In this document: piece by piece, positions 1 to 64,000 of the stretch | Numbering within the stretch: the stretch's first letter is position 1 | Layout: every line of letters starts with the position of its first letter | Assembly (NCBI GenBank): GCA_040285855.1 | Contig: JAUFOQ010000003.1 | Coordinates: 682,001-746,000 of the forward strand | Direction: 5' to 3' | DNA length: 64,000 nt | Source of the DNA: Eukaryota sp. GEM-RC1 | Lineage: Eukaryota | Notes under the pieces: generated by a model | What the model was told of the DNA's origin: nothing | Seen by the model: only the letters and a program-made list of their open reading frames with translations | Database searches by the model: none | Translations under genes and position numbers: made by a program

Positions 1-1319
1 GTTAGAATAAGGTCGGTGGCAAACCAAACAGCAAACACAAAACCAGGGAATAATAGAGAAGTTCTAAGGGTTGTCCTCTTCCAATGTTTTCCACTAAAGT
101 TCTTATAGACTCTTGCTGAGGTGTACCCAGCAGCATATCCTCCTAGAACAAAGAAGACCAGCAATGACGTCATCAGAGCTCCTCTATGAGCTGGTGATAG
201 GAATCCAAGGACTGCAAAGAGCAGCGTGGCACAGAGCATGACTCCTATTTGAACACCACTTCCAATACAAGAAGCAAAGAACGAAGGGAATCTTGGAGGT
301 CTAAAAACATCTCCATGGATCATCTTCCAGCCATAGTCTTCTTCATACTCGTCTAAAGAAGGATTATTGTATCTAAAGAGATCACTCTTAAGAGTACGGG
401 TCAGAATCATAGCGACAATGACAGTCAAAAAGGCCACAATCAACAACGCGTGTATAACTGAGAACCACTGGAACTCTCGATGAGCCTGGAAGAAGTAGTT
501 ATCCCATCTACTTTTCCAAGGGATATTAGAGGGAATAAACCTAGTTTCATAAGTCCAGTAGACTTGGTTAGTTGTCTTTCCTTCCTTCAATACCATTGGT
601 TGTGAGACTAAAGACTCGTCGTATTCGACTATCCTACCATTCTCAACTTTGGCATTGGCCTTCTTCCAGTCAACAGAGAAGTATTCCACTTCGAAACCAA
701 CAACACGGGCAACAAAGGGATCATTGGGGGAGGATTCTGTGGGGGAAACTTTGTAGTAGAGGATGTTGATTCTGTGGTGGTTGTGGAGGATTGTTTTGTC
801 TTTAGAGAAGACGTGACCAAGAGGAAAGCCCTGTTCATAGATAGATTCGGCGACTTTCACAAAGACAGAGAGGTTGTCGAGTATCCAATTGATACGGTAC
901 TTCTGGGAGATGTGACGTTTGAGAGAGTTGAGTTGAGAGTCCGTGTAGTCTTTTGTGCAGAGGATTCGAGGCTGTGAGTCTGGTTTGTTCATTTGGATTT
1001 GATAAAGAGAAGACTGACGAACATGGCCAGAGATTAAGTCACCCAGGTTGCGCTTGTCTTCAATGAGCTTGTCTGGTTTGCAGAGAGGGAGGTCGTAGGG
1101 TTTGAAAGGAATTGTGGTGATGTTGGAGGTGAGATGAGATGCCCATAGAGGAATAGTATCTCCTTCTTGCCAGTTGACCATTTGGATTCCAGGCAAATGG
1201 AAGTCATTTGCTTTGGACAGAACAAAGATGAGAAGAGCTACAAGGCCTACAACTGCTCCTGTTTGAATGAACAGACGAGTCTTTGGGGGTAAGTCCTTGT
1301 ACTTTGTTGTAAGAGCCAT
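1..1319 (-). CDS. Nonaspanin / TM9SF (EMP70/endomembrane protein 70) family, runs off the window edge
   Basis: Manual translation from ATG at 1319: MALTTKYKDLP...YRINWILDNL...YEQGFPLG...WKSRWDNYF...QWFSVIHALLIVAFL...EEDYGWKMIHGDVFRPP...LGFLSPAHRGALMT, which are hallmark TM9SF motifs; not in the ORF track because it has no stop in the window. Confidence 0.92.
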   Translation of the reverse strand, partial: MALTTKYKDLPPKTRLFIQTGAVVGLVALLIFVLSKANDFHLPGIQMVNWQEGDTIPLWASHLTSNITTIPFKPYDLPLCKPDKLIEDKRNLGDLISGHVRQSSLYQIQMNKPDSQPRILCTKDYTDSQLNSLKRHISQKYRINWILDNLSVFVKVAESIYEQGFPLGHVFSKDKTILHNHHRINILYYKVSPTESSPNDPFVARVVGFEVEYFSVDWKKANAKVENGRIVEYDESLVSQPMVLKEGKTTNQVYWTYETRFIPSNIPWKSRWDNYFFQAHREFQWFSVIHALLIVAFLTVIVAMILTRTLKSDLFRYNNPSLDEYEEDYGWKMIHGDVFRPPRFPSFFASCIGSGVQIGVMLCATLLFAVLGFLSPAHRGALMTSLLVFFVLGGYAAGYTSARVYKNFSGKHWKRTTLRTSLLFPGFVFAVWFATDLIL

Positions 1320-2159
1320 TGGTCCTTTTATAGAGTGAATTTGAATTTAAATTGCAATTGGGCTAAACATCGAGTCACTGAATCAAACATTCATTGCTGT
1401 TTTTTATTTGTCACAACTGTGTTTCTGTACATAATCTCTTACTCTTGAGACTGTTGGTTGTATTAGAACAATATGATTCATCGTTTTGTTTGGATTTAAT
1501 CTTAACATTATTTGTGTGTAGCAAGGTTACGTTATTGAGTACCGAATAAAGTCTTTTCGGGTCAATCTCAGGTCATCTATATTATTCGTAATATCAAGTC
1601 AATTTACAGTAAAGTAAATTTGGATGACCCTGCTTAGTGCAATCAAAAGTTACATTCATGATTTGTATTTGTTACATTTGCTATTTCTATTCTTCGTCGA
1701 ATTGGTGAAATGGCTTCTCAGTATTAACTTGAATCAAGATTGATTTATTCAAGGTCTTTATTTTGTATCCACGCGGATGTCTCAGAACAAGAGATTCAAC
1801 TTATTAATTTTGTAAACACTGTTTGTAATAATATCCCAAATCATAACTTCCGATCTATGTCCAAATTAGTGCTTGAACGATGATAGTATCAGTAAGATGA
1901 AAAGAACTTTTGTACTGTTGACCTGAGGTCTTCTGTTTCTGGTGTTTCATAGATTACGTTATTGTTATTATGTTTGTCTGTTTTCATCTAAAAACTGTTA
2001 GAACTCTAATATAGATATTCATGATTTGTTGGAAGGTCTTCAACAGTGACCAATATACATTACACACACATTGTTAATGAGATAATGGAAACACAATGAG
2101 CTACCAAACAAGTTGAAACACATTCTACTAATCTAATATATAAAAAACGGGGTTTATGA

Positions 2160-2590
2160 TCAGTCAGTGAAATAGATGCATTTGCAGAAGTTGTAACTAA
2201 CAGACACTAACTAAAGTATCTAAACTATGATCCTTCTGTCCATCACCGAACAACTTACCTAAAATTGAATTAAAATATCTATGCATTGAACGAAACAACG
2301 CAAACGATAACCTACTCAACCAAAAGTTTTCATTGAAACCTTTACCGTATTCAGAACACAAGTTACCGAAGGAAGTTAAAAAAACGTTGTGCAGCTGGTC
2401 CAATATTACCGTATATCGACATCGCAAAAGGTTGCAACACAAAAGAATTGTACCTGTCAACATTCAATTGGTTAATTAAGTGACAGTACTTTGATTTATT
2501 TCCTTTTTCAGCCACTTCAAGAGCAGAAAAATCATCATCAAAAATTTTGGAAACTGATCTAATATATAAGTTTTCAGTAAACAATTATTA
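2160..2590 (-). mobile_element. Degenerate 3' fragment of an RLE-type non-LTR retrotransposon
   Basis: Frameshifted ORF pieces AEKGNKSKY...FVLQPFAMSIYGNIGPAAQRFF...FWLSRLSFALFRSMHRY resemble the C-terminal half of restriction-like endonuclease domains. Confidence 0.6.
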
Positions 2591-2613
2591 TTGACAACAA
2601 CACTAGAGTGAAC

Positions 2614-3322
2614 CAGGAATGTAAAATAAATAAATATATTGTACAATAACAATAAATATATTTATTGTTATCTTATTGTGGACATCTCTCTCAACAATAT
2701 ATTTATCTTCAAAACTCAACAATATACGATATATTTCAATAAGATAAGATAATTCAAGAACGTTTTTTTTCTTGTTGTAACCTGATTTTTTCTTGATGTC
2801 AATTTTGTATAAAGTAAGATTGTGTTGAAGCATTTGAACTCCAAGGTAACAGAGAACCATGCAATCACGGTGGCTTAAATAAAAGATTGAACAAACGTAA
2901 ACAGCAACGAACTAATCAAGATCCACAGTATATAGATTTAAATTGGATACCTGCAACTAGAAATGAAGATGGGATGCTTTTCAGTCTAGCTCAGAAGGAC
3001 TTCAGGAAACACTCAACCAAATCGGAACTCAAAAGCGTTAGGAAAGCAACTTTTCTTGTTGTACAATGTTGATCTGTGGGATCAAACTTCTATTGGAAAA
3101 ATTTAAATAAAGTATCTCACATCTCAATACAATCAGGTTACAAGTGATGAATGTGATCAAATTCTTGCTCTTAGTGATTTGTTACTGTCGTTATTGAAGA
3201 TATATTTATTGTTTTGACTCAAGATAACCAATAAATAAGATAAGATATCAATTCAGACAATATATTTATTGTTGAATGTCAGAAAAACAATAAGATAACA
3301 ATAAGATATTTTTACATTGCTG
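2614..3322. mobile_element. hAT-type non-autonomous element (MITE)
   Basis: Termini CAGGAATGTAAAA / TTTTACATTGCTG, subterminal inverted TTATTGTTATCTTATTG, perfect 8-bp TSD GAGTGAAC (2606-2613, 3323-3330); related partial copy at 26859-27862. Confidence 0.85.
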
Positions 3323-3330
3323 GAGTGAAC

Positions 3331-3865
3331 ATACATCTAATAATCAATATCCTCAAGTCCAGATTGCCTATCTGGAAATTCTCACCAATTGTATCCTCAT
3401 AATGTCTGCCCAGAAATAATAAAGCACTAGACAAAAGTCACCATACGTTTCAAGATAGCAAACACAATTGGATTTTTCCAAAACCTTAGATCAACATTCT
3501 TAGATGATTTTTCTTTTACAATCTTCACAAAGATTTCCAGTAATGATTTTGCAGATTCACCTAAAGAACCGTATTGTGAAAATACAAAAGGGTACAACAA
3601 GTAATTCGAGTGTGAAACCGAATTCAATAATTTCAATTTAGCACAATATTTTTCCATTTTAAATTTTTCACAAATCAACTGGGGTTTTTTAACATCAGAA
3701 ATAGCAAGTGTCTTATTGGAACCATTACAAACATCGATAGACATAACATCAGCAATAATGAAAGATCCATCAAGACCAGGAAATATGACAACACCACGGC
3801 TATTTCCAAACGATTTGTCAACATCCATATCATCAAACAAATCAGTCAGACTGGTTCTGAAAAAG
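3331..3865 (-). mobile_element. 5'-truncated RLE-type non-LTR retrotransposon remnant
   Basis: ORF 3427-3840: SRGVVIFPGLDGSFIIADV...EKFKMEKY...YPFVFSQYGSLGESA...FWKNPIVFAI (PD-(D/E)xK-like RLE); close paralog at 15700-16345. Confidence 0.7.
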
Positions 3866-4005
3866 TAAACTATTTAAAAAATACAATAATATGTGTTAGT
3901 TCGACCAACTCAACATACAAAAGTTCTACAAATCTCAAAAAGAAATCTCAATCTAAAAAAAGTCTTCTAAACTACTGCATGTGTAAATCCTACATAATTT
4001 ACAAT

Positions 4006-5628
4006 TTATTCATCGCTCAAATATTCAAAATGATCACTCAGACCCCCTTCTTCTGCTTCGTCATTACCAAAACTTAAAACACTACACTTCACACCCATGG
4101 GAGCCACTATTCCACTAACTCCCCTACTCTTCTCGTCAACACTAATAGTTGACAACCGTTGAGAAACACTAAAGGTGACATTCCTCCTCTCCGAAGCCTC
4201 CTTAAAGCAATTCTCACACACCCTAGACATGCTAGTCTCTGCTCTCAGCACCATCCTATTCTTAGTACAATTACCACAGTAAATACCTCCACAGGACCTG
4301 CAATGATGACGTCTCTTTAACAGAGTGAAATGAATACCACAGTTAGAACATTCACTAGTTAGATTATCAGGTTTCCATACAGCAGCAGCTAACGACTTAA
4401 TACCAGCATGAGCTCGCGAACAACTCTCCAACACTTCCCTCCACCCGTCTATTTCCTTCTGGTTCTCCCCGTACAGAGTAAACGTCTTCTCACTGGTATG
4501 GATGGTTAACCCGTGGTCAAAAGGGCTTCCAGACAAATCATCAGTAACATACCAGCTCTCCACTGTCCTTCCCAGAGTCCAAAGATTCTTACCACCACAG
4601 TACAACAACATATCATTAAACAAAATAACCCTCTTCAGCTGCAACGACCCTCTGCGTGTCAGTTTCTTTAAAATTCCCTCCTTTACCAATCTTCTGTGAG
4701 GCTGTATCAGTCTGAGTCCATCCTGACTCCTACTAAAGATCAACTGACGTTCAATGTCAATGATCTTCAACCGATCCTCCCACTCTCTTAACTTCTCATT
4801 AACCACTCCTGCTACCGTCTTCACGCTCTGGAGAGCTTCTGAAACTCCAGAGAAATCAGGGTGTTCTTCGGGGGTTCTCTTTAACACCGCTTCTAAAAGT
4901 AATCTATATCTAGGCACTCGTTGGACAGGCATGATAAGGAAGGAGGAGATGTCCATACCACGTAGGGATGGATTACATTCGATTTGAAGAAGAAGTTCAG
5001 TTAGTTTGCGACTAGATGAACGTCTGAAATCAGCAATATGTTCAGTGACTTTTTCAAATTGAGCAATATAAGTAGTATAGAACTTAAGAAAGGGTGTTAT
5101 TTGACGAAACACGTTTGCGACTGACCAAAGTTGAACTTCACCTACTTCATCGTGTTTACATTCCAGGACAGACTCCATTTGCTTTAGATCTTCGTCTTCA
5201 CTGTCAGACGGTGGATAAGGTGAAGGATACTTGATATTGGCATCATTCAGAGAATCTAAGGGGATTCTATGGCGAAGAGAACGACGTAGGATACGGTTGA
5301 GAGATCTAATACTGCGAAGTGCTGAGAGAATACGATCTATAGGACCTTGAGATGAAACAGCCAGTGATGAAGTAGATTTGTGTAGAAAGTTTGATAAAGG
5401 ATCTAGGATGTCGACTTCAAGAACTTTGATATCATGGGTATACCGAATTTCGGTCTGACATAGCTCAATGATAGCATAGCGTCGTTTAACAGACATATGA
5501 CACTGATCACAGTTGCCACAATCACAATTAATATACACTGGTGGTTGAAAGGTAGCTACTTCATGCACAGGAGAAGTAGCTGGTGACAGATCATATGAGC
5601 TGAAAATTGGAGGAGGTTGAAGGGACAT
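4006..5628 (-). CDS. DH (RhoGEF)-PH-FYVE protein, FGD/frabin-like
   Basis: DH motifs ELCQTEIRY and SFLIMPVQRVPRYRLLLEAVLKRTPEEHPD; PH domain; FYVE WKPD..C..C..F.LLKRRHHCRSCG..C..C..RVC..C. Confidence 0.92.
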   Translation of the reverse strand: MSLQPPPIFSSYDLSPATSPVHEVATFQPPVYINCDCGNCDQCHMSVKRRYAIIELCQTEIRYTHDIKVLEVDILDPLSNFLHKSTSSLAVSSQGPIDRILSALRSIRSLNRILRRSLRHRIPLDSLNDANIKYPSPYPPSDSEDEDLKQMESVLECKHDEVGEVQLWSVANVFRQITPFLKFYTTYIAQFEKVTEHIADFRRSSSRKLTELLLQIECNPSLRGMDISSFLIMPVQRVPRYRLLLEAVLKRTPEEHPDFSGVSEALQSVKTVAGVVNEKLREWEDRLKIIDIERQLIFSRSQDGLRLIQPHRRLVKEGILKKLTRRGSLQLKRVILFNDMLLYCGGKNLWTLGRTVESWYVTDDLSGSPFDHGLTIHTSEKTFTLYGENQKEIDGWREVLESCSRAHAGIKSLAAAVWKPDNLTSECSNCGIHFTLLKRRHHCRSCGGIYCGNCTKNRMVLRAETSMSRVCENCFKEASERRNVTFSVSQRLSTISVDEKSRGVSGIVAPMGVKCSVLSFGNDEAEEGGLSDHFEYLSDE

Positions 5629-5765
5629 TTTCGAACTGAGGAAAACTTCTCCTGTGATTGATGAGTTTGCGTTACTTCAAATGAATAGCCATTTCCCCAA
5701 TGTATCCTTTGCTGTTTCGTCGTCTGATGAATCTGATGAGTTTGCAGATGATTATGTAGAAGATC

Positions 5766-7040
5766 ATGCCCCCAAAATGTAAACCCCAATCCTGAGTCCC
5801 CATTTGCAACTCCTTGCCTATCTTCTCGTAGTGTTCCTGACTCCAAGGCCGTTAACACCCAATGAATGTTCTTGTTTTTCAGCAATGACTCCCAGTGATA
5901 TCCCCTATTCTTCTTACGCTAACCGCCAACCCAGTACCCAGGTACGCAAAGCATGGCGTGATTTATTCTCCTTTAACAAGACTAAGAGTCTCAAAACCCT
6001 TCTCAAACATTCTCCCCAAGGGTTTTCCTTACCTCACACGCGTTCTCCTGCTTGTCTCTCTTTCCAAACTCTACTACGTCCCCCGAAGCTCAGTCATGGA
6101 CTATCACACCACTTCCCCGACGTCCAAATCCTCAAAGAAGACCCCTCTCAACTACCAATCTGTATCAAGCTTAAGTTCTTTAAAGCCTCTGGTCTTCCTC
6201 CTGCTCCTTCTGACTTTGATCTCTCTTCAGTCTGTGCTAGGATTGTTTTGATCAAGAACGACGACCCCACACTTCCTCTCTCCAATGTTCACGTTGTTTT
6301 TAGGTCGGAGGGACGCCAAAACTGGGAATTGGTTGTTTGATCAGGAGAATTTGGCTATTGTGTGTCTGCCTAGTCCTTTTAGAGAACAGGAGACTTCGAT
6401 TTATATTGAGTTTTGTTACAATTTGACGAGGAAGTCTCATGATTACTGCTTTAAAGTCAGTGATTGTTCAATCACAGTTCCAAGAACGGAAGTTGATAGG
6501 GCTCAGCTGTTAATGGAAAAGAATTTACCACTAACTGATATTGAGAATGGTGTTTTCTCTTTTAAACCTACCATTCCAAAGAAAAACACGCTGGATTGGT
6601 CTTTAAATTTCTATTCGCCTGTTGTTACCAATCGTACGGCTTTCCATTTTATTTCAAATTTGATCACAATTTGGGGTAAGTTAGCTCTTCATGAAGAAAA
6701 TGCAAATCCGATGGTAATTGATAGTCACAGTCATTCAGAAGATTTGAAATTTTTAATGAGGAACATTTCAATTATTCTAGAAAAGGATTTTGCTGACGTG
6801 TTTATTGACAAATATTATTCCGCGTTGTCTTCTAAATTAGTAAAAGATCCAGAAAATCTCTTTAGTCAGGTAAATTTACTCAAGAAGCTATTAATTGTGA
6901 TTCTTCCAGTAATCAACACTTTGAAAGACAAGACCAAAATTATTAAATTATTGGAAAATTTTGATCATCCAGAACGTATTTTTTATGACTTTTTGGATCA
7001 AGACTTAATTCCAGCTCCTTTGTCGACACTTTTGGGATGA
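5766..7040 (+). CDS. Hypothetical protein resembling the nephrocystin-1 (NPHP1) C2-like region; one intron and one frameshift
   Basis: ATG 5766 plus GT-AG intron 5779-5831 gives MPPKLFLTPRP in frame with ORF 5804; T-run frameshift near 6297 joins ORF 6285; LSNVHVV...W.F and IYIEF pattern recalls NPHP1 (from memory). Confidence 0.45.
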
Positions 7041-7711
7041 AACCTAGACCCGGTGTCAATAGGTTTTTTATCTTTTTGGCTTTTCAGTGATGGTCTGTCA
7101 GTCACTCTAAAGCATCCATTCTTCTAATGGTGATTGACTTGGAGTTACAGCGGCTGATGACGTCATCAGGGCTGTTGTCATGGCAAAACTTTCTTCGGAA
7201 ATTATTCGTTATTGATGTTCTTATCTCTAAGTGAGTGTTATTCTAGTTCAAACAGAATCACTTTTTAAACACATTCTGAACTACATGATCTCTTTCTCAG
7301 AAAAGAGTTGGTTGCTCGTAAGTACATGTTTTTAGCAGAAGAATTCAAATTTCCGTATTATTTTGATACATGTTCTTTTCGTTGTGTTGTTTAGATAATG
7401 ATGCACCACGTACTTTTTGTGTATTTTAATAAAATAATGCAATAACCACAAAATTCAAATTGAATCTAACTACTAATACAAATGGAGGTTTTTCGAATCA
7501 TCAGTTGTGATTCATTTAACTCTTCCTTTTTTCTAAAAATTGATCAAAACACAAATCTCTGATGGCACAGAACTGTAAACAGAAAGACAGATTCATTTCT
7601 GCAAAATCAGAGAGAGAGAAGGCAACGAATAACACAAATTGAGCCAAATCTAGAAGACGTTAGGTGGTGACCAATTCTTGGGGAACTGAATCCGGATTTG
7701 GACTATTTCCA

Positions 7712-8053
7712 ATGACAATCGCGATCTTCTTATTTGCCTTGTTAGCTACTTGTGCTTTTGCGAGTATTTCAGGTGCTAGGGTTTCCAACGATGCTTGTTC
7801 AATGAAACTGATTGATGCTAAAACAGACGGATACTGGGAGAACCTGCCTTCACTTCTGCAGCCCGGAGTATCCTATATTTCTTCCACAGGACAGTTCGCG
7901 GAGGCTATTTATCAGTTCAAAAACTGTAGAAGTTCCGAAAACGTAACAATGGGGTGGGACACACGCACAGGACTTAACATGTACTGTCGCCCTGGATGCA
8001 GTGTAGCTTTTCGTTTCTCATCCTTTTTGACATATTCATTCGTCAAAGAGTAG
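7712..8053 (+). CDS. Small secreted beta-rich protein (possible aegerolysin/crystal-protein-like fold)
   Basis: Signal peptide MTIAIFLFALLATCAFA; G.W...P..L.PG and V.M.WD....N.Y pattern. Confidence 0.5.
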   Translation: MTIAIFLFALLATCAFASISGARVSNDACSMKLIDAKTDGYWENLPSLLQPGVSYISSTGQFAEAIYQFKNCRSSENVTMGWDTRTGLNMYCRPGCSVAFRFSSFLTYSFVKE

Positions 8054-8231
8054 ATTTGGTAAAGTAATCCGCATTTTTAAGGAAGAACTCTAATTGTTCT
8101 TACATCACAGTTTTTAGCTGGTTAAAGATCAATGAAATCATAAGAATGACGATCTCTAAATTTGTGAAATATGACTAAACTGATTATAAATTGAGCTCAC
8201 AAAGTAACATGAATATAGTTAATGAAGGACT

Positions 8232-8697
8232 TTATTCAGTACCCAGTATATTAACCTTCCTACAAAACAATGAAATTCCAAACACAAACAAATAATAGTA
8301 AGTATAAATCCAAACGACTTCATCATCATCCGGTAAAAGATTACGTTTTTCAACATTAACCTTCACACCAAACTTGTACAATTTCTTAATTGATCGAGAG
8401 AAATAGAAATGCATATTCCAGTATATGGAAAAGACTATACGGTTTTTACATTCAGCCATTCTAAACTTACGCTTCTTTTCTTTACACATTTCTTCGAAAT
8501 CCTTGAAAAATTGATCATCAGCAGGACCAATCGATCCAAAAGAGAATCAGCAAAAGGTTGAAACACAAATTTGAAATATGAGTTTCTATTTAATTCTTCT
8601 ACTTGAGAGCCATACTTGGAGTGTTTGAGCTGTTCAGCAGCTGTTAACGGATTAAACGAAGAATCTAATATCCTACAAATACAAGATTTGCTACACT
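8232..8697 (-). mobile_element. Decayed RLE non-LTR retrotransposon 3' fragment
   Basis: AEQLKHSKYG...GSIGPADDQFF...CKNRIVFSIYWNM; nucleotide-similar segment at 56440-56600. Confidence 0.6.
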
Positions 8698-8705
8698 AAT
8701 TGAAC

Positions 8706-10145
8706 CAGGGGTGGGAAAACAATACTGCAGTAAATATAAACAGATTTTATCCATAAAATAAATATTGCAATTCTGAAAGAGTACCAATAAATATTGCAAT
8801 TCTTCAACCAATATCGCAATATTTCAATATTGCAACAATGTAAATCATATGATGTATTTATCACAAAAAACCCACATATTCTATTGTTCATCATCATCAT
8901 CAGAAGTATCCGAAATAATCTCAATACCCTTATCTACATCTGCCAGTTTTTTACTGCTCATGATAAGTCTTACAGTAGCTTCATCCCAAAAAATCACTGT
9001 TTTCTTTCCTCATTATTTGCATTTCCAGGGCAAGAGGGGTTCAGAAGAAAGAATATGTATTGCACTTCAGTAAACACTCGAACTGAGCTCAAATGACATA
9101 CAATATGATAATACAACAATTAGAAATCATCACCGATAAATCAACTCCCACTTTAGTTAAACACTCAAGACAACAAAACGGGTTTTGGGAGTCCAAATGG
9201 TGAAGTAAAAAAACAAAATGAATAACTAAAATTATTATTAGCATTATTGCAATAATGTAATTTTATGTTATAAATTAACGAAATACAAACAACTACTGTA
9301 GTACTTACAGGCCCTCTCATAAGATAATTTAAAATAATTTGAACATCAAAAAGTGCCAAAAATAAATGTGAAATAAATATAATTAAAACAAAATAAAACC
9401 CAAATAAAAACCAAATATTTTATTAGTACATTTTCTCTCAGTCACTATCGATGAATACACAATCCATTTTAGCATCCATTTCTTGTTGAAATAAGTTAGT
9501 TGACTTTCTGCTTCGTATAATTGCTCTAACTGTGCCGCCATTCCATAGAGATCTGTGGATATTCAACATTAGTTCAATAATCAGCATCGTGGACGACCAT
9601 GAGATTCGTTCACTGATCATATGCACGGATATAGTCGTTGGATTGGCTTAGAACACAGATAAAAGCCTCGTCTGCATCGGTTAGGTTCGACATAGAAATG
9701 GCAAAGTTTGAGGGAAAATGTCTCAATAAACGAGCTTGAGTATTTCACATTTCATGTCTCAAGCCAATCAACGATCTTGAGTACTAAATTAACTCATGTA
9801 ATGTAGAAATCAATGAAGTTTACTGTCCAACATTTTATTTGTATTTATTTGTATTTTGTTTTATTTTGTTTTATTTGCATGATCGCCAAAAAGGCTCAAA
9901 AATAAATAGAAATTGAAATAAATAGAAATAAATAGAATTTATATTTATTTATGAGGAGCCCTGAGTACTTAAAAGATATTAAATGATCCACATCTACTCT
10001 TGAACTACAATTGCAATAATGCAATAATTAACCGGTGTAACAATAAATTCTGGTCCACCTCAAAAACCGGAAATAAATATTGGAGCAATATTTATTGCAA
10101 TATTGGAACAGGATATTGAAGAGGAATACTGTTTTCCCACCCCTG
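8706..10145. mobile_element. hAT-type non-autonomous DNA transposon (1.44 kb including nested insert)
   Basis: Perfect 16-bp TIR CAGGGGTGGGAAAACA / TGTTTTCCCACCCCTG; 8-bp TSD AATTGAAC (8698-8705) / AATTGAAG (10146-10153); subterminal ATATTGCAA repeats. Confidence 0.9.
9308..9963. mobile_element. hAT-type MITE nested inside the 8706-10145 element
   Basis: Imperfect TIR CAGGCCCTCTCATAA / TTATGAGGAGCCCTG; perfect 8-bp TSD AGTACTTA (9300-9307, 9964-9971). Confidence 0.85.
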
Positions 10146-10212
10146 AATTGAAGTTCAGAAAAAATTACAGTATTGAACATACTGTACATATTTCTCGCCA
10201 CATTTTCTTCTT

Positions 10213-10563
10213 ATGAAAGTCTTTCTTTCACTTCTTTTGGTAGTTCTTCTTGTCCAATTGGCGTATACCCAGGATTATAAACGCGCCCTCTTTTATTCCA
10301 ATCACGGCTGTGGACTGGCCAAATGGCCAGCTGCTCGTGTCTTCAAGGATGACCATATGAGGTTTTACCCTGACCTCTCATCCTTCCCCAATACCGTACA
10401 TCCTCACTTTGAGTTTTACAACAACGGTGAACGATATATGACTTTCGAGATCACTGAACACACTTCTCTGGAAGAAATTCTAGCAGTGTTAAAAACTGAA
10501 TCCATCTACCGACACGATGATCCTCTGTATATGCCTGTTAAAGATTACGTCACTTCAAGTTAA
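10213..10563 (+). CDS. Secreted Sep15/SelM-like thioredoxin-fold protein (Cys form)
   Basis: Signal peptide; YKRALFYSNHGCGLAKWPAARVF...FYPDL...PHFEFY...TSLEEILAVL...IYR follows the SelM/Sep15 pattern. Confidence 0.6.
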   Translation: MKVFLSLLLVVLLVQLAYTQDYKRALFYSNHGCGLAKWPAARVFKDDHMRFYPDLSSFPNTVHPHFEFYNNGERYMTFEITEHTSLEEILAVLKTESIYRHDDPLYMPVKDYVTSS

Positions 10564-10781
10564 GTTTGTGCCATAATAAATCCACCATGTTTTTTGTTTC
10601 ATTATCTTAGAATTTTTTTCTCTATTTACATTCACAAAAAATTACACCACTGAAGAAAGTGTACTGTACATTGTATACTGCAGTAGTACATATATCAAAC
10701 GCATTATTATGAAAGAATTTACTTGAGTATACTACAACCAAACAGAACATCAACGAGAGAAGAAACAATGTATACAGAAAA

Positions 10782-11382
10782 TTACAATAGAGTACAGCCG
10801 CCCTTCTTCTTGGGAGCTTCAGAGCGACGGACTTGGCGAACTACTTCCGCAAACGCCTCCTCAACATTGATACAATCTTTAGCTGATGTCTCAAAGAAGG
10901 ACACCTTTTTCTTTTTTGTGAAGGATTCGCCAGTAGATTTGTCAACTTTTCGTTCTGATTCAGGAAGATCGCACTTATTACCTGCGACGACTATATTCAC
11001 GGGTTGGTCGTCCTTAACCCGTACGATAGCATCGTATAATTGTTCGACTTCCTCGAGAGACTGTGGATTATCAATAGAGTAGACTAGTAGGAAACCATGT
11101 CCTTCTTCAAAGTAAGTACTGCGCAGACTACAAAAATCTTCCTGACCAGCGGTATCCAGAATTTCTAGAGAAGAATTTTGACCATCTACAACCATTTCCT
11201 TGCGGTAGCTGTCTTCTGGGATGAATTGAATGAAGGAACAAACCAATTGTGGGATCGTATTCCGCAAAAAAATGTCCCTGTACAAGACGCAGAGTCAGTG
11301 CAGATTTACCAACGGCTCCAGATCCAAGAACGACTTACATAAGATTGGGGATTCGCATACCGAGTTTGATTTTGCCAGACAT
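10782..11382 (-). CDS. Ras-family small GTPase with two tiny introns
   Basis: Splicing out 11334-11360 (27 nt) and 11216-11243 (28 nt) gives [21 protein letters not shown]...EYDPTIEDSYRK...DTAGQE...NKCD...ETSAK...CTLL (CaaX). Confidence 0.95.
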
Positions 11383-11747
11383 GAACAGATGGAATTTGAT
11401 TTGGAAGTACAAAATTTCCTTACTACCATTGACTAGTAGTACATCTTTGACTCACGAGTCCACATCATCAATTATTTCTTTACAATAAGAAGCATGAAGT
11501 GGTGTTATTTGGCTTATACATGTACTAGTCATTAGCAATATTCTTGAATAAAAGTTTAACAATTCCAGCGTTCTTAAAGAACATACAGTACTGGTCAATG
11601 AGCAGTTGTATGTGTTTATATATTCAGATTGTAGATGAATACCAATTAGTGAGATTTACTATTTTGAAGCTCAATTGACTGATCCAATATTGCAAATAAA
11701 AGAAACTAACGAAATCGTGATATTCGAAGGGACGATGACAACGTCGT

Positions 11748-12109
11748 TTACTTAGGAACACGGTTATCACGTCTGGGTCTCCAATTGGGATTAGCTCTGA
11801 CTCTGCGGTTTTCTGAAGAGCGGACTCTAACGGAGTGATTGTGCACAGCACATGAGACACAGTACTGAACTTTGTTATAAGTTTTGGGAAGACGATAGCC
11901 GTCAAAAGCACAGGCGGACTGGATATCCTTGAGACCAGCACTTTCAACAATGTTTCTGACTTGGAAACGCTTTATGGCCTTATCCTTAAGTCAGAAATCG
12001 AGAGAGAGTATACCTTGGGACAACAACGACCACAGTTGTTACATCTGATGGGCTTGACATGGCCACGTCCTTTCTTGTTACGTCCGTTATTTCTTCTCTT
12101 GAAGGGCAT
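11748..12109 (-). CDS. RPS26: 40S ribosomal protein S26 (eS26)
   Basis: [39 protein letters not shown]...[13 protein letters not shown]; 29-nt GT-AG intron 11985-12013; missed by the ORF track. Confidence 0.97.
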
Positions 12110-12248
12110 TTTGAGATAGGAAAAGAGAGATTTTACTGAACATCACTCAACTTCATTTACTTCAAGTTGTATTCCGTGTGATGAACAACACTCTCTAACC
12201 TAAAGTCTAAAACAGTGTATGCAGGGAATATATATCATACATTTTATT

Positions 12249-13103
12249 TTATGGTTGTAGAAACTCGTTCTTCCACTTTACGCAACTGTTCCAACTTGGC
12301 AGCAGAACTTCCTTTTGTACAGCTAATATTTTACCTGATACATAAGTTGTACCATTGAAGTTATCATGTTCATCCTGCACAACTGGCGAAGAAAATTCTT
12401 TCAGTAGTTCAGAAAGCTCAACATCTGATGAAATAGGTGAATCGTTGATATCACATGCCACCTTTTTGTTTCTAGATTTTTTAGCTGAGTCTATTATTGT
12501 TCTAACATATTCGTCAGGAAAAGAAACGTTTCTTGGAGACTTATCATGCAAAATTTTGGGTCGGTCCACTGTCTGTTTTTTGGGATATCTATCCCGCATT
12601 TCCACTCCAGGATGACATGCTGTCGGAAGCATAAATTTTTGGTATTCTTGTCCCCGTATTGTTTAATACGCCTTTTAACTGACGACGGACGTTGAGTCCG
12701 AGGAGCATTTGAAGTGGCACGTAGCTTTTTCTTTTGTTGAGATTTGCGAACAGGAACATCTCCATTGTGGTTCTGCTTCAAATCGGAAATTCGCGAATGT
12801 AACGAGTCGTTTTCCTTCTGAAGATTTAGAAGTGAAAGTCTGTGTCGGGAGGCCTGATCGTCAAGTTGGGTCTTTAAATGATTAAGCTGTTGTTTCAACT
12901 CGAAATTAGAACTCTTCAAACCAGTCATTTCAGACTGACAGTCTGATAATGTTTGTTCTGCAAGTGCCAGTTTCTGGATTAAGTCCGAAATTTGCTGATT
13001 GAGGAAGGATTCTTTCTTTGCCAGACATATCGCTCTTTTCAATAACAGATCTAAGTTTTTGCTTCAAGAGTGTTCGACTATTTGATGGTGACGTAGAAGT
13101 CAT
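12249..13103 (-). CDS. Hypothetical coiled-coil protein (frameshifted or spliced)
   Basis: Overlapping ORFs 12494-13042 (heptad-rich) and 12249-12632; ATG at 13103. Confidence 0.45.
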
Positions 13104-13337
13104 TTAAATGCATAGGTAGGGGGGAATTGTTTAAGGAAAAGTCTTCCTAGACCTAGACTACTAGTAGGACCAGACTGTAATGTTTAACTCCTTCTCCCTT
13201 CAATTATTTTCATAATTCGTACACAATCCAGACATACTCTATAGAATCTATACAACCAGTCGCACAGCAAATTCAACGTATGATAAAACTGCACCGAGAA
13301 CTTCAGACACAATGAAATTTATGCATCAATAAAAAGA

Positions 13338-14808
13338 TTAAGGTTTGTAATCAATATCAGTAGTGATGGTCATGAATCCCTTTTGATACTGAATTTGAGG
13401 TGCAAGCATAACAACACCTTTAGAAGTAGGGATTTCAACACCCTTTTCCAGAGCAATGTTTAAGAAGGGAACAACTCCATAGACACAAAGATCGTTGATG
13501 ACCTTGTTCAATTCCTTAGTATCAAATGTTCCAATTTCTGAAGAAATAATACCAAACTTGAATCCCAACATTCTCATTTGCCCTTTCAAAAGAATACCTT
13601 GATCTACCCAAGCTTTCACAGAGGTTTCAACATCGATTCCCAAACTAAACACGGCATGACGAGTTTGATCGGGGAGAACAACAGAGACATTAGTAACAAC
13701 AGGGACTTTAACGGTAATTCCAGTTGAATTGATGACAACTGAAGGAGCAGAACGAGAGCTAACCACAGCCTCCATTGCCATATCTGGATACTTAGCGTAT
13801 AGCGATGGAATGATGAACTTAAATGATTGGGTATTGAGATGAATCCAAGAAGACTCTGTGATATCAGCATCAGTGACTGTTTCTTTAAGAGCTCCAGTAA
13901 CGTGATACACATAACCAGCGCTGTTTAAAATGTATTCACCAAGGAACAGTTGAAGGTGCTGGTCATTGATTTGATCGGGCATGACATAACTGGGTAATTC
14001 AGGACGGACTAAAGATCCCTTTTGGAGAAGATTACCGTTGAAATGGCTGGAAATGTAACCACTTGGGGAGAAAACAGTTTTTTGAGACGGAAATCAAGAT
14101 CAGCAAATTCATCAATGGGGACAATTGGGTCTACACCAGAAAGGGATTCCTTGATAAGAGCTTGAAGCGTAGTCGTCATGGCATTGAGCATAGCCGATTG
14201 TGCACTCTTCTTGATGTCATGAGAAAAGACATCCACAAAAAGATTGTATAACCATGAAGCTCCTCCATGTAGTTTGATCTTTAATTGTCCAATTCCAACA
14301 ACTGGATTACGGAGGGTGGCAGTGACCCCACCAGTAGGTGAAGGAACAATATCCGCAGAGATGCCAATGTTGGCAGCAACATCGATATCGGCTACAATTA
14401 ATCTCTAAAGGCGACAAACCAGATCCAGAATCTTTGATGAAATTATACCTAAGATTAGCTGACGTTTGTACCATACTTATAGTGCCAATTCATGTGAATA
14501 TGACAGCTAACACTTGATATATCCAGACGGATACCTCCTGCATCATTTCTGATGGAAATTCCACCGAAATTGGGATTGGTAAGGAAAATCGCAGTCAAAT
14601 CGTATTTAATACTGCCAATAGGGGAATGGGCTTTACCGCTTTGATTAGGAAGTTGAACGTTGGTTAATTGTTTACGCAACTCCGCTACGACCACATCAGT
14701 GATATGTTTCACACCACGATTGGAAATAGTAGATTGTACACCAGCATATGGTTCAGCCGAGCATCCAATGAAGATAAGAACGACAAAGATGAAGACAAGA
14801 GATACCAT
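13338..14808 (-). CDS. LBP/BPI lipid-binding protein, paralog 1
   Basis: Signal peptide, GVQSTISNRGV, WHYKYNFIKDSGSADID after removing 28-nt introns 14449-14476 and 14392-14419, LHGGASWLYNLFVD, BPI C-terminal domain; one frameshift near 14080. Confidence 0.88.
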
Positions 14809-14959
14809 CAGCTCAAAAATGGTTGGAAATGATGTTTTGATCAGAAAACAGTTTTGAAAATGCCTCAAACCCGTGTGTTCTTGTTAAGTCAGCTACTGAT
14901 CAGTAGCATAGAGCGGAAAACACCGGACGTGTTTGAACACGGTGTAGCTGTAAAAAACG

Positions 14960-15150
14960 GATTTGTGTGAGAAAACACACAACAAGAAAACAACAAATAT
15001 ATAAAAACTATTAAAACAAATTATCAAACGAACTACTGTACCTCATTCCGAAAAGTAGTTGCCTCAATACACCTTTCACAAAATGGAATCAACATATCTA
15101 TACATAGACCTAAAAATCGAAGAAGCAAATTTGCTCTTCCAGTACGATCC
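14960..15150 (-). mobile_element. Extreme 3' end of an RLE non-LTR family (coding tail plus UTR)
   Basis: WKSKFASSIFRSMYRYVDSIL tail; homologous copies at 48685-48870 (+) and about 60730-60790. Confidence 0.5.
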
Positions 15151-15699
15151 GTATTCTGGTAAAATTACTAGGGTCCCTTGCTCCTGAGTTATCCTATGAT
15201 TTTTGTAGAGACTTTCTTTCATTCCTTCTTCAAGTCAACCCCAACATTTTAATTAACCACACCTTTTCCGGTCCATATCTTGGAAGTTTGAGATTTACAT
15301 CTTCTAAATGGTGGACTAAAGCAGCTTTCATTGGTGGTGGAAAGAATTTTGGATTCGAGTTTTGTAATCGATATACATCAAGAACTTCTCTTCTTGAAAA
15401 TACTTGCAACTTTTATCTTAATCATCTCCGTGGTGAAATAGGAAATCTTTCTCCTGAGTTATGGTCATCTTACTTTCCTTTTAAAAATCAAACAAATTCC
15501 ATGTCGAACCCTTTTGTCTTTACAGTTTGCTTCAAAAATGCTACAAAATCATTTATTAAAATATTTTGAAAGTTTGTAAGGTTCGATAGCAACCGGTCTT
15601 GTTTTAATAATATCAAACTTTGGTTGTTGGATCTATTACATTTATACTAAAAAAAGTACATGTACAAGAAAAACGATCTGTTCAACTTTTGTTTGTTGT

Positions 15700-16345
15700 A
15701 TTTATTTTTATTGACAAAAACACTACAGTGTACGTACATCTAATAATCAATATCATCAAAATCCAGATTGCCTATCTGGAAATTCTCACCTAAATTATCC
15801 ACATAATGTCTGCCAAGAGATAATAAACCGCTAGATACAGAAGTCACCATACCTTTAAAGATAGCAAACACAATTAGACTTTTCCAAAATCTAAGATCAA
15901 AAGTCCTAGATGTTTTTTCTTTTACAATCTTCACAACGATTTTTAGTAGTGATGTTGCAGATCCACATGAAGAACCATACAGTGAAAATACAAAAGGGTA
16001 CAAGTGATTCGAGTGTGAAGCCGAATTCAATAATTTCAACTTAACACAATATTCTCCTTTTTTAAATTATTCACCAATCAACAGAGGGTTTTTAGCATTA
16101 TATTTAGCAAGTTTCTTGTTGAAACCATTACGAACGTCGATAGACATAAGATCAGCAATAATGAAAGATCCATCGAGAACAGGAAACATACCATCACCAT
16201 GGCTATTTCAAAACGATTTGTTAACAGCCTTACTATCAAACAAATTAGTCAGACTGGTTCTGAAAAGGGAACGATAGCATTAGATTTACACATACAATAT
16301 AATTGATCCCTTACTGAATCATGACCCTTACTTCTAAAAAGAAAT
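15700..16345 (-). mobile_element. 5'-truncated RLE non-LTR retrotransposon remnant
   Basis: Long nucleotide similarity to 3331-3865; ORF LYPFVFSLYGS...FWKSLIVFAIFKG; upstream R...HDSVRDQLY motif. Confidence 0.7.
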
Positions 16346-17037
16346 AAAACGGTTACAATTCAATAAATGTGTAGGTGTTACAGATTAACCACATTGGCAA
16401 TATATATGTTAGTTAGCACGTGTTAGTCCTAGTTTGCGTCATCATGAATTCTAATACATACGATTATTCACCATCTGGAGATCGACGATTCTAGAAAGTT
16501 CAGACTGACACTGCTGTTGAAGATGATCATTGTCACCTGTTTTGGAGATTCATTGTGATATTACTTCAAAACAAATCAAAGTAGATTTAACTACTGGAAT
16601 TCAGTCAATAGTCGATAATGTATTGGATTATATTCGATCTGATGCTACATCAAGTAATGAAGTGAAAACACTAAGAAACTGTTACATTGTTTTATGCATT
16701 GAGAGAGTATTTGAACAATGAAGAAAAGACTGGTATGTGTGTTTTATTTGAATTATATTTACTTTTAAAAATATAGGAAAATATAGGTAATTTTGATAGT
16801 TTCATTGTGCATTACAGATCTTGTGATATACTACTGGAACAAAAATGATACAAGATCAAATAGTATTCGGGATTGGATTTAAGGAGTCGTATTCGTTGGC
16901 TGTGATGTTTGCGAGAGTGATGGGGGGATATAGTATTGGTAGTTAAGTTATATAAATTCATATAGAATATTTTAATGGTTATGTTTAACGACATTACATA
17001 TAGAAAAACAATTATCAGTAACAACAATTCAATACAC

Positions 17038-17132
17038 GTTGTCGTTATAAATGTTGTATGACCAAATGTTTTATGACCAAATGCTGTATCACCAAATGTT
17101 GTCGTTATAAATGTTGTATGACCAAATGTTGT
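17038..17132. repeat. Short compound tandem repeat
   Basis: GTTGTCGTTATAAATGTTGTATGACCAAATGTT repeated at 60-bp spacing with 15-bp (T)GTATGACCAAATG subunits. Confidence 0.7.
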
Positions 17133-17501
17133 ACACGTAGTTGAAATGTCCACTATTATCCCTTTGATGAATGACAATTTCCTGTAAATAAAGATATTAC
17201 AAATATTGGTGTTCAGAACACCGTTTATAAACACATTGTCATCTCCTAACAGAGTAACTTTTGTGTGAACATGGGAATCGATTATTGGAACAAAAGCGTT
17301 CAACAACCACTGTGACAGAATGGATTGATCTATTAATAAGTACTTCGCTACTTCAGCTTGGGTTTTCTCAAACCTCAAGTAAGTGTGCTCGAACTTTGGT
17401 ATCTTCCGATGTATGACACTTGGGGTCAAGCAAGTCAATGTCAGGATCAACTAGATGGTATGAAATTTTTGTGTGGAAGTTTGTGTCAATTTGCAAATCC
17501 A

Positions 17502-18052
17502 ATGAATGCTACCTCTTCCTTATTAACTTCTCCACCTCTCAATAAGAAACTTGTTGTAACCACGTCTTGTGGTGATTCGTATACTGGATTTTTGCATTGT
17601 ATTGACAGCGAAACCGGCTTTGTCGTCTTGAGTTAGTTCTTCCACTATTCCTCATCTCAGTGACTTCTATACCTAATCCGTCATTTTCCATAGTTAAACT
17701 AGGTCATATCCACAGTGTTGAAATTGAACATGAAGAACGTCCCCCTTTACACATTCCTCTTGACATTGATATGAAGGAAGTAACTGACAGAATATCACAG
17801 AGTCTTGCATTAGCTGAGCAAGAGCTTCGAAACACGAAAGCTGTTGCTGAACTTTCTCCTCGTGGGAGAAAAATATATGAAAAGTTTAGCTCGCTGTTTG
17901 ATACAAGTCTCAATGATAAGACTATAACAGTTCTTAACATGTTTTACATTGTAGATCCGTACACACGGGCCCTTCCTCTTCCAGATATTGTATGTGATGC
18001 TCAGCAGTTAAATCGAATTAATACAATGCTACGGAATGTTGAATCCTCTTAG
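17502..18052 (+). CDS. LSM12-like protein (Lsm + anticodon-binding AD domain)
   Basis: Lsm-fold exon (VVTTSCGDSYTGFLHCIDSETGFVVL), 29-nt intron 17632-17660, AD-like LSPRGRKIYE...ITVL...IVDPY...QLNRINTML. Confidence 0.7.
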
Positions 18053-18792
18053 GTTTTTGACTATTGTATTTTATCTATGAATTAATCAATACACGTATTT
18101 TATAAGATACGTTTTTCATAGGGTTGTTACTAAGTTCATAGAGCTAGACCAGCTAGATAACTAAACTGAACTGAACAAGACCCCTAGTTTTTCATAATTT
18201 TTCGATCAAAATGTTTGATACCATATTTGAGTTCTGGTATTCTTCTTCAAGTAGATGCGATTCAAATAGTTCTTCTGAGCTCTACCGCCATTTGCAGGGT
18301 ATTATTTACCAGGCTTCACTAAAGTAGTCCAAAATGCAAAATTAAATTAGGTTTCCTTTTTTTTAAGCTTTTCGTAACTTTAGCTAGAAAGTTACTTTAG
18401 GTTCAGTAAAATACGACTTGATCCCAATCTTCTTCTTAAAAATTTCTCTCGTAAATCTTCTTTTCAGTTTCCGATTGCGTATATCCATGACTTCACTTGA
18501 ATGCCAGTGTATGAAGGGTCGAGTATTGTCAAAAACTGACGAATCGTTTCGAACGATATCAGTGGTTCTGCATTTGAAAGGAAGAATCTCGGATGATTGA
18601 TGTTCGAAGTGACCAGAAGCTTGAATAGTCGATCTTGGTTGAAGAACTTTGTAACAGAAGAAATTTTACATCGATGTACATTTTGTTGAGTTGCTCCAAT
18701 AAACCATGCCTTACCGGTGTTCTTCTTGTGTAAGAGAGTTATTTTCTATGCTCAGAAAGCAAGAGGTCTGTTACTTTACCTTTCGAAATTTA

Positions 18793-18832
18793 AAAGTAAA
18801 GTAAAGTAAAGTAAAGTAAAGTAAAGTAAAGT
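18793..18832. repeat. (AAAGT)n microsatellite, about 8 units
   Basis: Direct reading; about 125 bp upstream of the WRKY ATG. Confidence 0.9.
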
Positions 18833-18955
18833 CACTTTAGTACAGTACTTTACTACTTTAGAGAAGCCAGTTATTCATCACTTATATTACTATAGGCGAA
18901 GTTTTATTCGATCAAAGAAGTTCGCAAACTTCTAGTTTAATCAAATTTTCTCGAA

Positions 18956-20375
18956 ATGTCTGCAGAAGGACCAAAGTCCTTGATTGCTGAGTCTCATCCA
19001 GGGCAGCTGGATCGTACCTTCATTAGTCAAACAGACACATATGCGCTAGACCAGTCTCCTCAACTCATATCATCCTTTCAAAGTGTATCATCTTCTGTTA
19101 CGCAGGACAAATCCTCTTTGTGTGATGGCTTTGGACTCGTATCCTCACCAGCTTCATACACTGGATTTGGCTTCGGATTTGATTCTCTTAAGCCCAATAA
19201 CCCATCATCATCTTTTTTACTCGTCGTTGTCCTTCAACGACAACTCCTTCTACTCCGATTTCTCTCAACCAAAACCAGAAGAGAAGCAATCCTTCATCAG
19301 CCCCCAATTCTGTCCTCCCGCCATAAATCAATTCCCCGTCTTTCGCCAAGATGTCTACCCTTCCACTCCTACCTCCTCCGAATCCGGTCCCCAGCCAGGA
19401 TCTCATTCCATAGGTCTTCCGTTCTTTGATCAGACCTCCAACTTCCCTCAGAACGCGTCTCCTTCCAACTCTAACCAAGTTACCGAAAAGGTCATCCACT
19501 CCAACGTCTCCTCCCTCACTAAACCTGAGGATGAAGTCGATGAGAAAGGAAAGAAGAAACCATCAAATCCCTATGAAGAAGTGCTGGACGATGGATACCA
19601 ATGGAGGAAGTATGGCCAGAAGTTCTCCAAGAACTCCCCTTTTCCAACATGTTACTACAAATGTGCCTACCCCAACTGTAGTGTGAAACGTCAACTTCAA
19701 CGGGATTCCGATGGAAATGTCGTCTCGATTTACCGTGGCAAACATAACCATTCAGCTCCCCAGGTTGTCAAACGTACCATCAACACTCAAGAAGAGCTCG
19801 TATCACTAGTTGCCGAACACTGCGTAATCAACGAGAACACCTCTGGTGACGTGTTGATGAGAGCCAGGAGCCTTTCTCGATCTTCTTCCTATGCTGATAG
19901 ACGATTGATTCTGGAGTGTGAGGATACTGTTGACGTGTTTAGTGATGAGTTTTCTTGGAAGAAGTATGGCCAAAAGCAAGTTAAAGGGGTGGCTCTAATG
20001 CGATCTTACTTTAAGTGTGCTATTCCTAATTGTCCAGCCAAGAAGCTAGTCCAAAAGTCATCAGATAACAGCTCACAATCAGTCGTGACTTATGAACATT
20101 TGCACAATCACGATTCGTCTACTTCTAAAGTGACTTGTACTGGACCTAGATTATCGGGAGACTCGTCTCAACTTTGCAAACGTAGTAATCCTGGTGGTTT
20201 TAATTCAGGACAACAGTTTGTTCCAATGATTCAAGTAGGCAATCAGCTGTATATGCTAAATACTAACTCTCCTGGAGGACAACCTTATTATGTTGCCGTT
20301 CAACCTCATCCTTATATGGTTCCTAGTAATGGTCATCCACAGCAAACTGTTAGCGAGGAGGAAAGTCAATTGTAG
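18956..20375 (+). CDS. Group I-like WRKY transcription factor with two WRKY domains
   Basis: DDGYQWRKYGQK...YYKCAYPNC...YRGKHNH and DEFSWKKYGQKQVKG...SYFKCAIPNC...YEHLHNH; ATG 18956 joined to the 19083 frame by a frameshift or intron. Confidence 0.93.
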
Positions 20376-20941
20376 ATTTTTTTTTGGTTATAAATCTTGT
20401 TTATTGATGTCAGGCATCTGTTTTTATGTTGGTTTCAAGTATTTCTACTCCATACGCAAGTTTGTCTATTAATTGTATTGTAAGCATTTTGGAAAAGACA
20501 GCATTAAAAACAAAGAACTTTAAAAGATTTAGAACCTTCATCATTCATTATTAGGAACTGATTGATTGATATACAGAGACTAACTGCTCTGAGGGATTTC
20601 CATTGAGGGAAGAATTAGTTTCAGCAGTACCTCAATACAATCTCAATGAATAAAGATAGATATAATGACCAAAAAAAAGTCGTGATTCTACTGAGAGAGA
20701 TCATCAGGATCAATATACAAATGAACTGCAACGTATACAGTTCATAAATTGAATTTTGGTTCTATTAAAACACAGACTTACTTCCCCTTTCCTAGTAGAA
20801 CCTGAATTGTAAGAGTAGATAATGGGCAACTCTAGCCTTGAGTTGATAATGTTCATTAATCAACAACTTTGATACCCCACACTGCTACAAACGACATCAA
20901 AAGAGAGATTTGTTTAAAAAAAGACTAAGACCAAAGAAGAT

Positions 20942-21902
20942 CTAATTCTTTGACACAAAACAAAGGGGTTTAACACGATGATTCCGTGTTGAACTTAACA
21001 GGAACTGTAAACACTGAACCCATTTCAATAAGTCGATATCATTTGGAAAATCTTGATCTAATTGATTTTTAACAAAATCTAACAAATGACTCAGCACTGT
21101 TTTTTCAAGAAAGTCTATTTTAACGTGAAAAGTATACTGGTCTGGACAAGCCAGCAAAGTCAAAACAACTGAATCAATGGCTAAATACGACTGAACACTA
21201 GGAGACAAGGAGCAAGGAAGTGGAGTGTAGGAGAACTTTGATGATAGAGGAGTTAGTCTGGATAGAAACACGTGCACAGATTGAATTTGTTTACCACGGG
21301 CTACTAGTGCTCTACAAGATTGAACATAGTTTGCATCAGAAAGTTCACCTTTGGAATGAGCTAAGGAAAGATCCTTGTAGAGTAACTTGATTTTAGAAAG
21401 TATATGGTAGATGTGGAGTTGGAAGCAAAGGAGTGGGAATCAAATGGGAAACAGATGATCTGAGACCGTGAACAAAACGTCTGGAGGACAGGTTAGAAGA
21501 TGCTAACTGTTTGATTTGCCGAAGTCTTTTTAAACATGGATTCGGAGACTGACTAGTAGTTGTAGGAGAAGAGGGTATCGTAGATTTTATCGTAGATTTC
21601 GGTGGATTCCTAGTAGTTTGTAGATTCTTTGTCGAACTCTTTGGCAAACGAAGTTTAGAAGAAACTTTTTTTTGTGGAGGACCGCTGATATGAACGGATT
21701 TGACTAGTTTTTGAAGTTGTGAGTTGGGTAATAGAGATGTAGGAGGAGAAACAGTAGTTGTGGATGAAACATGAGTACGGGTCTGCTTTAGAGCTGTTAA
21801 AAATGAATGTAAGCTATTCAGGAGATGATCTATCTCAGTCAAATAGGACAATTGGAAGTGGTACCAATTCAAAAGATTTTGCATGAAGACAAATTCAAAC
21901 AA
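20942..21902 (-). CDS. Hypothetical protein (fragmented)
   Basis: Collinear ORFs 21393-21902 and 20942-21277, S/P/T-rich; no family recognised. Confidence 0.4.
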
Positions 21903-21903
21903 A

Positions 21904-23119
21904 ATGTCTCAAACCCGACTCTCTCGTGAACAGCTGGAAGAGATACGTCCTCGAATTCCACAGGTTTATGACATTTTTGGAGTAGTTAAGGTATACCAAG
22001 CACATAATGGAACTTGGTCTTCCACTGGTACATGTGGCCTTCTACTAGTTTCGGGGTCAGGAATTGCTGTTCTAGGGTTTCCCTCATATGATCTTGTTCT
22101 CGTACAACCATTCTACAGTGGTTTTTTGGCTAATGATCTTTCTCCTTCTTTTCTTGCTTTTGAAGGGGATTCTTGTGTTTTCGGGCTATCTTTTACCTCT
22201 GAAACAGAGATGGGACGTGCATTCGACCGTATTACTGAAGTCAATGTTCCCACTTCTCCTTCAAAATCTCCCTCTTCAGATGGAAAGTCTGGGTTTCTGT
22301 CTTCTTTTAAGTCCTTATTCAAAAATAAAGAAGAAGCGCCTCCTCTTGCTGTCTCTAAACCATCTGGTTTCAAACGAACTCATCATATTGGTTTAGACTC
22401 TTCAGGTCAATTTAAAGTTGAAAATCTTCCTCGTGAATGGTTGACCGTTCTATCTCGACAGTATGGAATTGAAATACAAAATGAAGAAGAGGAACGTATT
22501 GCTAAACGAGTCATTAAGAAACACTTCAAGAAGCAGAATAAGACAGAGCCCCAGCCAAGGGCAAAACCTCTGGCTCCTGTACGACGACCACTGTCATCAA
22601 CATCTTCATCTACTGACAGTACCGCTCCTAAGCAACCACCTCCAGTCCCTACCACCCCTTTCCCTCCAAGCAACGTCCCTTCCAATATTCCACCGCCACC
22701 TCCTGTACCAAATGCACCTCCACCTCCCCCACTTCCTTCAACTCCTTCTGCTGGAAACCCTGCTCCCTCTTCTGCTCCCCCACCTCCACCCCCTACCTCC
22801 TGGTGGTCCAATCTCTCTTCCTAAGGTAGAACCCAAGGTCAAACTACCACCTCCTCAACCGAAACCCAAGGTTGAAGCTGATCCAAGAAATGATATTCTT
22901 TCTCAAATCAGAAATAAACCTCAGTTGCGGAAGACAACTACAGTGGATAAGAGTGACTTGAACCATAAACGGACTGAGTCTGTACTGCCATCACCTGCTG
23001 CTCTTGATTCCTCTGAGTCTGCATCACTTCAGCATGCACTGGCAATGGCTTTATCTAATAGAAGATCTGGAATTGTAGGAGATGATAATGACACATCATC
23101 GTCCGATTCTGATTGGTAA
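21904..23119 (+). CDS. WASP-family actin nucleation-promoting factor
   Basis: WH1/EVH1 domain, CRIB (VSKPSGFKRTHHIG), poly-Pro, WH2 (RNDILSQIRNKPQLRKT), C helix (LQHALAMALSNRR), acidic end DSDW; frameshift in the C-rich tract near 22790. Confidence 0.92.
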
Positions 23120-23397
23120 TTCTTTGTAAAATATTTGTATAGTTTTTGATGTACATTTCCTACTCTTTTCGACGGTTGTTTGTTTATATATTTATAGTAA
23201 CTCTGTTTGTTTTTCTTATCAAGTACGTCATCAATTCAATGATTGTCGGCAGTATTAGTAGTGGGAAGGATTGAAAGTATACAGGACAGTCTCTTACTTG
23301 AAATGACGTCTGTTGGGGACTGAAGCAGTGTAATAGCTGCAAAGAGTGTCTTTAGGGTTTGAAACAACAAATCAATATCTCATTGTTTTTCGTTGTG

Positions 23398-24852
23398 ATG
23401 ATGTCTTTCCGATTAATTGCTGTAATTGCGATCCTAGTTATATGCTCGATGGCAGATCCTCAATCTGGTGTTCAATCCACTATTTCAAAACGTGGTATGG
23501 ACCATATCATGGATGTTGTCGTTTCTCTCCTGAGACAACAACTTGAGAATGTTCGATTACCTGATCAAAAAGGGAAGGCCAGCTCTCCCATAGGCCACAT
23601 TAAGTATGAGTTGAAAGATATTCTTCTGTCTGGCCCAAATTTCGGTACAGTTTCCCTTAGAAATGATGGAGGTGGCATTAGACTCGATATATCAGCTGTT
23701 ACCTGTCATATACATATGAAATGGCGCTACAAGTATCACTTTGTTTCCAGACAGTGGTAGGGGTTTGTTCTTGTCCTTTTGCTTTAACTTCAGCAGAAAT
23801 TGATGTTTCTGGAGTTAACATAGGCATCTCTGCCGACGTGGTTCCCTCTTCAGTCGGTGGAGTAACTGCCACACTTCGAAATCCCGCTGTCAATATTGGA
23901 CACATGAAAATCAAGTTACATGGAGGAGCCTCGTGGTTATACAAACTCTTTGTGGACATCTTCTCTCATGATATCAAGAAAAGTGCACAGTCAGCTATCA
24001 GGGGATGCCATGATGTCCACGCTTCAAGCTCTTATCAAGGAATCCCTTTCAGGTGTAGACCCAATTGTCCCCATTGATAAGTTTGCTGATCTTGATTTCC
24101 GTCTCAAGAAAACTGTTTTCTCCCCAAGTGGTTTCATTTCCAGCCATTTCAACGGTAATCTTCTTCAAAAGGGCTCTTTAGTCCGTCCAGAATTTCCCTG
24201 TTATGTCATGCCCGACCAAATCAATGACCAGCACCTTCAACTATTTCTTGGTGAATACGTTTTAAACAGTGCTGGTTATGTGTATCACGTTACTGGCGCT
24301 CTTAAAGAAACAGTCACTGACGCTGATATCCCAGAGTCTTCTTGGATTCACTTGAACACACATTCATTCAGATACATCATCCCAATCCTATACGCCAAGT
24401 ATCCAGATATGGCTATGGAAGCTGTTGTTAGCTCACGTGCACCTCCTTCAGCAGTTATCAATTCCACTGGAATTACCGTTAAAGTTCCTGTTGTTGCTAA
24501 TGTCTCTGTTGTTCTCCCCGATCAAACTCGTCATGCCGTATTTAGTTTGGGAATCGATGTTGAAACCTCTGTGAAAGCTTGGGTAGATCAAGGTGTTCTT
24601 TTGAAAGGACAAATGAACATGTTGGGATTCAAGTTTGGCGTTATTTCTTCAGAAATTGGAACCTTTGATACTAAGGATTTGACCAAAATTATTAATGATA
24701 TGTGTAAGTATGGAGTTGTTCCCTTCTTGAACGTTGCTCTGGAAAAGGGTGTTGAAATCCCTACGTCTAAAGGTGTTGTCATGCTTGCTCCTCAAATTCA
24801 GTATCAAAAGGGATTCATGGCTATCACCACTGATATTGATTACAGACCTTAA
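23398..24852 (+). CDS. LBP/BPI lipid-binding protein, paralog 2
   Basis: Signal peptide; 31-nt intron 23763-23793; 3' part nearly identical to paralogs 1 and 3; apparent frameshifts near 23747 and 24003. Confidence 0.85.
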
Positions 24853-25606
24853 TTTTCTGGAATATTGTATAAATATTTTTCCTGGACTACAAATATAGTA
24901 ATTGCAATTGTTCCAGGAACTGAAATCAGCTGTTCAAAATGGAACAAAAATACAGATTTTTTTGGAAAATTCATTTTATGGACTAAGTACTAGCTGGAAA
25001 TGTTAATCACTAGTAGCTCAGTTGAGCACAGGAAATCAACCGCAACTTTTTCAATTGTTCGTCGATATAGGCTCGTTGTTCAGAAGAGATCACAGTATTG
25101 TTGGTCAGAAATCTGAGAATGTCTGTGGAAGAACTCTGTTGAGAATTGGATGCAACTAATTCTGGTTTTGCTGGTGCTGGATCTTCAGCAAAGTGGTTCA
25201 AATTCCAATGCAAGTGAAAGTGTTCAAGCGAAATTGGTTCCTGATTTGAATACAGAGCTTCGATTGTCCGTAAGAAGAAGTGAGCTTTGGATTGCCATGA
25301 CTTGATGATTGATTGATAAATCGATCAATCATGAGTATCCGATCATAAGAGCAAAGCCACAGGCGAAGGACCGCTCTTGAAGAGATACTGTGACATTTGT
25401 GGAGACACCAAATTTTAAAGATGTAAATGAATTTATGGTCCATTTGACAATGTGGTGCGTAATGACAAAATAAATCTATTTATGGTGCGTTTTGTGGTAC
25501 GTTAAATCAGTGTCTCAATTTCCATTGTACAACCACAATTTGAAACACAATTGACTTCTAACCTTTGTGTTCGAAAGGCAACTTCTCTTAGGCGATGCTA
25601 AGTATC

Positions 25607-26455
25607 CAGCACTGGCAAAAACACGTGATCACAAAAGTGTAAAAAGGTCGGATTATTGTGATCACGATTGTGAGTTGTGATCACGATTGTCGACGCCAAA
25701 CCCGGTTGTTTTTTGTATATTTGTCAGAATTTAGCCAAATAGATGAAATATAAACAAGACAAGTCAACTATATGTCATGTCTGAGTGGCAGACTTGTTAT
25801 CCTGAAGTCCACGAATTAGATGATTATTTTTCTAAACGGCGTTTTTATATCTCTGCTACTTACTCATATAGATGATGTCATTGGAGTTTATTTTAACCTA
25901 GCTCTATTGAAGCAAGAAGAAGAAAATCTCAGTTTCGCTCAATTTACAATTTATGGAAGAAGATAAGCAGATATTTGGAGTGAAGCGCGTGTCAGCACTG
26001 AACGATCTCTGAGTGCTGGAGATGAATTAGTGGAGCAGGGTGATGATAGATGTTGATCTTAGTGAGGAAATAGAAGCAGTGTATTTTCAACATAAAAATT
26101 GACATTACGATTGAAAACCCTGTGTATTTTGGGGTTGAATTAGACGAAGATGATGACAATGTGTCGGAACTACTGAATTGTCCACCAATAAAAACAGTCG
26201 AAATAATTAGTAGATAATTGATGAAATTAAGTATAAAGTAACTCTGAAATAAAGTTGGTGATAAATTAGAACTGTTTTACTGTTGCTTGAGATCAAATTG
26301 TCGTGAGATAAGTCACCATTGGTTAATTTTTCATATTAGCTATGAAGTTGAAGAATACATTTTTCATATCGTGTTGTGATTATTGTGATCATTGTTATCA
26401 CACTTTGTGATTGTGATTTGTGATCACAGATCACAAACCAGATCAATAATACTGT
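25607..26455. mobile_element. Probable decayed DNA-transposon relic with GTGATCAC subterminal repeats
   Basis: Clusters of (T)GTGATCAC(A) palindromes at 25625-25690 and 26375-26440 flank a stop-riddled acidic interior; no clean TIR or TSD. Confidence 0.4.
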
Positions 26456-26479
26456 GAAGTACAACTATGCTTAATAAAG

Positions 26480-26715
26480 TATACCCTGCCAAATAGATCA
26501 CCGTGCTCTATTCTAGAACACCTGTTTCCCTTAGTTTTATGGGTGCTCTATTAGGCAGGTGCTCGAATTCATAGCTACTTGTCCTTTTTGTGACCAGATA
26601 TACACCTTTTATAATTGCAGGTGCTCTATTAGGCAGGTGCTATATCTTAGAGCACCCTTTTATTTTGGTATTAGGGGTGCTCTATTAGGCAGGGTGCTCT
26701 ATTAGACAGGATATA
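26480..26715. mobile_element. Short TA-flanked MITE
   Basis: TIR TATACCCTGCCAAATAGATCACC / GGTGCTCTATTAGACAGGATATA; internal GTGCTCTATTAGGCAG repeats. Confidence 0.7.
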
Positions 26716-26758
26716 GTAGTATGGTCCAGATCAATTCTTTTGATATTCAATAGTCTGG

Positions 26759-26790
26759 ACTTTAATTAGTCTGGCCAGACTAATTAAAGT
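26759..26790. repeat. Perfect 32-bp palindrome
   Basis: ACTTTAATTAGTCTGG|CCAGACTAATTAAAGT; related near-palindrome at 26823-26843. Confidence 0.9.
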
Positions 26791-26858
26791 TTTGAGCTTT
26801 AAATATCACACTACATGTAGAAATTAGTCTGGTCCAGACTTAATACTCTGAATACTGT

Positions 26859-27862
26859 AGCATTTGAACTCCTAGGTAACAAAGAACCATGCAGTCACGG
26901 TGGTTTAAATGAAAGATTGAACAAAGTTAAACAGCATCGAACTAATCAAGATTTAAGTTAGATAAATGCAACTAGAAAAGAAGTTGATGCCTTTTAGTAG
27001 AGCTAAAAATGACTTCAGGAAATACCAAACCGAATCTGAGCTCAGAAAGCGTTAGGAAAGAAACTTTTCTTGTTGTACAATGTTTTTTTAAATTCCTCAA
27101 CTTTATGGAACAAAAACACTAAGATAAACTCAAATACTAGAACTCAATATCATTAATGCAACAATTATTGCCATTAAAACCATAGCTTGAAATTATGAAC
27201 TGGAAAAATTATTATTATTATTATTTTTTATTGTTATTATTATTAGGATTATAATTATTACAAACATAATTCCATAATATATATAATTATATGAATGATA
27301 GACCAAACAGAACTTTGGGATGGAAAACAATCGAAACTCTTCTAATTGTACGTTTATTGGTAATAATGAGGTTCATCTTCTTCTTTCTTTGAGATCAGAA
27401 TGCTCTGAAACGTTCTAACTTGCAATATATAGCAAGACACAGGACAATAGTAGGTATGTAATTTCAACAAATATGGTGAAGAAAAGATTATTATTATAGA
27501 AATTATTATTATTATTATAACAAATTATTATGGAAAAATTATGTAATTTCAAGCTATGATTAAAACTCACATCAGCTTTTTCTTCATAAAAAACACTGAA
27601 TGTTGTACAAGGTTGATCTTTGGAGATCAATCTTCTATTGGAAAATTTTCATAAAGTATCCTGACACATCAATCAAATCAGGCTAGAGTTGATGAATTTG
27701 ATCAAATTCTTGTGTTTAGTAATTTGTTACTGTCGTTATTGAGGATATATTTTTTGACTCAAGACAACCAAAAAATATGATAAGATATTGATCTAGACAA
27801 TTCATTTTTTGTTGAATGTTGGAAAAACAATAAGATAGCAATAAGATATTTTTACATTGCTG
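26859..27862. mobile_element. Left-truncated copy of the 2614-3322 hAT MITE, carrying a ~516-bp insert
   Basis: Similar to 2829-3322 and ends TTTTACATTGCTG; insert 27085-27600 flanked by TGTTGTACAA(T/G)GTT duplication; insert start resembles 56670-56755. Confidence 0.7.
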
Positions 27863-28079
27863 GTTGAGAAGATGTTGTTTAGAGTACAAGCAGAATTATT
27901 ACTTATCATGTGTACGATGTACTCAAAAATTGAAATGTATTTTACTACAGTACATGTACTAGCACCAACTGTCCCCCTTGTTATTCAACACAAAATTGAA
28001 GCAGTTACAATGTGTATGTCATTGCTGATTATTTGAACAATTACAAAATTCCCTTCATCTTCTCCAATACATTACTAGC

Positions 28080-28300
28080 AGTGAGGTCCTTGTACGAGGA
28101 TAAAACTGTACGAGGATAAAACTGTAAGATTTGACATTGATGGGTGTTGTATTAAACTCGTTACAATTATAAAATTTATATAAATCTGTTGGTCTCTTTC
28201 TTAGGCCAAGAAATGTGTCGTTGTATAAATATGTTTACAAAAGTATTGGCGACATTCTTCAGCAAAGTGCAGAAGAACCGTCAGTAATTTGAGTTTCATC
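28080..28300. repeat. Dispersed repeat (second copy at 39760-39990)
   Basis: Shared blocks GTGAGGTCCTTG..ACGAGG, TATTAAACTCG, ATAAATCTGTTGG, GTATTGGCGACATTCTTCAGCAAAGTGC. Confidence 0.75.
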
Positions 28301-28432
28301 AGAAAAAATAGTTGATGATGAATCATCAGCTCGCAAAGTCCATGATTTATCCTTGTTCATAAAACTTACTCTCAGCCATAAATATGGTTCTTTCGAGCCA
28401 CACAGATAAAACTAAATAGTCATGTTAATAAT

Positions 28433-29386
28433 TTAGAATTTTGTTCCTGTATGTGTTTTTTGATTTTCTTTTTTGGGTGGCTCTGGAAGTGACTGAACCT
28501 CGGGGATTCTCCGCTCATTGCAATTGAAAATAGCCGGAGCAACTGCAGAAGTTGAAGGTTGGGGTGGAAGCAAAGTTCTTCGTTCTCCAGTCCAAAGGAA
28601 ACTGATATCACCTCCATCATAACCAACTAGCATCATTGGATCTATCATTTCCACAGTTCTCCTTACTCTCCAACAGAATGCTTCATTTTTAACAAGATGA
28701 GGTTTTGCCTTGACAATATCTTTAAGTTCTTGTAGAGTAGGTCTCTTGTTTCTTTTGGGATCTCTTATTATCGCTCTTAATCCTTGTCTGTTTAACTTGT
28801 CAGCTGCCCTCGCAACTCCCATAGCAAAGTCCATGTTTGGTTTGTAATTTGTCAAGAAAGGGGAAGGTTTTGGAGCAGGTTTAGGTTTAATCACAGGCCA
28901 TTCAGATTCAATAGACAAGTGTTCTTCAGTTTTAGTAATGTGATTATTGTAGAGAGTATCAGTGGTAAGCAGTAGACGAACTGTGGAGGCTGAGAATTGG
29001 TAGTTAGGTATCTTGCGTAGTTTGTCGGCAGCTTCCATTTTAAACCTATCAAATGTGGATAACTGAGCTTGATTGACGTCTAATTGGGTGATTCGATGGA
29101 GAAGAACAAGAATAAAACCAAGGAAACGAGCAATGAACAGCGGGTCACGTAATTGAAAGAAGAAAAGGTTCGGTTCAGGTTTGATTACCTCTACTGGATC
29201 TTCAATTAATGATTGAGAATCAGATGTCAAATGAGGTAAGATTTGGTCAATGTTTCTAAAAACAGCTGATATATCAGCCATAACAGTGGGAAGATCATTA
29301 ACGTAAATGGCACTGGAATCACCAAAGGTGTAGAGCCTGAGAAAGCACAGGTAAATGTCTTTTAGAACATTGAATACTACAACCAT
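28433..29386 (-). CDS. Hypothetical protein divergently oriented from the Fanzor locus
   Basis: Intact ORF of over 300 aa (first ATG 29386) with a basic C-terminal half; no family recognised. Confidence 0.5.
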   Translation of the reverse strand: MVVVFNVLKDIYLCFLRLYTFGDSSAIYVNDLPTVMADISAVFRNIDQILPHLTSDSQSLIEDPVEVIKPEPNLFFFQLRDPLFIARFLGFILVLLHRITQLDVNQAQLSTFDRFKMEAADKLRKIPNYQFSASTVRLLLTTDTLYNNHITKTEEHLSIESEWPVIKPKPAPKPSPFLTNYKPNMDFAMGVARAADKLNRQGLRAIIRDPKRNKRPTLQELKDIVKAKPHLVKNEAFCWRVRRTVEMIDPMMLVGYDGGDISFLWTGERRTLLPPQPSTSAVAPAIFNCNERRIPEVQSLPEPPKKENQKTHTGTKF

Positions 29387-29431
29387 AGCTACAGTCGTAT
29401 AGACTACTGTAGAGTGTGGGAAAAGGATACC

Positions 29432-29512
29432 AAAATTCAAATTTTTAAATATATTTTTAATTACCTATATGTAACGTAGATAAATAAAAATATATTTAAA
29501 AATTCAAATTTT
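29432..29512. repeat. AT-rich inverted repeat (28-bp arms)
   Basis: AAAATTCAAATTTTTAAATATATTTTTA (29432-29459) vs TAAAAATATATTTAAAAATTCAAATTTT (29485-29512), 2 mismatches; inner TTACCTA/TAGATAA extends the stem. Confidence 0.8.
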
Positions 29513-29815
29513 CAGGCGATTTCAGACATTTAGAGAGTCATCATGTGAACATGTACTAGCATTGATTTCTCTGATTGATTAATGATTGGATATCAATTTA
29601 GCACATAATTGAGTGATTGTGATAGTTCAATTTCAAAATTGATTGAACATTAAGTTATCAATTGTTTTGTGCATCTGTGTTTGATCAACAGACACCTCTC
29701 AATAGTTGAATTGACTTCAATGCAAGGCAAGCGGCTCATCGTAATGTAATGACAATTGATCAAGATGACTTGATGATGACAAGTCAATCTTCTAGTTGTC
29801 ATTCTTGTCATCATC

Positions 29816-29823
29816 TATAAATA
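29816..29823 (+). promoter_or_regulatory. Candidate TATA box of the Fanzor polyprotein unit
   Basis: TATAAATA about 25 nt upstream of the first tandem repeat, preceded by a 12-bp inverted repeat GATGATGACAAG (29772-29783) / CTTGTCATCATC (29804-29815). Confidence 0.45.
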
Positions 29824-29844
29824 GTGGAGACATTACTCGTATAT

Positions 29845-30279
29845 CTTTCACCCCCTTTGCACTCATCATAACCACAAGGTTATGCAAGCGACACCAAAGG
29901 TATTAAGTTACCTACGGTCGAGCTTCTATTGCTCCTTTTCCTTCCCTAAGCTTCGTTGTTCTTTTCACCCCCTTTGCACTCATCATAACCACAAGGTTAT
30001 GCAAGCGACACCAAAGGTATTAAGTTACCTACGGTCGAGCTTCTATTGCTCCTTTTCCTTCCCTAAGCTTCGTTGTTCTTTTCACCCCCTTTTCACTCAT
30101 CATAACCACAAGGTTATGCAAGCGACACCAAAGGTATTAAGTTACCTACGGTCGAGCTTCTATTGCTCCTTTTTTTCCCTAAGCTTCGTTGTTCTTTTCA
30201 CCCCCTTTTCACTCATCATAACCACAAGGTTATGCAAGCGACACCAAAGGTATTAAGTTACCTACGGTCGAGCTTCTAT
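29845..30279 (+). repeat. 117-bp tandem repeat, about 3.7 near-identical units
   Basis: ATGCAAGCGACACC recurs at 29882, 29999, 30116 and 30232; unit equals 39 codons (MQATPKVLSYLRSSFY...). Confidence 0.95.
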
Positions 30280-33200
30280 TATTTTTGCTATTCTGATAAA
30301 TATGGTCTTCTGTTGTGTTCTGTTTTATTTTGTTGGATTTCCAGTTGTGATATTTTTACATCGGTCCCCATATCCCTTCATGTGTTAATAAATCAACAGT
30401 CATCTCAGTTTTGTCATGACCTAACCACGGATGGAGACATAGAGTCCAATCCAGGACCTCCTCTTACAGATGACCTTAGAGATGAGCAACTGAGACCCGT
30501 TTTTGCACCAAACGTAGACAATATCGAGACGTTAGAGCCCAACGTCTGGGTTAATGATGATGTCATCGACTTATACGGTGATTTTCTTACAAAAAGCAGC
30601 AAATGTTGTCAGTACTTTCCAATCAATGACCTGCTTGGTGCTTCTGGTGTTTATGATTTTCAACTATTATTAAAAAAATTCGAATACCGAATAACAACAA
30701 TGAATAATTGTGTTCCGAAGAAACGATTCATATTCATGCCAATCAACGATGGCCTTTTCGGTAAAACTCCGACTCATTGGACACTTCTAATTTGCGATAT
30801 TAAGATCAGACGAGTTTTTTCAATCGATTCAACGTATACTGAAGAAGAACACTTCAAACAACTGGCGAATACAATTCGAACTTCTCGCAATGAAAAAGTA
30901 GTCCAAAAATTACAGCAAGATTTCTTTAATGACGCACAGTATTTGTACATGGATAAACTAGTTGTAAAGCAAGAGCAAACTGAAAACGATTGTGGACCTT
31001 TTATTCTGATGTACATTCAAAAGTTTGTTACCTTAACAGACTCATCTATTGATTGTTCATCTATCGATTTTAAAGGAATTTTAACCAAACTCGTAATAAG
31101 CCAAGACTATGATGCTCTAAAAATGAGGAAAGCAGTTTTGACTCATATTATGACTACTCAATCAGCAGAGAGGGCTGAACGTGCTAGAGAAATCTTAAAC
31201 AAATACTTTTCAGTTCATTCGACACCTTCTCAACAACGTCGTAAACCCAAAAAACCAGATGTAAGAAAGAAAAAAGGTCCTAAAACTAAACAACCGGCCA
31301 AAAAAAGAAAGAAGACTGCTAATACTTCTGATTTGTCTGAACCTTCTACACTGATGTCATCTACTGATGAAATTCCAGATCCTAACAAACTGACAAAAAC
31401 TCAATTACAAGAGGTTTCAGAAGCAATCAAATCGTTGTCATCTGAAGAATCGATTGCAGAAGAATGTGTCAATTGGTACTCTCGTCATTTGATGGACATA
31501 TACAAAGTTGATTTCAATGCCTTTGTAACTCCTGGATCTATTCAATCATATTTAGTTGATGAAACTCAATCTCTCCACGAGTTTTTCATGAACAAAATTC
31601 TTCAGACAGATTCCAGATATCTTTTTGTTCCAATAAATGATGCAATGACTGGTTTACATTGGGATTTGATTGTAATTGATAAAAATGATCTACAAGTGAT
31701 ATTTCTCGATCCTCTTTATAATGTTGAAGATCACAGGCAGGATGTTGATAAAAATTTAAATGAAATTGACTCTTATTTGAATCAATATATTTCAAAAATA
31801 CATGAAATTCTTCATCAACTCCAGTTTCAGCTCATTATTGTCCCAGTGCTACAGAAACAAACAGCAAATGATTGTGGAGTATATGTTCTTCAGTTTATGC
31901 GAGGACTTATAGAACTTCTGACTTCAAACCAATTCACAGATCAATCTCTTCTCCATGCTGCTGATAGAATGATACAACAACCTATCAATACTAGGGAGAG
32001 TAGACAAGAAATAAAAGTGTACCTTCAATCTCTACAACCTCTTACAAGTAGAAACCGCATATCTGGACAAACCAAAATTAAGCGAACACGCAAATATCCG
32101 GTGAAAAAAACTGACAAAGTTGCTCAAAAAAAGTCAAAAAGGATTATACGTAAGCCCAGTGATTCTGATATAGGGGTTCCAAATGTGACTCATAAAGAAT
32201 TTCTAAATAGTTTACCCGGTGAATTGTCTAACCGACAAAAGAGACGTCGTTTGAAGTTGCACATGATACAACAAGCACTTCAAGAAGCTGAAGAATTGTT
32301 TCAGGATTCTTTGATTCGTCCAAAGTTAGAGACTTTAGCTCCAATAGATTTGACAACTCCTAAAATAAACGTTGCTGCTTGTGAGAAAACTCAAACCACA
32401 AAGACAACAGCTAAAAGTACAACAAAAGTTGGCAAATCCAAAAAGTCTACAACCAAACCAAAAGCAAGTGGTAAAACTAATGCTACCAAGAGTCTTAAAC
32501 CTCCTAAGAAACAAATGATTGACTTTCATTGTAATTCCGAATTACCAGGAGACTCTAACTCTTGTTCAATTTTGTCGTTTGATATTGAAACAAGAGAAGT
32601 TGATCAATTACCTGCGGAGAAACTTACGAAGAATTTGAATGATCAAAGACAAGAACAAAATGAAGTTTTAAAAAACCAATGTGATTCAGAAAGAGAAGCT
32701 TGGATTGAAAAACAACAAGTTTTCATGATTTCTGGAGTTTTCGGTCATTTTATTAAGGATGAGTTTTACCTTCAAGAAAGCTTTGTTGCGACTTCAGAAG
32801 AATCAACTTCCTTTTCAGAGGTTGAAAATCCAACTGATTGCCATAGCCTTTTCTTTTTTGAAGATGAAAAACAATTACTAGAGTTTTTTGTCAACTATTT
32901 GACTGATAAAAATCCGTTTGTTTTAACTGGATTTAACATTACTAATTTTGATAATGTTGTTCTAGACAAAAGAATTGATGCATTTGGAATAGACTTTCCA
33001 GAACCAATGCTAGATGATACCACAAAATCACATTTGTCACCTTTATGGCAACGTGTTTGTACTGAATGGGCTGGTAGAACTGTATGTGATTCTTACCTCT
33101 AAGCTAAACAATTCATTGCTACAAAATGTTCAAGGTCACTAAGATCATTAAGTTGGTTTTTATTAAATGAATCTAAAGGACGTCTTCATGACAAATTTGA

Positions 33201-35425
33201 ACACTTATCGCCTATTGATTGTGTTAGTAGACGACCTCAAGAAGTTCTAAACTATTGTTTCAAAGACAGTGTACTAGTATTGAAGTTGTTTTTATTATTT
33301 CAATCAAATAAAATAGTTCGTCCCACTTTTGTAACACATAAGACTACACTGAAGTCTATTGTAAAACATACAGGACTGGAATTATTGTTGAATTATTATG
33401 CTCTATTGGTTCATAAACTACGAATGCACACTTCTTATTGTTTAAAGCTGTTTTTATTGCATTTAAATAAGAATGAGCTTCCACTACCAATAATTACAAG
33501 GAAAGAAGTTGAGCACATTCAAACTTTGCTGAAGGAAATCTCTGCTGATCGTCATCAGATTAAACTAAACAATGGAAATCCGACAATTAATGACGACTTG
33601 AGAAAATTTGTTACAAATCAATACAAACAAGTTATGTTTGACAATGGTGGTATTCCACAATTTCCAGCCAACTATTCTCCACGACTTATGGCAATGGTTG
33701 GTGAAACAATACAAACAAATTTGAACACAAACATTAAGATGCGATATCCGCAGTCCATTGACAAATTTATTAATGTTTGGTTTGAAAAAAATAGTGTTGA
33801 AGAAGAAATGTCTAGAAAAGAAAAGTCTGTATTTCGATGGAGATTGAGACAAGTAAAAATGTTTTTCTTCAAAGGAATAGAAATGATATTCCAACTACCA
33901 CTGAAGAAATACAGGAGTTTATTGAACAATGTGATACCATAATACTTGAAGATGACAATGAAAAAAGCTTAAGTAGAGAAGATAAAATTGAACTTTTAAG
34001 GCAAAGCCACGACACTGTTCTAGAACTGTTCCAAGATAATGTTTGCATTGATATCCTCTTCCCACCATCAATTAAAATTCAAAAGTCAAATGGTGATTAT
34101 GAAGACAAACAGATTGATTCTCTACTTAAAGCAGTACATGAACATCCACAATCGTTTATTAAATCAGCAATACAGATAAATAACTTTCTTGAAGAGGATG
34201 AAGCCAGTACTTACAATATAATTCCGATTGTTCGACACGTGGTTCCAGGCTTCTTTGAAGTGGATACACAAGGTCTTTGGGGAATATTACGTTCCACTTT
34301 GTCAACAAAACAAGTGAATGTTAAGAAAAGCCAATCTGAGTGGAATACACAAACTGAAATTCAAAAATGTCTCCTGCTGAACAAAATCAATTCTGGTCTC
34401 ACTTTTTCCATTTTAATCGTCCATTTCAAAAGAAAGGCTATAAGTTTAACAATTCTATTAAAACTGATGGTTTCTCTGCCTGTGTTGAACTTACCAGAGA
34501 GGACTGTGTGGGAATGTCCTTCAAACCAGACAGCGCAAAGTTCTCCAGTACTGATGAATATGTTCAAGACTATGATATTGAAGAGTTTTCATCGAAAACA
34601 AAAGTTTACATTGATCCTGGCAAGAACGATTTACTCTACTTTTGCTCAGAAAAAATAAGAAAGCCTGAAAATTTAGCCCGTGAAATGAGAAACAAAGAAT
34701 ACGAGTGGCTAAGATTGACAGAAACAGAATGGTCGAGATTGTCCAGAGTCCATCAAAAGTTTAGAAGGGGAAAGAAAAAAGAATTCATTCTCCTAGATGG
34801 AAAAACAGTTGAACAAGAAGAGTCAACATTGTCGAAAGAAAACTCGAAGTCCACTCTTTTTCAAACCTCCTATGACTATGTGAGTTCCAAACTGACAGTT
34901 ATTGAATCAACATTTGATTACTACTGTTTGATGATATGGCGCATTCAAAAATGCAAAGATACGTCCATATTCAAAAAACAGAAAGTAAGTTGTTGAAAAA
35001 TATGACTGCAAAAGGATGGAATAAAAACGACAGTGTATTGATGTTTGGTGACAATGGTAATAAGAGGCAGAACCTAAAACATCTCCGATCAAGTAGAGGT
35101 GTGATGTGGAGAAACTTCTTTAAGAGAAATGGTTACAACCTTGTTCTCGTAGATGAGAGTTACACATCTTCAAAGTGTCCTACTTGTTTGGGGGCCAGTT
35201 AAAGTGTTTATGGAAGTTGACAATCCTAGACCCAAGACACAAGAAAAGAAGCCTACGGTGAAGTTACATGCGTTGTTGAGATGTCAATCTGAGAAGTGTA
35301 GAGAAGAATGTGATGACAAGGACAAAGTGTGGAATCGTAACAAGTTAGCATGTATCAACATCAAAGCTATTGTGGAGCATCATTTGGAGCGGGGTCTAGG
35401 AGTTAGACCCAGTTATTTGTCATAG
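30232..35425 (+). CDS. Reconstructed polyprotein: leader - 2A peptide - Ulp1/C48 protease x2 - PolB-type 3'-5' exonuclease - Fanzor1 (TnpB-like RuvC + zinc finger); one in-frame TAA and about four frameshifts
   Basis: DIESNPGP; WVNDDVIDLY/HWTLL/NDCGPF and HWDLI/NDCGVY; ILSFDIET, GFNITNFD, YCFKD; same frame across TAA 33100-33102 into KTTLKSIVK; SIKTDGFSAC, YIDPGKNDL, LMFGD, VDESYTSSKCPTC, LLRCQSEKC, WNRNKLACINI. Confidence 0.85.
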
Positions 35426-35497
35426 TCATATCGATAGTTATAGTCTTAATTTACTACGTGAATCCGTAGTTATCTGAGCTTTAAGTTCACGGATTCA
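35385..35497 (+). ncRNA. Putative Fanzor omegaRNA scaffold/guide region
   Basis: Hairpins GGGTCTA/TAGACCC (35392-35410), CTACG/CGTAG (35454-35469) and TGAATCCGT/ACGGATTCA (35459-35497); non-coding conservation with copy 2 for about 45 nt past the stop. Confidence 0.5.
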
Positions 35498-35675
35498 GAA
35501 CAATTGGTAAACATACTACTGTAGTAGTATTTGTTCATGTTCTATTCTCCTTCAGAGCTCCTCTTAACAGAAATTGTTCGGTTTTTGCCTGTATAGCCGT
35601 TGACAGCATTTTTGTTTGGAGTATCTGTTGGAAACTTAATGACGCCGGCTTATGGTATTATAGTTGTGGCTCAGA

Positions 35676-35820
35676 TACACTTCAGGAAACATTTAGTCTC
35701 ACTGAGACTAATTCTTTACTCAAGATTTTATTTAGTCATCCCAAAATTAGTCTCACCAAATCTCAGTGAGACCAATTTTGTACTGAGACTAATGTGAGAC
35801 TAAATATTTCATGAACTGTA
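35676..35820. mobile_element. 145-bp TA-terminated MITE (Tc1/mariner-like)
   Basis: TIR TACACTTCAGGAAACATTTAGTCTCAC / GTGAGACTAAATATTTCATGAACTGTA; internal TAGTCTCA/TGAGACTA repeats; similar end near 57778-57811. Confidence 0.75.
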
Positions 35821-36150
35821 GCTTTATTCAAAGCCGGATAAACCATCTTCAGCATTTCGGGAGTTACTTTGGAGAGTCGCCTTATTCAGAACAAATTTAA
35901 TGAATATAATTGATTTAGCGATTACATTTTGAGTGCCCCAGTATTTTGTCGCACGAATATGCATCAAACAAAATACAAAAGCAAAATTAAGAAGTGATTA
36001 AACTTCAAGTTCAGTCATCACTCTAGCTGAACTGATCAATAAGACTACTACAATGGTAACAAAATCCAGGGTGGACAAAAGCTGCAGAACAAAGAAATAC
36101 GCAAACAAGAAAACTTCTTCAATAAAATATTTATACAATATTCCAGAAAA

Positions 36151-37627
36151 TTAAGGTCTGTAATCAATATCAGTGGTGATAGCCATGAATCCCTTTGATA
36201 CTGAATTTGAGGAGCAAGCATGACAACACCCTGAGAAGTAGGGATTTCAACACCCTTTTCCAGAGCAACGTTCAAGAAGGGAACAACTCCATACTTACAC
36301 ATATCATTAATAATTTTGGTCAAATCCTTAGTATCAAAGGTTCCAATTTCTGAAGAAATGATACCAAACTTAAAACCCAACATGTTCATTTGTCCTTTCA
36401 AAAGAACACCTTGATCTACCCAAGCTTTCACAGAGGTTTCAACATCGATTCCCAAACTAAATACGGCATGACGAGTTTGATCAGGGAGAACAACAGAGAC
36501 ATTAGCAACAACGGGGACTTTAACAGTAATTCCAGTGGAATTGATGATCGCTGAAGGAGGTGCACGTGAACTAACAACAGCTTCCATAGCCATATCTGGA
36601 TACTTCGCGTATAAGGATGGAATGATGTATCTGAATGATTGGGTATTGAGATGAATCCAAGAAGACTCTGGGATATCAGCGTCAGTGACTGTTTCTTTAA
36701 GAGCGCCAGTAACGTGATACACATAACCAGCACTGTTTAAAATGTATTCACCAAGGAATAGTTGAAGGTGCTGGTCATTGATTTGGTCGGGCATGACATA
36801 ACTGGGAAATTCTGGACGGACTAAAGAGCCCTTTTGAAGAAGATTACCGTTGAAATGACTTGCAATGAAACCACTTGGGGAGAAAACAGTTTTCTTGAGA
36901 CGGAAATCAAGATCAGCAAACTCATCAATTGGGACAATTGGGTCTACACCTGAAAGGGATTCCTTGATAAGAGCTTGAAGCGCGGACATCATGGCATTGA
37001 GTATAGCGGATTCAGCACTCTTCTTGATGTCATGGGAAAAGATATCAACAAAGACATTGTATAGCCAGGAAGCTCCTCCATGCAATTTGATGTTTAAACC
37101 TGCAATTCCAACAACGGGATTACGAAGAGTGGCTGTGACTCCACCTGTGGGACTTGGAACAATATCGGCAGAGATGCCTAAGTTGGCAACAACATCAATA
37201 TCCGCTGAAATCAATCTCTAAAGGTGACATACCAGATCCAGAATCCCTGATGAAATTATACCTGAGATTAGTTGATTTTTGTACCATACTTATAGTGCCA
37301 ACCCAAGTGAATGTGACAGCTGACACTTGATATATCCAGACGGATACCTCCTGCATCATTTCTAATGGAAATTCCACCGAAATTGGGATTGGTAAGGAAG
37401 ATCGCAGTCAAATCATAGTTAATATTGCCAATGGGGGTAGGGGCTTTACCGCTTTGATCTGGAAGTTGAACGTTGTTTAATTGCTTGCGCAACTCAGTTA
37501 CCACCACATCAGTGATATGTTGAACACCACGATTGGAAATAGTAGATTGTACACCAGCATATGGTTCAGCTGAGCATCCAATGAAGACAAGAGCAAGAGA
37601 GACAAAGATGAAAACAAGGGAAGCCAT
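36151..37627 (-). CDS. LBP/BPI lipid-binding protein, paralog 3
   Basis: Signal peptide; 28-nt introns 37262-37289 and 37205-37232; highly similar to paralog 1; homopolymer frameshift near 36195. Confidence 0.88.
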
Positions 37628-38343
37628 CAGATCAAAAAGGAATGTGAAAACACAATCATGTTGGTTAAATTTTAGAAGTGACCGGACCAACTTTTAGGCA
37701 AGTCTACATACGTGTATGATGCGGTAACGTGTTCTAACAATCCCCTTAATTTACTTGTACAAAAAAGAGTGCCATCAATATTAACAAGGGAGACACCAAC
37801 AAAAATGATAGCCCTCCTGTTCATAAACTTTCTTTATACTATGAAGATACACACGGAGTTATCTGTCCTGTAACATGAAAAAGTGAATTATGATTTATTT
37901 CATCCATACTAAATTTGAATATTCAAAAATAGTATGATTCAGACTAATTCTTGTAAGGGCTGTTGTATTCACAACTTGTGTTCCTGAAGACTCCTTATTG
38001 CCAACAATTTGTGACGTTATCTAAAATCAGAAACCTAATTTACGATGGTAATCTGATAGTACTAATGCTCCTAACTCTATTAAACTGCCTCATCACAATT
38101 TTCAATAATTTTCGATTATTATTTTAAAAAAGAAACAATACACGTAAAATCAATGTAAAATCTTACCAATAATCACACCAGTGTAAGAGTGTTTAAATTG
38201 AGATAGTGACTGTGGATCAAAGAAAAACCTCAAAAAATTTCCAAACTCACAAATGATTCTGTCAAATCCAAATTTAAGAGATTTAAATCATCTTACTGTT
38301 AAATAATTGAATTTAAAATGGTGTTACGAAATTCAAAAAAAAC

Positions 38344-39691
38344 TCAATCAACCAATTCAATTACATGATCATTGCGATATAAAACAAAAAAAGGATAATA
38401 ATATCCCTGAGACAACATTGGAAGAACACCAGTTAAACTAATACCATCATTACCAACTGACCTAATTGTCATGACATTCTTAGTCATATCAACAGATATC
38501 TCCAAAATCTCATGCTCATCCCACTGAGAACTTTTCCCTGAAAGACATCCCGAAGGGTCGCCAAAACCATTGAAACAACCATGTGCTAGATCTTCACACC
38601 ACTCGTCTGACTTGAAATTAGACTCGTTAATTACTCCGACGAATATATTTAAGGGATAACCTGAATAAAGAATTCTCCAACTATAAACATTTCCTGGTAA
38701 AAGAGGGTCTTGTCCTAGAATATTGCAACAGCAGCGCATACCATTGGAATACGTTTTCCTGACACTTTTTTATCAGCAGATAACGATAGATTTGACGACT
38801 TTTTAATTACTGAGAATAATACAGGAACTTGTCTCAACACGGCCAAGGAATCAAATGATTTTAGAGATAACGTTTCAATTTGAGCGGAAAATTCATGAAG
38901 TGAATGTTCTAATTGATCTTGAAGACTAACAGTGAATTTTTCAGATTTGTCCCCAAATTCTTCAATCAATGGAGTTAAATAATATTCTTTTAGTTTGCCA
39001 AACAACAGGTACTTAAGTGTATGATCAAGCTCTTCAACATCAATCAAAGGGATAAAAGAAGTTCTTTCCAATCATTGAAGGAAAAAACTTCAAAATTGAA
39101 AAGATCAATAATGTTTAAAAATTGAGATAATTCAATAATTAAATGTTTGATTGAAACCACAAGTGACTTTACCAACCAAGTTTGAGACAGCTTCTTTAAG
39201 CAAGATTCAGTTAGAGTCTTAATCGAATCAGATCTTAAAGCAAGTCCAATTTCCAAGTGAATATCATTGACCATGTCAAAGTAAGGACCAACGAACTTAA
39301 TAGCATTCAAATCTTGATTCTCATCTGCTCTTAACAAAAACTTTTGAATCCAAGTCCAATTAGGGAAGTGTTGGATCAAGAGCTCTTCTACTAGAGTAAT
39401 CAGACACGTTATCTGAAAGTAATGTGCTAGGTAGAAGAGATCATAAGCGTTGATTTCAGTGACATCAACTTGAGAGCCATACATGGCTTGAATGGAGGAA
39501 ATGAAAGAGGCTTCACTGACGTTGAGAAAGGTAAAGTCAAGGGAACTGTCAGATTCTACAGACCAAAGAGACTGAAAGTGTTGTGAGTGGGCAGAAAGAA
39601 TATGTCTGTGTACGTGAACAACTTGTTCCCGGAATATGAGAACTTGGTCCGAAAGAGCTGAATCATTGAACAAGCAAGAATGAGATGACAT
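38344..39691 (-). CDS. BTB/POZ-domain protein with C-terminal SPRY-like domain (frameshifted)
   Basis: LFNDSALSDQVL...VHVHRHILSAHSQHF...YLAHYFQI BTB motifs; C-terminal YSWRI...IFVGVI...LEISVDM...YYPFFVL. Confidence 0.75.
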
Positions 39692-40349
39692 TTGGGCCTA
39701 CAACAGATTTCCTTTGACTTTAAAACGCTTCCCATTATCTTCTCCAAAACTTTACTCAAAGTGAGGTCCTTGACGAGGAAGAAATTGTGGTAAGATTTGC
39801 CAGTGATGTGTCTTGTTAGTGATTTGGTATTAAACTCGTCAATTAATTAAAGTTATAAAATCAATATAAATCTGTTGGTTTCTTAAACAAAACATTGGCC
39901 CCAAAAATGTGTCGTTGTTTAAATTTGCTAACAGACAGTATTGGCGACATTCTTCAGCAAAGTGCCCAAGATCCGTCAATAATTTGAGTTGTTCACTGGA
40001 AAAGATCAATTTTTAATTGGGATTACAGTGTAAACATTTGAGTAAAACCACCACCTTTTCTGAGCTAATCATTGGCAGAAGAGGACAGTCAACAACAACA
40101 GTCAAATTCAAATTAGATTTTGGAAGAGTACTAACGAAAGTAGAATTTGTCATCCACATTTACTACATGAAGTGGAGGTGCGGTCGCTCGATATCATTAT
40201 ATTAATTGTTATATTTCTTATCTACACACAGGTCTTGCACATTAACAATGTGATACACTGACATCGTATTTAAGCCACATATGAAAACATAACTATATTA
40301 GGAAGAAGAACTAGAGAAAATTTCTCGCATCTCGACTTCACTCACTACC

Positions 40350-41569
40350 ATGGATCTTCGCAAACATCTTCTACAACACAAAATCAACAACCTCCACATT
40401 ACTGAACCACTTAATGAGAGAGTTACAAGTGAAAGTGCTTACAAAGACCTTGAGGACAGACGAAAAGCTATTCGTACGAGATTGACCAACCTAATGACTA
40501 GGAGTGAAGCTGGTGAAAGGATACGGAAAAGGACGAGCAGCTAAAGTTACCCGCTGTGAATAGGACTTACGTCACCGCAAAACAAGAACAAGCTCCTCCT
40601 AGAATAGAAGTTCCCAAGTTACACATTCCTGTGACCAATGTTACTTTAGACCGACCAAAAGTGAGCAGACGTATCACGTCAGCTCCTTCAAGACCAAATG
40701 AAACCACCTACAATGCTAGAGAAGCACCTAAACGACCAACAAAGAGTGCCCATGAGTATCGAAGAAGTGAAAATGTGAAGAACGTTGGTGAAGACAATGC
40801 ACAACAGAATCCACAAAGGCAGGTTTCCAGACCAGAACACGAGGACAACATACCAAAACCAGCAAGAAGACCTTCCCCTCCTAAAGACGGAAAACCCACA
40901 CGACAAAATAGTCGAGCTCGTCACAATGATCAAACCATTGAGTCCGTTTCCGGGGTGTTGCATCAAGTCATTCAAGAAAACAACAAACATTTGAAAGCCA
41001 GAAGAAGACCACCCCCATTGAAGATTCCAGACCTTGATATAGTTCCATTCAACGAAGTGGAAACACCAAGAACTCCGGGTGCCAAAGATCTATATCGGTT
41101 CTTGTACAGTTTCGCGTATAGAACTAGAATGACTCATGAACCAGCTGTGGCGATGTTGGCATACATCGATCGGTTGATCGAAAGAACAGGTTTGGTTTTG
41201 AGCAGTAAGAATTGGAAGAAAATCCTTTTCACGGCCGTTCTCTGTAGTCAAAAATGCTGGGAAGACGAATCATTCTACAACTCTGACTACAACAAGTTAT
41301 ATCCTGAACTGACAATTGCTGAAGTCAATGATCTTGAACGATCCTTCTTGGCCCTAATCGATTTTGATCTCTCTATTAGTCCCGAGTTGTACTCTAAATA
41401 TCAGAAACATTTACAATTGTTGTATAACAATGAGCTAGACCTCATGGATGCTTCCCCTTATTCACCAATGAGTCCTTCAGTTATGCCAATCTTTTCCAGT
41501 CCAGTTTCTCATCCTTCTAGACTTGTTTACAGTGAACGAGCTTCCAGTCCACGAAGATCTGATTTTTGA
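40350..41569 (+). CDS. Cyclin (PHO80/cyclin Y-like) with long low-complexity N-terminus
   Basis: AVAMLAYIDRL...NWKKILFTAVLCSQKCWEDESFYNSD...VNDLERSFLALIDFDL; ATG 40350 joined by a frameshift or intron near 40545. Confidence 0.85.
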
Positions 41570-42447
41570 TCATTCATTGTTTATATATTCTTTCTTTGTT
41601 CTATTTTTGTACTTTAATCATGTAAATACAGTTTATTTAAACCAACTCTGACAGACTTGAGAAACAACATTTCATGTTTAATACTGGATTTGATAGATGT
41701 TATTGTGAATCATGTTGCAATTCCCGAATTCCAAGAATGGTTTAAGTGAGACAGAATTTGAATTTAACAACTAGAACCAATCTGTAATTGAATATTTCTC
41801 ATACTTCAAATTCCCTGGAAGCCATGGCTTTGACTTTTTAGTAAAGAATGTAGTTCTACAAATGTAGCATCGTGAATTTAGACGTTCTGAACATACATGA
41901 AAAATACTACTGAATTGATCTGATACAATACAAAAAATACAGATACAATGACTTGTTAATCTCGTGTCAAACCAGTTAGGTTTGAGATACGAAATACGTG
42001 TATATCCATTAGGTTAATGTTTCTATCACTGTTATCGAATTATCAGAAAGACATACACATGTACATGTCAAACTGTGTATACTCACACAAATAGATGCAA
42101 CATCAGTGGAGAGATCAGACAGTATTTTTCAAAGGGAAAGACAAGTACTTCTAGTTGTGACATTCAAAGTCTGCCTATATCTGTCATAAGAGAACTGAAA
42201 GAAAAGCGGCCATAAGCGTAACGAATGTTCTGAACAAGAAGTAGTGAACGCAATAAAGATGTTCTAGATGTATATACCAGACACAAGAGAAGAAGTTTTA
42301 ATTCTCTTGAAAGAAGAGATTGGGTAAGAGACGAACGGAAAACTATGCTACGAGTATGTTTGATAACAACTGATGTACTACAGTTGTACAGTCTGGTAGT
42401 ATGTACATGAGGTTCCTGAAATCGATTTCTTCAGTTCTTTATCATCA

Positions 42448-42657
42448 ATGATCATTCCTGTTCGTTGCTTCACATGCGGAAAAGTAGTGGGTAATAAGTA
42501 CGAAGCTTTTCTGGAACAAGTATCTGGTGGAACAGAAGAGGGTGTCGCTCTCGACAACTTAGGTCTCAAACGTTACTGCTGCCGTCGAATGGTCCTTACT
42601 CATGTCGAACTTATTGACAAACTCCTTCTCTACAACCCCTATGAAAGTTCTCGTTAA
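42448..42657 (+). CDS. RPB10: RNA polymerase I/II/III subunit RPABC5
   Basis: [15 protein letters not shown]...[19 protein letters not shown]. Confidence 0.98.
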
Positions 42658-42722
42658 TCTAGTCCTAATGTTCTTACATTCTTTTCTTTTTGCACATATA
42701 GTTCCTTCTCACCATAAATTCT

Positions 42723-43370
42723 TTATTTTTTCAGATTGATTATCCAACAGTCATTTTCCTTGGCAATCATGTTGTACCTCAACCCACAATCATCAAGTGC
42801 TTCTAGTAGTAGTCTATGTCCAACTTCACTTCGTTTCTTATACGCAATAATTGCAGTAGATGAAGAATCCTTCAGAAGAACTGATATGGTGGTGAGCAAG
42901 GGATTGTAACAGCAAGGGTCATACAGAATCTCAGCCCCAATAACAACATCAAAATATCCATGCTCCTTCACAAATTCCTTTGCTTTACACTCATCCCACT
43001 CTAAGGAAGCTGCATTTAAAGAAAGATTGTTTGTATCAGCATTTCTAAGTATCAGATCAACTATCTCATCTTCACCATCAGTAGCCAAACATTTGCAAGA
43101 GAAATACTTTGCTACAAAAAGAGATGGTAGAGCAATGCCTGCACCAAGTTCGACGACTGTCTTGCCAGTTTCAAAAACATCATGACAATCGGAAAAGATG
43201 TAAGATATTAGAGGATAAGTTCCAGTCCAAAGTACGGTTCCGGTTCTGTCCATGTCGGTACAGCAAGCGATAGATTCCCATGCTTGAACTGATAAATCAC
43301 CATTTGTATATGTGTTCAGTGTGTATTCAGTTGTTTCAAAAAGGTTGGAAAGGCAATCATCGGGAAACAT
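42723..43370 (-). CDS. Family-16 SAM-dependent protein methyltransferase (METTL21/23-like)
   Basis: TGTVLW, VVELGAGIALPS, ATD, LEW, FDVVIGAEILYD motifs. Confidence 0.88.
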   Translation of the reverse strand: MFPDDCLSNLFETTEYTLNTYTNGDLSVQAWESIACCTDMDRTGTVLWTGTYPLISYIFSDCHDVFETGKTVVELGAGIALPSLFVAKYFSCKCLATDGEDEIVDLILRNADTNNLSLNAASLEWDECKAKEFVKEHGYFDVVIGAEILYDPCCYNPLLTTISVLLKDSSSTAIIAYKKRSEVGHRLLLEALDDCGLRYNMIAKENDCWIINLKK

Positions 43371-43400
43371 CAACCAGTTTTGGTTCCAATTGGGAAAATA

Positions 43401-44042
43401 ATGGACCCACCTCTCAAAACTTCCAGATCAAGCTCCCCTCCCATTGATTCTGTTTGTCAAACCCTGCTTACTTGTACCATTTGCTGGAGATTGTACAAAG
43501 ATCCTGTTACTCTTAAGTGTGGAGATTCCTTTTGTTTCCAGTGTCTGAGGAACCCGTATCGTCAGGCATGTCCCCAGTGTAACACTGGGACAACACCTAA
43601 ATACATCCGATCCCTCTCGATCAACAAAAATCTTAAAGCTCTTGCTGAACACCTCTTCATTGACAACACTGCCGACTCTTCTCCTTCTCCTGAAGATGAT
43701 ACCTTATCTGATCCTCACTCAGACACTCCTGACCGTGAAGAACCTCCTCAGGCATTTCAATCCACGCCAAAGTCTTTTAAAGCCAATGAGGCCCAAGTAA
43801 GGTTTAAGTATTATCCCTCCAAGAATCCAGCAGATATGGTTAAATTGATCTTTAAAATGAATACTACCGCAAAGTTCTCTAAACTAGCGGCTGTAGCCTT
43901 ATCAAAACTTGATGTTTTAGCTGATGATTGCCTTTTCTTTGTAGACAATCAGCCATTAGATTTGAATGGGACACCAAAATCCTTGAAGCTAGGATCCCGC
44001 TTTTTTGTTGAGTGTAGAAGGCAAGTAAGTGGTTTTATTTAG
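43401..44042 (+). CDS. RING-finger protein with C-terminal SUMO/ubiquitin-like domain
   Basis: CTIC..LYKDPVTLKCGDSFCFQC..CPQC; C-terminal LIFKMNTTAKFSKL...FFVDNQPL...TPKSLKL. Confidence 0.75.
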   Translation: MDPPLKTSRSSSPPIDSVCQTLLTCTICWRLYKDPVTLKCGDSFCFQCLRNPYRQACPQCNTGTTPKYIRSLSINKNLKALAEHLFIDNTADSSPSPEDDTLSDPHSDTPDREEPPQAFQSTPKSFKANEAQVRFKYYPSKNPADMVKLIFKMNTTAKFSKLAAVALSKLDVLADDCLFFVDNQPLDLNGTPKSLKLGSRFFVECRRQVSGFI

Positions 44043-44426
44043 GGGCTCTTTTGCTACTACTTGCTTAGTACTGATGACGTGATTGATGACGTGACTGAAG
44101 GAGTTGATTCATTAATATCAACAGTAGGTCGAGCGTCTATCGAAATTTTAAAAAATTAATATTTGAAGCTGTAATGCTTATTAATTGTTGTTTTTTGTCT
44201 TAATTTATATTGTGTGTTTATCTCAGCACATATAGTAACATAAAGCGCTCTTTTGTTGTTGATATCTTGATTGTACCATCATATGTAATTGTTCGTGTAT
44301 TGATAAATTATAAATATTTATTAGTTTCTGAAATAGATGGACAGCTCCATTTCAAAATTCAATTGTTTCCAAAAAAGAAATAATTATGTTACAAAATACA
44401 AAACAGAATAATAACTCCCTATAAAC

Positions 44427-45509
44427 TTACAACTGTATAGCACTTCTTAAATAATCACTATACATCAGCCTAAAATCATTAAGTGACACGTCACGACAAT
44501 CCTGTATCACGACATCAAACTCTTCTCTACTTTTTACCATCCCAACCTTAAACACAAGTTCATACAGTCGCTCTACAGGCAAAACAACATCAAAATCCTC
44601 TTCAGAAAGACCTAAAGGTCCCAGAATTCCAGATTGTAAGGTCTTTTGGCAGGATACGTTATACCCATCAAATCCTAGCGAAGACTGACTTATATGCTCA
44701 GTAGAAGCTCCAAAAGTTAGATCACAAACAGATTCAAGACCCTTGGTTGGCTTTCGAGTTCTCCCCAACTCTTCATCACTTGCTTCTCCTTCAAAGCGGA
44801 AGCAGTCCCCAGCCCGAGTAGAAGTACCGTTGGATACACCGAAACAACGAGAAGAAGCATCTAAAGGTGCAGAGTTTCTATTCCTTGGCTTCTCAATATG
44901 ATGCTCATTATCCTTGTTCTTGAGAACGGTAGACCTTACAACGGAAGTAGATGAGCAGTCGAAAGGTTGACACAAGGACTTGACTTGGGAACCAGTATTG
45001 GAAGTGCCTTGAGATTTATAACCAAAACGGAAAGAATCTGGATCCACTGGCCACTTGTAGTTTCGTTTAACTTGTTCTGCAGGAAGGTAGTCACGATGTG
45101 ATTTCTTGTACATTTCTTTGCATGTTTCGTCATCAGATTCTTCCTCATGTAGTAAGATGTCCTTAGCTTGACTGGAAGAGGCGTGGCGTTCGTTGCAAAT
45201 TCCAAAGCAATGAGAGGAGTCAACGGGAGGAGTGGCTACAACAGTTGGAACAGTGCCGAGAGGACATTTTGTAGCACATTTGTACCTACGTTCTTGCCAA
45301 GAATTATGATATTCTTGGATTTCAGACTCAGGTTGGGGAAATAAGGAAGTACTGTCTCGGTCAGTTTTGATACCAAAAGAAATGGAGGGTGGAGGAGGAT
45401 CTTTGGAAAACCCACGATGTTTCACGGATTTACCTAATTCACAGCAAGAAGAACGAAATGGCTTTAGATGAGGAGGAGTTTCAGGTCTTTGTTCTGAAAG
45501 ATAGTCCAT
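44427..45509 (-). CDS. EFHB/CFAP21-like ciliary protein
   Basis: Repeated FG motifs, MYKKSHRDYLPAEQVKRNYKW...FRFG, degenerate C-terminal EF-hand. Confidence 0.65.
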   Translation of the reverse strand: MDYLSEQRPETPPHLKPFRSSCCELGKSVKHRGFSKDPPPPSISFGIKTDRDSTSLFPQPESEIQEYHNSWQERRYKCATKCPLGTVPTVVATPPVDSSHCFGICNERHASSSQAKDILLHEEESDDETCKEMYKKSHRDYLPAEQVKRNYKWPVDPDSFRFGYKSQGTSNTGSQVKSLCQPFDCSSTSVVRSTVLKNKDNEHHIEKPRNRNSAPLDASSRCFGVSNGTSTRAGDCFRFEGEASDEELGRTRKPTKGLESVCDLTFGASTEHISQSSLGFDGYNVSCQKTLQSGILGPLGLSEEDFDVVLPVERLYELVFKVGMVKSREEFDVVIQDCRDVSLNDFRLMYSDYLRSAIQL

Positions 45510-45541
45510 TAGATTGGGATGAATGCGAAGATTCAATAATG

Positions 45542-46570
45542 CTACAGATTCGCTTCCGTAAATACTATAACTATGACAAATGACTATGACAAATAACTGG
45601 GTCTAACTCCTAGACCCCGCTCCAAATGACGCTCCACAATGGTCTTGATGTTGATACATGCTAACATGTTACGATTCCAAACCTTGGCGCTACCATGACA
45701 TTCTTCTCTACATTCTTGGGACTTGCATCCCAAAGCGTGACACTTTACCAGAGGTTTCTTCTCTCTTTCCATGGTTTTGGATTACTGATTTTTGAACACT
45801 TTAACTGGCCCCCAAATAGTAGGACACTTTGAAGACGTGTAACTCTCATCTACAAGAACAATGTTAAAACCATTTCTCCTAAAGAAGTTTTCTCCAACCA
45901 ACACCTCTACTTTATCGGAGGTGTTTTAGGTTCTGCCTCTTATTACCATTGTCACCAAACATCAATACACTGTCATTTTTATTCCATCCGTTTGCAGTCA
46001 TATTTTTCCACAACTTACTTTCTGTTTTTTGAATATGGACGTTTCTTTGCATTTGTTGAATGCGCCATATCATCAAACAGTAGTAATCAAATGTTGATTC
46101 AATAACTGTAAGTTTGGAACTCACATAGTTCTTCTAAATTTTTGATGAACCCTTGACCATCTGGACCATTCTGTATCTGTCAATCTTAGCCACTCGTATT
46201 CTTTGTTTCTTCTTTCTCGGACTTTTTCTTCATGAAATGGGCTATTTACTTTCTCTGAACAAAAATAGAGTAAGTCTGTTTTTCCAGGGTCAATAAACAT
46301 CTTTTGTTTCCAATGAAAACTCTTCAACGTCATGGACTTGAACATATTCTCCTCTACTGGAGAACTTTGCATTGGCTGGTTTAAAGAACATTCCCACACA
46401 GTCCTCTCTAGTCAGTTCAACACAAGCAGAGAAACCATCAGTTTTAATAGAATTGTTGAACTTATAACCTTTCTTTTTAATTGGACGATTAAAGTTGAAA
46501 AATATGACCAGAATTGACTTTGTTCTGGAGACATTCTCTTAATTTCAGTGCTTTTATTCCACTCAGTTTG
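45542..46570 (-). mobile_element. Fanzor1 copy 2, C-terminal half (pseudogenised) with conserved 3' end
   Basis: Collinear with 34335-35469: NSIKTDGFSAC, FIDPGKTDLL, LMFGDNGN, VDESYTSSKCP, WNRNMLACINI, RGLGVRPSYLS*. Confidence 0.88.
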
Positions 46571-46599
46571 TCTTTCAATGGACTCAAACAGTTCTTTGA

Positions 46600-47800
46600 G
46601 TGATCAATCTCTGCCCTGGTTGATACTGCCATAACTGAACGCTTGAGAACTTCTTACAATGCACTTTTATGATCCCGAAACCAACCACAAACTCCTTTAA
46701 TAACAGCAATGGCTTCCATTTCACTTAATACACTACCGCCAATTTTTCAGAATAGTCTAGAATTGATCCGCAAGTGTCTACAAAATGTCTTTTGGAACAA
46801 GTCAATTGATCAATACATGGTTCCACAGTGTCAATTTGATCACTGTAAAACATTGAATTGGAAAATCCCCACAATTCTGAGAATTGACGATATTGTGGAT
46901 TCAAAAGTGTGCAGCGTTCCATGTCAAAGTGATGAGTCAAATCTGATTGATCATTCAATCTTTCCATCAAAGACTTGGACAACCCTCAGTTTTGATTGAT
47001 TACTACCGGGGGCAATTGTTTATGATCTCCAACAATTACAATGGTTGTGAATTCATTACAAATTCGTAACGCAGCCACTAGTTCAGGCTCAGTTGACTGG
47101 CAAGCCTCATCAATAATTAAAAGTTGTGGTTTAACAATACCTTGATTCCTATAACTGCTCGCTCCTGCTAATGTCGTGAAGAGAACTTCAAACTTTCAAT
47201 CCAAGAACGGTCATCCTTTTCTTCTTCATCATCTTGAGGTGTAGTGGTATCTGGCTGACCATGTAAAATGTTTCTTCGTGGTTGTTTCAGTGGAGAAAGT
47301 CTAACAGCTTGTTGATCTAATAATTCTTGTTGGGCATCTTCTTTAGCTTGTTTTTCTTCTAACTTTGTGGTGCTTTATGTTAGGTACGGACATACAAGAA
47401 GTGAAGATTAAGTTGTTTTATAATCTATGATTCTCATACTATGATAATCTACATTTGTACTTAACAGAAATGGTTCGAATTCTGACAAATGATGTAATTC
47501 AGAACTTATTCGCATTAATTTTTCTTTGTCAACTGACTGTTCATCTACTACTTTGGCTAATATTACATCAACTGCATTGTTCGATGGACCAGCTACCCAA
47601 ACCTTACATTTGTTAGACATGAAAGACATAATCAATTTGACAATTGTCGTTGTTTTCACTGTACCAGGTGCTCCATGAATCACATGTAAACCAGGTGAAG
47701 TTACATGCAATTTACTAATTTCTTCAATTGCCTTTCTTTGAGATTGATTTTAATTTTGACTGAGTTCTGAATCATTCTTGAAACTTAAACAACTTAATTA
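46600..47800 (-). pseudogene. Decayed SF1 helicase (Upf1/DNA2/NAM7-like) directly upstream of Fanzor copy 2
   Basis: VIHGAPGTVKTTT (Walker A), AGPSNNAVD (Ia), LIIDEACQSTEPE (II), IVGDHKQLPPVV (III), SLMERL, QYR, NQGRD (V-like). Confidence 0.8.
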
Positions 47801-48684
47801 AAGAACTATGGTGCTTGATGAATACTTCCTAATTTGTATTGAACACGTAAAGGAATTTCTAAATGCACCATGGCAGAAATTTGACTGCTGACATTTGAAA
47901 CATAAACGCTTTGACAAAGCTTCGGACCGTCGACTAGAACGGAAAGGCAAATCTTGAGATGAGGTGGATACAGGTTCAATTACCAGAACCGATTTGGAAA
48001 ACAGAAAAACCACTCTCATGAAAATTTCTGTTAGAAATTGAAAACTCTCACATTAAGGTTAATGACTCAAACAAAGGTTGACTGTAAAGGAAAACCACAA
48101 TCCTTGTACAACCAATATTTGCTTCATTGAATGGGGTTACATTTTTTCACTGAATAAAGCTGAAATCGATCTTAATAACCTTCTTATCATGCTACTATAG
48201 TGTTGCACCAGTTTCTACCCTAACCCACAGCTCAGCCTGGCTGGGCTTGACAATTCACTGGGCTCAGCCCTTCAGCCCATATACAACTCTATATTTTTAT
48301 TGCAACATTTATCAACAGTAGATATATGTATCAATTTCGTAGGTATCGTAATGCCCTTGACCAACAGTCATTACAATAGTTAAAAGATACGATTGTGTGT
48401 AAACTACTAATTATATGAATCAATTTGTTTGTTGTGATGTACCTTAGTGTAGATTGCATGAACTCTAATTCATCTTCTTTCAGTAAAATTCCAATCTGGC
48501 TTTCTTTGTAGCGCCATCTCACCAAGATACACCGTAACAATAATAGATGACACACCACCTCCTGCTTTTGCTACTTCGTCAAAGTCGAAATAAACTCTCC
48601 ACTGAGTCTTTGAGAGCTTTATTGAGCTTGAGATCCTGGATGAAAGGGGAGATTGTACAAGTGTTACAAGAAATGAAGTCTTTA

Positions 48685-48870
48685 AAATAATTGCTTTTTC
48701 GATTTTTAGGTCAATGTATAGATATGTTTTTTAGATCCATTTTGTTTAAGTTGTTTGGAGGCAACTACTTTTCGGAATGAGGTAGTTCTCCTGATAATTT
48801 GTTTTAATAGTGTTTATTTAAATGTTGTTTTCTTGTTATGTGTTTTTTCCTGTACACAAATCCGATATAT
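48685..48870 (+). mobile_element. 3' tail of RLE non-LTR family
   Basis: Reverse-complement homolog of 14960-15150 (FSIFRSMYRY...LFGGNYFSE*). Confidence 0.55.
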
Positions 48871-49151
48871 TTGATTGTTCGCATAGAAACTGTGTTTTTG
48901 GTACATTATAACTTACTAATTAGTCTAATGCTGCAAGAGTCTCCCCAATGGGCTGCCCTAATGGTTACAGGCCCTCAGTGACCCATTGTGCTAACTCTGT
49001 TTCATTCCGACTTAGTCTTTCTCATCTCTCTCCATTTTGGTGATGTACACAAGTGATGAACCTTCCAACTCTGTTTTTGAGGGAATGGTTGGATACAAGA
49101 ACTAGGACTTATCCTAACATTCCGGTGAACGTTCATATTAAAGTTAATCAG

Positions 49152-49475
49152 TAGGGTTGTTAAAGGTCACAGGTCACAGGTCAGGTCAATTCATTTGAAG
49201 ACCTTGACCTGACCTTTGACCTGAATCAGTTGACCCTGAACTGACCTTTGACCCGAAATCTACATTTTACTTTACTCTTTAACTATCGAAAATCCGTATA
49301 AACACAGTCAAATCTAATAATTTCTTGAATATTAGTGTAAACTAAGAGTAAATTGCGTATGATGATCTAATTTTGATCCTTTAAAACAAGAAACTCACAC
49401 ATAAACTGCCAAATGTTTGACCGTGACCTGACCTTTGACCTGATGTTCGTTAGCTGGACCTGACCTTTGACCTGA
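49152..49475. repeat. Cluster of TGACC(T) motifs, probable transposon subterminal repeats
   Basis: Starts TAGGGTTGTTAAAGGTCACAGGTCACAGGTCAGGTCAA; many GACCTGACCTTTGACC units in two blocks. Confidence 0.7.
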
Positions 49476-49749
49476 ACATATACAGTTTCTATAACGAAGT
49501 AATCAGAGTCAGGGTCCCTGACTCAGGAAAGGAATCAATTACGTGACATCGATGGCGGAAATTTACTGAAGGTAAAGACGACTCCACACGAGATACGTTG
49601 AGGTGAAAAGAGATTTGTAGAGATGAAGGCATATACGTCTATATGTGAAGACTCTAAACATGTATTTTATTGATGTTGAACGTTTACAAGTGACACAGTG
49701 ACAACAGAGTGTACACTTGAAGGACTTGTCTATGAAGATGTCTATGTCT

Positions 49750-50866
49750 ATGTCAGACCTTCATTTTCCATGTGTTAATGTTAATCTGTCGAACCTTCGT
49801 TACAATTTCGCATATCTTCAGCGCCTCAACAAACGTCTTGGCATCGACATTGATATAGTCGTCAAGGGAGTTTGTGCCGATCTACGTATTTGTCAAGAAT
49901 TGCTTTCTGCTGGCGCGTCTTCCTTTGCAGACAGCAGAATTGCGAGTCTCAAAAAACTTCGATCCGTATTTCAACAACAGTGCAAGCTAACTCTTCTAAG
50001 AATCCCTATGCTCTCCGAATTGCCCGAAGCGGTAAAAGTCGTTGATACTGTGCTAATTTCTGAACTTCGTAGCATTGAAGTCCTCAACGCTGAATGTGTC
50101 CGCCAACAAAAAAATGTCAACATCGTGTTGATGACGGAGCTTGGGGATCTTCGTGAAGGAATATTACAGGAAGATCTTCTTGATTTTACAAAGAAAGCTG
50201 TCGAATTCTCTAATGTTCGAATAACTGGACTAGGTGTTAACTTGACGTGTTTCGGTGGTGTAATGCCAACAACTGAGAATGTAGGCAGGCTCGCAACACT
50301 GGCTAAAGACGTCGAAAATGCGATCGGAAAATCACTGCCCATTGTGTCTGGTGGAGCTTCATCGAGCTTACATCTTGTTTTCAATGAGACCATGCCACCT
50401 GGAATAAGCCATTTGCGTGTAGGAGAAGCTGTGTTTCTTGGAAGAGAGTGTCGTTTTGATAATGACCTCCCTGACTTAAAGAAAGGAGCTTTTACCCTCT
50501 CAGCTGAGATAATAGTATGTCAAAATGTAGATATGCCATTGCTAACCACAGGAACTAAAGGACAAGCCCTCAATTCCATTTGGAGAAATAGGTAAGCGTG
50601 CAGTTGGCAAAACTCCTGTATTGGAAGACAGAGGTATAAGAACAAAGGCTGTTTTAGCTGTTGGAGAACAGGATGTCTCAGTGTCTGGGCTTAAACCACT
50701 GAACAATGGAGTAATCGTGTTAGGCGGAAGTTCAGATCATACAATAGTTGACGTGACGGATTGTGATGAAGATCTTGATGTTGGATCAATTCTCAACTTT
50801 GAGATGGATTACGCTTCAATGTTAAAGGCATTCACATCTTCCTTTGTACATAAGCACTATTTCTAG
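49750..50866 (+). CDS. PLP-dependent alanine/ornithine racemase family protein (clostridial Orr-like) with one intron
   Basis: VVKG (PLP Lys), ADSRI, LLRIPMLSE, ELGDLREG, NLTCFGGVMPT, SGGASS, HLRVGEA, GGSSDH; 37-nt intron 50515-50551 restores AEII|ELKDKPSIPFGEIG. Confidence 0.9.
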
Positions 50867-50954
50867 GCCTTTAAAGGAACGTGTATGTGTATGTCCCTTT
50901 GAGAATTATTTCCTAAATGTAAATTTCCCTTTCTTGTATCTGATAAACTCATCG

Positions 50955-51257
50955 TTAAACTAATGAATTAATATTACTTTCTGAAGTTCGTGCGGTAGGG
51001 GATAAATTAGCTGAAAAGAAGAGGAACAACAAGCACGCCCCGGTTAGGTATATCAAAATTAACGATGAAGTTTCCACATTGGTGCTATTATACATTGATG
51101 GAATGATCAAATATATACCAATCACCAGAAGGATATGTTGAATGAAGAGCAAATTCTTTAAATTAGGACGTATGTAGTCTCCAATTTCGAGAATATGCTC
51201 GCGTTCAAAACCAACGACAAACTTAACGGTAAACGAAACCTCACCTTTAACTCTCAT
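50955..51257 (-). CDS. Small hypothetical membrane protein
   Basis: 100-aa ORF with two hydrophobic segments. Confidence 0.35.
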   Translation of the reverse strand: MRVKGEVSFTVKFVVGFEREHILEIGDYIRPNLKNLLFIQHILLVIGIYLIIPSMYNSTNVETSSLILIYLTGACLLFLFFSANLSPTARTSESNINSLV

Positions 51258-51439
51258 ATTTGCAGAGTTGATTTGGACTAACTTTTGGATTTGTTTGTTT
51301 TGGCAAGACGAACTTTTACAAATTTAGATAAATTGACGTGTCGAAAAGTTTCCCAACCTAAAGTATTTGAAATCAGAAAAATTAACACGTTATACCAGTA
51401 AAGAAATAGACAATATTTATACATCAAATACAATAAAAC

Positions 51440-53312
51440 TTACTCCTTTTCCTTCTCATTAGCCATGTGTTGACCAATTACAGCAATCAAAATGGAATTA
51501 ATGAACTTACCATTAAGATCAACTATATGTTCATCGGAAGCAAAGATAACGCTACTACAAAGCTTCCTCATCATTGTTAAAACATAACGAGCATTCATAA
51601 TCTTATCTTCTCTCTCCTCACTTTCTTTCATTACTTGTCTACTCATTTTACCTGGGAAAGCAGCGTCAAGTAAGTGAAAAAGAACATTCCATTAGATAGA
51701 GTTCGATCTCTAATTGAAGCAATTGGAGTTCCACCAACAGATTGGACAAGGTTGTTAGCTAATTCTAGAATCATTTTGTCAGAAACATTGTTGCCAAGAA
51801 CAGATGCGTGAGTTTTAATCATATGAGCACGCTGAACTTGGAATAATAAACTTGGAAGCATTTTACGATCACCTTCAGCAATCACTCGAGCATCAATATT
51901 GACCAATCTAATCCCAATGTGAGCTAATCGATCCAAGACATAGTTGCAGTTTCCTAAAATAGCAAATTTGTTCAGTTTTCTAGTACCTCGTTGTTGTTCA
52001 ACTTTTTGAAATCAACAGCACCGGGAACGATTTGATCAATCACTTTTGATAGGATAATTCCGTCTTTAAGATCATTATACATATCATCAATGTGAATTGA
52101 TTCGTCGAGATTGTTGATCCAGTTAACAAACTGTCGTTCTTCAGCAGTAAGAGCAGTAGAAGAAGAATATTCCTCAATTTGAGCTAAAATACTAGACAAA
52201 TCTTCCTCTTCTTCATCAGTATAAAGTCCAGGTGATGCCTCAAAGAGTTCTGCTAAAAGAACAAGATTCATCTTTTCATCAGCAGATAGAATTGACCTTA
52301 GAGTGGCAACAGGTTTAGCTTTGAGAGTGTTTTGGATTAAATCTAGAATTTTGTTTAATCTGGGTGCTCCGGGATTAAGAGATAAAATATCTTCTGCTTC
52401 AATCTTGTGAGTTCTTCTAGTAGTTTGAGCTAACAAATGAGCCAAAACTCGTCCATCGACCAAATCTGATCCAAAATTTGAAATAACATGTTCTCCAGCA
52501 TTTTTTAAATGGAAGTTCACCCATCTCATAAGAATTTGTTCACATGGCAACTTCATAAAGAGTTCAAGATCCTCACCCTTTTCTAATAACACTGCTAGCT
52601 CAGGATGACGACTAATAGAGATGTTCTGGCCTAATAAAGCTCTAACAGCTTGCCAAAGCAGACCTAGACATAGATGTGGGGTTCCTGCAAGGATATCCTC
52701 TGGTCCCATAGAGACGACGGTGAAGCCAATAGACTTACATGAGCTCAAGGCAAGTTGGAGGTTCTCTAAGCAATGGAATTTCATGAGTTCCTTTCCAGCT
52801 TTGGGTTTGTTAAGAGCATCCATGTGAATGGTTCCTGGAACGACTTTGTTAACAAGAGAGGAGAGCAAGAGACCATCTTTTAAGCAACCAAAGAGAACGT
52901 CAGGGTCGTCCTGTAGAGGGAGAATGTGAGCAAGGCTGGGGTCGTCGGCAAATAAAGAGTTGATGAAACAGACTGTACCAGAGACTTCACCAAGGGAGTA
53001 TGTGTGGTAGGAGTTACCGGCTTCTATCTTACAGATACGGAGGAACTGCTTTAGGTATTTACCAATGCCGTATGTGTCTTGACCTTGTCGAACACTGGTG
53101 ACAATGTTGATGAACTGTTCAAGAGTAATGACGTCTGAGTTGGAGATTTCGGCAATCATGGAGTCAATATCCTCAAGAGGAACTTTCTGGTTGAACTTGT
53201 CGAAAAAAGCATGGAGTTCGGTGCGGTCAAGACTCGAGGAACCGTCTTGATCAATGAGCTGAAACTCAATCTTAATATCTTTGAGTTCGGATGGTGAAAT
53301 TGAAGAAGACAT
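51440..53312 (-). CDS. Fimbrin/plastin (EF-hands + tandem CH domains), copy A
   Basis: DQDGSSSLDRTEL EF-hand; DGLLLSSLVNKVVPGTI, LGLLWQ, EQILMRWVNFHL, EERQFVNWIN, DLKDGIIL, NARYVLTMMRKL; two frameshifts. Confidence 0.9.
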
Positions 53313-53443
53313 GTAGGGAAGGAAATGACGGTCAGTTTTCGACAAATTTTTGAGAATTGGCATGAGCAATGCTTTTACTATTACAAGTTTACAACACACA
53401 GTTGTTGGATTTCTTCAATTTATTAACAGTGTTGCGCCATAAC

Positions 53444-54115
53444 CAGGGAGGACTAATTAATAAATATTGCAAAAAATATTTAGATTCGTCTGCTTAGGAA
53501 GTGCAATAGTTACTGCCTGATATTGCGATATTTAAATAAATATGATTGAAGTCAAACACTTTGAGGTGACCACAATACACACACATTTGAACCGAAATGC
53601 TGTTGTATAGCGACGTTAGGCTGTTCCTTATTTATCAATTGTTTCAATATCACATTGCTGTCAGCCAAAAACAACAAGAAGTCAGGTAAAGTAAAAAGTA
53701 TCTGGACTTAATCTTCATACATCTTCCCATGAAACTGTGACAGCCTCATGACTGTTTACTAAAGCTGAACTAAAGCTAGAAATCCATCGTCATCCTTCTG
53801 TTAAGCCAAACAGTCTTGATAAACACTCGATTCTACACGAAAATCGTGGGTAATGGGGCTTTACATTTAGTTAAATACATTGTTAACACAAGAAGAGCTA
53901 AAGGCGACGATGGTGAAGTAGTAGACATTGGTTAATGATGAGTAGGTTTGTGTCAATTAGTATTTTTGTCCTACTAAATGACATCACAACTAAGATCCCT
54001 ATTTATTAAATATTGCAATATTTATTGCAAGACAACAGAAGGAGTCACAATATTTATTTTCATCGAATCACAATACATGTAACATATTTATTTACATATC
54101 TATTAGTTCTCCCTG
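53444..54115. mobile_element. hAT-type MITE between the inverted fimbrin copies
   Basis: TIR CAGGGAGGACTAAT / ATTAGTTCTCCCTG; 8-bp TSD GCCATAAC (53436-53443) / ACCATAAC (54116-54123). Confidence 0.85.
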
Positions 54116-54218
54116 ACCATAACCAAAAATAAATTTGCCGTACACGTTTGGGTGTATGGACGTATGGCAGTCCATACTCAAAAATTTGTCGAAAACTGAC
54201 CGTCATTTCCTTCCCTAC

Positions 54219-56106
54219 ATGTCTTCTTCAATTTCACCATCCGAACTCAAAGATATTAAGATTGAGTTTCAGCTCATTGATCAAGACGGTTCCTCGAGTC
54301 TTGACCGCACCGAACTCCATGCTTTTTTCGACAAGTTCAACCAGAAAGTTCCTCTTGAGGATATTGACTCCATGATTGCCGAAATCTCCAACTCAGACGT
54401 CATTACTCTTGAACAGTTCATCAACATTGTCACCAGTGTTCGACAAGGTCAAGACACCTACGGCATTGGTAAATACCTAAAGCAGTTCCTCCGTATCTGT
54501 AAGATAGAAGCCGGTAACTCCTACCACACATACTCCCTTGGTGAAGTCTCTGGTACAGTCTGTTTCATCAACTCTTTATTTGCCGACGACCCCAGCCTTG
54601 CTCACATTCTCCCTCTACAGGACGACCCTGACGTTCTCTTTGGTTGCTTAAAAGATGGTCTCTTGCTCTCCTCTCTTGTTAACAAAGTCGTTCCAGGAAC
54701 CATTCACATGGATGCTCTTAACAAACCCAAAGCTGGAAAGGAACTCATGAAATTCCATTGCTTAGAGAATCTCCAACTTGCCTTGAGCTCATGCAAGTCT
54801 ATTGGCTTCACCGTCGTCTCTATGGGACCAGAGGACATCCTTGCAGGAACCCCACATCTATGTCTAGGTCTGCTTTGGCAAGCTGTTAGAGCTCTATTAG
54901 GCCAGAACATCTCTATTAGCCGCCATCCTGAGCTAGCAGTTTTATTAGAAAAGGGTGAAGATCTTGAACTCTTTATGAAGTTGCCATGTGAACAAATTCT
55001 TATGAGATGGGTGAACTTCCATTTAAAAAATGCTGGAGAACATGTTATTTCAAATTTTGGATCAGATTTGGTCGATGGACGAGTTTTGGCCCATTTGTTA
55101 GATCAAACTACTAGAAGAACTCACAAGATTGAAGCAGAAGATATTTTATCTCTTAATCCCGGAGCACCCAGATTAAACAAAATTCTAGATTTAATCCAAA
55201 ACACTCTCAAAGCTAAACCGGTTGCCACTCTAAGGTCAATTCTATCTGCAGATGAAAAGATGAATCTTGTTCTTTTAGCAGAACTCTTTGAGGCATCACC
55301 TGGACTTTATACTGATGAAGAAGAGGAAGATTTGTCCAGTATTTTGGCTCAAATTGAGGAATATTCTTCTTCTACTGCTCTTACAGCTGAGGAACGACAG
55401 TTTGTTAACTGGATCAACAATCTCGACGAATCAATTCACATTGATGATATGTATAATGATCTTAAAGACGGAATTATCCTATCAAAAGTGATTGATCAAA
55501 TCGTTCCTGGTGCTGTTGATTTCAAAAAGTTGAACAACAACGAGGTACTAGAAAATTGAACAAATTTGCTATTTTAGGAAACTGCAACTATGTCTTGGAT
55601 CGATTAGCTCACATTGGGATTAGATTGGTCAATATTGATGCTCGAGTGATTGCTGAAGGTGATCGTAAAATGCTTCCCAGTTTATTATTCCAAGTTCAAC
55701 GTGCTCATATGATTAAAGCTCACGCATCTGTTCTTGGCAACAATGTTTCTGACAAAATGATTCTAGAATTAGCTAACAACCTTGTCCAATCTGTTGGTGG
55801 AACTCCAATTGCTTCAATTAGAGATCGAACTCTATCTAATGGTATGTTCTTTTTCACTTACTTGACGCTGCTTTCCCAGGTAAAATGAGTAGACAAGTAA
55901 TGAAAGAAAGTGAGGAGAGCGAAGATAAGATTATGAATGCTCGTTATGTTTTAACAATGATGAGAAAGCTTTGTAGTAGCGTTATCTTTGCTTCCGATGA
56001 ACATATAGTTGATCTTAATGGTAAGTTCATTAATTCCATTTTGATTGCTGTAATTGGTCAACACATGGCTAATGAAAAGAAAAGGAGTAAGTTGTATTGT
56101 ATTTGA
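54219..56106 (+). CDS. Fimbrin/plastin, copy B (inverted duplicate)
   Basis: Near-identical reverse complement of copy A, with the same two frameshifts. Confidence 0.9.
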
Positions 56107-56439
56107 TGTATAAATATTGTCTATTTCCTTATGATTTCACATATTTATTTCCGTTCTGCAAACTCTTGGTTAACACCACACCGCTGACCTTGATTAATAT
56201 CATTTCTTTAAAGAAGTATCTTTTAGTTTCAGTGTTATTAAATTGGTTTTCTTCAACGCATAGTTTTGAGGATTTACCCCTAATGACTAAAGTCTCCAAA
56301 ACGTATAGTAGTACTACATGTAGTAAGCCATAGACATTAATTTAGGTTTGAGCAATTCTGGAATATCATCAAATTTATTCGGCACCCAATAAGGTAACCT
56401 TTGTACAAACTATGAAATTGTAAAAACAAACAAATAATA

Positions 56440-57140
56440 CTAAGATTAAATCCAAACGACTTCATCACCACCCGGTAAAAGATTACGTTTATCAACATTA
56501 ACCTTCACACCAAACTTGTACAATTTCTCAATTAATCTAGAGAAATAGAAAGGCATATTCCGATATATGGAAAACACTATACGGTTTTTGCATTCAGCCA
56601 AAAAAATGGAATATTGGTAACACTAATTTGAAACCTTTTCAGTACATGATTTACTCAACTCTAAGTTAAAAAACACTTTATGGAACAAAAACAGCAAGAT
56701 AAAAAAACTGGAACTCAATATGTATCATTAAAGCAACATTCATTGCTATTAAAACTCACACTTCATATTTAGCATCCTTAAATGCACTTTTTGCAGACAT
56801 CCACAGTGATCACATCAACAACCGTCAGTTCATCATTGACTGATGGAACGATGACATCAGCTCTTCTTTTACCAAAAGTCTTATCAGAGTCACTATTGTC
56901 TAAATTGTTGAATTTAGGTGATCTCAACAGTGGCTCAACGAAAGATTCGATTTTGGAGGACTTACACATTGCATGAATTTGATCTCTGACAGCATTATGA
57001 ATACAACTTCTACGTAGTGAAACGATTGCAACTCAAAAGGTGAGAAAAAGTAACTACAATGTAATTTGCCATATCTACATTCAAGACCATTAGGTGAATT
57101 AGAGGGCCACAAGAAACATCCAAGTTTAAATGTTGTAGCC
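56440..57140 (-). mobile_element. Fragments of RLE non-LTR retrotransposons (CCHC knuckle + RLE)
   Basis: LEC...HLLNC...IHNAVRDQIHAMCK...VEPLL...FGKRRADVIVP...VVDVITVDVC; 56440-56600 matches 8300-8460. Confidence 0.65.
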
Positions 57141-57996
57141 CATTGATGATCATTCAACAACAATCCATATCCCTGTGAAATTTGGTTGATTAAAGCTACC
57201 AAATTCCGAAAAGTAGTCTCTAAGTCGCTTGTCTTGTTGTTATTAAAATGCGGTATATGCACAAATACATACTTTTATGGCAAAATTTATAGATTAAAAA
57301 CACACAACGTTGATATTGAGCATTGATTTCCCTAGCAAGACGCCAATGTGAAAGAAAGAGTCACATGGAGAGATTCACTCAGAGTTATTCTCTATTTGAA
57401 AAACGGCTTTTCTTTACTCGTACAAATCAAGATTATCATCAATATTAACAAAGGAAATACAAACACTTCTACAATGTAAATCATCTCAAGTTCATATCTC
57501 AATACAAAAAGACGGTTCAAAATCGAATCAAAATACCTAACAAAAAAATGGAAAATGACAACCTTCAGCTCTCAGAACTGTTATATATAGTAAGTGTCCA
57601 CATACAAGCAAGGTCCCAATCCAGGCAAGAAAATGTGTTTGCTTGTATCAAATATATAGTTGCTTCTATTGGGACACCTACGATATGTATTTCGGTATCC
57701 AAATGGTTTTCGGTTCAAATATGATATGTAAAATGTCGTCTCACAATAGCACTTTTCAAAAAGAGGAAGACAAAAATAGTCTCAGTAAGACTAAATGTTT
57801 CAGAAGATGTAGCAAATTTGACTATTTAAATACTGTATTTATTCAGTCTAACAAAATATAAAATGCAGTACATGTATCCTACAAGTGTTTGGAGTGGTCT
57901 TCCCCTTATCTGCAATTGAGGAACATGATGATGTTTTGGAGTGAATCAACTGGACATTCTGACATTTTCCTCTCACCCAAACATCATCACGTAACA

Positions 57997-58992
57997 ATGC
58001 GATTACTCATTTTGTGTGCTGTCGTCCTCATTGCTGTCAATGCAGCCCAGTATCCTGAATACAAGGGCAAATCAGTTCTCGTAACTGGTGGATGTCAAGG
58101 AATTGGGTTTGTTTTGCTCTTTAATCCTCTCACTTCAGATATGCCACTGCTTTGAAGTTTGCTGAGCAAGGAGCTCTTGTTACAATTGTGTGCAGAAACG
58201 AAACTAAGGGAAAGCGTGCTGAAAGTATGTATTTACTTCGTTTAACTAATCCCATGTTTGATCAACAGCAATCCCCAAGTTCGACAACAGAAGGGTCAAG
58301 CTTACTATGTTGCTGGAGACCTCACCAAAGCTGATGTAGCTGAAAGAGTGGTAGCTATGGCTGTTCAACGATTCAAGTCCCTCGATATTGCTGTCAATGG
58401 TGCTGGAATTTCTGGTTATATGGGATACATGGGCACATTTCCTGCCGAGATCATGGAATCTATTCATGACACTATGCACAATAACTGGTATGCAACCTTC
58501 AATGCATTAAATGCTGAAGTTCGTCACTTCAGAAAGCAAATGCACGATGCTTGTGTTGTGAACATCGCTTCAGCTAATGGAAGGTCCGGAACTCCCATTG
58601 GTAGTCTTTATGGAAGCTCTAAGTGGGCAATCATTGGATTAACCAAATCTGTTGCTTTAGAGTACATTGTTCGAAAGGAAGACGATGGAATCCCGTTCAT
58701 TCGTGTCAATGCTTTGGCCCCGGGCCTTGTCAATACCCCTTTTACTTGGAATCAAGCTTGGTACATGTTGAAAGGAGTTCAACCATATGAGGGTGATTAT
58801 GATATTATGGACGATCAGGATCCTAACTGGCTCCAGATTAAAGATGCTTGGATAAGCCAATTACCTGGACAAAGAATCAGTGCTCCTGAAGAACAAGCTG
58901 ATGCTATTTTGAACCTTTGTTCGGATCGAGCTTCCTATGTATCTGGAAGTGTTTATGATGCTGATCTTGGTGGTGCAGCACATCATGGATAA
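57997..58992 (+). CDS. Short-chain dehydrogenase/reductase with signal peptide
   Basis: MRLLILCAVVLIAVNA; VLVTGGCQGIG|YA via 32-nt intron 58107-58138; VNGAG, NIAS, YGSSK, IRVNALAPG; second intron from about 58225 has an unresolved acceptor. Confidence 0.9.
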
Positions 58993-59148
58993 GCAGCAAA
59001 TTTATTTGAAATAAAAAGTGTAGATATCGATATTGTACACGCATTATATCAGATGTATGTAAACTACAGCAAATGTGTATGAGATCAACTTAATAGTAAA
59101 TAGTGTCATAGCACATCAATGAAGATGATGTGATATAATCCTACTTCA

Positions 59149-59601
59149 ATGAATCACCTTGTATTTATCGCAGCTCTCTTTTGTTTCTTAACCGTGGCCC
59201 AATGCAGCAAGGAACAGATCGAGAATGTCGTGACGATGTTCTTTAACACAACCAATACTCATGATTGCAAGCGTTTCTCTCTTTTGTTCGAAGAAAATGT
59301 CTGGATTGAAGATCCCAAAGGTGCCGAACCGGTGAAGACTCGCAAGCAGCTATATGATCTCTGTATGCAAGACACGCCTTTTGTTGCGAAAAAGCTTTCA
59401 CCTGCTCTCCATCAGTTACACGTCTCAAGTAACGGAGCTGCTTGCCCATGGACATTTTACGCTGCGTTTGCTAACGGCTGTGTTGTTGAGTTTTCTGGCA
59501 TTGATGTCTTTGAGTTCTCCAATCGAATTCTCATCTCCAAGATGATTGGATACTTTGACAAGCAGGACGTAGCTGATCAATTTGCTATTTGCATGAAATA
59601 A
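59149..59601 (+). CDS. Secreted NTF2/SnoaL (ketosteroid isomerase-like) protein
   Basis: Signal peptide; LFEENVWIEDPKG, FSGIDVFEF...ISKMIGYFD. Confidence 0.8.
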   Translation: MNHLVFIAALFCFLTVAQCSKEQIENVVTMFFNTTNTHDCKRFSLLFEENVWIEDPKGAEPVKTRKQLYDLCMQDTPFVAKKLSPALHQLHVSSNGAACPWTFYAAFANGCVVEFSGIDVFEFSNRILISKMIGYFDKQDVADQFAICMK

Positions 59602-61096
59602 TTGTTCTTATGATCTGTAAATAAACTACGAAAATAAACTATAAGTCTACTACATGTACTAGTAGTCTACGAGTATAGGGCTCGACAAAGCCATGCCCAC
59701 TCATAGGAGGTTGTCGGAGATTACGTTGTTGCGCTGATATCTGCACAGTTGAATTGTAGACAGTATAGTGGGAGATGAGGCAAGTGTTTTTGAATCAGTA
59801 GAAGTCATAACATAATTATATGAATTAGAATTTCCTGGACACATACAACTTCATACTACAATTGTACGTACTTTTGCTGAAGAAACATTGTATCTGGTAC
59901 TCAATCAGTATTTTTGTCACATGAATCAGCATTAACTCTGCAAATAAATAGAATGAATAAGACTAAATACTGATCACTAAATACTGATTCTAACAATACC
60001 AAAAAAATACAATTAAGGGCTTTGTAATACTATAAATACAGATCCAAAAAAACACATAATACATGTTATCTGTATTTCCCATCTATGTTATAGATTGTAT
60101 ATAATTTCTTTGTATTTTATTTAGACTCTGGGTAAATCACCACATTATGCACCACATATTCTTTTTTTCTCTAAAATGCACCACAAAATAGAACTTGAAT
60201 CATACAACTAAATTTTGATTTTGTAGCAGCAAACAGCACACATAGTGATGAAGCATCATATAAATTGAATATCTGAACAATCAAATCACAAAAGTTGTGA
60301 TTTGCAACTATAATTAAAACTTCATTTGTTTACAATAACAAATGCAGATTACCATCATTAATAACAATGATTTTTGTCATAGTACGAAAAACACCAGGCG
60401 TGCTAGAACATGCTGTTGACTGTGAACGTGTTCTGAACGTGTTGTATTTTTCGAAGGGGTAGTTGCGGTGTTTTTGGTGGTTGATTGTTTCCAGCTGTTG
60501 TCTGAAAAAAGTCACAAATATACGAAATCTAGTATTCAATGGTCTTTATTTACTTTTAGAGTTTATTTGCAACAATAAATCAATACATACTAAATCAGAA
60601 AGAGAAAGAAGTTAATCCACAACAATACGAGAATTATTCCTACACAACCTCGACAAAATGAAACCTAAATACTTGGGAATACTTCTATACAGAGCAAACA
60701 TCATTCGGTTAATCCAAACAGAACTGTATTTACTTGTTGATTGCTTGTTGTGTGTTTTTCTCCACACATAAATCGGTTTTTTTCCCGAAATCTTTACTGC
60801 ATAAAAGGTAATGATATCAAATAGGAACTCTTTGGAGTCGGAATTGATAGTTATTGATTGAACGTGAAAACAAGTTATACACGAGAGTAGTTAGCGTTTC
60901 AAGACAATTGAAGTGGATAACTACATTAAAGGTAAGATTGACATTGATAATATACTGATCATGAGAAAAGTCAACCTGATGTGAATGCAATTGTTGTTTC
61001 TGTTACAGTGATCTAGATATTCCAAATAAATGCATGAAACATTTAGTAATTTATCTCCATAAATTTCTGAATCTTTATCAAGTCCAAGCAATACAA

Positions 61097-62218
61097 ATGC
61101 TCTCTGCAGCTCCTCGACCCCCGTCAAAACCTAAACGTAGACCCAAATCCTCTGAACGTACGCTTACTCCACTTCATTCTATCTTTCATTCACATAATCT
61201 ACATCGACCTAAAACCTCTGCTGTCACTTCATTCACCTTTGCAGAACGACAATTCATTAGCCGTATCTTAGTCCCTCATTACACTCTCAAGAATCCTCTA
61301 AATTCTCTTCCTAAGTCTCTCCCACTAACAACCAAATTCTCCTTAACTCCTATAGAAGAACGCTGTTCTGCTATTGAACTCCTCATTGACTGTCTCTATT
61401 CCCAATCGCTTTTGTCTCCTTCAAATCGCCACCATATTCTCAGTACAAGATCCATTTCTAATCTACAAGTGAGATTTCTCCTCAATTGCCAAATATATTC
61501 TCATCTTCAATCACAATGTGATCGCATTCACGATCTGATTCAGTTACTTTTAGTTTTCTGTCACTATTTAAATTTGAACAAAAAAACACGTAACTTTTCC
61601 ACTGGAATTCCCCTTAATAATGAGTTACAGATACTGGTCGTCGCTCTATCAACTCTTCTGCAACGAATCAAATCATTCTTCAAAGATGATTCCTTTCATA
61701 TTCCAATTCTTTCTTTATTCGATGATGATGACGATCAATATTTACCAACCATCAGACCTTTCATTAAAGTGAGTGGATCCACGTCAGCTGAGCAATCAAT
61801 TGTTGCTCTAATTGATCAGTTAGAAATGAAACTTCCGCGGAATCGAGGTGTCTCTCTTAATTTTTTAAATAGTTGCGAATGGTTACGGTCAGAGTCTCAA
61901 AAAGAACAAGTAGTTGAGGAATTCCTTGCCTTCACCATTTCTCCTTTATCTTCATTCGCTCCAAGGCCTAGGTCAGCAACTGCAAAGGTTGTCGCTGAAA
62001 ATGATTGGGATGAGGAATTGGTGGCTGACAAGGGGTTGGGGTTAATCTGGGAGGAAGTATTGGGGAAGGGAAAGAAGTTCAAGTGGGTGTGGATGTGTAT
62101 GAAGTTTGGACTCAAATGTAAATTATATGTATTTGTAAATTATTTAATATTTTTGAAAGATGTGTGGATGACAAAGTCATTATGTATAAGCCACAAGAAC
62201 CTTACTTTGTACCTATAG
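61097..62218 (+). CDS. Hypothetical protein
   Basis: Long ORF with RPKSS/RPKTS/RPRSA motifs; no family recognised. Confidence 0.55.
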   Translation: MLSAAPRPPSKPKRRPKSSERTLTPLHSIFHSHNLHRPKTSAVTSFTFAERQFISRILVPHYTLKNPLNSLPKSLPLTTKFSLTPIEERCSAIELLIDCLYSQSLLSPSNRHHILSTRSISNLQVRFLLNCQIYSHLQSQCDRIHDLIQLLLVFCHYLNLNKKTRNFSTGIPLNNELQILVVALSTLLQRIKSFFKDDSFHIPILSLFDDDDDQYLPTIRPFIKVSGSTSAEQSIVALIDQLEMKLPRNRGVSLNFLNSCEWLRSESQKEQVVEEFLAFTISPLSSFAPRPRSATAKVVAENDWDEELVADKGLGLIWEEVLGKGKKFKWVWMCMKFGLKCKLYVFVNYLIFLKDVWMTKSLCISHKNLTLYL

Positions 62219-62437
62219 AATTCCAGAAAACTTTCAATTATCACTGAATTTTGAAATACTCCGGCTCTAAACTTAACCAAACTTTTCATTTCATTCTGTT
62301 CCAATCAAAGTTCAATCCAATAAATCTCAAAATGATCACGTCATCTTTTCTGCGATTACATGGGTTCACGTATCTAAGTGAAACACAAGAGGAACTAGTG
62401 TAGGAAAATCAGAAATTTAAATTTTCCAAAAACACGT

Positions 62438-63766
62438 CTACTCAAAGAACTTGTGATTCCCTACAACTTCCTTGAATCCCTTTGGAAAGAACCCATCTAA
62501 ACTCCTAGAGCGCTCTTTCTTCTCCCCAAATGCCAACATTGGCACTACATTCCTTAAAAACAAGGGCACGGAACCATTAGGAAACTTCTCCACGGCATCT
62601 TTAGCTTTCTTCAATGCATCATTCACAGCTCTACTCTTACCAGCCTCAGCACAAGAGATAGTAGCATGAGCCAGGGCATATTCACACTCTGGCATTCCGA
62701 TATTCTTACATACCAGCAAAGCAGACGTTGTCAATGAAAGCAATGATGAATCAGTCACTCCAATGTCCTCCGATGCAAATATAACTAACCTTCGTGCAAT
62801 GAAGACAGGATCACAACCCCCTTTGAGCATGACAAAGAGGTAGTACAAAGCAGCATCTGTTTGAGAAGCTCTCATTGACTTAATGAAAGCTGAGATTGAG
62901 TTGTAGTGGTGATCTCCAGACTTGTCGAAGAGATTGAGTGGTGACGTCATTACGTTGAGAACGTCATCTGATTCAATCGTGGATTTGGACTTGCATAGTT
63001 TGCTCGCCGTTTCAATTAGGTTGAGAGCAGTTCTGGCATCACCATCTGCCAGGTTTGCGATTAATGTGACAGTTTCTGAAGAAGGAGGTGTGAAAGAAGA
63101 GTGTCGCGGAAGGCCATCAGGATGAGAAAAGGCCCTGCTTATGATGCAACATAAGGATTCCGATGAAAGTTTGTTGAGTTTGAGAACAATCATTCTGCTA
63201 AGTAAGGCGTTGTTGATGGAGAATGAAGGATTCTCAGTTGTAGCTCCCACTAGAGTGATGAATCCGGTTTCAATGGATAGGAAAACGTCTTGTTGACTCT
63301 TGTTGAAAGCATGAATCTCGTCAACAAAGAGGAGTGTTTTGCGGTTGAATTTGAGGTCGTTTTTGGCCTGAGTGAAGATTGTACGGATCTCCGCGACTTT
63401 GGTATCACGAGCTGATAATGAAACAAATCGGTAAGAGTAATGTTTAGCAACAAGTTTGGCTAGGGTGGTTTTACCTGTGCCAGAGGGCCCATAGAAGAGT
63501 AGAGAAGCCGTGAGATCTGATGACATGAGGTCCTTGAGAACAGTAAGAGAGGTTTGGCCAATAACATCATCTAGAGTTTTTGGTCTAAGTCTTTCAGCTA
63601 GAGGAGGTAGGAAAACGTCTTTTTGTGGGAGTGGTGATGATTGCGGTGACAGAGCATGACGATCGTCATCAGACAAGACCTCGATGATATCATCATCATT
63701 TGAAGGCGGACGTGGTTGTTTTCGTTTAGGAGCAGTAAGAAGAGGTTGTGAATGTCGTTTTGACAT
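62438..63766 (-). CDS. WRNIP1: WRNIP1/Mgs1/RarA family AAA+ ATPase
   Basis: PLAERLRPKTLDDVIGQ, GPSGTGKTT, LFVDEIHAFNKSQQD, GATTENPSF, GDARTALN, HYNSISAFIKSMR, RRLVIFASEDIG, IGMPE. Confidence 0.95.
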   Translation of the reverse strand: MSKRHSQPLLTAPKRKQPRPPSNDDDIIEVLSDDDRHALSPQSSPLPQKDVFLPPLAERLRPKTLDDVIGQTSLTVLKDLMSSDLTASLLFYGPSGTGKTTLAKLVAKHYSYRFVSLSARDTKVAEIRTIFTQAKNDLKFNRKTLLFVDEIHAFNKSQQDVFLSIETGFITLVGATTENPSFSINNALLSRMIVLKLNKLSSESLCCIISRAFSHPDGLPRHSSFTPPSSETVTLIANLADGDARTALNLIETASKLCKSKSTIESDDVLNVMTSPLNLFDKSGDHHYNSISAFIKSMRASQTDAALYYLFVMLKGGCDPVFIARRLVIFASEDIGVTDSSLLSLTTSALLVCKNIGMPECEYALAHATISCAEAGKSRAVNDALKKAKDAVEKFPNGSVPLFLRNVVPMLAFGEKKERSRSLDGFFPKGFKEVVGNHKFFE

Positions 63767-64000
63767 TTACAAATATTTTGTGCAACAAGACTTCTAACCC
63801 CTTTCAAAAGAAACTGCAACTACAATATGATGTGTCTGAAGAAGCTTCCTCTGAAAGTGTAAATTTCTTGCAAAATCCACCTGACATAAATTCAATCAAT
63901 ATTTTGCGTGATTTAATAGTGGTTTAGAGAGAGTCTACAGACTGCTCTTTTGTTAGCAGTTGCATTCAATAAATATAGTTGCAATTATAAAAATGGCTTT

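Follow-up and report, generated by a model that had tools for sequence, protein, structure and literature searches.

A conserved peptide of the 2A/StopGo type stands at the head of a Ulp1-Ulp1-exonuclease-Fanzor1 polyprotein in the 64,000-nt stretch analysed here (hereafter the window), where, judging from comparison of the related sequences, it probably sheds a disposable leader, such that the working protein would start at the proline of the motif. We found no such setting in print for this known recoding signal, i.e., a Fanzor1 polyprotein element without reverse transcriptase.

The 2A motif and its position

The sequence DLTTDGDIESNPGP is encoded at positions 30418-30459 of the forward strand, in frame within a stop-to-stop open reading frame (ORF) reaching from 30106 to 33102. 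It is the sole match to D(V/I)ExNPGP, and also the sole NPGP, across the six frames of the window. From the residue frequencies, 3.4e-5 matches to D(V/I)ExNPGP would be expected by chance in the window, as against the one present, which rules out a chance origin. The core conforms to (D/G/C/N)(V/I)ExNPGP, with the reading frame open on either side. The perfect motif reported in a preliminary description of this DNA is thus borne out. The parts of the peptide and its leader are as follows:

30391-30459, forward strand: 2A/StopGo peptide, NQQSSQFCHDLTTDGDIESNPG-P, with Phe at 30409 in the aromatic register
30418-30435, forward strand: DLTxDG hexapeptide
30436-30459, forward strand: 2A core, with the predicted skip point between 30456 and 30457
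30232-30456, forward strand: leader of 75 residues, from the only in-frame ATG (30232) to the 2A glycine

The ATG at 30232 is situated 62 codons upstream of the motif, in fair agreement with the approximately 70 codons given previously. As to the placing of the start in the last tandem repeat, this is indeed the only in-frame upstream ATG, but it need not be the start, every repeat unit having an ATG. In the window copy, similarity to Ulp1 begins 8-18 residues past the 2A proline, such that the motif directly precedes the first Ulp1 domain, as had been described.

Organization of the polyprotein

After the 2A, the domains follow in the order Ulp1, Ulp1, PolB-type exonuclease, and Fanzor1:

30510-31140, forward strand: first Ulp1/C48 cysteine protease domain (His 30775, Asp 30826, Cys 30991)
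31420-32030, forward strand: second Ulp1/C48 domain (His 31657, Asp 31708, Cys 31873)
32570-33300, forward strand: PolB-type 3'-5' exonuclease (motifs at 32578, 32929, and 33250)
33330-35425 (start approximate), forward strand: Fanzor1 domain, in four frame-shifted pieces

Both Ulp1 domains (PF02902, E 8e-23) possess the complete His-Asp-Cys triad and may act on SUMO, NEDD8, or ubiquitin. The exonuclease domain (PF03104, E 2e-11) is broken by a stop at 33100-33102, and the body carries basic NLS-like runs. Concerning the Fanzor1 part, the pieces are 37-55% identical to the related protein P0017, a zinc finger is present, and the RuvC residues are Asp 34613, Glu 35155 and, as the third residue, Asn 35339. 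Neither a reverse transcriptase nor an APE endonuclease nor a transposase was matched by Pfam in the window pieces or in the proteins P0017, P0034, and P0046.

The earlier designation as a Fanzor polyprotein holds for the order of the domains, but the window copy is split, and it is in P0017 that the whole is found as a single ORF. The breaks comprise the stop at 33100-33102 together with four frameshifts, located near 33855, 34365, 34950, and 35192. An altered genetic code at the stop was rejected, the sister copies reading Tyr at this site. All four frameshifts sit at runs of five A or G, with 10% of the coding DNA lying within 3 nt of such a run, and the stop and frameshifts of the window copy may be assembly errors; the named sister proteins derive, according to the description of the assemblies in PMC11316075, from long reads polished with short reads. 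At the frameshift just before RuvC-II (34930-34970), all six GEM-RC1-labelled proteins that extend this far terminate out of frame, and do so at one and the same codon; all TZLM3-RCL-labelled proteins and the second Fanzor fragment of the window (see below) read through. Possible causes of the shared frameshift near 34950 are an error recurring in the assembly, loss of the nuclease half throughout the lineage, or programmed frameshifting on a short run of A.

Assignment to Fanzor1 and relatives

A search with the RuvC piece yielded seven clusters, amounting to 37 proteins with their members (the Fanzor-anchored set), all labelled Eukaryota sp. GEM-RC1 or Eukaryota sp. TZLM3-RCL, labels of free-living metamonads according to PMC11316075. 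Viral sequences scanned with the same piece gave no match. Two proteins, P0017 (1846 aa, from the sister species) and P0034 (1905 aa), are unbroken ORFs consisting of leader, 2A, two Ulp1 domains, exonuclease, and Fanzor. In a PDB search, the sister protein P0019 matches the solved structures of SpuFz1 (E 1.8e-22) and PpFz1 (E 9.8e-22). By its sequence, the body is a Fanzor1, for which RNA-guided DNA cleavage is predicted by family. It shares with SpuFz1, PpFz1, and GtFz1 the D-P-G, D-E, and zinc finger motifs. At the third RuvC position, the window and the family proteins of both named species have Asn, the non-canonical residue that also occurs in the active GtFz1 (PMC11423790). Differing from these Fanzor1 proteins, around 1100 residues with the 2A, two C48 proteases, and the exonuclease are added at the N-terminus, and no transposase gene was identified. 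A fusion of a protease or an exonuclease to Fanzor does not appear in the available text of three Fanzor surveys (PMC10530073, 10.1101/2023.08.09.552727, and PMC3627910).

Conservation of the 2A across the family

With a loose form of the pattern, 82 proteins were examined, P0001 and the viral P0079 being left out. The motif is found in 23 of them, the window's own included, in 20 cases in canonical and in three in non-canonical form (P0013, P0046, and P0058). In the 22 proteins besides the window copy (19 canonical), it stands immediately ahead of the first Ulp1 domain, and the Trp motif of that domain follows 10-30 residues after the 2A in 23 of 23. Position -16, not part of the search pattern, is aromatic in all 20 proteins with enough leader (16 with Phe, four with Trp). 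Family proteins devoid of the motif start inside one of the Ulp1 domains or farther downstream, and the motif is absent from host-type Ulp1/SENP matches. P0058-P0070 and P0082 are counted as 2A-Ulp1 proteins and not as demonstrated Fanzor fusions; in two of these, P0063 and P0064, the exonuclease domain seems, on inspection by eye, to be without its first acidic motif.

Among 11 lineages less than 60% alike downstream (55 pairs compared), identity amounts to 25% (maximum 39%) over the 140 residues that follow the motif and to 20% in the leader, compared with 78% (minimum 50%) over its last 14 residues, a value biased upward because the motif was chosen by pattern and 19 of the 23 proteins came from searches with the motif in the query. 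In the Fanzor-anchored set, which was found without the motif, four of the 37 proteins extend upstream of the first Ulp1 domain, three of them with a canonical and one with a degenerate motif. A tree built from the first Ulp1 domain, with 27 rows (P0010, P0057, and P0062 omitted as too short), requires two changes to account for the 2A-bearing rows. A motif not kept in sister copies had been named as an outcome contradicting the initial interpretation; the opposite was found, with the motif in 22 other proteins, 11 divergent lineages, and two named species.

Tandem repeats and exchange of leaders

The region preceding the 2A in the window copy comprises:

29432-29512, no strand assigned: AT-rich inverted repeat with 36-nt arms and a 9-nt loop
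29816-29823, forward strand: candidate TATA-like octamer, 22 nt ahead of the first repeat
29846-30280, forward strand: tandem repeat of a 117-nt unit, 3.7 copies (116 nt in the third), with an ATG in each

The same ATG occurs in every unit (29882, 29999, 30116, and 30232). In the repeat frame that enters the polyprotein, the 117-nt unit is open over all of its 39 codons, the other two frames containing stops; after shuffling, 20% of units are open in a given frame, and the openness of the unit alone is only suggestive. The third unit is one nucleotide shorter, at a run of seven T, and therefore the first three ATGs are out of frame in the window copy. We infer that the units are promoter or 5'-end modules. 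The octamer is weak alone, with nine matches in the window against 3.8 expected. The inverted repeat is possibly the left boundary of the element or a piece of the promoter of a neighbouring gene. Concerning a ribozyme in the tandem repeats, there was no Rfam match near threshold, and no Rfam family fits the region. Adjoining the element in divergent orientation is an ORF of 317 residues (28436-29386, reverse strand), for which neither Pfam nor Atlas nor a fold comparison gave a match (model pLDDT 52) and which was rejected as a transposase.

L1-type 5' monomer promoters are built of tandem units of about 100 nt, which vary in number and are exchanged between lineages. The units found here are similar in being tandem, located 5', variable in number, and exchanged between lineages; they differ in being translated into the ORF, from which the 2A would remove them, and their promoter role is putative.

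Across the family, predicted leader length ranges from 30 to 222 residues; the leaders being gene predictions, only open in-frame ones are visible, and three predictions begin inside the motif. Tandem repeats are present in seven of the 19 leaders scored, with differing units of about 27-38 residues. Over the 60 residues past the proline, P0003, P0053, P0057, and P0062 reach 83-96% identity, compared with 6-28% in the leader, and P0066 and P0070 are 91% alike downstream of the 2A and 6% upstream. Conversely, the leaders of P0009 and P0053 are 85% alike, with bodies 26% alike, and P0057, P0012, and P0082 share the same last 22 residues on bodies that are 20-36% alike. On the two sides of the 2A, leaders and bodies have thus been combined independently of each other. 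Because identical 2A segments sit on different bodies in the last three proteins, recombination also homogenises the 2A DNA.

The repeat unit of the window itself recurs in other frames: the leader of P0062 matches it in a frame interrupted by stops in the window (z 14.1), that of P0003 in two frames (z 2.9 and 4.3). Among the other 17 leaders tested, a clear match was obtained for the window's own only. That related repeat DNA joins the 2A in different frames speaks against a conserved leader protein. The earlier idea of a variable leader is supported directly, as length, repeat unit, and even frame differ among copies with near-identical bodies.

Class of the peptide

With the core DIESNPGP, the hexapeptide DLTTDG, D at p12, and S at p15, the window peptide fits motif 4, defined for RNA viruses by Li et al. 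2026 (DLTxDG; WV(R/K)DLTx[acidic]G; PMC12846837). Motif 4 peptides are described there as nearly 100% active in reticulocyte lysate and as inactive after changes upstream of the core. In addition to core, hexapeptide, and p12/p15, the aromatic residue stands in the same register; at the place of the WV(R/K) that motif 4 has before DLT, the window reads FCH. Differences from motif 4 as described concern the Phe in place of Trp (16 of 20 proteins here, Trp in the other four), the setting in a genomic element without RdRp or capsid, and the position at the N-terminus instead of a domain junction. Taken strictly, the peptide falls outside class B of Rao et al., which has an invariant Trp and an EEGIE-type centre, the window having a GDIE centre and Phe as the aromatic residue. 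In class B peptides, exchange of W for F kept activity in five of seven, at a level 2.3-fold lower (PMC12338488), and because of this lowering, skipping may be partial here. Of 580 retroelement-linked 2A sequences in one screen, only 43 showed high activity and 56% fell in the middle range (bioRxiv 10.64898/2026.09.24.754024). A search of supplements to three 2A surveys, whose long files were perhaps incompletely covered, did not find the window peptide; one related 14-mer is contained in Rao's table, where it is unclassified and carries no activity value. No evidence for 2A activity in a metamonad was found in the literature, and the Pro start of a giardiavirus protein has been explained by other means than a 2A (PMC8230311).

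Possible function of the 2A and its leader

The interpretation that the motif releases the leader and gives the effector a fixed N-terminal proline, proposed at the outset, is supported by the comparison, i.e., by the conservation in 22 proteins and the exchange of leaders. The 5' tandem repeats would act as modules of the promoter or the 5' end, variable in number, sequence, and frame. Translation would begin at an AUG within the repeats and produce a junk peptide of any length; at NPG-P, a peptide bond would be skipped, possibly in part of the molecules only, giving a body that starts with Pro and would enter the nucleus by its basic NLS-like runs. The 2A would thereby constitute an adaptor allowing bodies to exchange front ends.

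Rather improbably, the 2A might skip and yet serve chiefly dosage control, many ribosomes stopping at the site and thereby limiting a dangerous nuclease and protease, a role compatible with shedding of the leader. Such self-restraint has been put forward for the 2A of non-LTR elements (PMC3708506), many eukaryotic 2A-like peptides reduce protein abundance (PMC13405545), and Phe for Trp may weaken the signal; however, dosage control leaves the variation of the leader in length, unit, and frame as well as the exchange at the 2A unexplained, and motif 4 peptides are among the most efficient ones (PMC12846837).

We consider it unlikely that the peptide was taken over from a non-LTR retrotransposon or an RNA virus and persists as a relic, kept alike by DNA recombination or by an overlapping nucleic-acid signal and devoid of recoding. 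Closely similar 2A peptides do exist in non-LTR elements and RNA viruses (L001 and L005, see below), identical 2A segments are found on unrelated bodies, and three of the 23 motifs are degenerate. Between the two named species, however, most differences in the peptide fall on positions that tolerate change (F/W, I/V, S/A, and the variable residue of DLTx), D-L-x-x-D-G-D-x-E-x-N-P-G-P being constant beside a protease that is only around 25% identical, and no Rfam family fits the 2A region.

That the leader is a signal or membrane anchor, partial skipping yielding membrane-bound and free forms (dual targeting, with the 2A-like signal sequences of sea urchins as precedent; PMC4981915), appears very unlikely: a hydrophobic 19-residue window (Kyte-Doolittle mean of at least 1.6) exists in nine of 19 leaders, often 40-50 residues before the proline, but is missing in the other ten, leaders are only around 20% identical, one repeat DNA is read in several frames, and T-rich DNA yields hydrophobic codons anyway. 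The hydrophobicity initially attributed to the leader is thus not a constant feature, and in the window copy it results from the T-rich DNA (50% T in the unique leader DNA, 30281-30390).

Comparison with retroelements

The organization with a 2A near the start of the ORF has a close counterpart in APE-type non-LTR retrotransposons (L1Tc, Ingi, CR1, Crack, and L2), which possess an N-terminal 2A 40-80 residues from the start of ORF2 (Odon et al. 2013, PMC3708506) and for which the function of this 2A was left open (PMC3708506, PMC13405545). Common to both are one long ORF and an N-terminal 2A just before the first enzyme domain, and some retrotransposon ORFs carry deubiquitinase-type proteases (PMC13405545; L001 and L005). 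In contrast to them, neither a reverse transcriptase (RT) nor an APE endonuclease is found in the window pieces or in the full-length P0017.

Metagenome and viral scans with the 2A-Ulp1 alignment gave five and six loci, respectively, all of them matched via the 2A alone and none with an Ulp1-like motif in the matching frame. Two of these (L001:867-8945 and L005:5972-11351) are non-LTR elements from metagenomes; they encode OTU, endonuclease, and RT domains together with a motif-4-like 2A resembling that of P0017, and elements of this kind are a possible source of the 2A. By eye, L003 looks like an RNA virus. Among the literature matches listed, in which subscription papers and Repbase are thinly covered, there was no paper on a 2A in a Fanzor element, and a full-text literature search found none joining a 2A-like sequence with a DNA transposon.

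Ends of the element and neighbouring features

On the 3' side and farther downstream, two features belong to the element or its relatives:

35426-35497, forward strand: non-coding DNA on the 3' side, containing a hairpin (35459-35497); candidate for the omegaRNA scaffold and the right end
45542-46575, reverse strand: second Fanzor fragment, 5'-truncated and decayed, 82-86% identical to the main copy

The hairpin scores z -2.55 in one copy and -0.47 in the other, with no covariation in an alignment of two sequences. The second fragment shares the 3' part of the main copy, similarity fading around 45 nt past the stop. With regard to a Helitron2 or a TIR DNA transposon, no transposase domain was matched, and among the 25 longest inverted repeats listed for the window, none pairs the presumed ends. 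Tentatively, and doubtful as a whole, the copies might constitute an undescribed Fanzor1 group with a StopGo polyprotein in the manner of viruses (two ubiquitin-like proteases, an exonuclease of proofreading type, and an RNA-guided nuclease), spread by guided cutting and copying without a transposase or RT of its own, and with the 2A as universal adaptor through which any 5' repeat promoter, whatever its length or frame, could drive any body.

Decayed pieces of a superfamily-1 helicase (AAA_11, AAA_12; 47749-46576, reverse strand) run directly into the truncated Fanzor fragment, and in P0036 a DEAH helicase is joined to a 5'-truncated exonuclease-Fanzor body. These junctions are either truncated copies inserted in helicase genes or helicase cargo. 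Just beyond the 3' end of the element, a cluster of palindromes on one short motif (35673-35823), with a 28-nt match at 57774-57801, is possibly a small inverted-repeat element. The window further contains at least three LBP/BPI-like copies (13338-14093, 23908-24852, and 36048-37217; DNA 90-97% alike where compared), an inverted pair of near-identical fimbrin-like genes (51972-55559), a two-domain WRKY gene (19050-20375), and an alanine-racemase-like ORF (49702-50595).

Implications

Outside RNA viruses, natural StopGo has been described only from some retroelements and rare cellular genes (PMC12846837, PMC13405545, bioRxiv 10.64898/2026.09.24.754024). A StopGo peptide kept ahead of an RNA-guided nuclease without RT would extend this range to Fanzor elements and to metamonads. 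The family offers a natural series of motif 4 variants with Phe for Trp, and the fusion of Ulp1, exonuclease, and Fanzor bears on what Fanzors do for their elements. Concerning the question why mobile elements bear an N-terminal 2A, which is unsettled in retrotransposons, the family would provide the clearest natural test, the upstream peptide being visibly disposable.

Follow-up and report, generated by a model that had tools for sequence, protein, structure and literature searches.

We favor, with moderate confidence, the view that the stretch of DNA examined here is the common 3′ end of two copies of a Fanzor1 mobile element and that it likely encodes an omegaRNA, in which a hairpin over the last codons of the gene would form the first stem-loop (SL1), an ATTTAC...GTAG pairing the terminal stem, and the next 15 to 20 flanking bases the guide. 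Both copies lie within the window, by which we mean the whole 64,000-nucleotide stretch that was analyzed. Feature coordinates are collected in Table 1. Published systems are cited from the portions of the sources that were accessible.

Table 1. Positions in the window of the Fanzor1 copies, the predicted RNA elements, and adjoining features
Feature	Position	Strand	Remark
ORF with 2A-like motif, two Ulp1/C48 protease domains, and most of the exonuclease	30163..33102	+	2A-like motif at 30418-30459
PolB-type 3′-5′ exonuclease domain, in frame with the Fanzor N terminus	32578..33267	+	DxE, NxxxFD, YxxxD; one in-frame stop, 33100-33102
Fanzor1 coding region, copy 1	33310..35425	+	TDG 34460-34474; DPG 34610-34624; E 35149-35169; C4 zinc finger; WNRN 35330-35344
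7-bp hairpin over the last codons (GLGVRP), leading candidate for omegaRNA SL1, copy 1	35392..35410	+	-9.4 kcal/mol; SL1 is 7 bp in solved Fanzor1 RNAs
Fanzor1 stop codon, copy 1	35423..35425	+	
AT-rich linker with a weak hairpin that differs between copies	35426..35448	+	register common to both copies, +4.7 and +5.2 kcal/mol
ATTTAC...GTAG, predicted scaffold terminal stem with end at GTAG, copy 1	35449..35469	+	viral Fanzor1 RNAs have an analogous ATTTACAC/GTGTAAA stem
Alternative, longer terminal domain	35450..35511	+	TTTACTA/TGGTAAA pairing around 9-bp stem 35459-35467/35489-35497
Putative guide if the scaffold ends at GTAG, copy 1	35470..35489	+	inferred
10-mer repeated at 29403-29412, candidate target-site duplication	35515..35524	+	lead only; chance 0.05-0.06; recurrent host motif
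Intact EFHB-like host gene	44427..45509	-	bounds copy 2 at its 3′ end; Atlas score 0.94
Putative guide if the scaffold ends at GTAG, copy 2	45522..45541	-	within the 32 nt preceding the host start codon
ATTTAC...GTAG, predicted terminal stem, copy 2	45542..45563	-	
Fanzor1 copy 2	45584..46603	-	5′-truncated near 46600; internal deletion of ~106 nt
Identical 7-bp hairpin, copy 2	45599..45617	-	
Decayed SF1 (UPF1/DNA2-like) helicase	46604..48052	-	adjoins the truncated end of copy 2

Fanzor1 identity of the gene and its multicopy family

Structural and motif comparisons identify the gene as a Fanzor1. Two of the five PDB matches to the homologous protein P0004 were significant, and these were SpuFz1 (E = 2e-22) and PpFz1 (E = 1e-21). 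For a second homolog, P0003, the top seven Foldseek matches to the AlphaFold model were all Fanzor1 structures, with a TM score by target of 0.81 to 0.82 against SpuFz1. This model (mean pLDDT 78.9, with low confidence over residues 1 to 245, the exonuclease part included) has the overall REC/WED/RuvC/TNB fold, which was thus seen in a homolog rather than in the broken window copy itself. All three Fanzor1 marks defined in PMC10711439 are present in the gene: TDG in WED, DPG in RuvC-I, and the alternative E before the zinc finger. The C4 zinc finger of the TNB domain is recognizable in copy 1 by its CPTC and CxxxxC motifs, with a weak match to PF07282 (E = 4e-4) that falls under the cut-off. 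Where RuvC-III canonically has its aspartate (RD), both copies and the named relatives have WNRN, giving a D-E-N triad. Across 149 library matches, a pattern-based reading of the third catalytic residue returned D in 109, N in 14 (2 of them spurious), and no call in 26. GtFz1 naturally carries the same D-to-N change and still cuts (PMC11423790), so the missing aspartate is compatible with Fanzor1 membership. By analogy, the D-E-N triad of the window gene would still cut. A nuclease-dead, TldR-like reading of the change was rejected because GtFz1 is active with it. An alternative genetic code was also rejected, since the standard code gives long host ORFs. A Fanzor1 gene is expected to have an omegaRNA at its 3′ end.

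The window piece at 34367-34993 matched five proteins among 376 candidates, all from Eukaryota sp. GEM-RC1 or TZLM3-RCL. The clusters of these proteins hold 30 gene models (13 from GEM-RC1 and 17 from TZLM3-RCL), and at least 29 models across these two relatives indicate a multicopy family. A quick tree (66 rows) placed 13 proteins on one branch (SH-aLRT 100), all of them labelled to three taxa. We read the labels GEM-RC1, TZLM3-RCL, and TZLM1-RC as Skoliomonas metamonads; the accessible part of the Skoliomonas paper names isolates RCL and GEMRC, relatives that were assembled from nanopore reads.

Two gene ends share a tail that continues beyond the stop codon

The two copies of the gene end are inverted relative to each other and are 82 to 86% identical across ~1.05 kb, with the last base of the stop codon at 35425 in copy 1 and 45584 in copy 2. 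A prior sequence-only reading of this DNA had reported an ORF-terminal hairpin identical in both copies. Exactly two sites in the window match this 19-nt hairpin at three or fewer mismatches, 35392-35410 (+) and 45599-45617 (-), both of them exact, where 0.03 would be expected. Similarity had also been proposed to persist past the stop codon, and this was confirmed as far as GTAG: the stop-to-GTAG intervals (44 nt in copy 1 versus 42 nt in copy 2) are alike at a score equaled in 0 of 3,000 shuffles. The break points given at 35469 and 45542, with the flanks quoted there, are correct. Identity by itself is no sign of RNA constraint, because the two longest identical runs between the copies, 53 and 54 nt of ordinary coding sequence, exceed the 50-nt run that contains the hairpin. 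Searches for further copies returned none from viral contigs (queried with P0004 and with a C-terminal alignment) and none from prokaryote genomes (queried with the hairpin pattern), and the one match from metagenome contigs was weak and fell in L001, an unrelated bacterial sequence.

In the assembly, neither copy is intact. Copy 1 contains a single in-frame stop codon at 33100-33102, together with four frameshifts that all fall at homopolymer runs. Six GEM-RC1 gene models end at the shifted point of copy 1; copy 2 is in frame there, and its A-run is interrupted. A similar homopolymer slip is seen in a host BPI paralog. Judging from the homopolymer sites and the nanopore-assembled relatives, some of the breaks may be read errors. 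A helicase-Fanzor fusion as a standing architecture, considered for the helicase that adjoins copy 2, was rejected because the sole helicase homolog found is without a Fanzor part.

The in-frame hairpin is the best candidate for SL1

The codons under the hairpin (GLGVRP) directly precede SYLS-stop, and its pair probabilities are 0.96 to 1.0. Only six perfect 7-bp hairpins with at least four G/C and a loop of 3 to 8 nt occur in the 64-kb window, two of which are those of the copies. Under synonymous recoding of the peptide, the perfect 7-bp stem has p = 0.018, and p = 0.054 when scored by energy; given the peptide, the hairpin is modestly non-random. In three solved Fanzor1 structures, SL1 of the omegaRNA is 7 bp and the remainder is variable (PMC11423790). 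The hairpin fits this stem-loop and, by analogy with the solved RNAs, is our best candidate for SL1; it is present in both copies without covariation (n = 2), and its placement is unlike that in viral relatives. An AT-rich stem after the stop codon was rejected as SL1 since it is unstable in both copies (+4.7 and +5.2 kcal/mol).

Could the hairpin instead be a by-product of Gly-Leu-x-x-Arg-Pro codons, and the shared tail simply be inherited from one ancestor by two dead copies that make no functional RNA? A 7-bp stem occurs in 2.4% of random 42-nt windows, coding runs are equally identical, folding z-scores for the whole region are weak (-0.06 to -1.67), and an Rfam search gave three weak matches, all far under gathering scores. 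However, relatives in subfamilies that are 32 to 57% identical retain full-length frames in which DPG or a near variant of it, E, and N are all kept, which implies a working RNP, and the characterized Fanzors in the cited literature, as far as its accessible portions go, all have a 3′ RNA. We therefore consider this explanation very improbable.

Calibration against giant-virus Fanzor1 ends used the best 80 of 299 loci, of which 41 were distinct and 72 usable and from which 26 ends were chosen. A hairpin of at least 7 bp over the RP codons was found at 2 of the 41 distinct loci, and at 0 of 41 beyond recoding, in this selection of the best 80 of 299. A family-wide hairpin over G-x-x-R-P codons was rejected, as it is missing in the other 39 of the 41 distinct viral loci from the same best 80 of 299. 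Among these best 80 of 299 loci, viral SL1 begins downstream of the RP codons, and a TCA lead-in could be placed in 67 of the 72 usable loci, mostly 26 to 108 nt past the Arg codon, with a few misplaced. Over the 26 chosen ends, again from the best 80 of 299, SL1 covaries at seven of eight pairs, and ATTTACAC is paired with the final GTGTAAA in 97% of cells. In the giant-virus ends L005-L081, SL1 covaries strongly and is closed by an invariant U-G pair, and the terminal stem is TTTACAC/GTGTAAA; some giant-virus ends have additional hairpins between SL1 and the terminal stem. The predicted terminal stem of the window copies resembles that of the giant-virus ends (L002-L081) in having ATTTAC as its 5′ arm and closing on GTA(A/G). 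The window copies differ in that viral SL1 lies downstream of RP with a TCA lead-in, that the viral inner domain is long, and that several viral loci have a clear upstream TIR. A covariance model of the viral ends gave no significant match; its 19 matches in the window at E up to 10 included neither copy.

The predicted terminal stem and the candidate ends of the scaffold

ATTTAC lies at 35449-35454 in copy 1 and 45563-45558 in copy 2, with GTAG 11 to 12 nt further on in both. Both motifs are unchanged between copies, and their recurrence at this spacing supports a terminal stem there. Its predicted pair probability is ~0.8 in copy 1 and 0.7 to 0.8 for the core pairs in copy 2 (flank excluded). 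That the stem is kept despite sequence change, as had been suggested, is right insofar as both versions fold, but the changes are one-sided C-to-U wobbles and not compensatory; with the scaffold ending at GTAG, neither stem has any two-sided compensatory change (n = 2 copies). GTAG is only 44 nt past the stop codon versus published RNA lengths of 75 to 150 nt (PMC11423790), so a scaffold with its end at GTAG would have to reach back into the ORF.

We lean slightly toward GTAG as the scaffold end. An end at 35504-35514, 35 to 45 nt past GTAG, is the less probable of the two, and an end elsewhere is unlikely. The drop in similarity after GTAG had been taken as a sharp boundary. The drop is seen, but not a sharp end: with two copies, anchored similarity after GTAG gives p values of 0.06 to 0.37 (18 tests), and similarity in a shifted register, which may run for ~35 nt, gives 0.004 to 0.35 (60 post hoc tests). 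An internal, diverged coding stretch scores p = 0.008, so a drop of similar size occurs within the element too.

ATTTAC has two candidate partners, GTAG or GTAAA. If it pairs with GTAAA at 35507-35511, the tail would still be an omegaRNA, but the element and scaffold would extend 35 to 45 nt past GTAG, the guide would start from about 35512-35515, and copy 2 would be decayed and end near 45513-45508. Copy 1 has a perfect 9-bp stem that spans GTAG (35459-35467 with 35489-35497, p = 0.0012) and is enclosed by TTTACTA/TGGTAAA, leading to a family-like GTAAA end at 35511. The fold of 35445-35511 has a 7-bp outer stem, with listed pairs inside at 0.87 to 0.96. The viral model aligns ATTTAC with the GTAAA at 35511 at 4.9 bits, below significance, and copy 2 matches the inner 3′ arm at seven of nine positions followed by CAAT (p = 0.044, jointly 0.007, post hoc). 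A candidate 10-nt duplication at 35515 and 29403 (p ~0.05) would fit the same end. Yet the fold energy reaches only p = 0.045 to 0.074, copy 2 shows no gain (p = 0.59 to 0.84), and the majority of alignment tests are not significant. In addition, copy 2 would end where an intact host gene has its start codon, and a local inverted duplication would yield the same pattern in copy 1. We therefore regard the longer element as doubtful.

Beyond GTAG, the outer limit in copy 2 is the ATG of the intact EFHB-like gene, 32 nt further, and in copy 1 a recurrent host motif that begins at 35515. This short palindromic motif (ACTAC..GTAGT / TACATGTA) occurs at 10 sites, including 9292, 26812, 35515, 56313, and 59651, several of them near repeat edges. 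The best other window match to the first 16 nt of the putative guide was 13/16, and the scan of the window for a guide target was at chance level and found none. Of the combined proposal of a scaffold, an element end, and a guide, what stands is a probable 3′ omegaRNA, expected from the Fanzor1 identity, the hairpin, and the stem, but not GTAG as an established element end and guide start.

Element ends and neighboring features

No transposase, Rep/HUH, PIF1, or RepHel domain was found among the 25 ORFs scanned, and window scans found no terminal inverted repeats. Scans of the window for a target-site duplication were at chance level except for one borderline 10-mer, whose second site at 29403 is upstream of the element. 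Within the window, the element thus does not show the TIR, TSD, and transposase of a TIR (DDE) transposon. Since neither a guide target, a TIR, nor a convincing TSD was found in the window, no TAM can be deduced from it.

Alternatively, the hairpins might serve as DNA signals for a one-ended element, Helitron-like or of another kind (a subterminal hairpin, then CTRR followed by T), with any RNA role secondary or lost. Helitrons follow an A|T insertion rule, and post hoc the hairpin is seen to be followed by CTAA|T in copy 2 and TGG|T in copy 1. The failure to find a TIR points the same way, as does copy 2, which is 5′-truncated and internally deleted with its 3′ end intact, as are CRe-1, 2, and 3, the Helitron2-borne Fanzor1 elements of Chlamydomonas reinhardtii (PMC3627910). 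Like CRe-1, 2, and 3, the window element is without a transposase; unlike them, as described in the accessible text, it shows no ATIRs, TTTT junction, or firm TSD in the window, and it has an exonuclease fusion. The match to CTRR, made post hoc, is imperfect in copy 1, the 25 ORFs contain no Rep/HUH or PIF1 domain, and the helicase beside copy 2 is UPF1-like. We judge such an origin of the hairpins unlikely, and it would in any case be compatible with an omegaRNA.

Several other features were observed in the window. At 29846-30312, ~3.7 tandem copies of a 117-nt unit overlap the start of the 2A ORF, and the interval separating the element from the host gene upstream of it contains a 36-bp AT-rich palindrome (29432-29512) that may belong to the left end or to a promoter. 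A MITE-like inverted repeat with TGAGACT sub-repeats lies at 35673-35823, some 200 nt beyond copy 1, and a similar structure is found at 26741-26844. The region 46604-49490 comprises the decayed UPF1-like helicase along with short repeats of GACCTGACCTTTGACC type, both direct and inverted, at 49170-49475; it also has a repeat common to 14958-15128 and 60727-60782 and is possibly another mobile element. Host genes include a plastin/fimbrin gene in an inverted duplication at 51379-56150 (98% identity over 1979 nt), three dispersed LBP/BPI paralogs (13334-14819, 23465-24879, and 36124-37638, one of them homopolymer-frameshifted), and a two-domain WRKY transcription factor gene at 19083-20375.

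A PolB-type exonuclease is fused to Fanzor1 in a polyprotein

Across 30163-35425, copy 1 encodes in order a 2A peptide, two Ulp1 proteases, a PolB-type exonuclease, and Fanzor1. By the usual functions of these modules, the 2A peptide would release the downstream protein and Ulp1 would remove SUMO. The frame of the predicted exonuclease (PF03104, E = 2e-11 in the window ORF) runs on beyond a single stop into the N terminus of Fanzor1. All PolB-type DEDDy motifs are present, namely DxE, NxxxFD, and YxxxD, which we take to be ExoI, ExoII, and ExoIII, respectively. Eleven proteins have the exonuclease followed by Fanzor1 in a single ORF, as detected by Pfam and profile: P0003, P0017, P0020, P0023, P0024, P0027, P0032, P0182, P0183, P0186, and P0194. 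2A motifs also occur in P0020, P0027, P0194, and P0197; in P0194 and P0197 the 2A directly precedes the exonuclease-Fanzor part. The P0182 gene model places a DEAH-type helicase ahead of the exonuclease-Fanzor part, which may reflect a junction with a host gene or the merging of models.

An exonuclease profile built from the fusion proteins matched 25 of 202 proteins, all labelled to the same three taxa. As a control, 24 long other Fanzors were chosen, and a Pfam scan found the exonuclease domain in none of them (0/24). A database search with the exonuclease only returned four proteins among 989 candidates, all from TZLM3-RCL. Across four subfamilies, identity is 32 to 49% in the exonuclease and 32 to 57% in the Fanzor part, and DxE, NxxxFD, and YxxxD are kept wherever the gene models span them, the sole exception being an E-to-K change in P0024. 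This retention across divergent subfamilies indicates, at the level of sequence, that the exonuclease-Fanzor1 fusion is old and selected. Among solved structures, the exonuclease comes closest to the proofreading domains found in family B DNA polymerases (E ~0.003 to 0.007), and for this reason DNA end processing is favored over RNA trimming as its probable role.

No description of an exonuclease-Fanzor fusion was found in the accessible portions of PMC10432273, PMC10711439, PMC10530073, PMC3627910, PMC13565253, PMC6338049, PMC11423790, and bioRxiv 2023.05.03.539051, whose supplements could list such proteins. The word "exonuclease" has 0 occurrences in the main texts of PMC10432273, PMC10711439, PMC10530073, PMC3627910, and PMC13565253.

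Comparison with known systems and proposed mechanism

In published Fanzor1 systems, the omegaRNA is located at the 3′ end, can overlap with the ORF (by 17 aa in GtFz1), and extends 14 to 15 nt into the flank (PMC10432273). The predicted RNA is like those of SpuFz1, PpFz1, and GtFz1 in its 3′ position and its candidate 7-bp first stem-loop (PMC10432273, PMC11423790), and in that a predicted scaffold of ~80 nt would end in a terminal stem abutting a putative, flank-derived guide. With GtFz1 the window system shares the D-E-N triad and the predicted ORF overlap. It is unlike these three systems in that no TIR was found in the window and that N-terminal 2A, Ulp1, and PolB exonuclease modules are present; its RNA, unlike theirs, is predicted from DNA and has no notable match to known RNAs.

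By inference from the family, a read-through transcript would be trimmed to ~100 nt, comprising scaffold and flank-derived guide, and loaded on Fanzor1, which would cut TAM-flanked DNA matching the flank, that is, the empty site. Repair of the cut empty site may then restore the element or copy it back, as reviewed for the family. The fused exonuclease most likely would nibble the 3′ ends of the cut DNA and so bias repair; alternatively, it may trim the 3′ end on the RNA. Tentatively, then, we picture a transposase-free metamonad polyprotein element whose exonuclease works in an RNA-guided machine, where it would either process cut ends, so that copying proceeds one-endedly from the 3′ end, or trim the 3′ end of the omegaRNA and thereby set guide length.

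TREX2-SpCas9 is reportedly an engineered exonuclease-nuclease fusion. Like it, the window protein tethers a 3′-5′ exonuclease to an RNA-guided nuclease; unlike it, the window fusion is natural, its exonuclease is predicted to be of PolB type, and the exonuclease is N-terminal to Fanzor1.

Taken alone, the omegaRNA would add a further example to a known class, one distinguished by a compact scaffold that overlaps the ORF. The exonuclease fusion matters more and is the more novel point. The biological roles of Fanzors are called unknown in the accessible text of PMC10432273. In an exonuclease-fused lineage that has diverged to about one-third identity, both the host role of Fanzors and the setting of guide length become testable through single mutants. 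An exonuclease-fused Fanzor1 is predicted to offer a natural exonuclease-tethered editor and, if the fusion works as proposed, would be a natural counterpart to the engineered exonuclease-Cas fusions.
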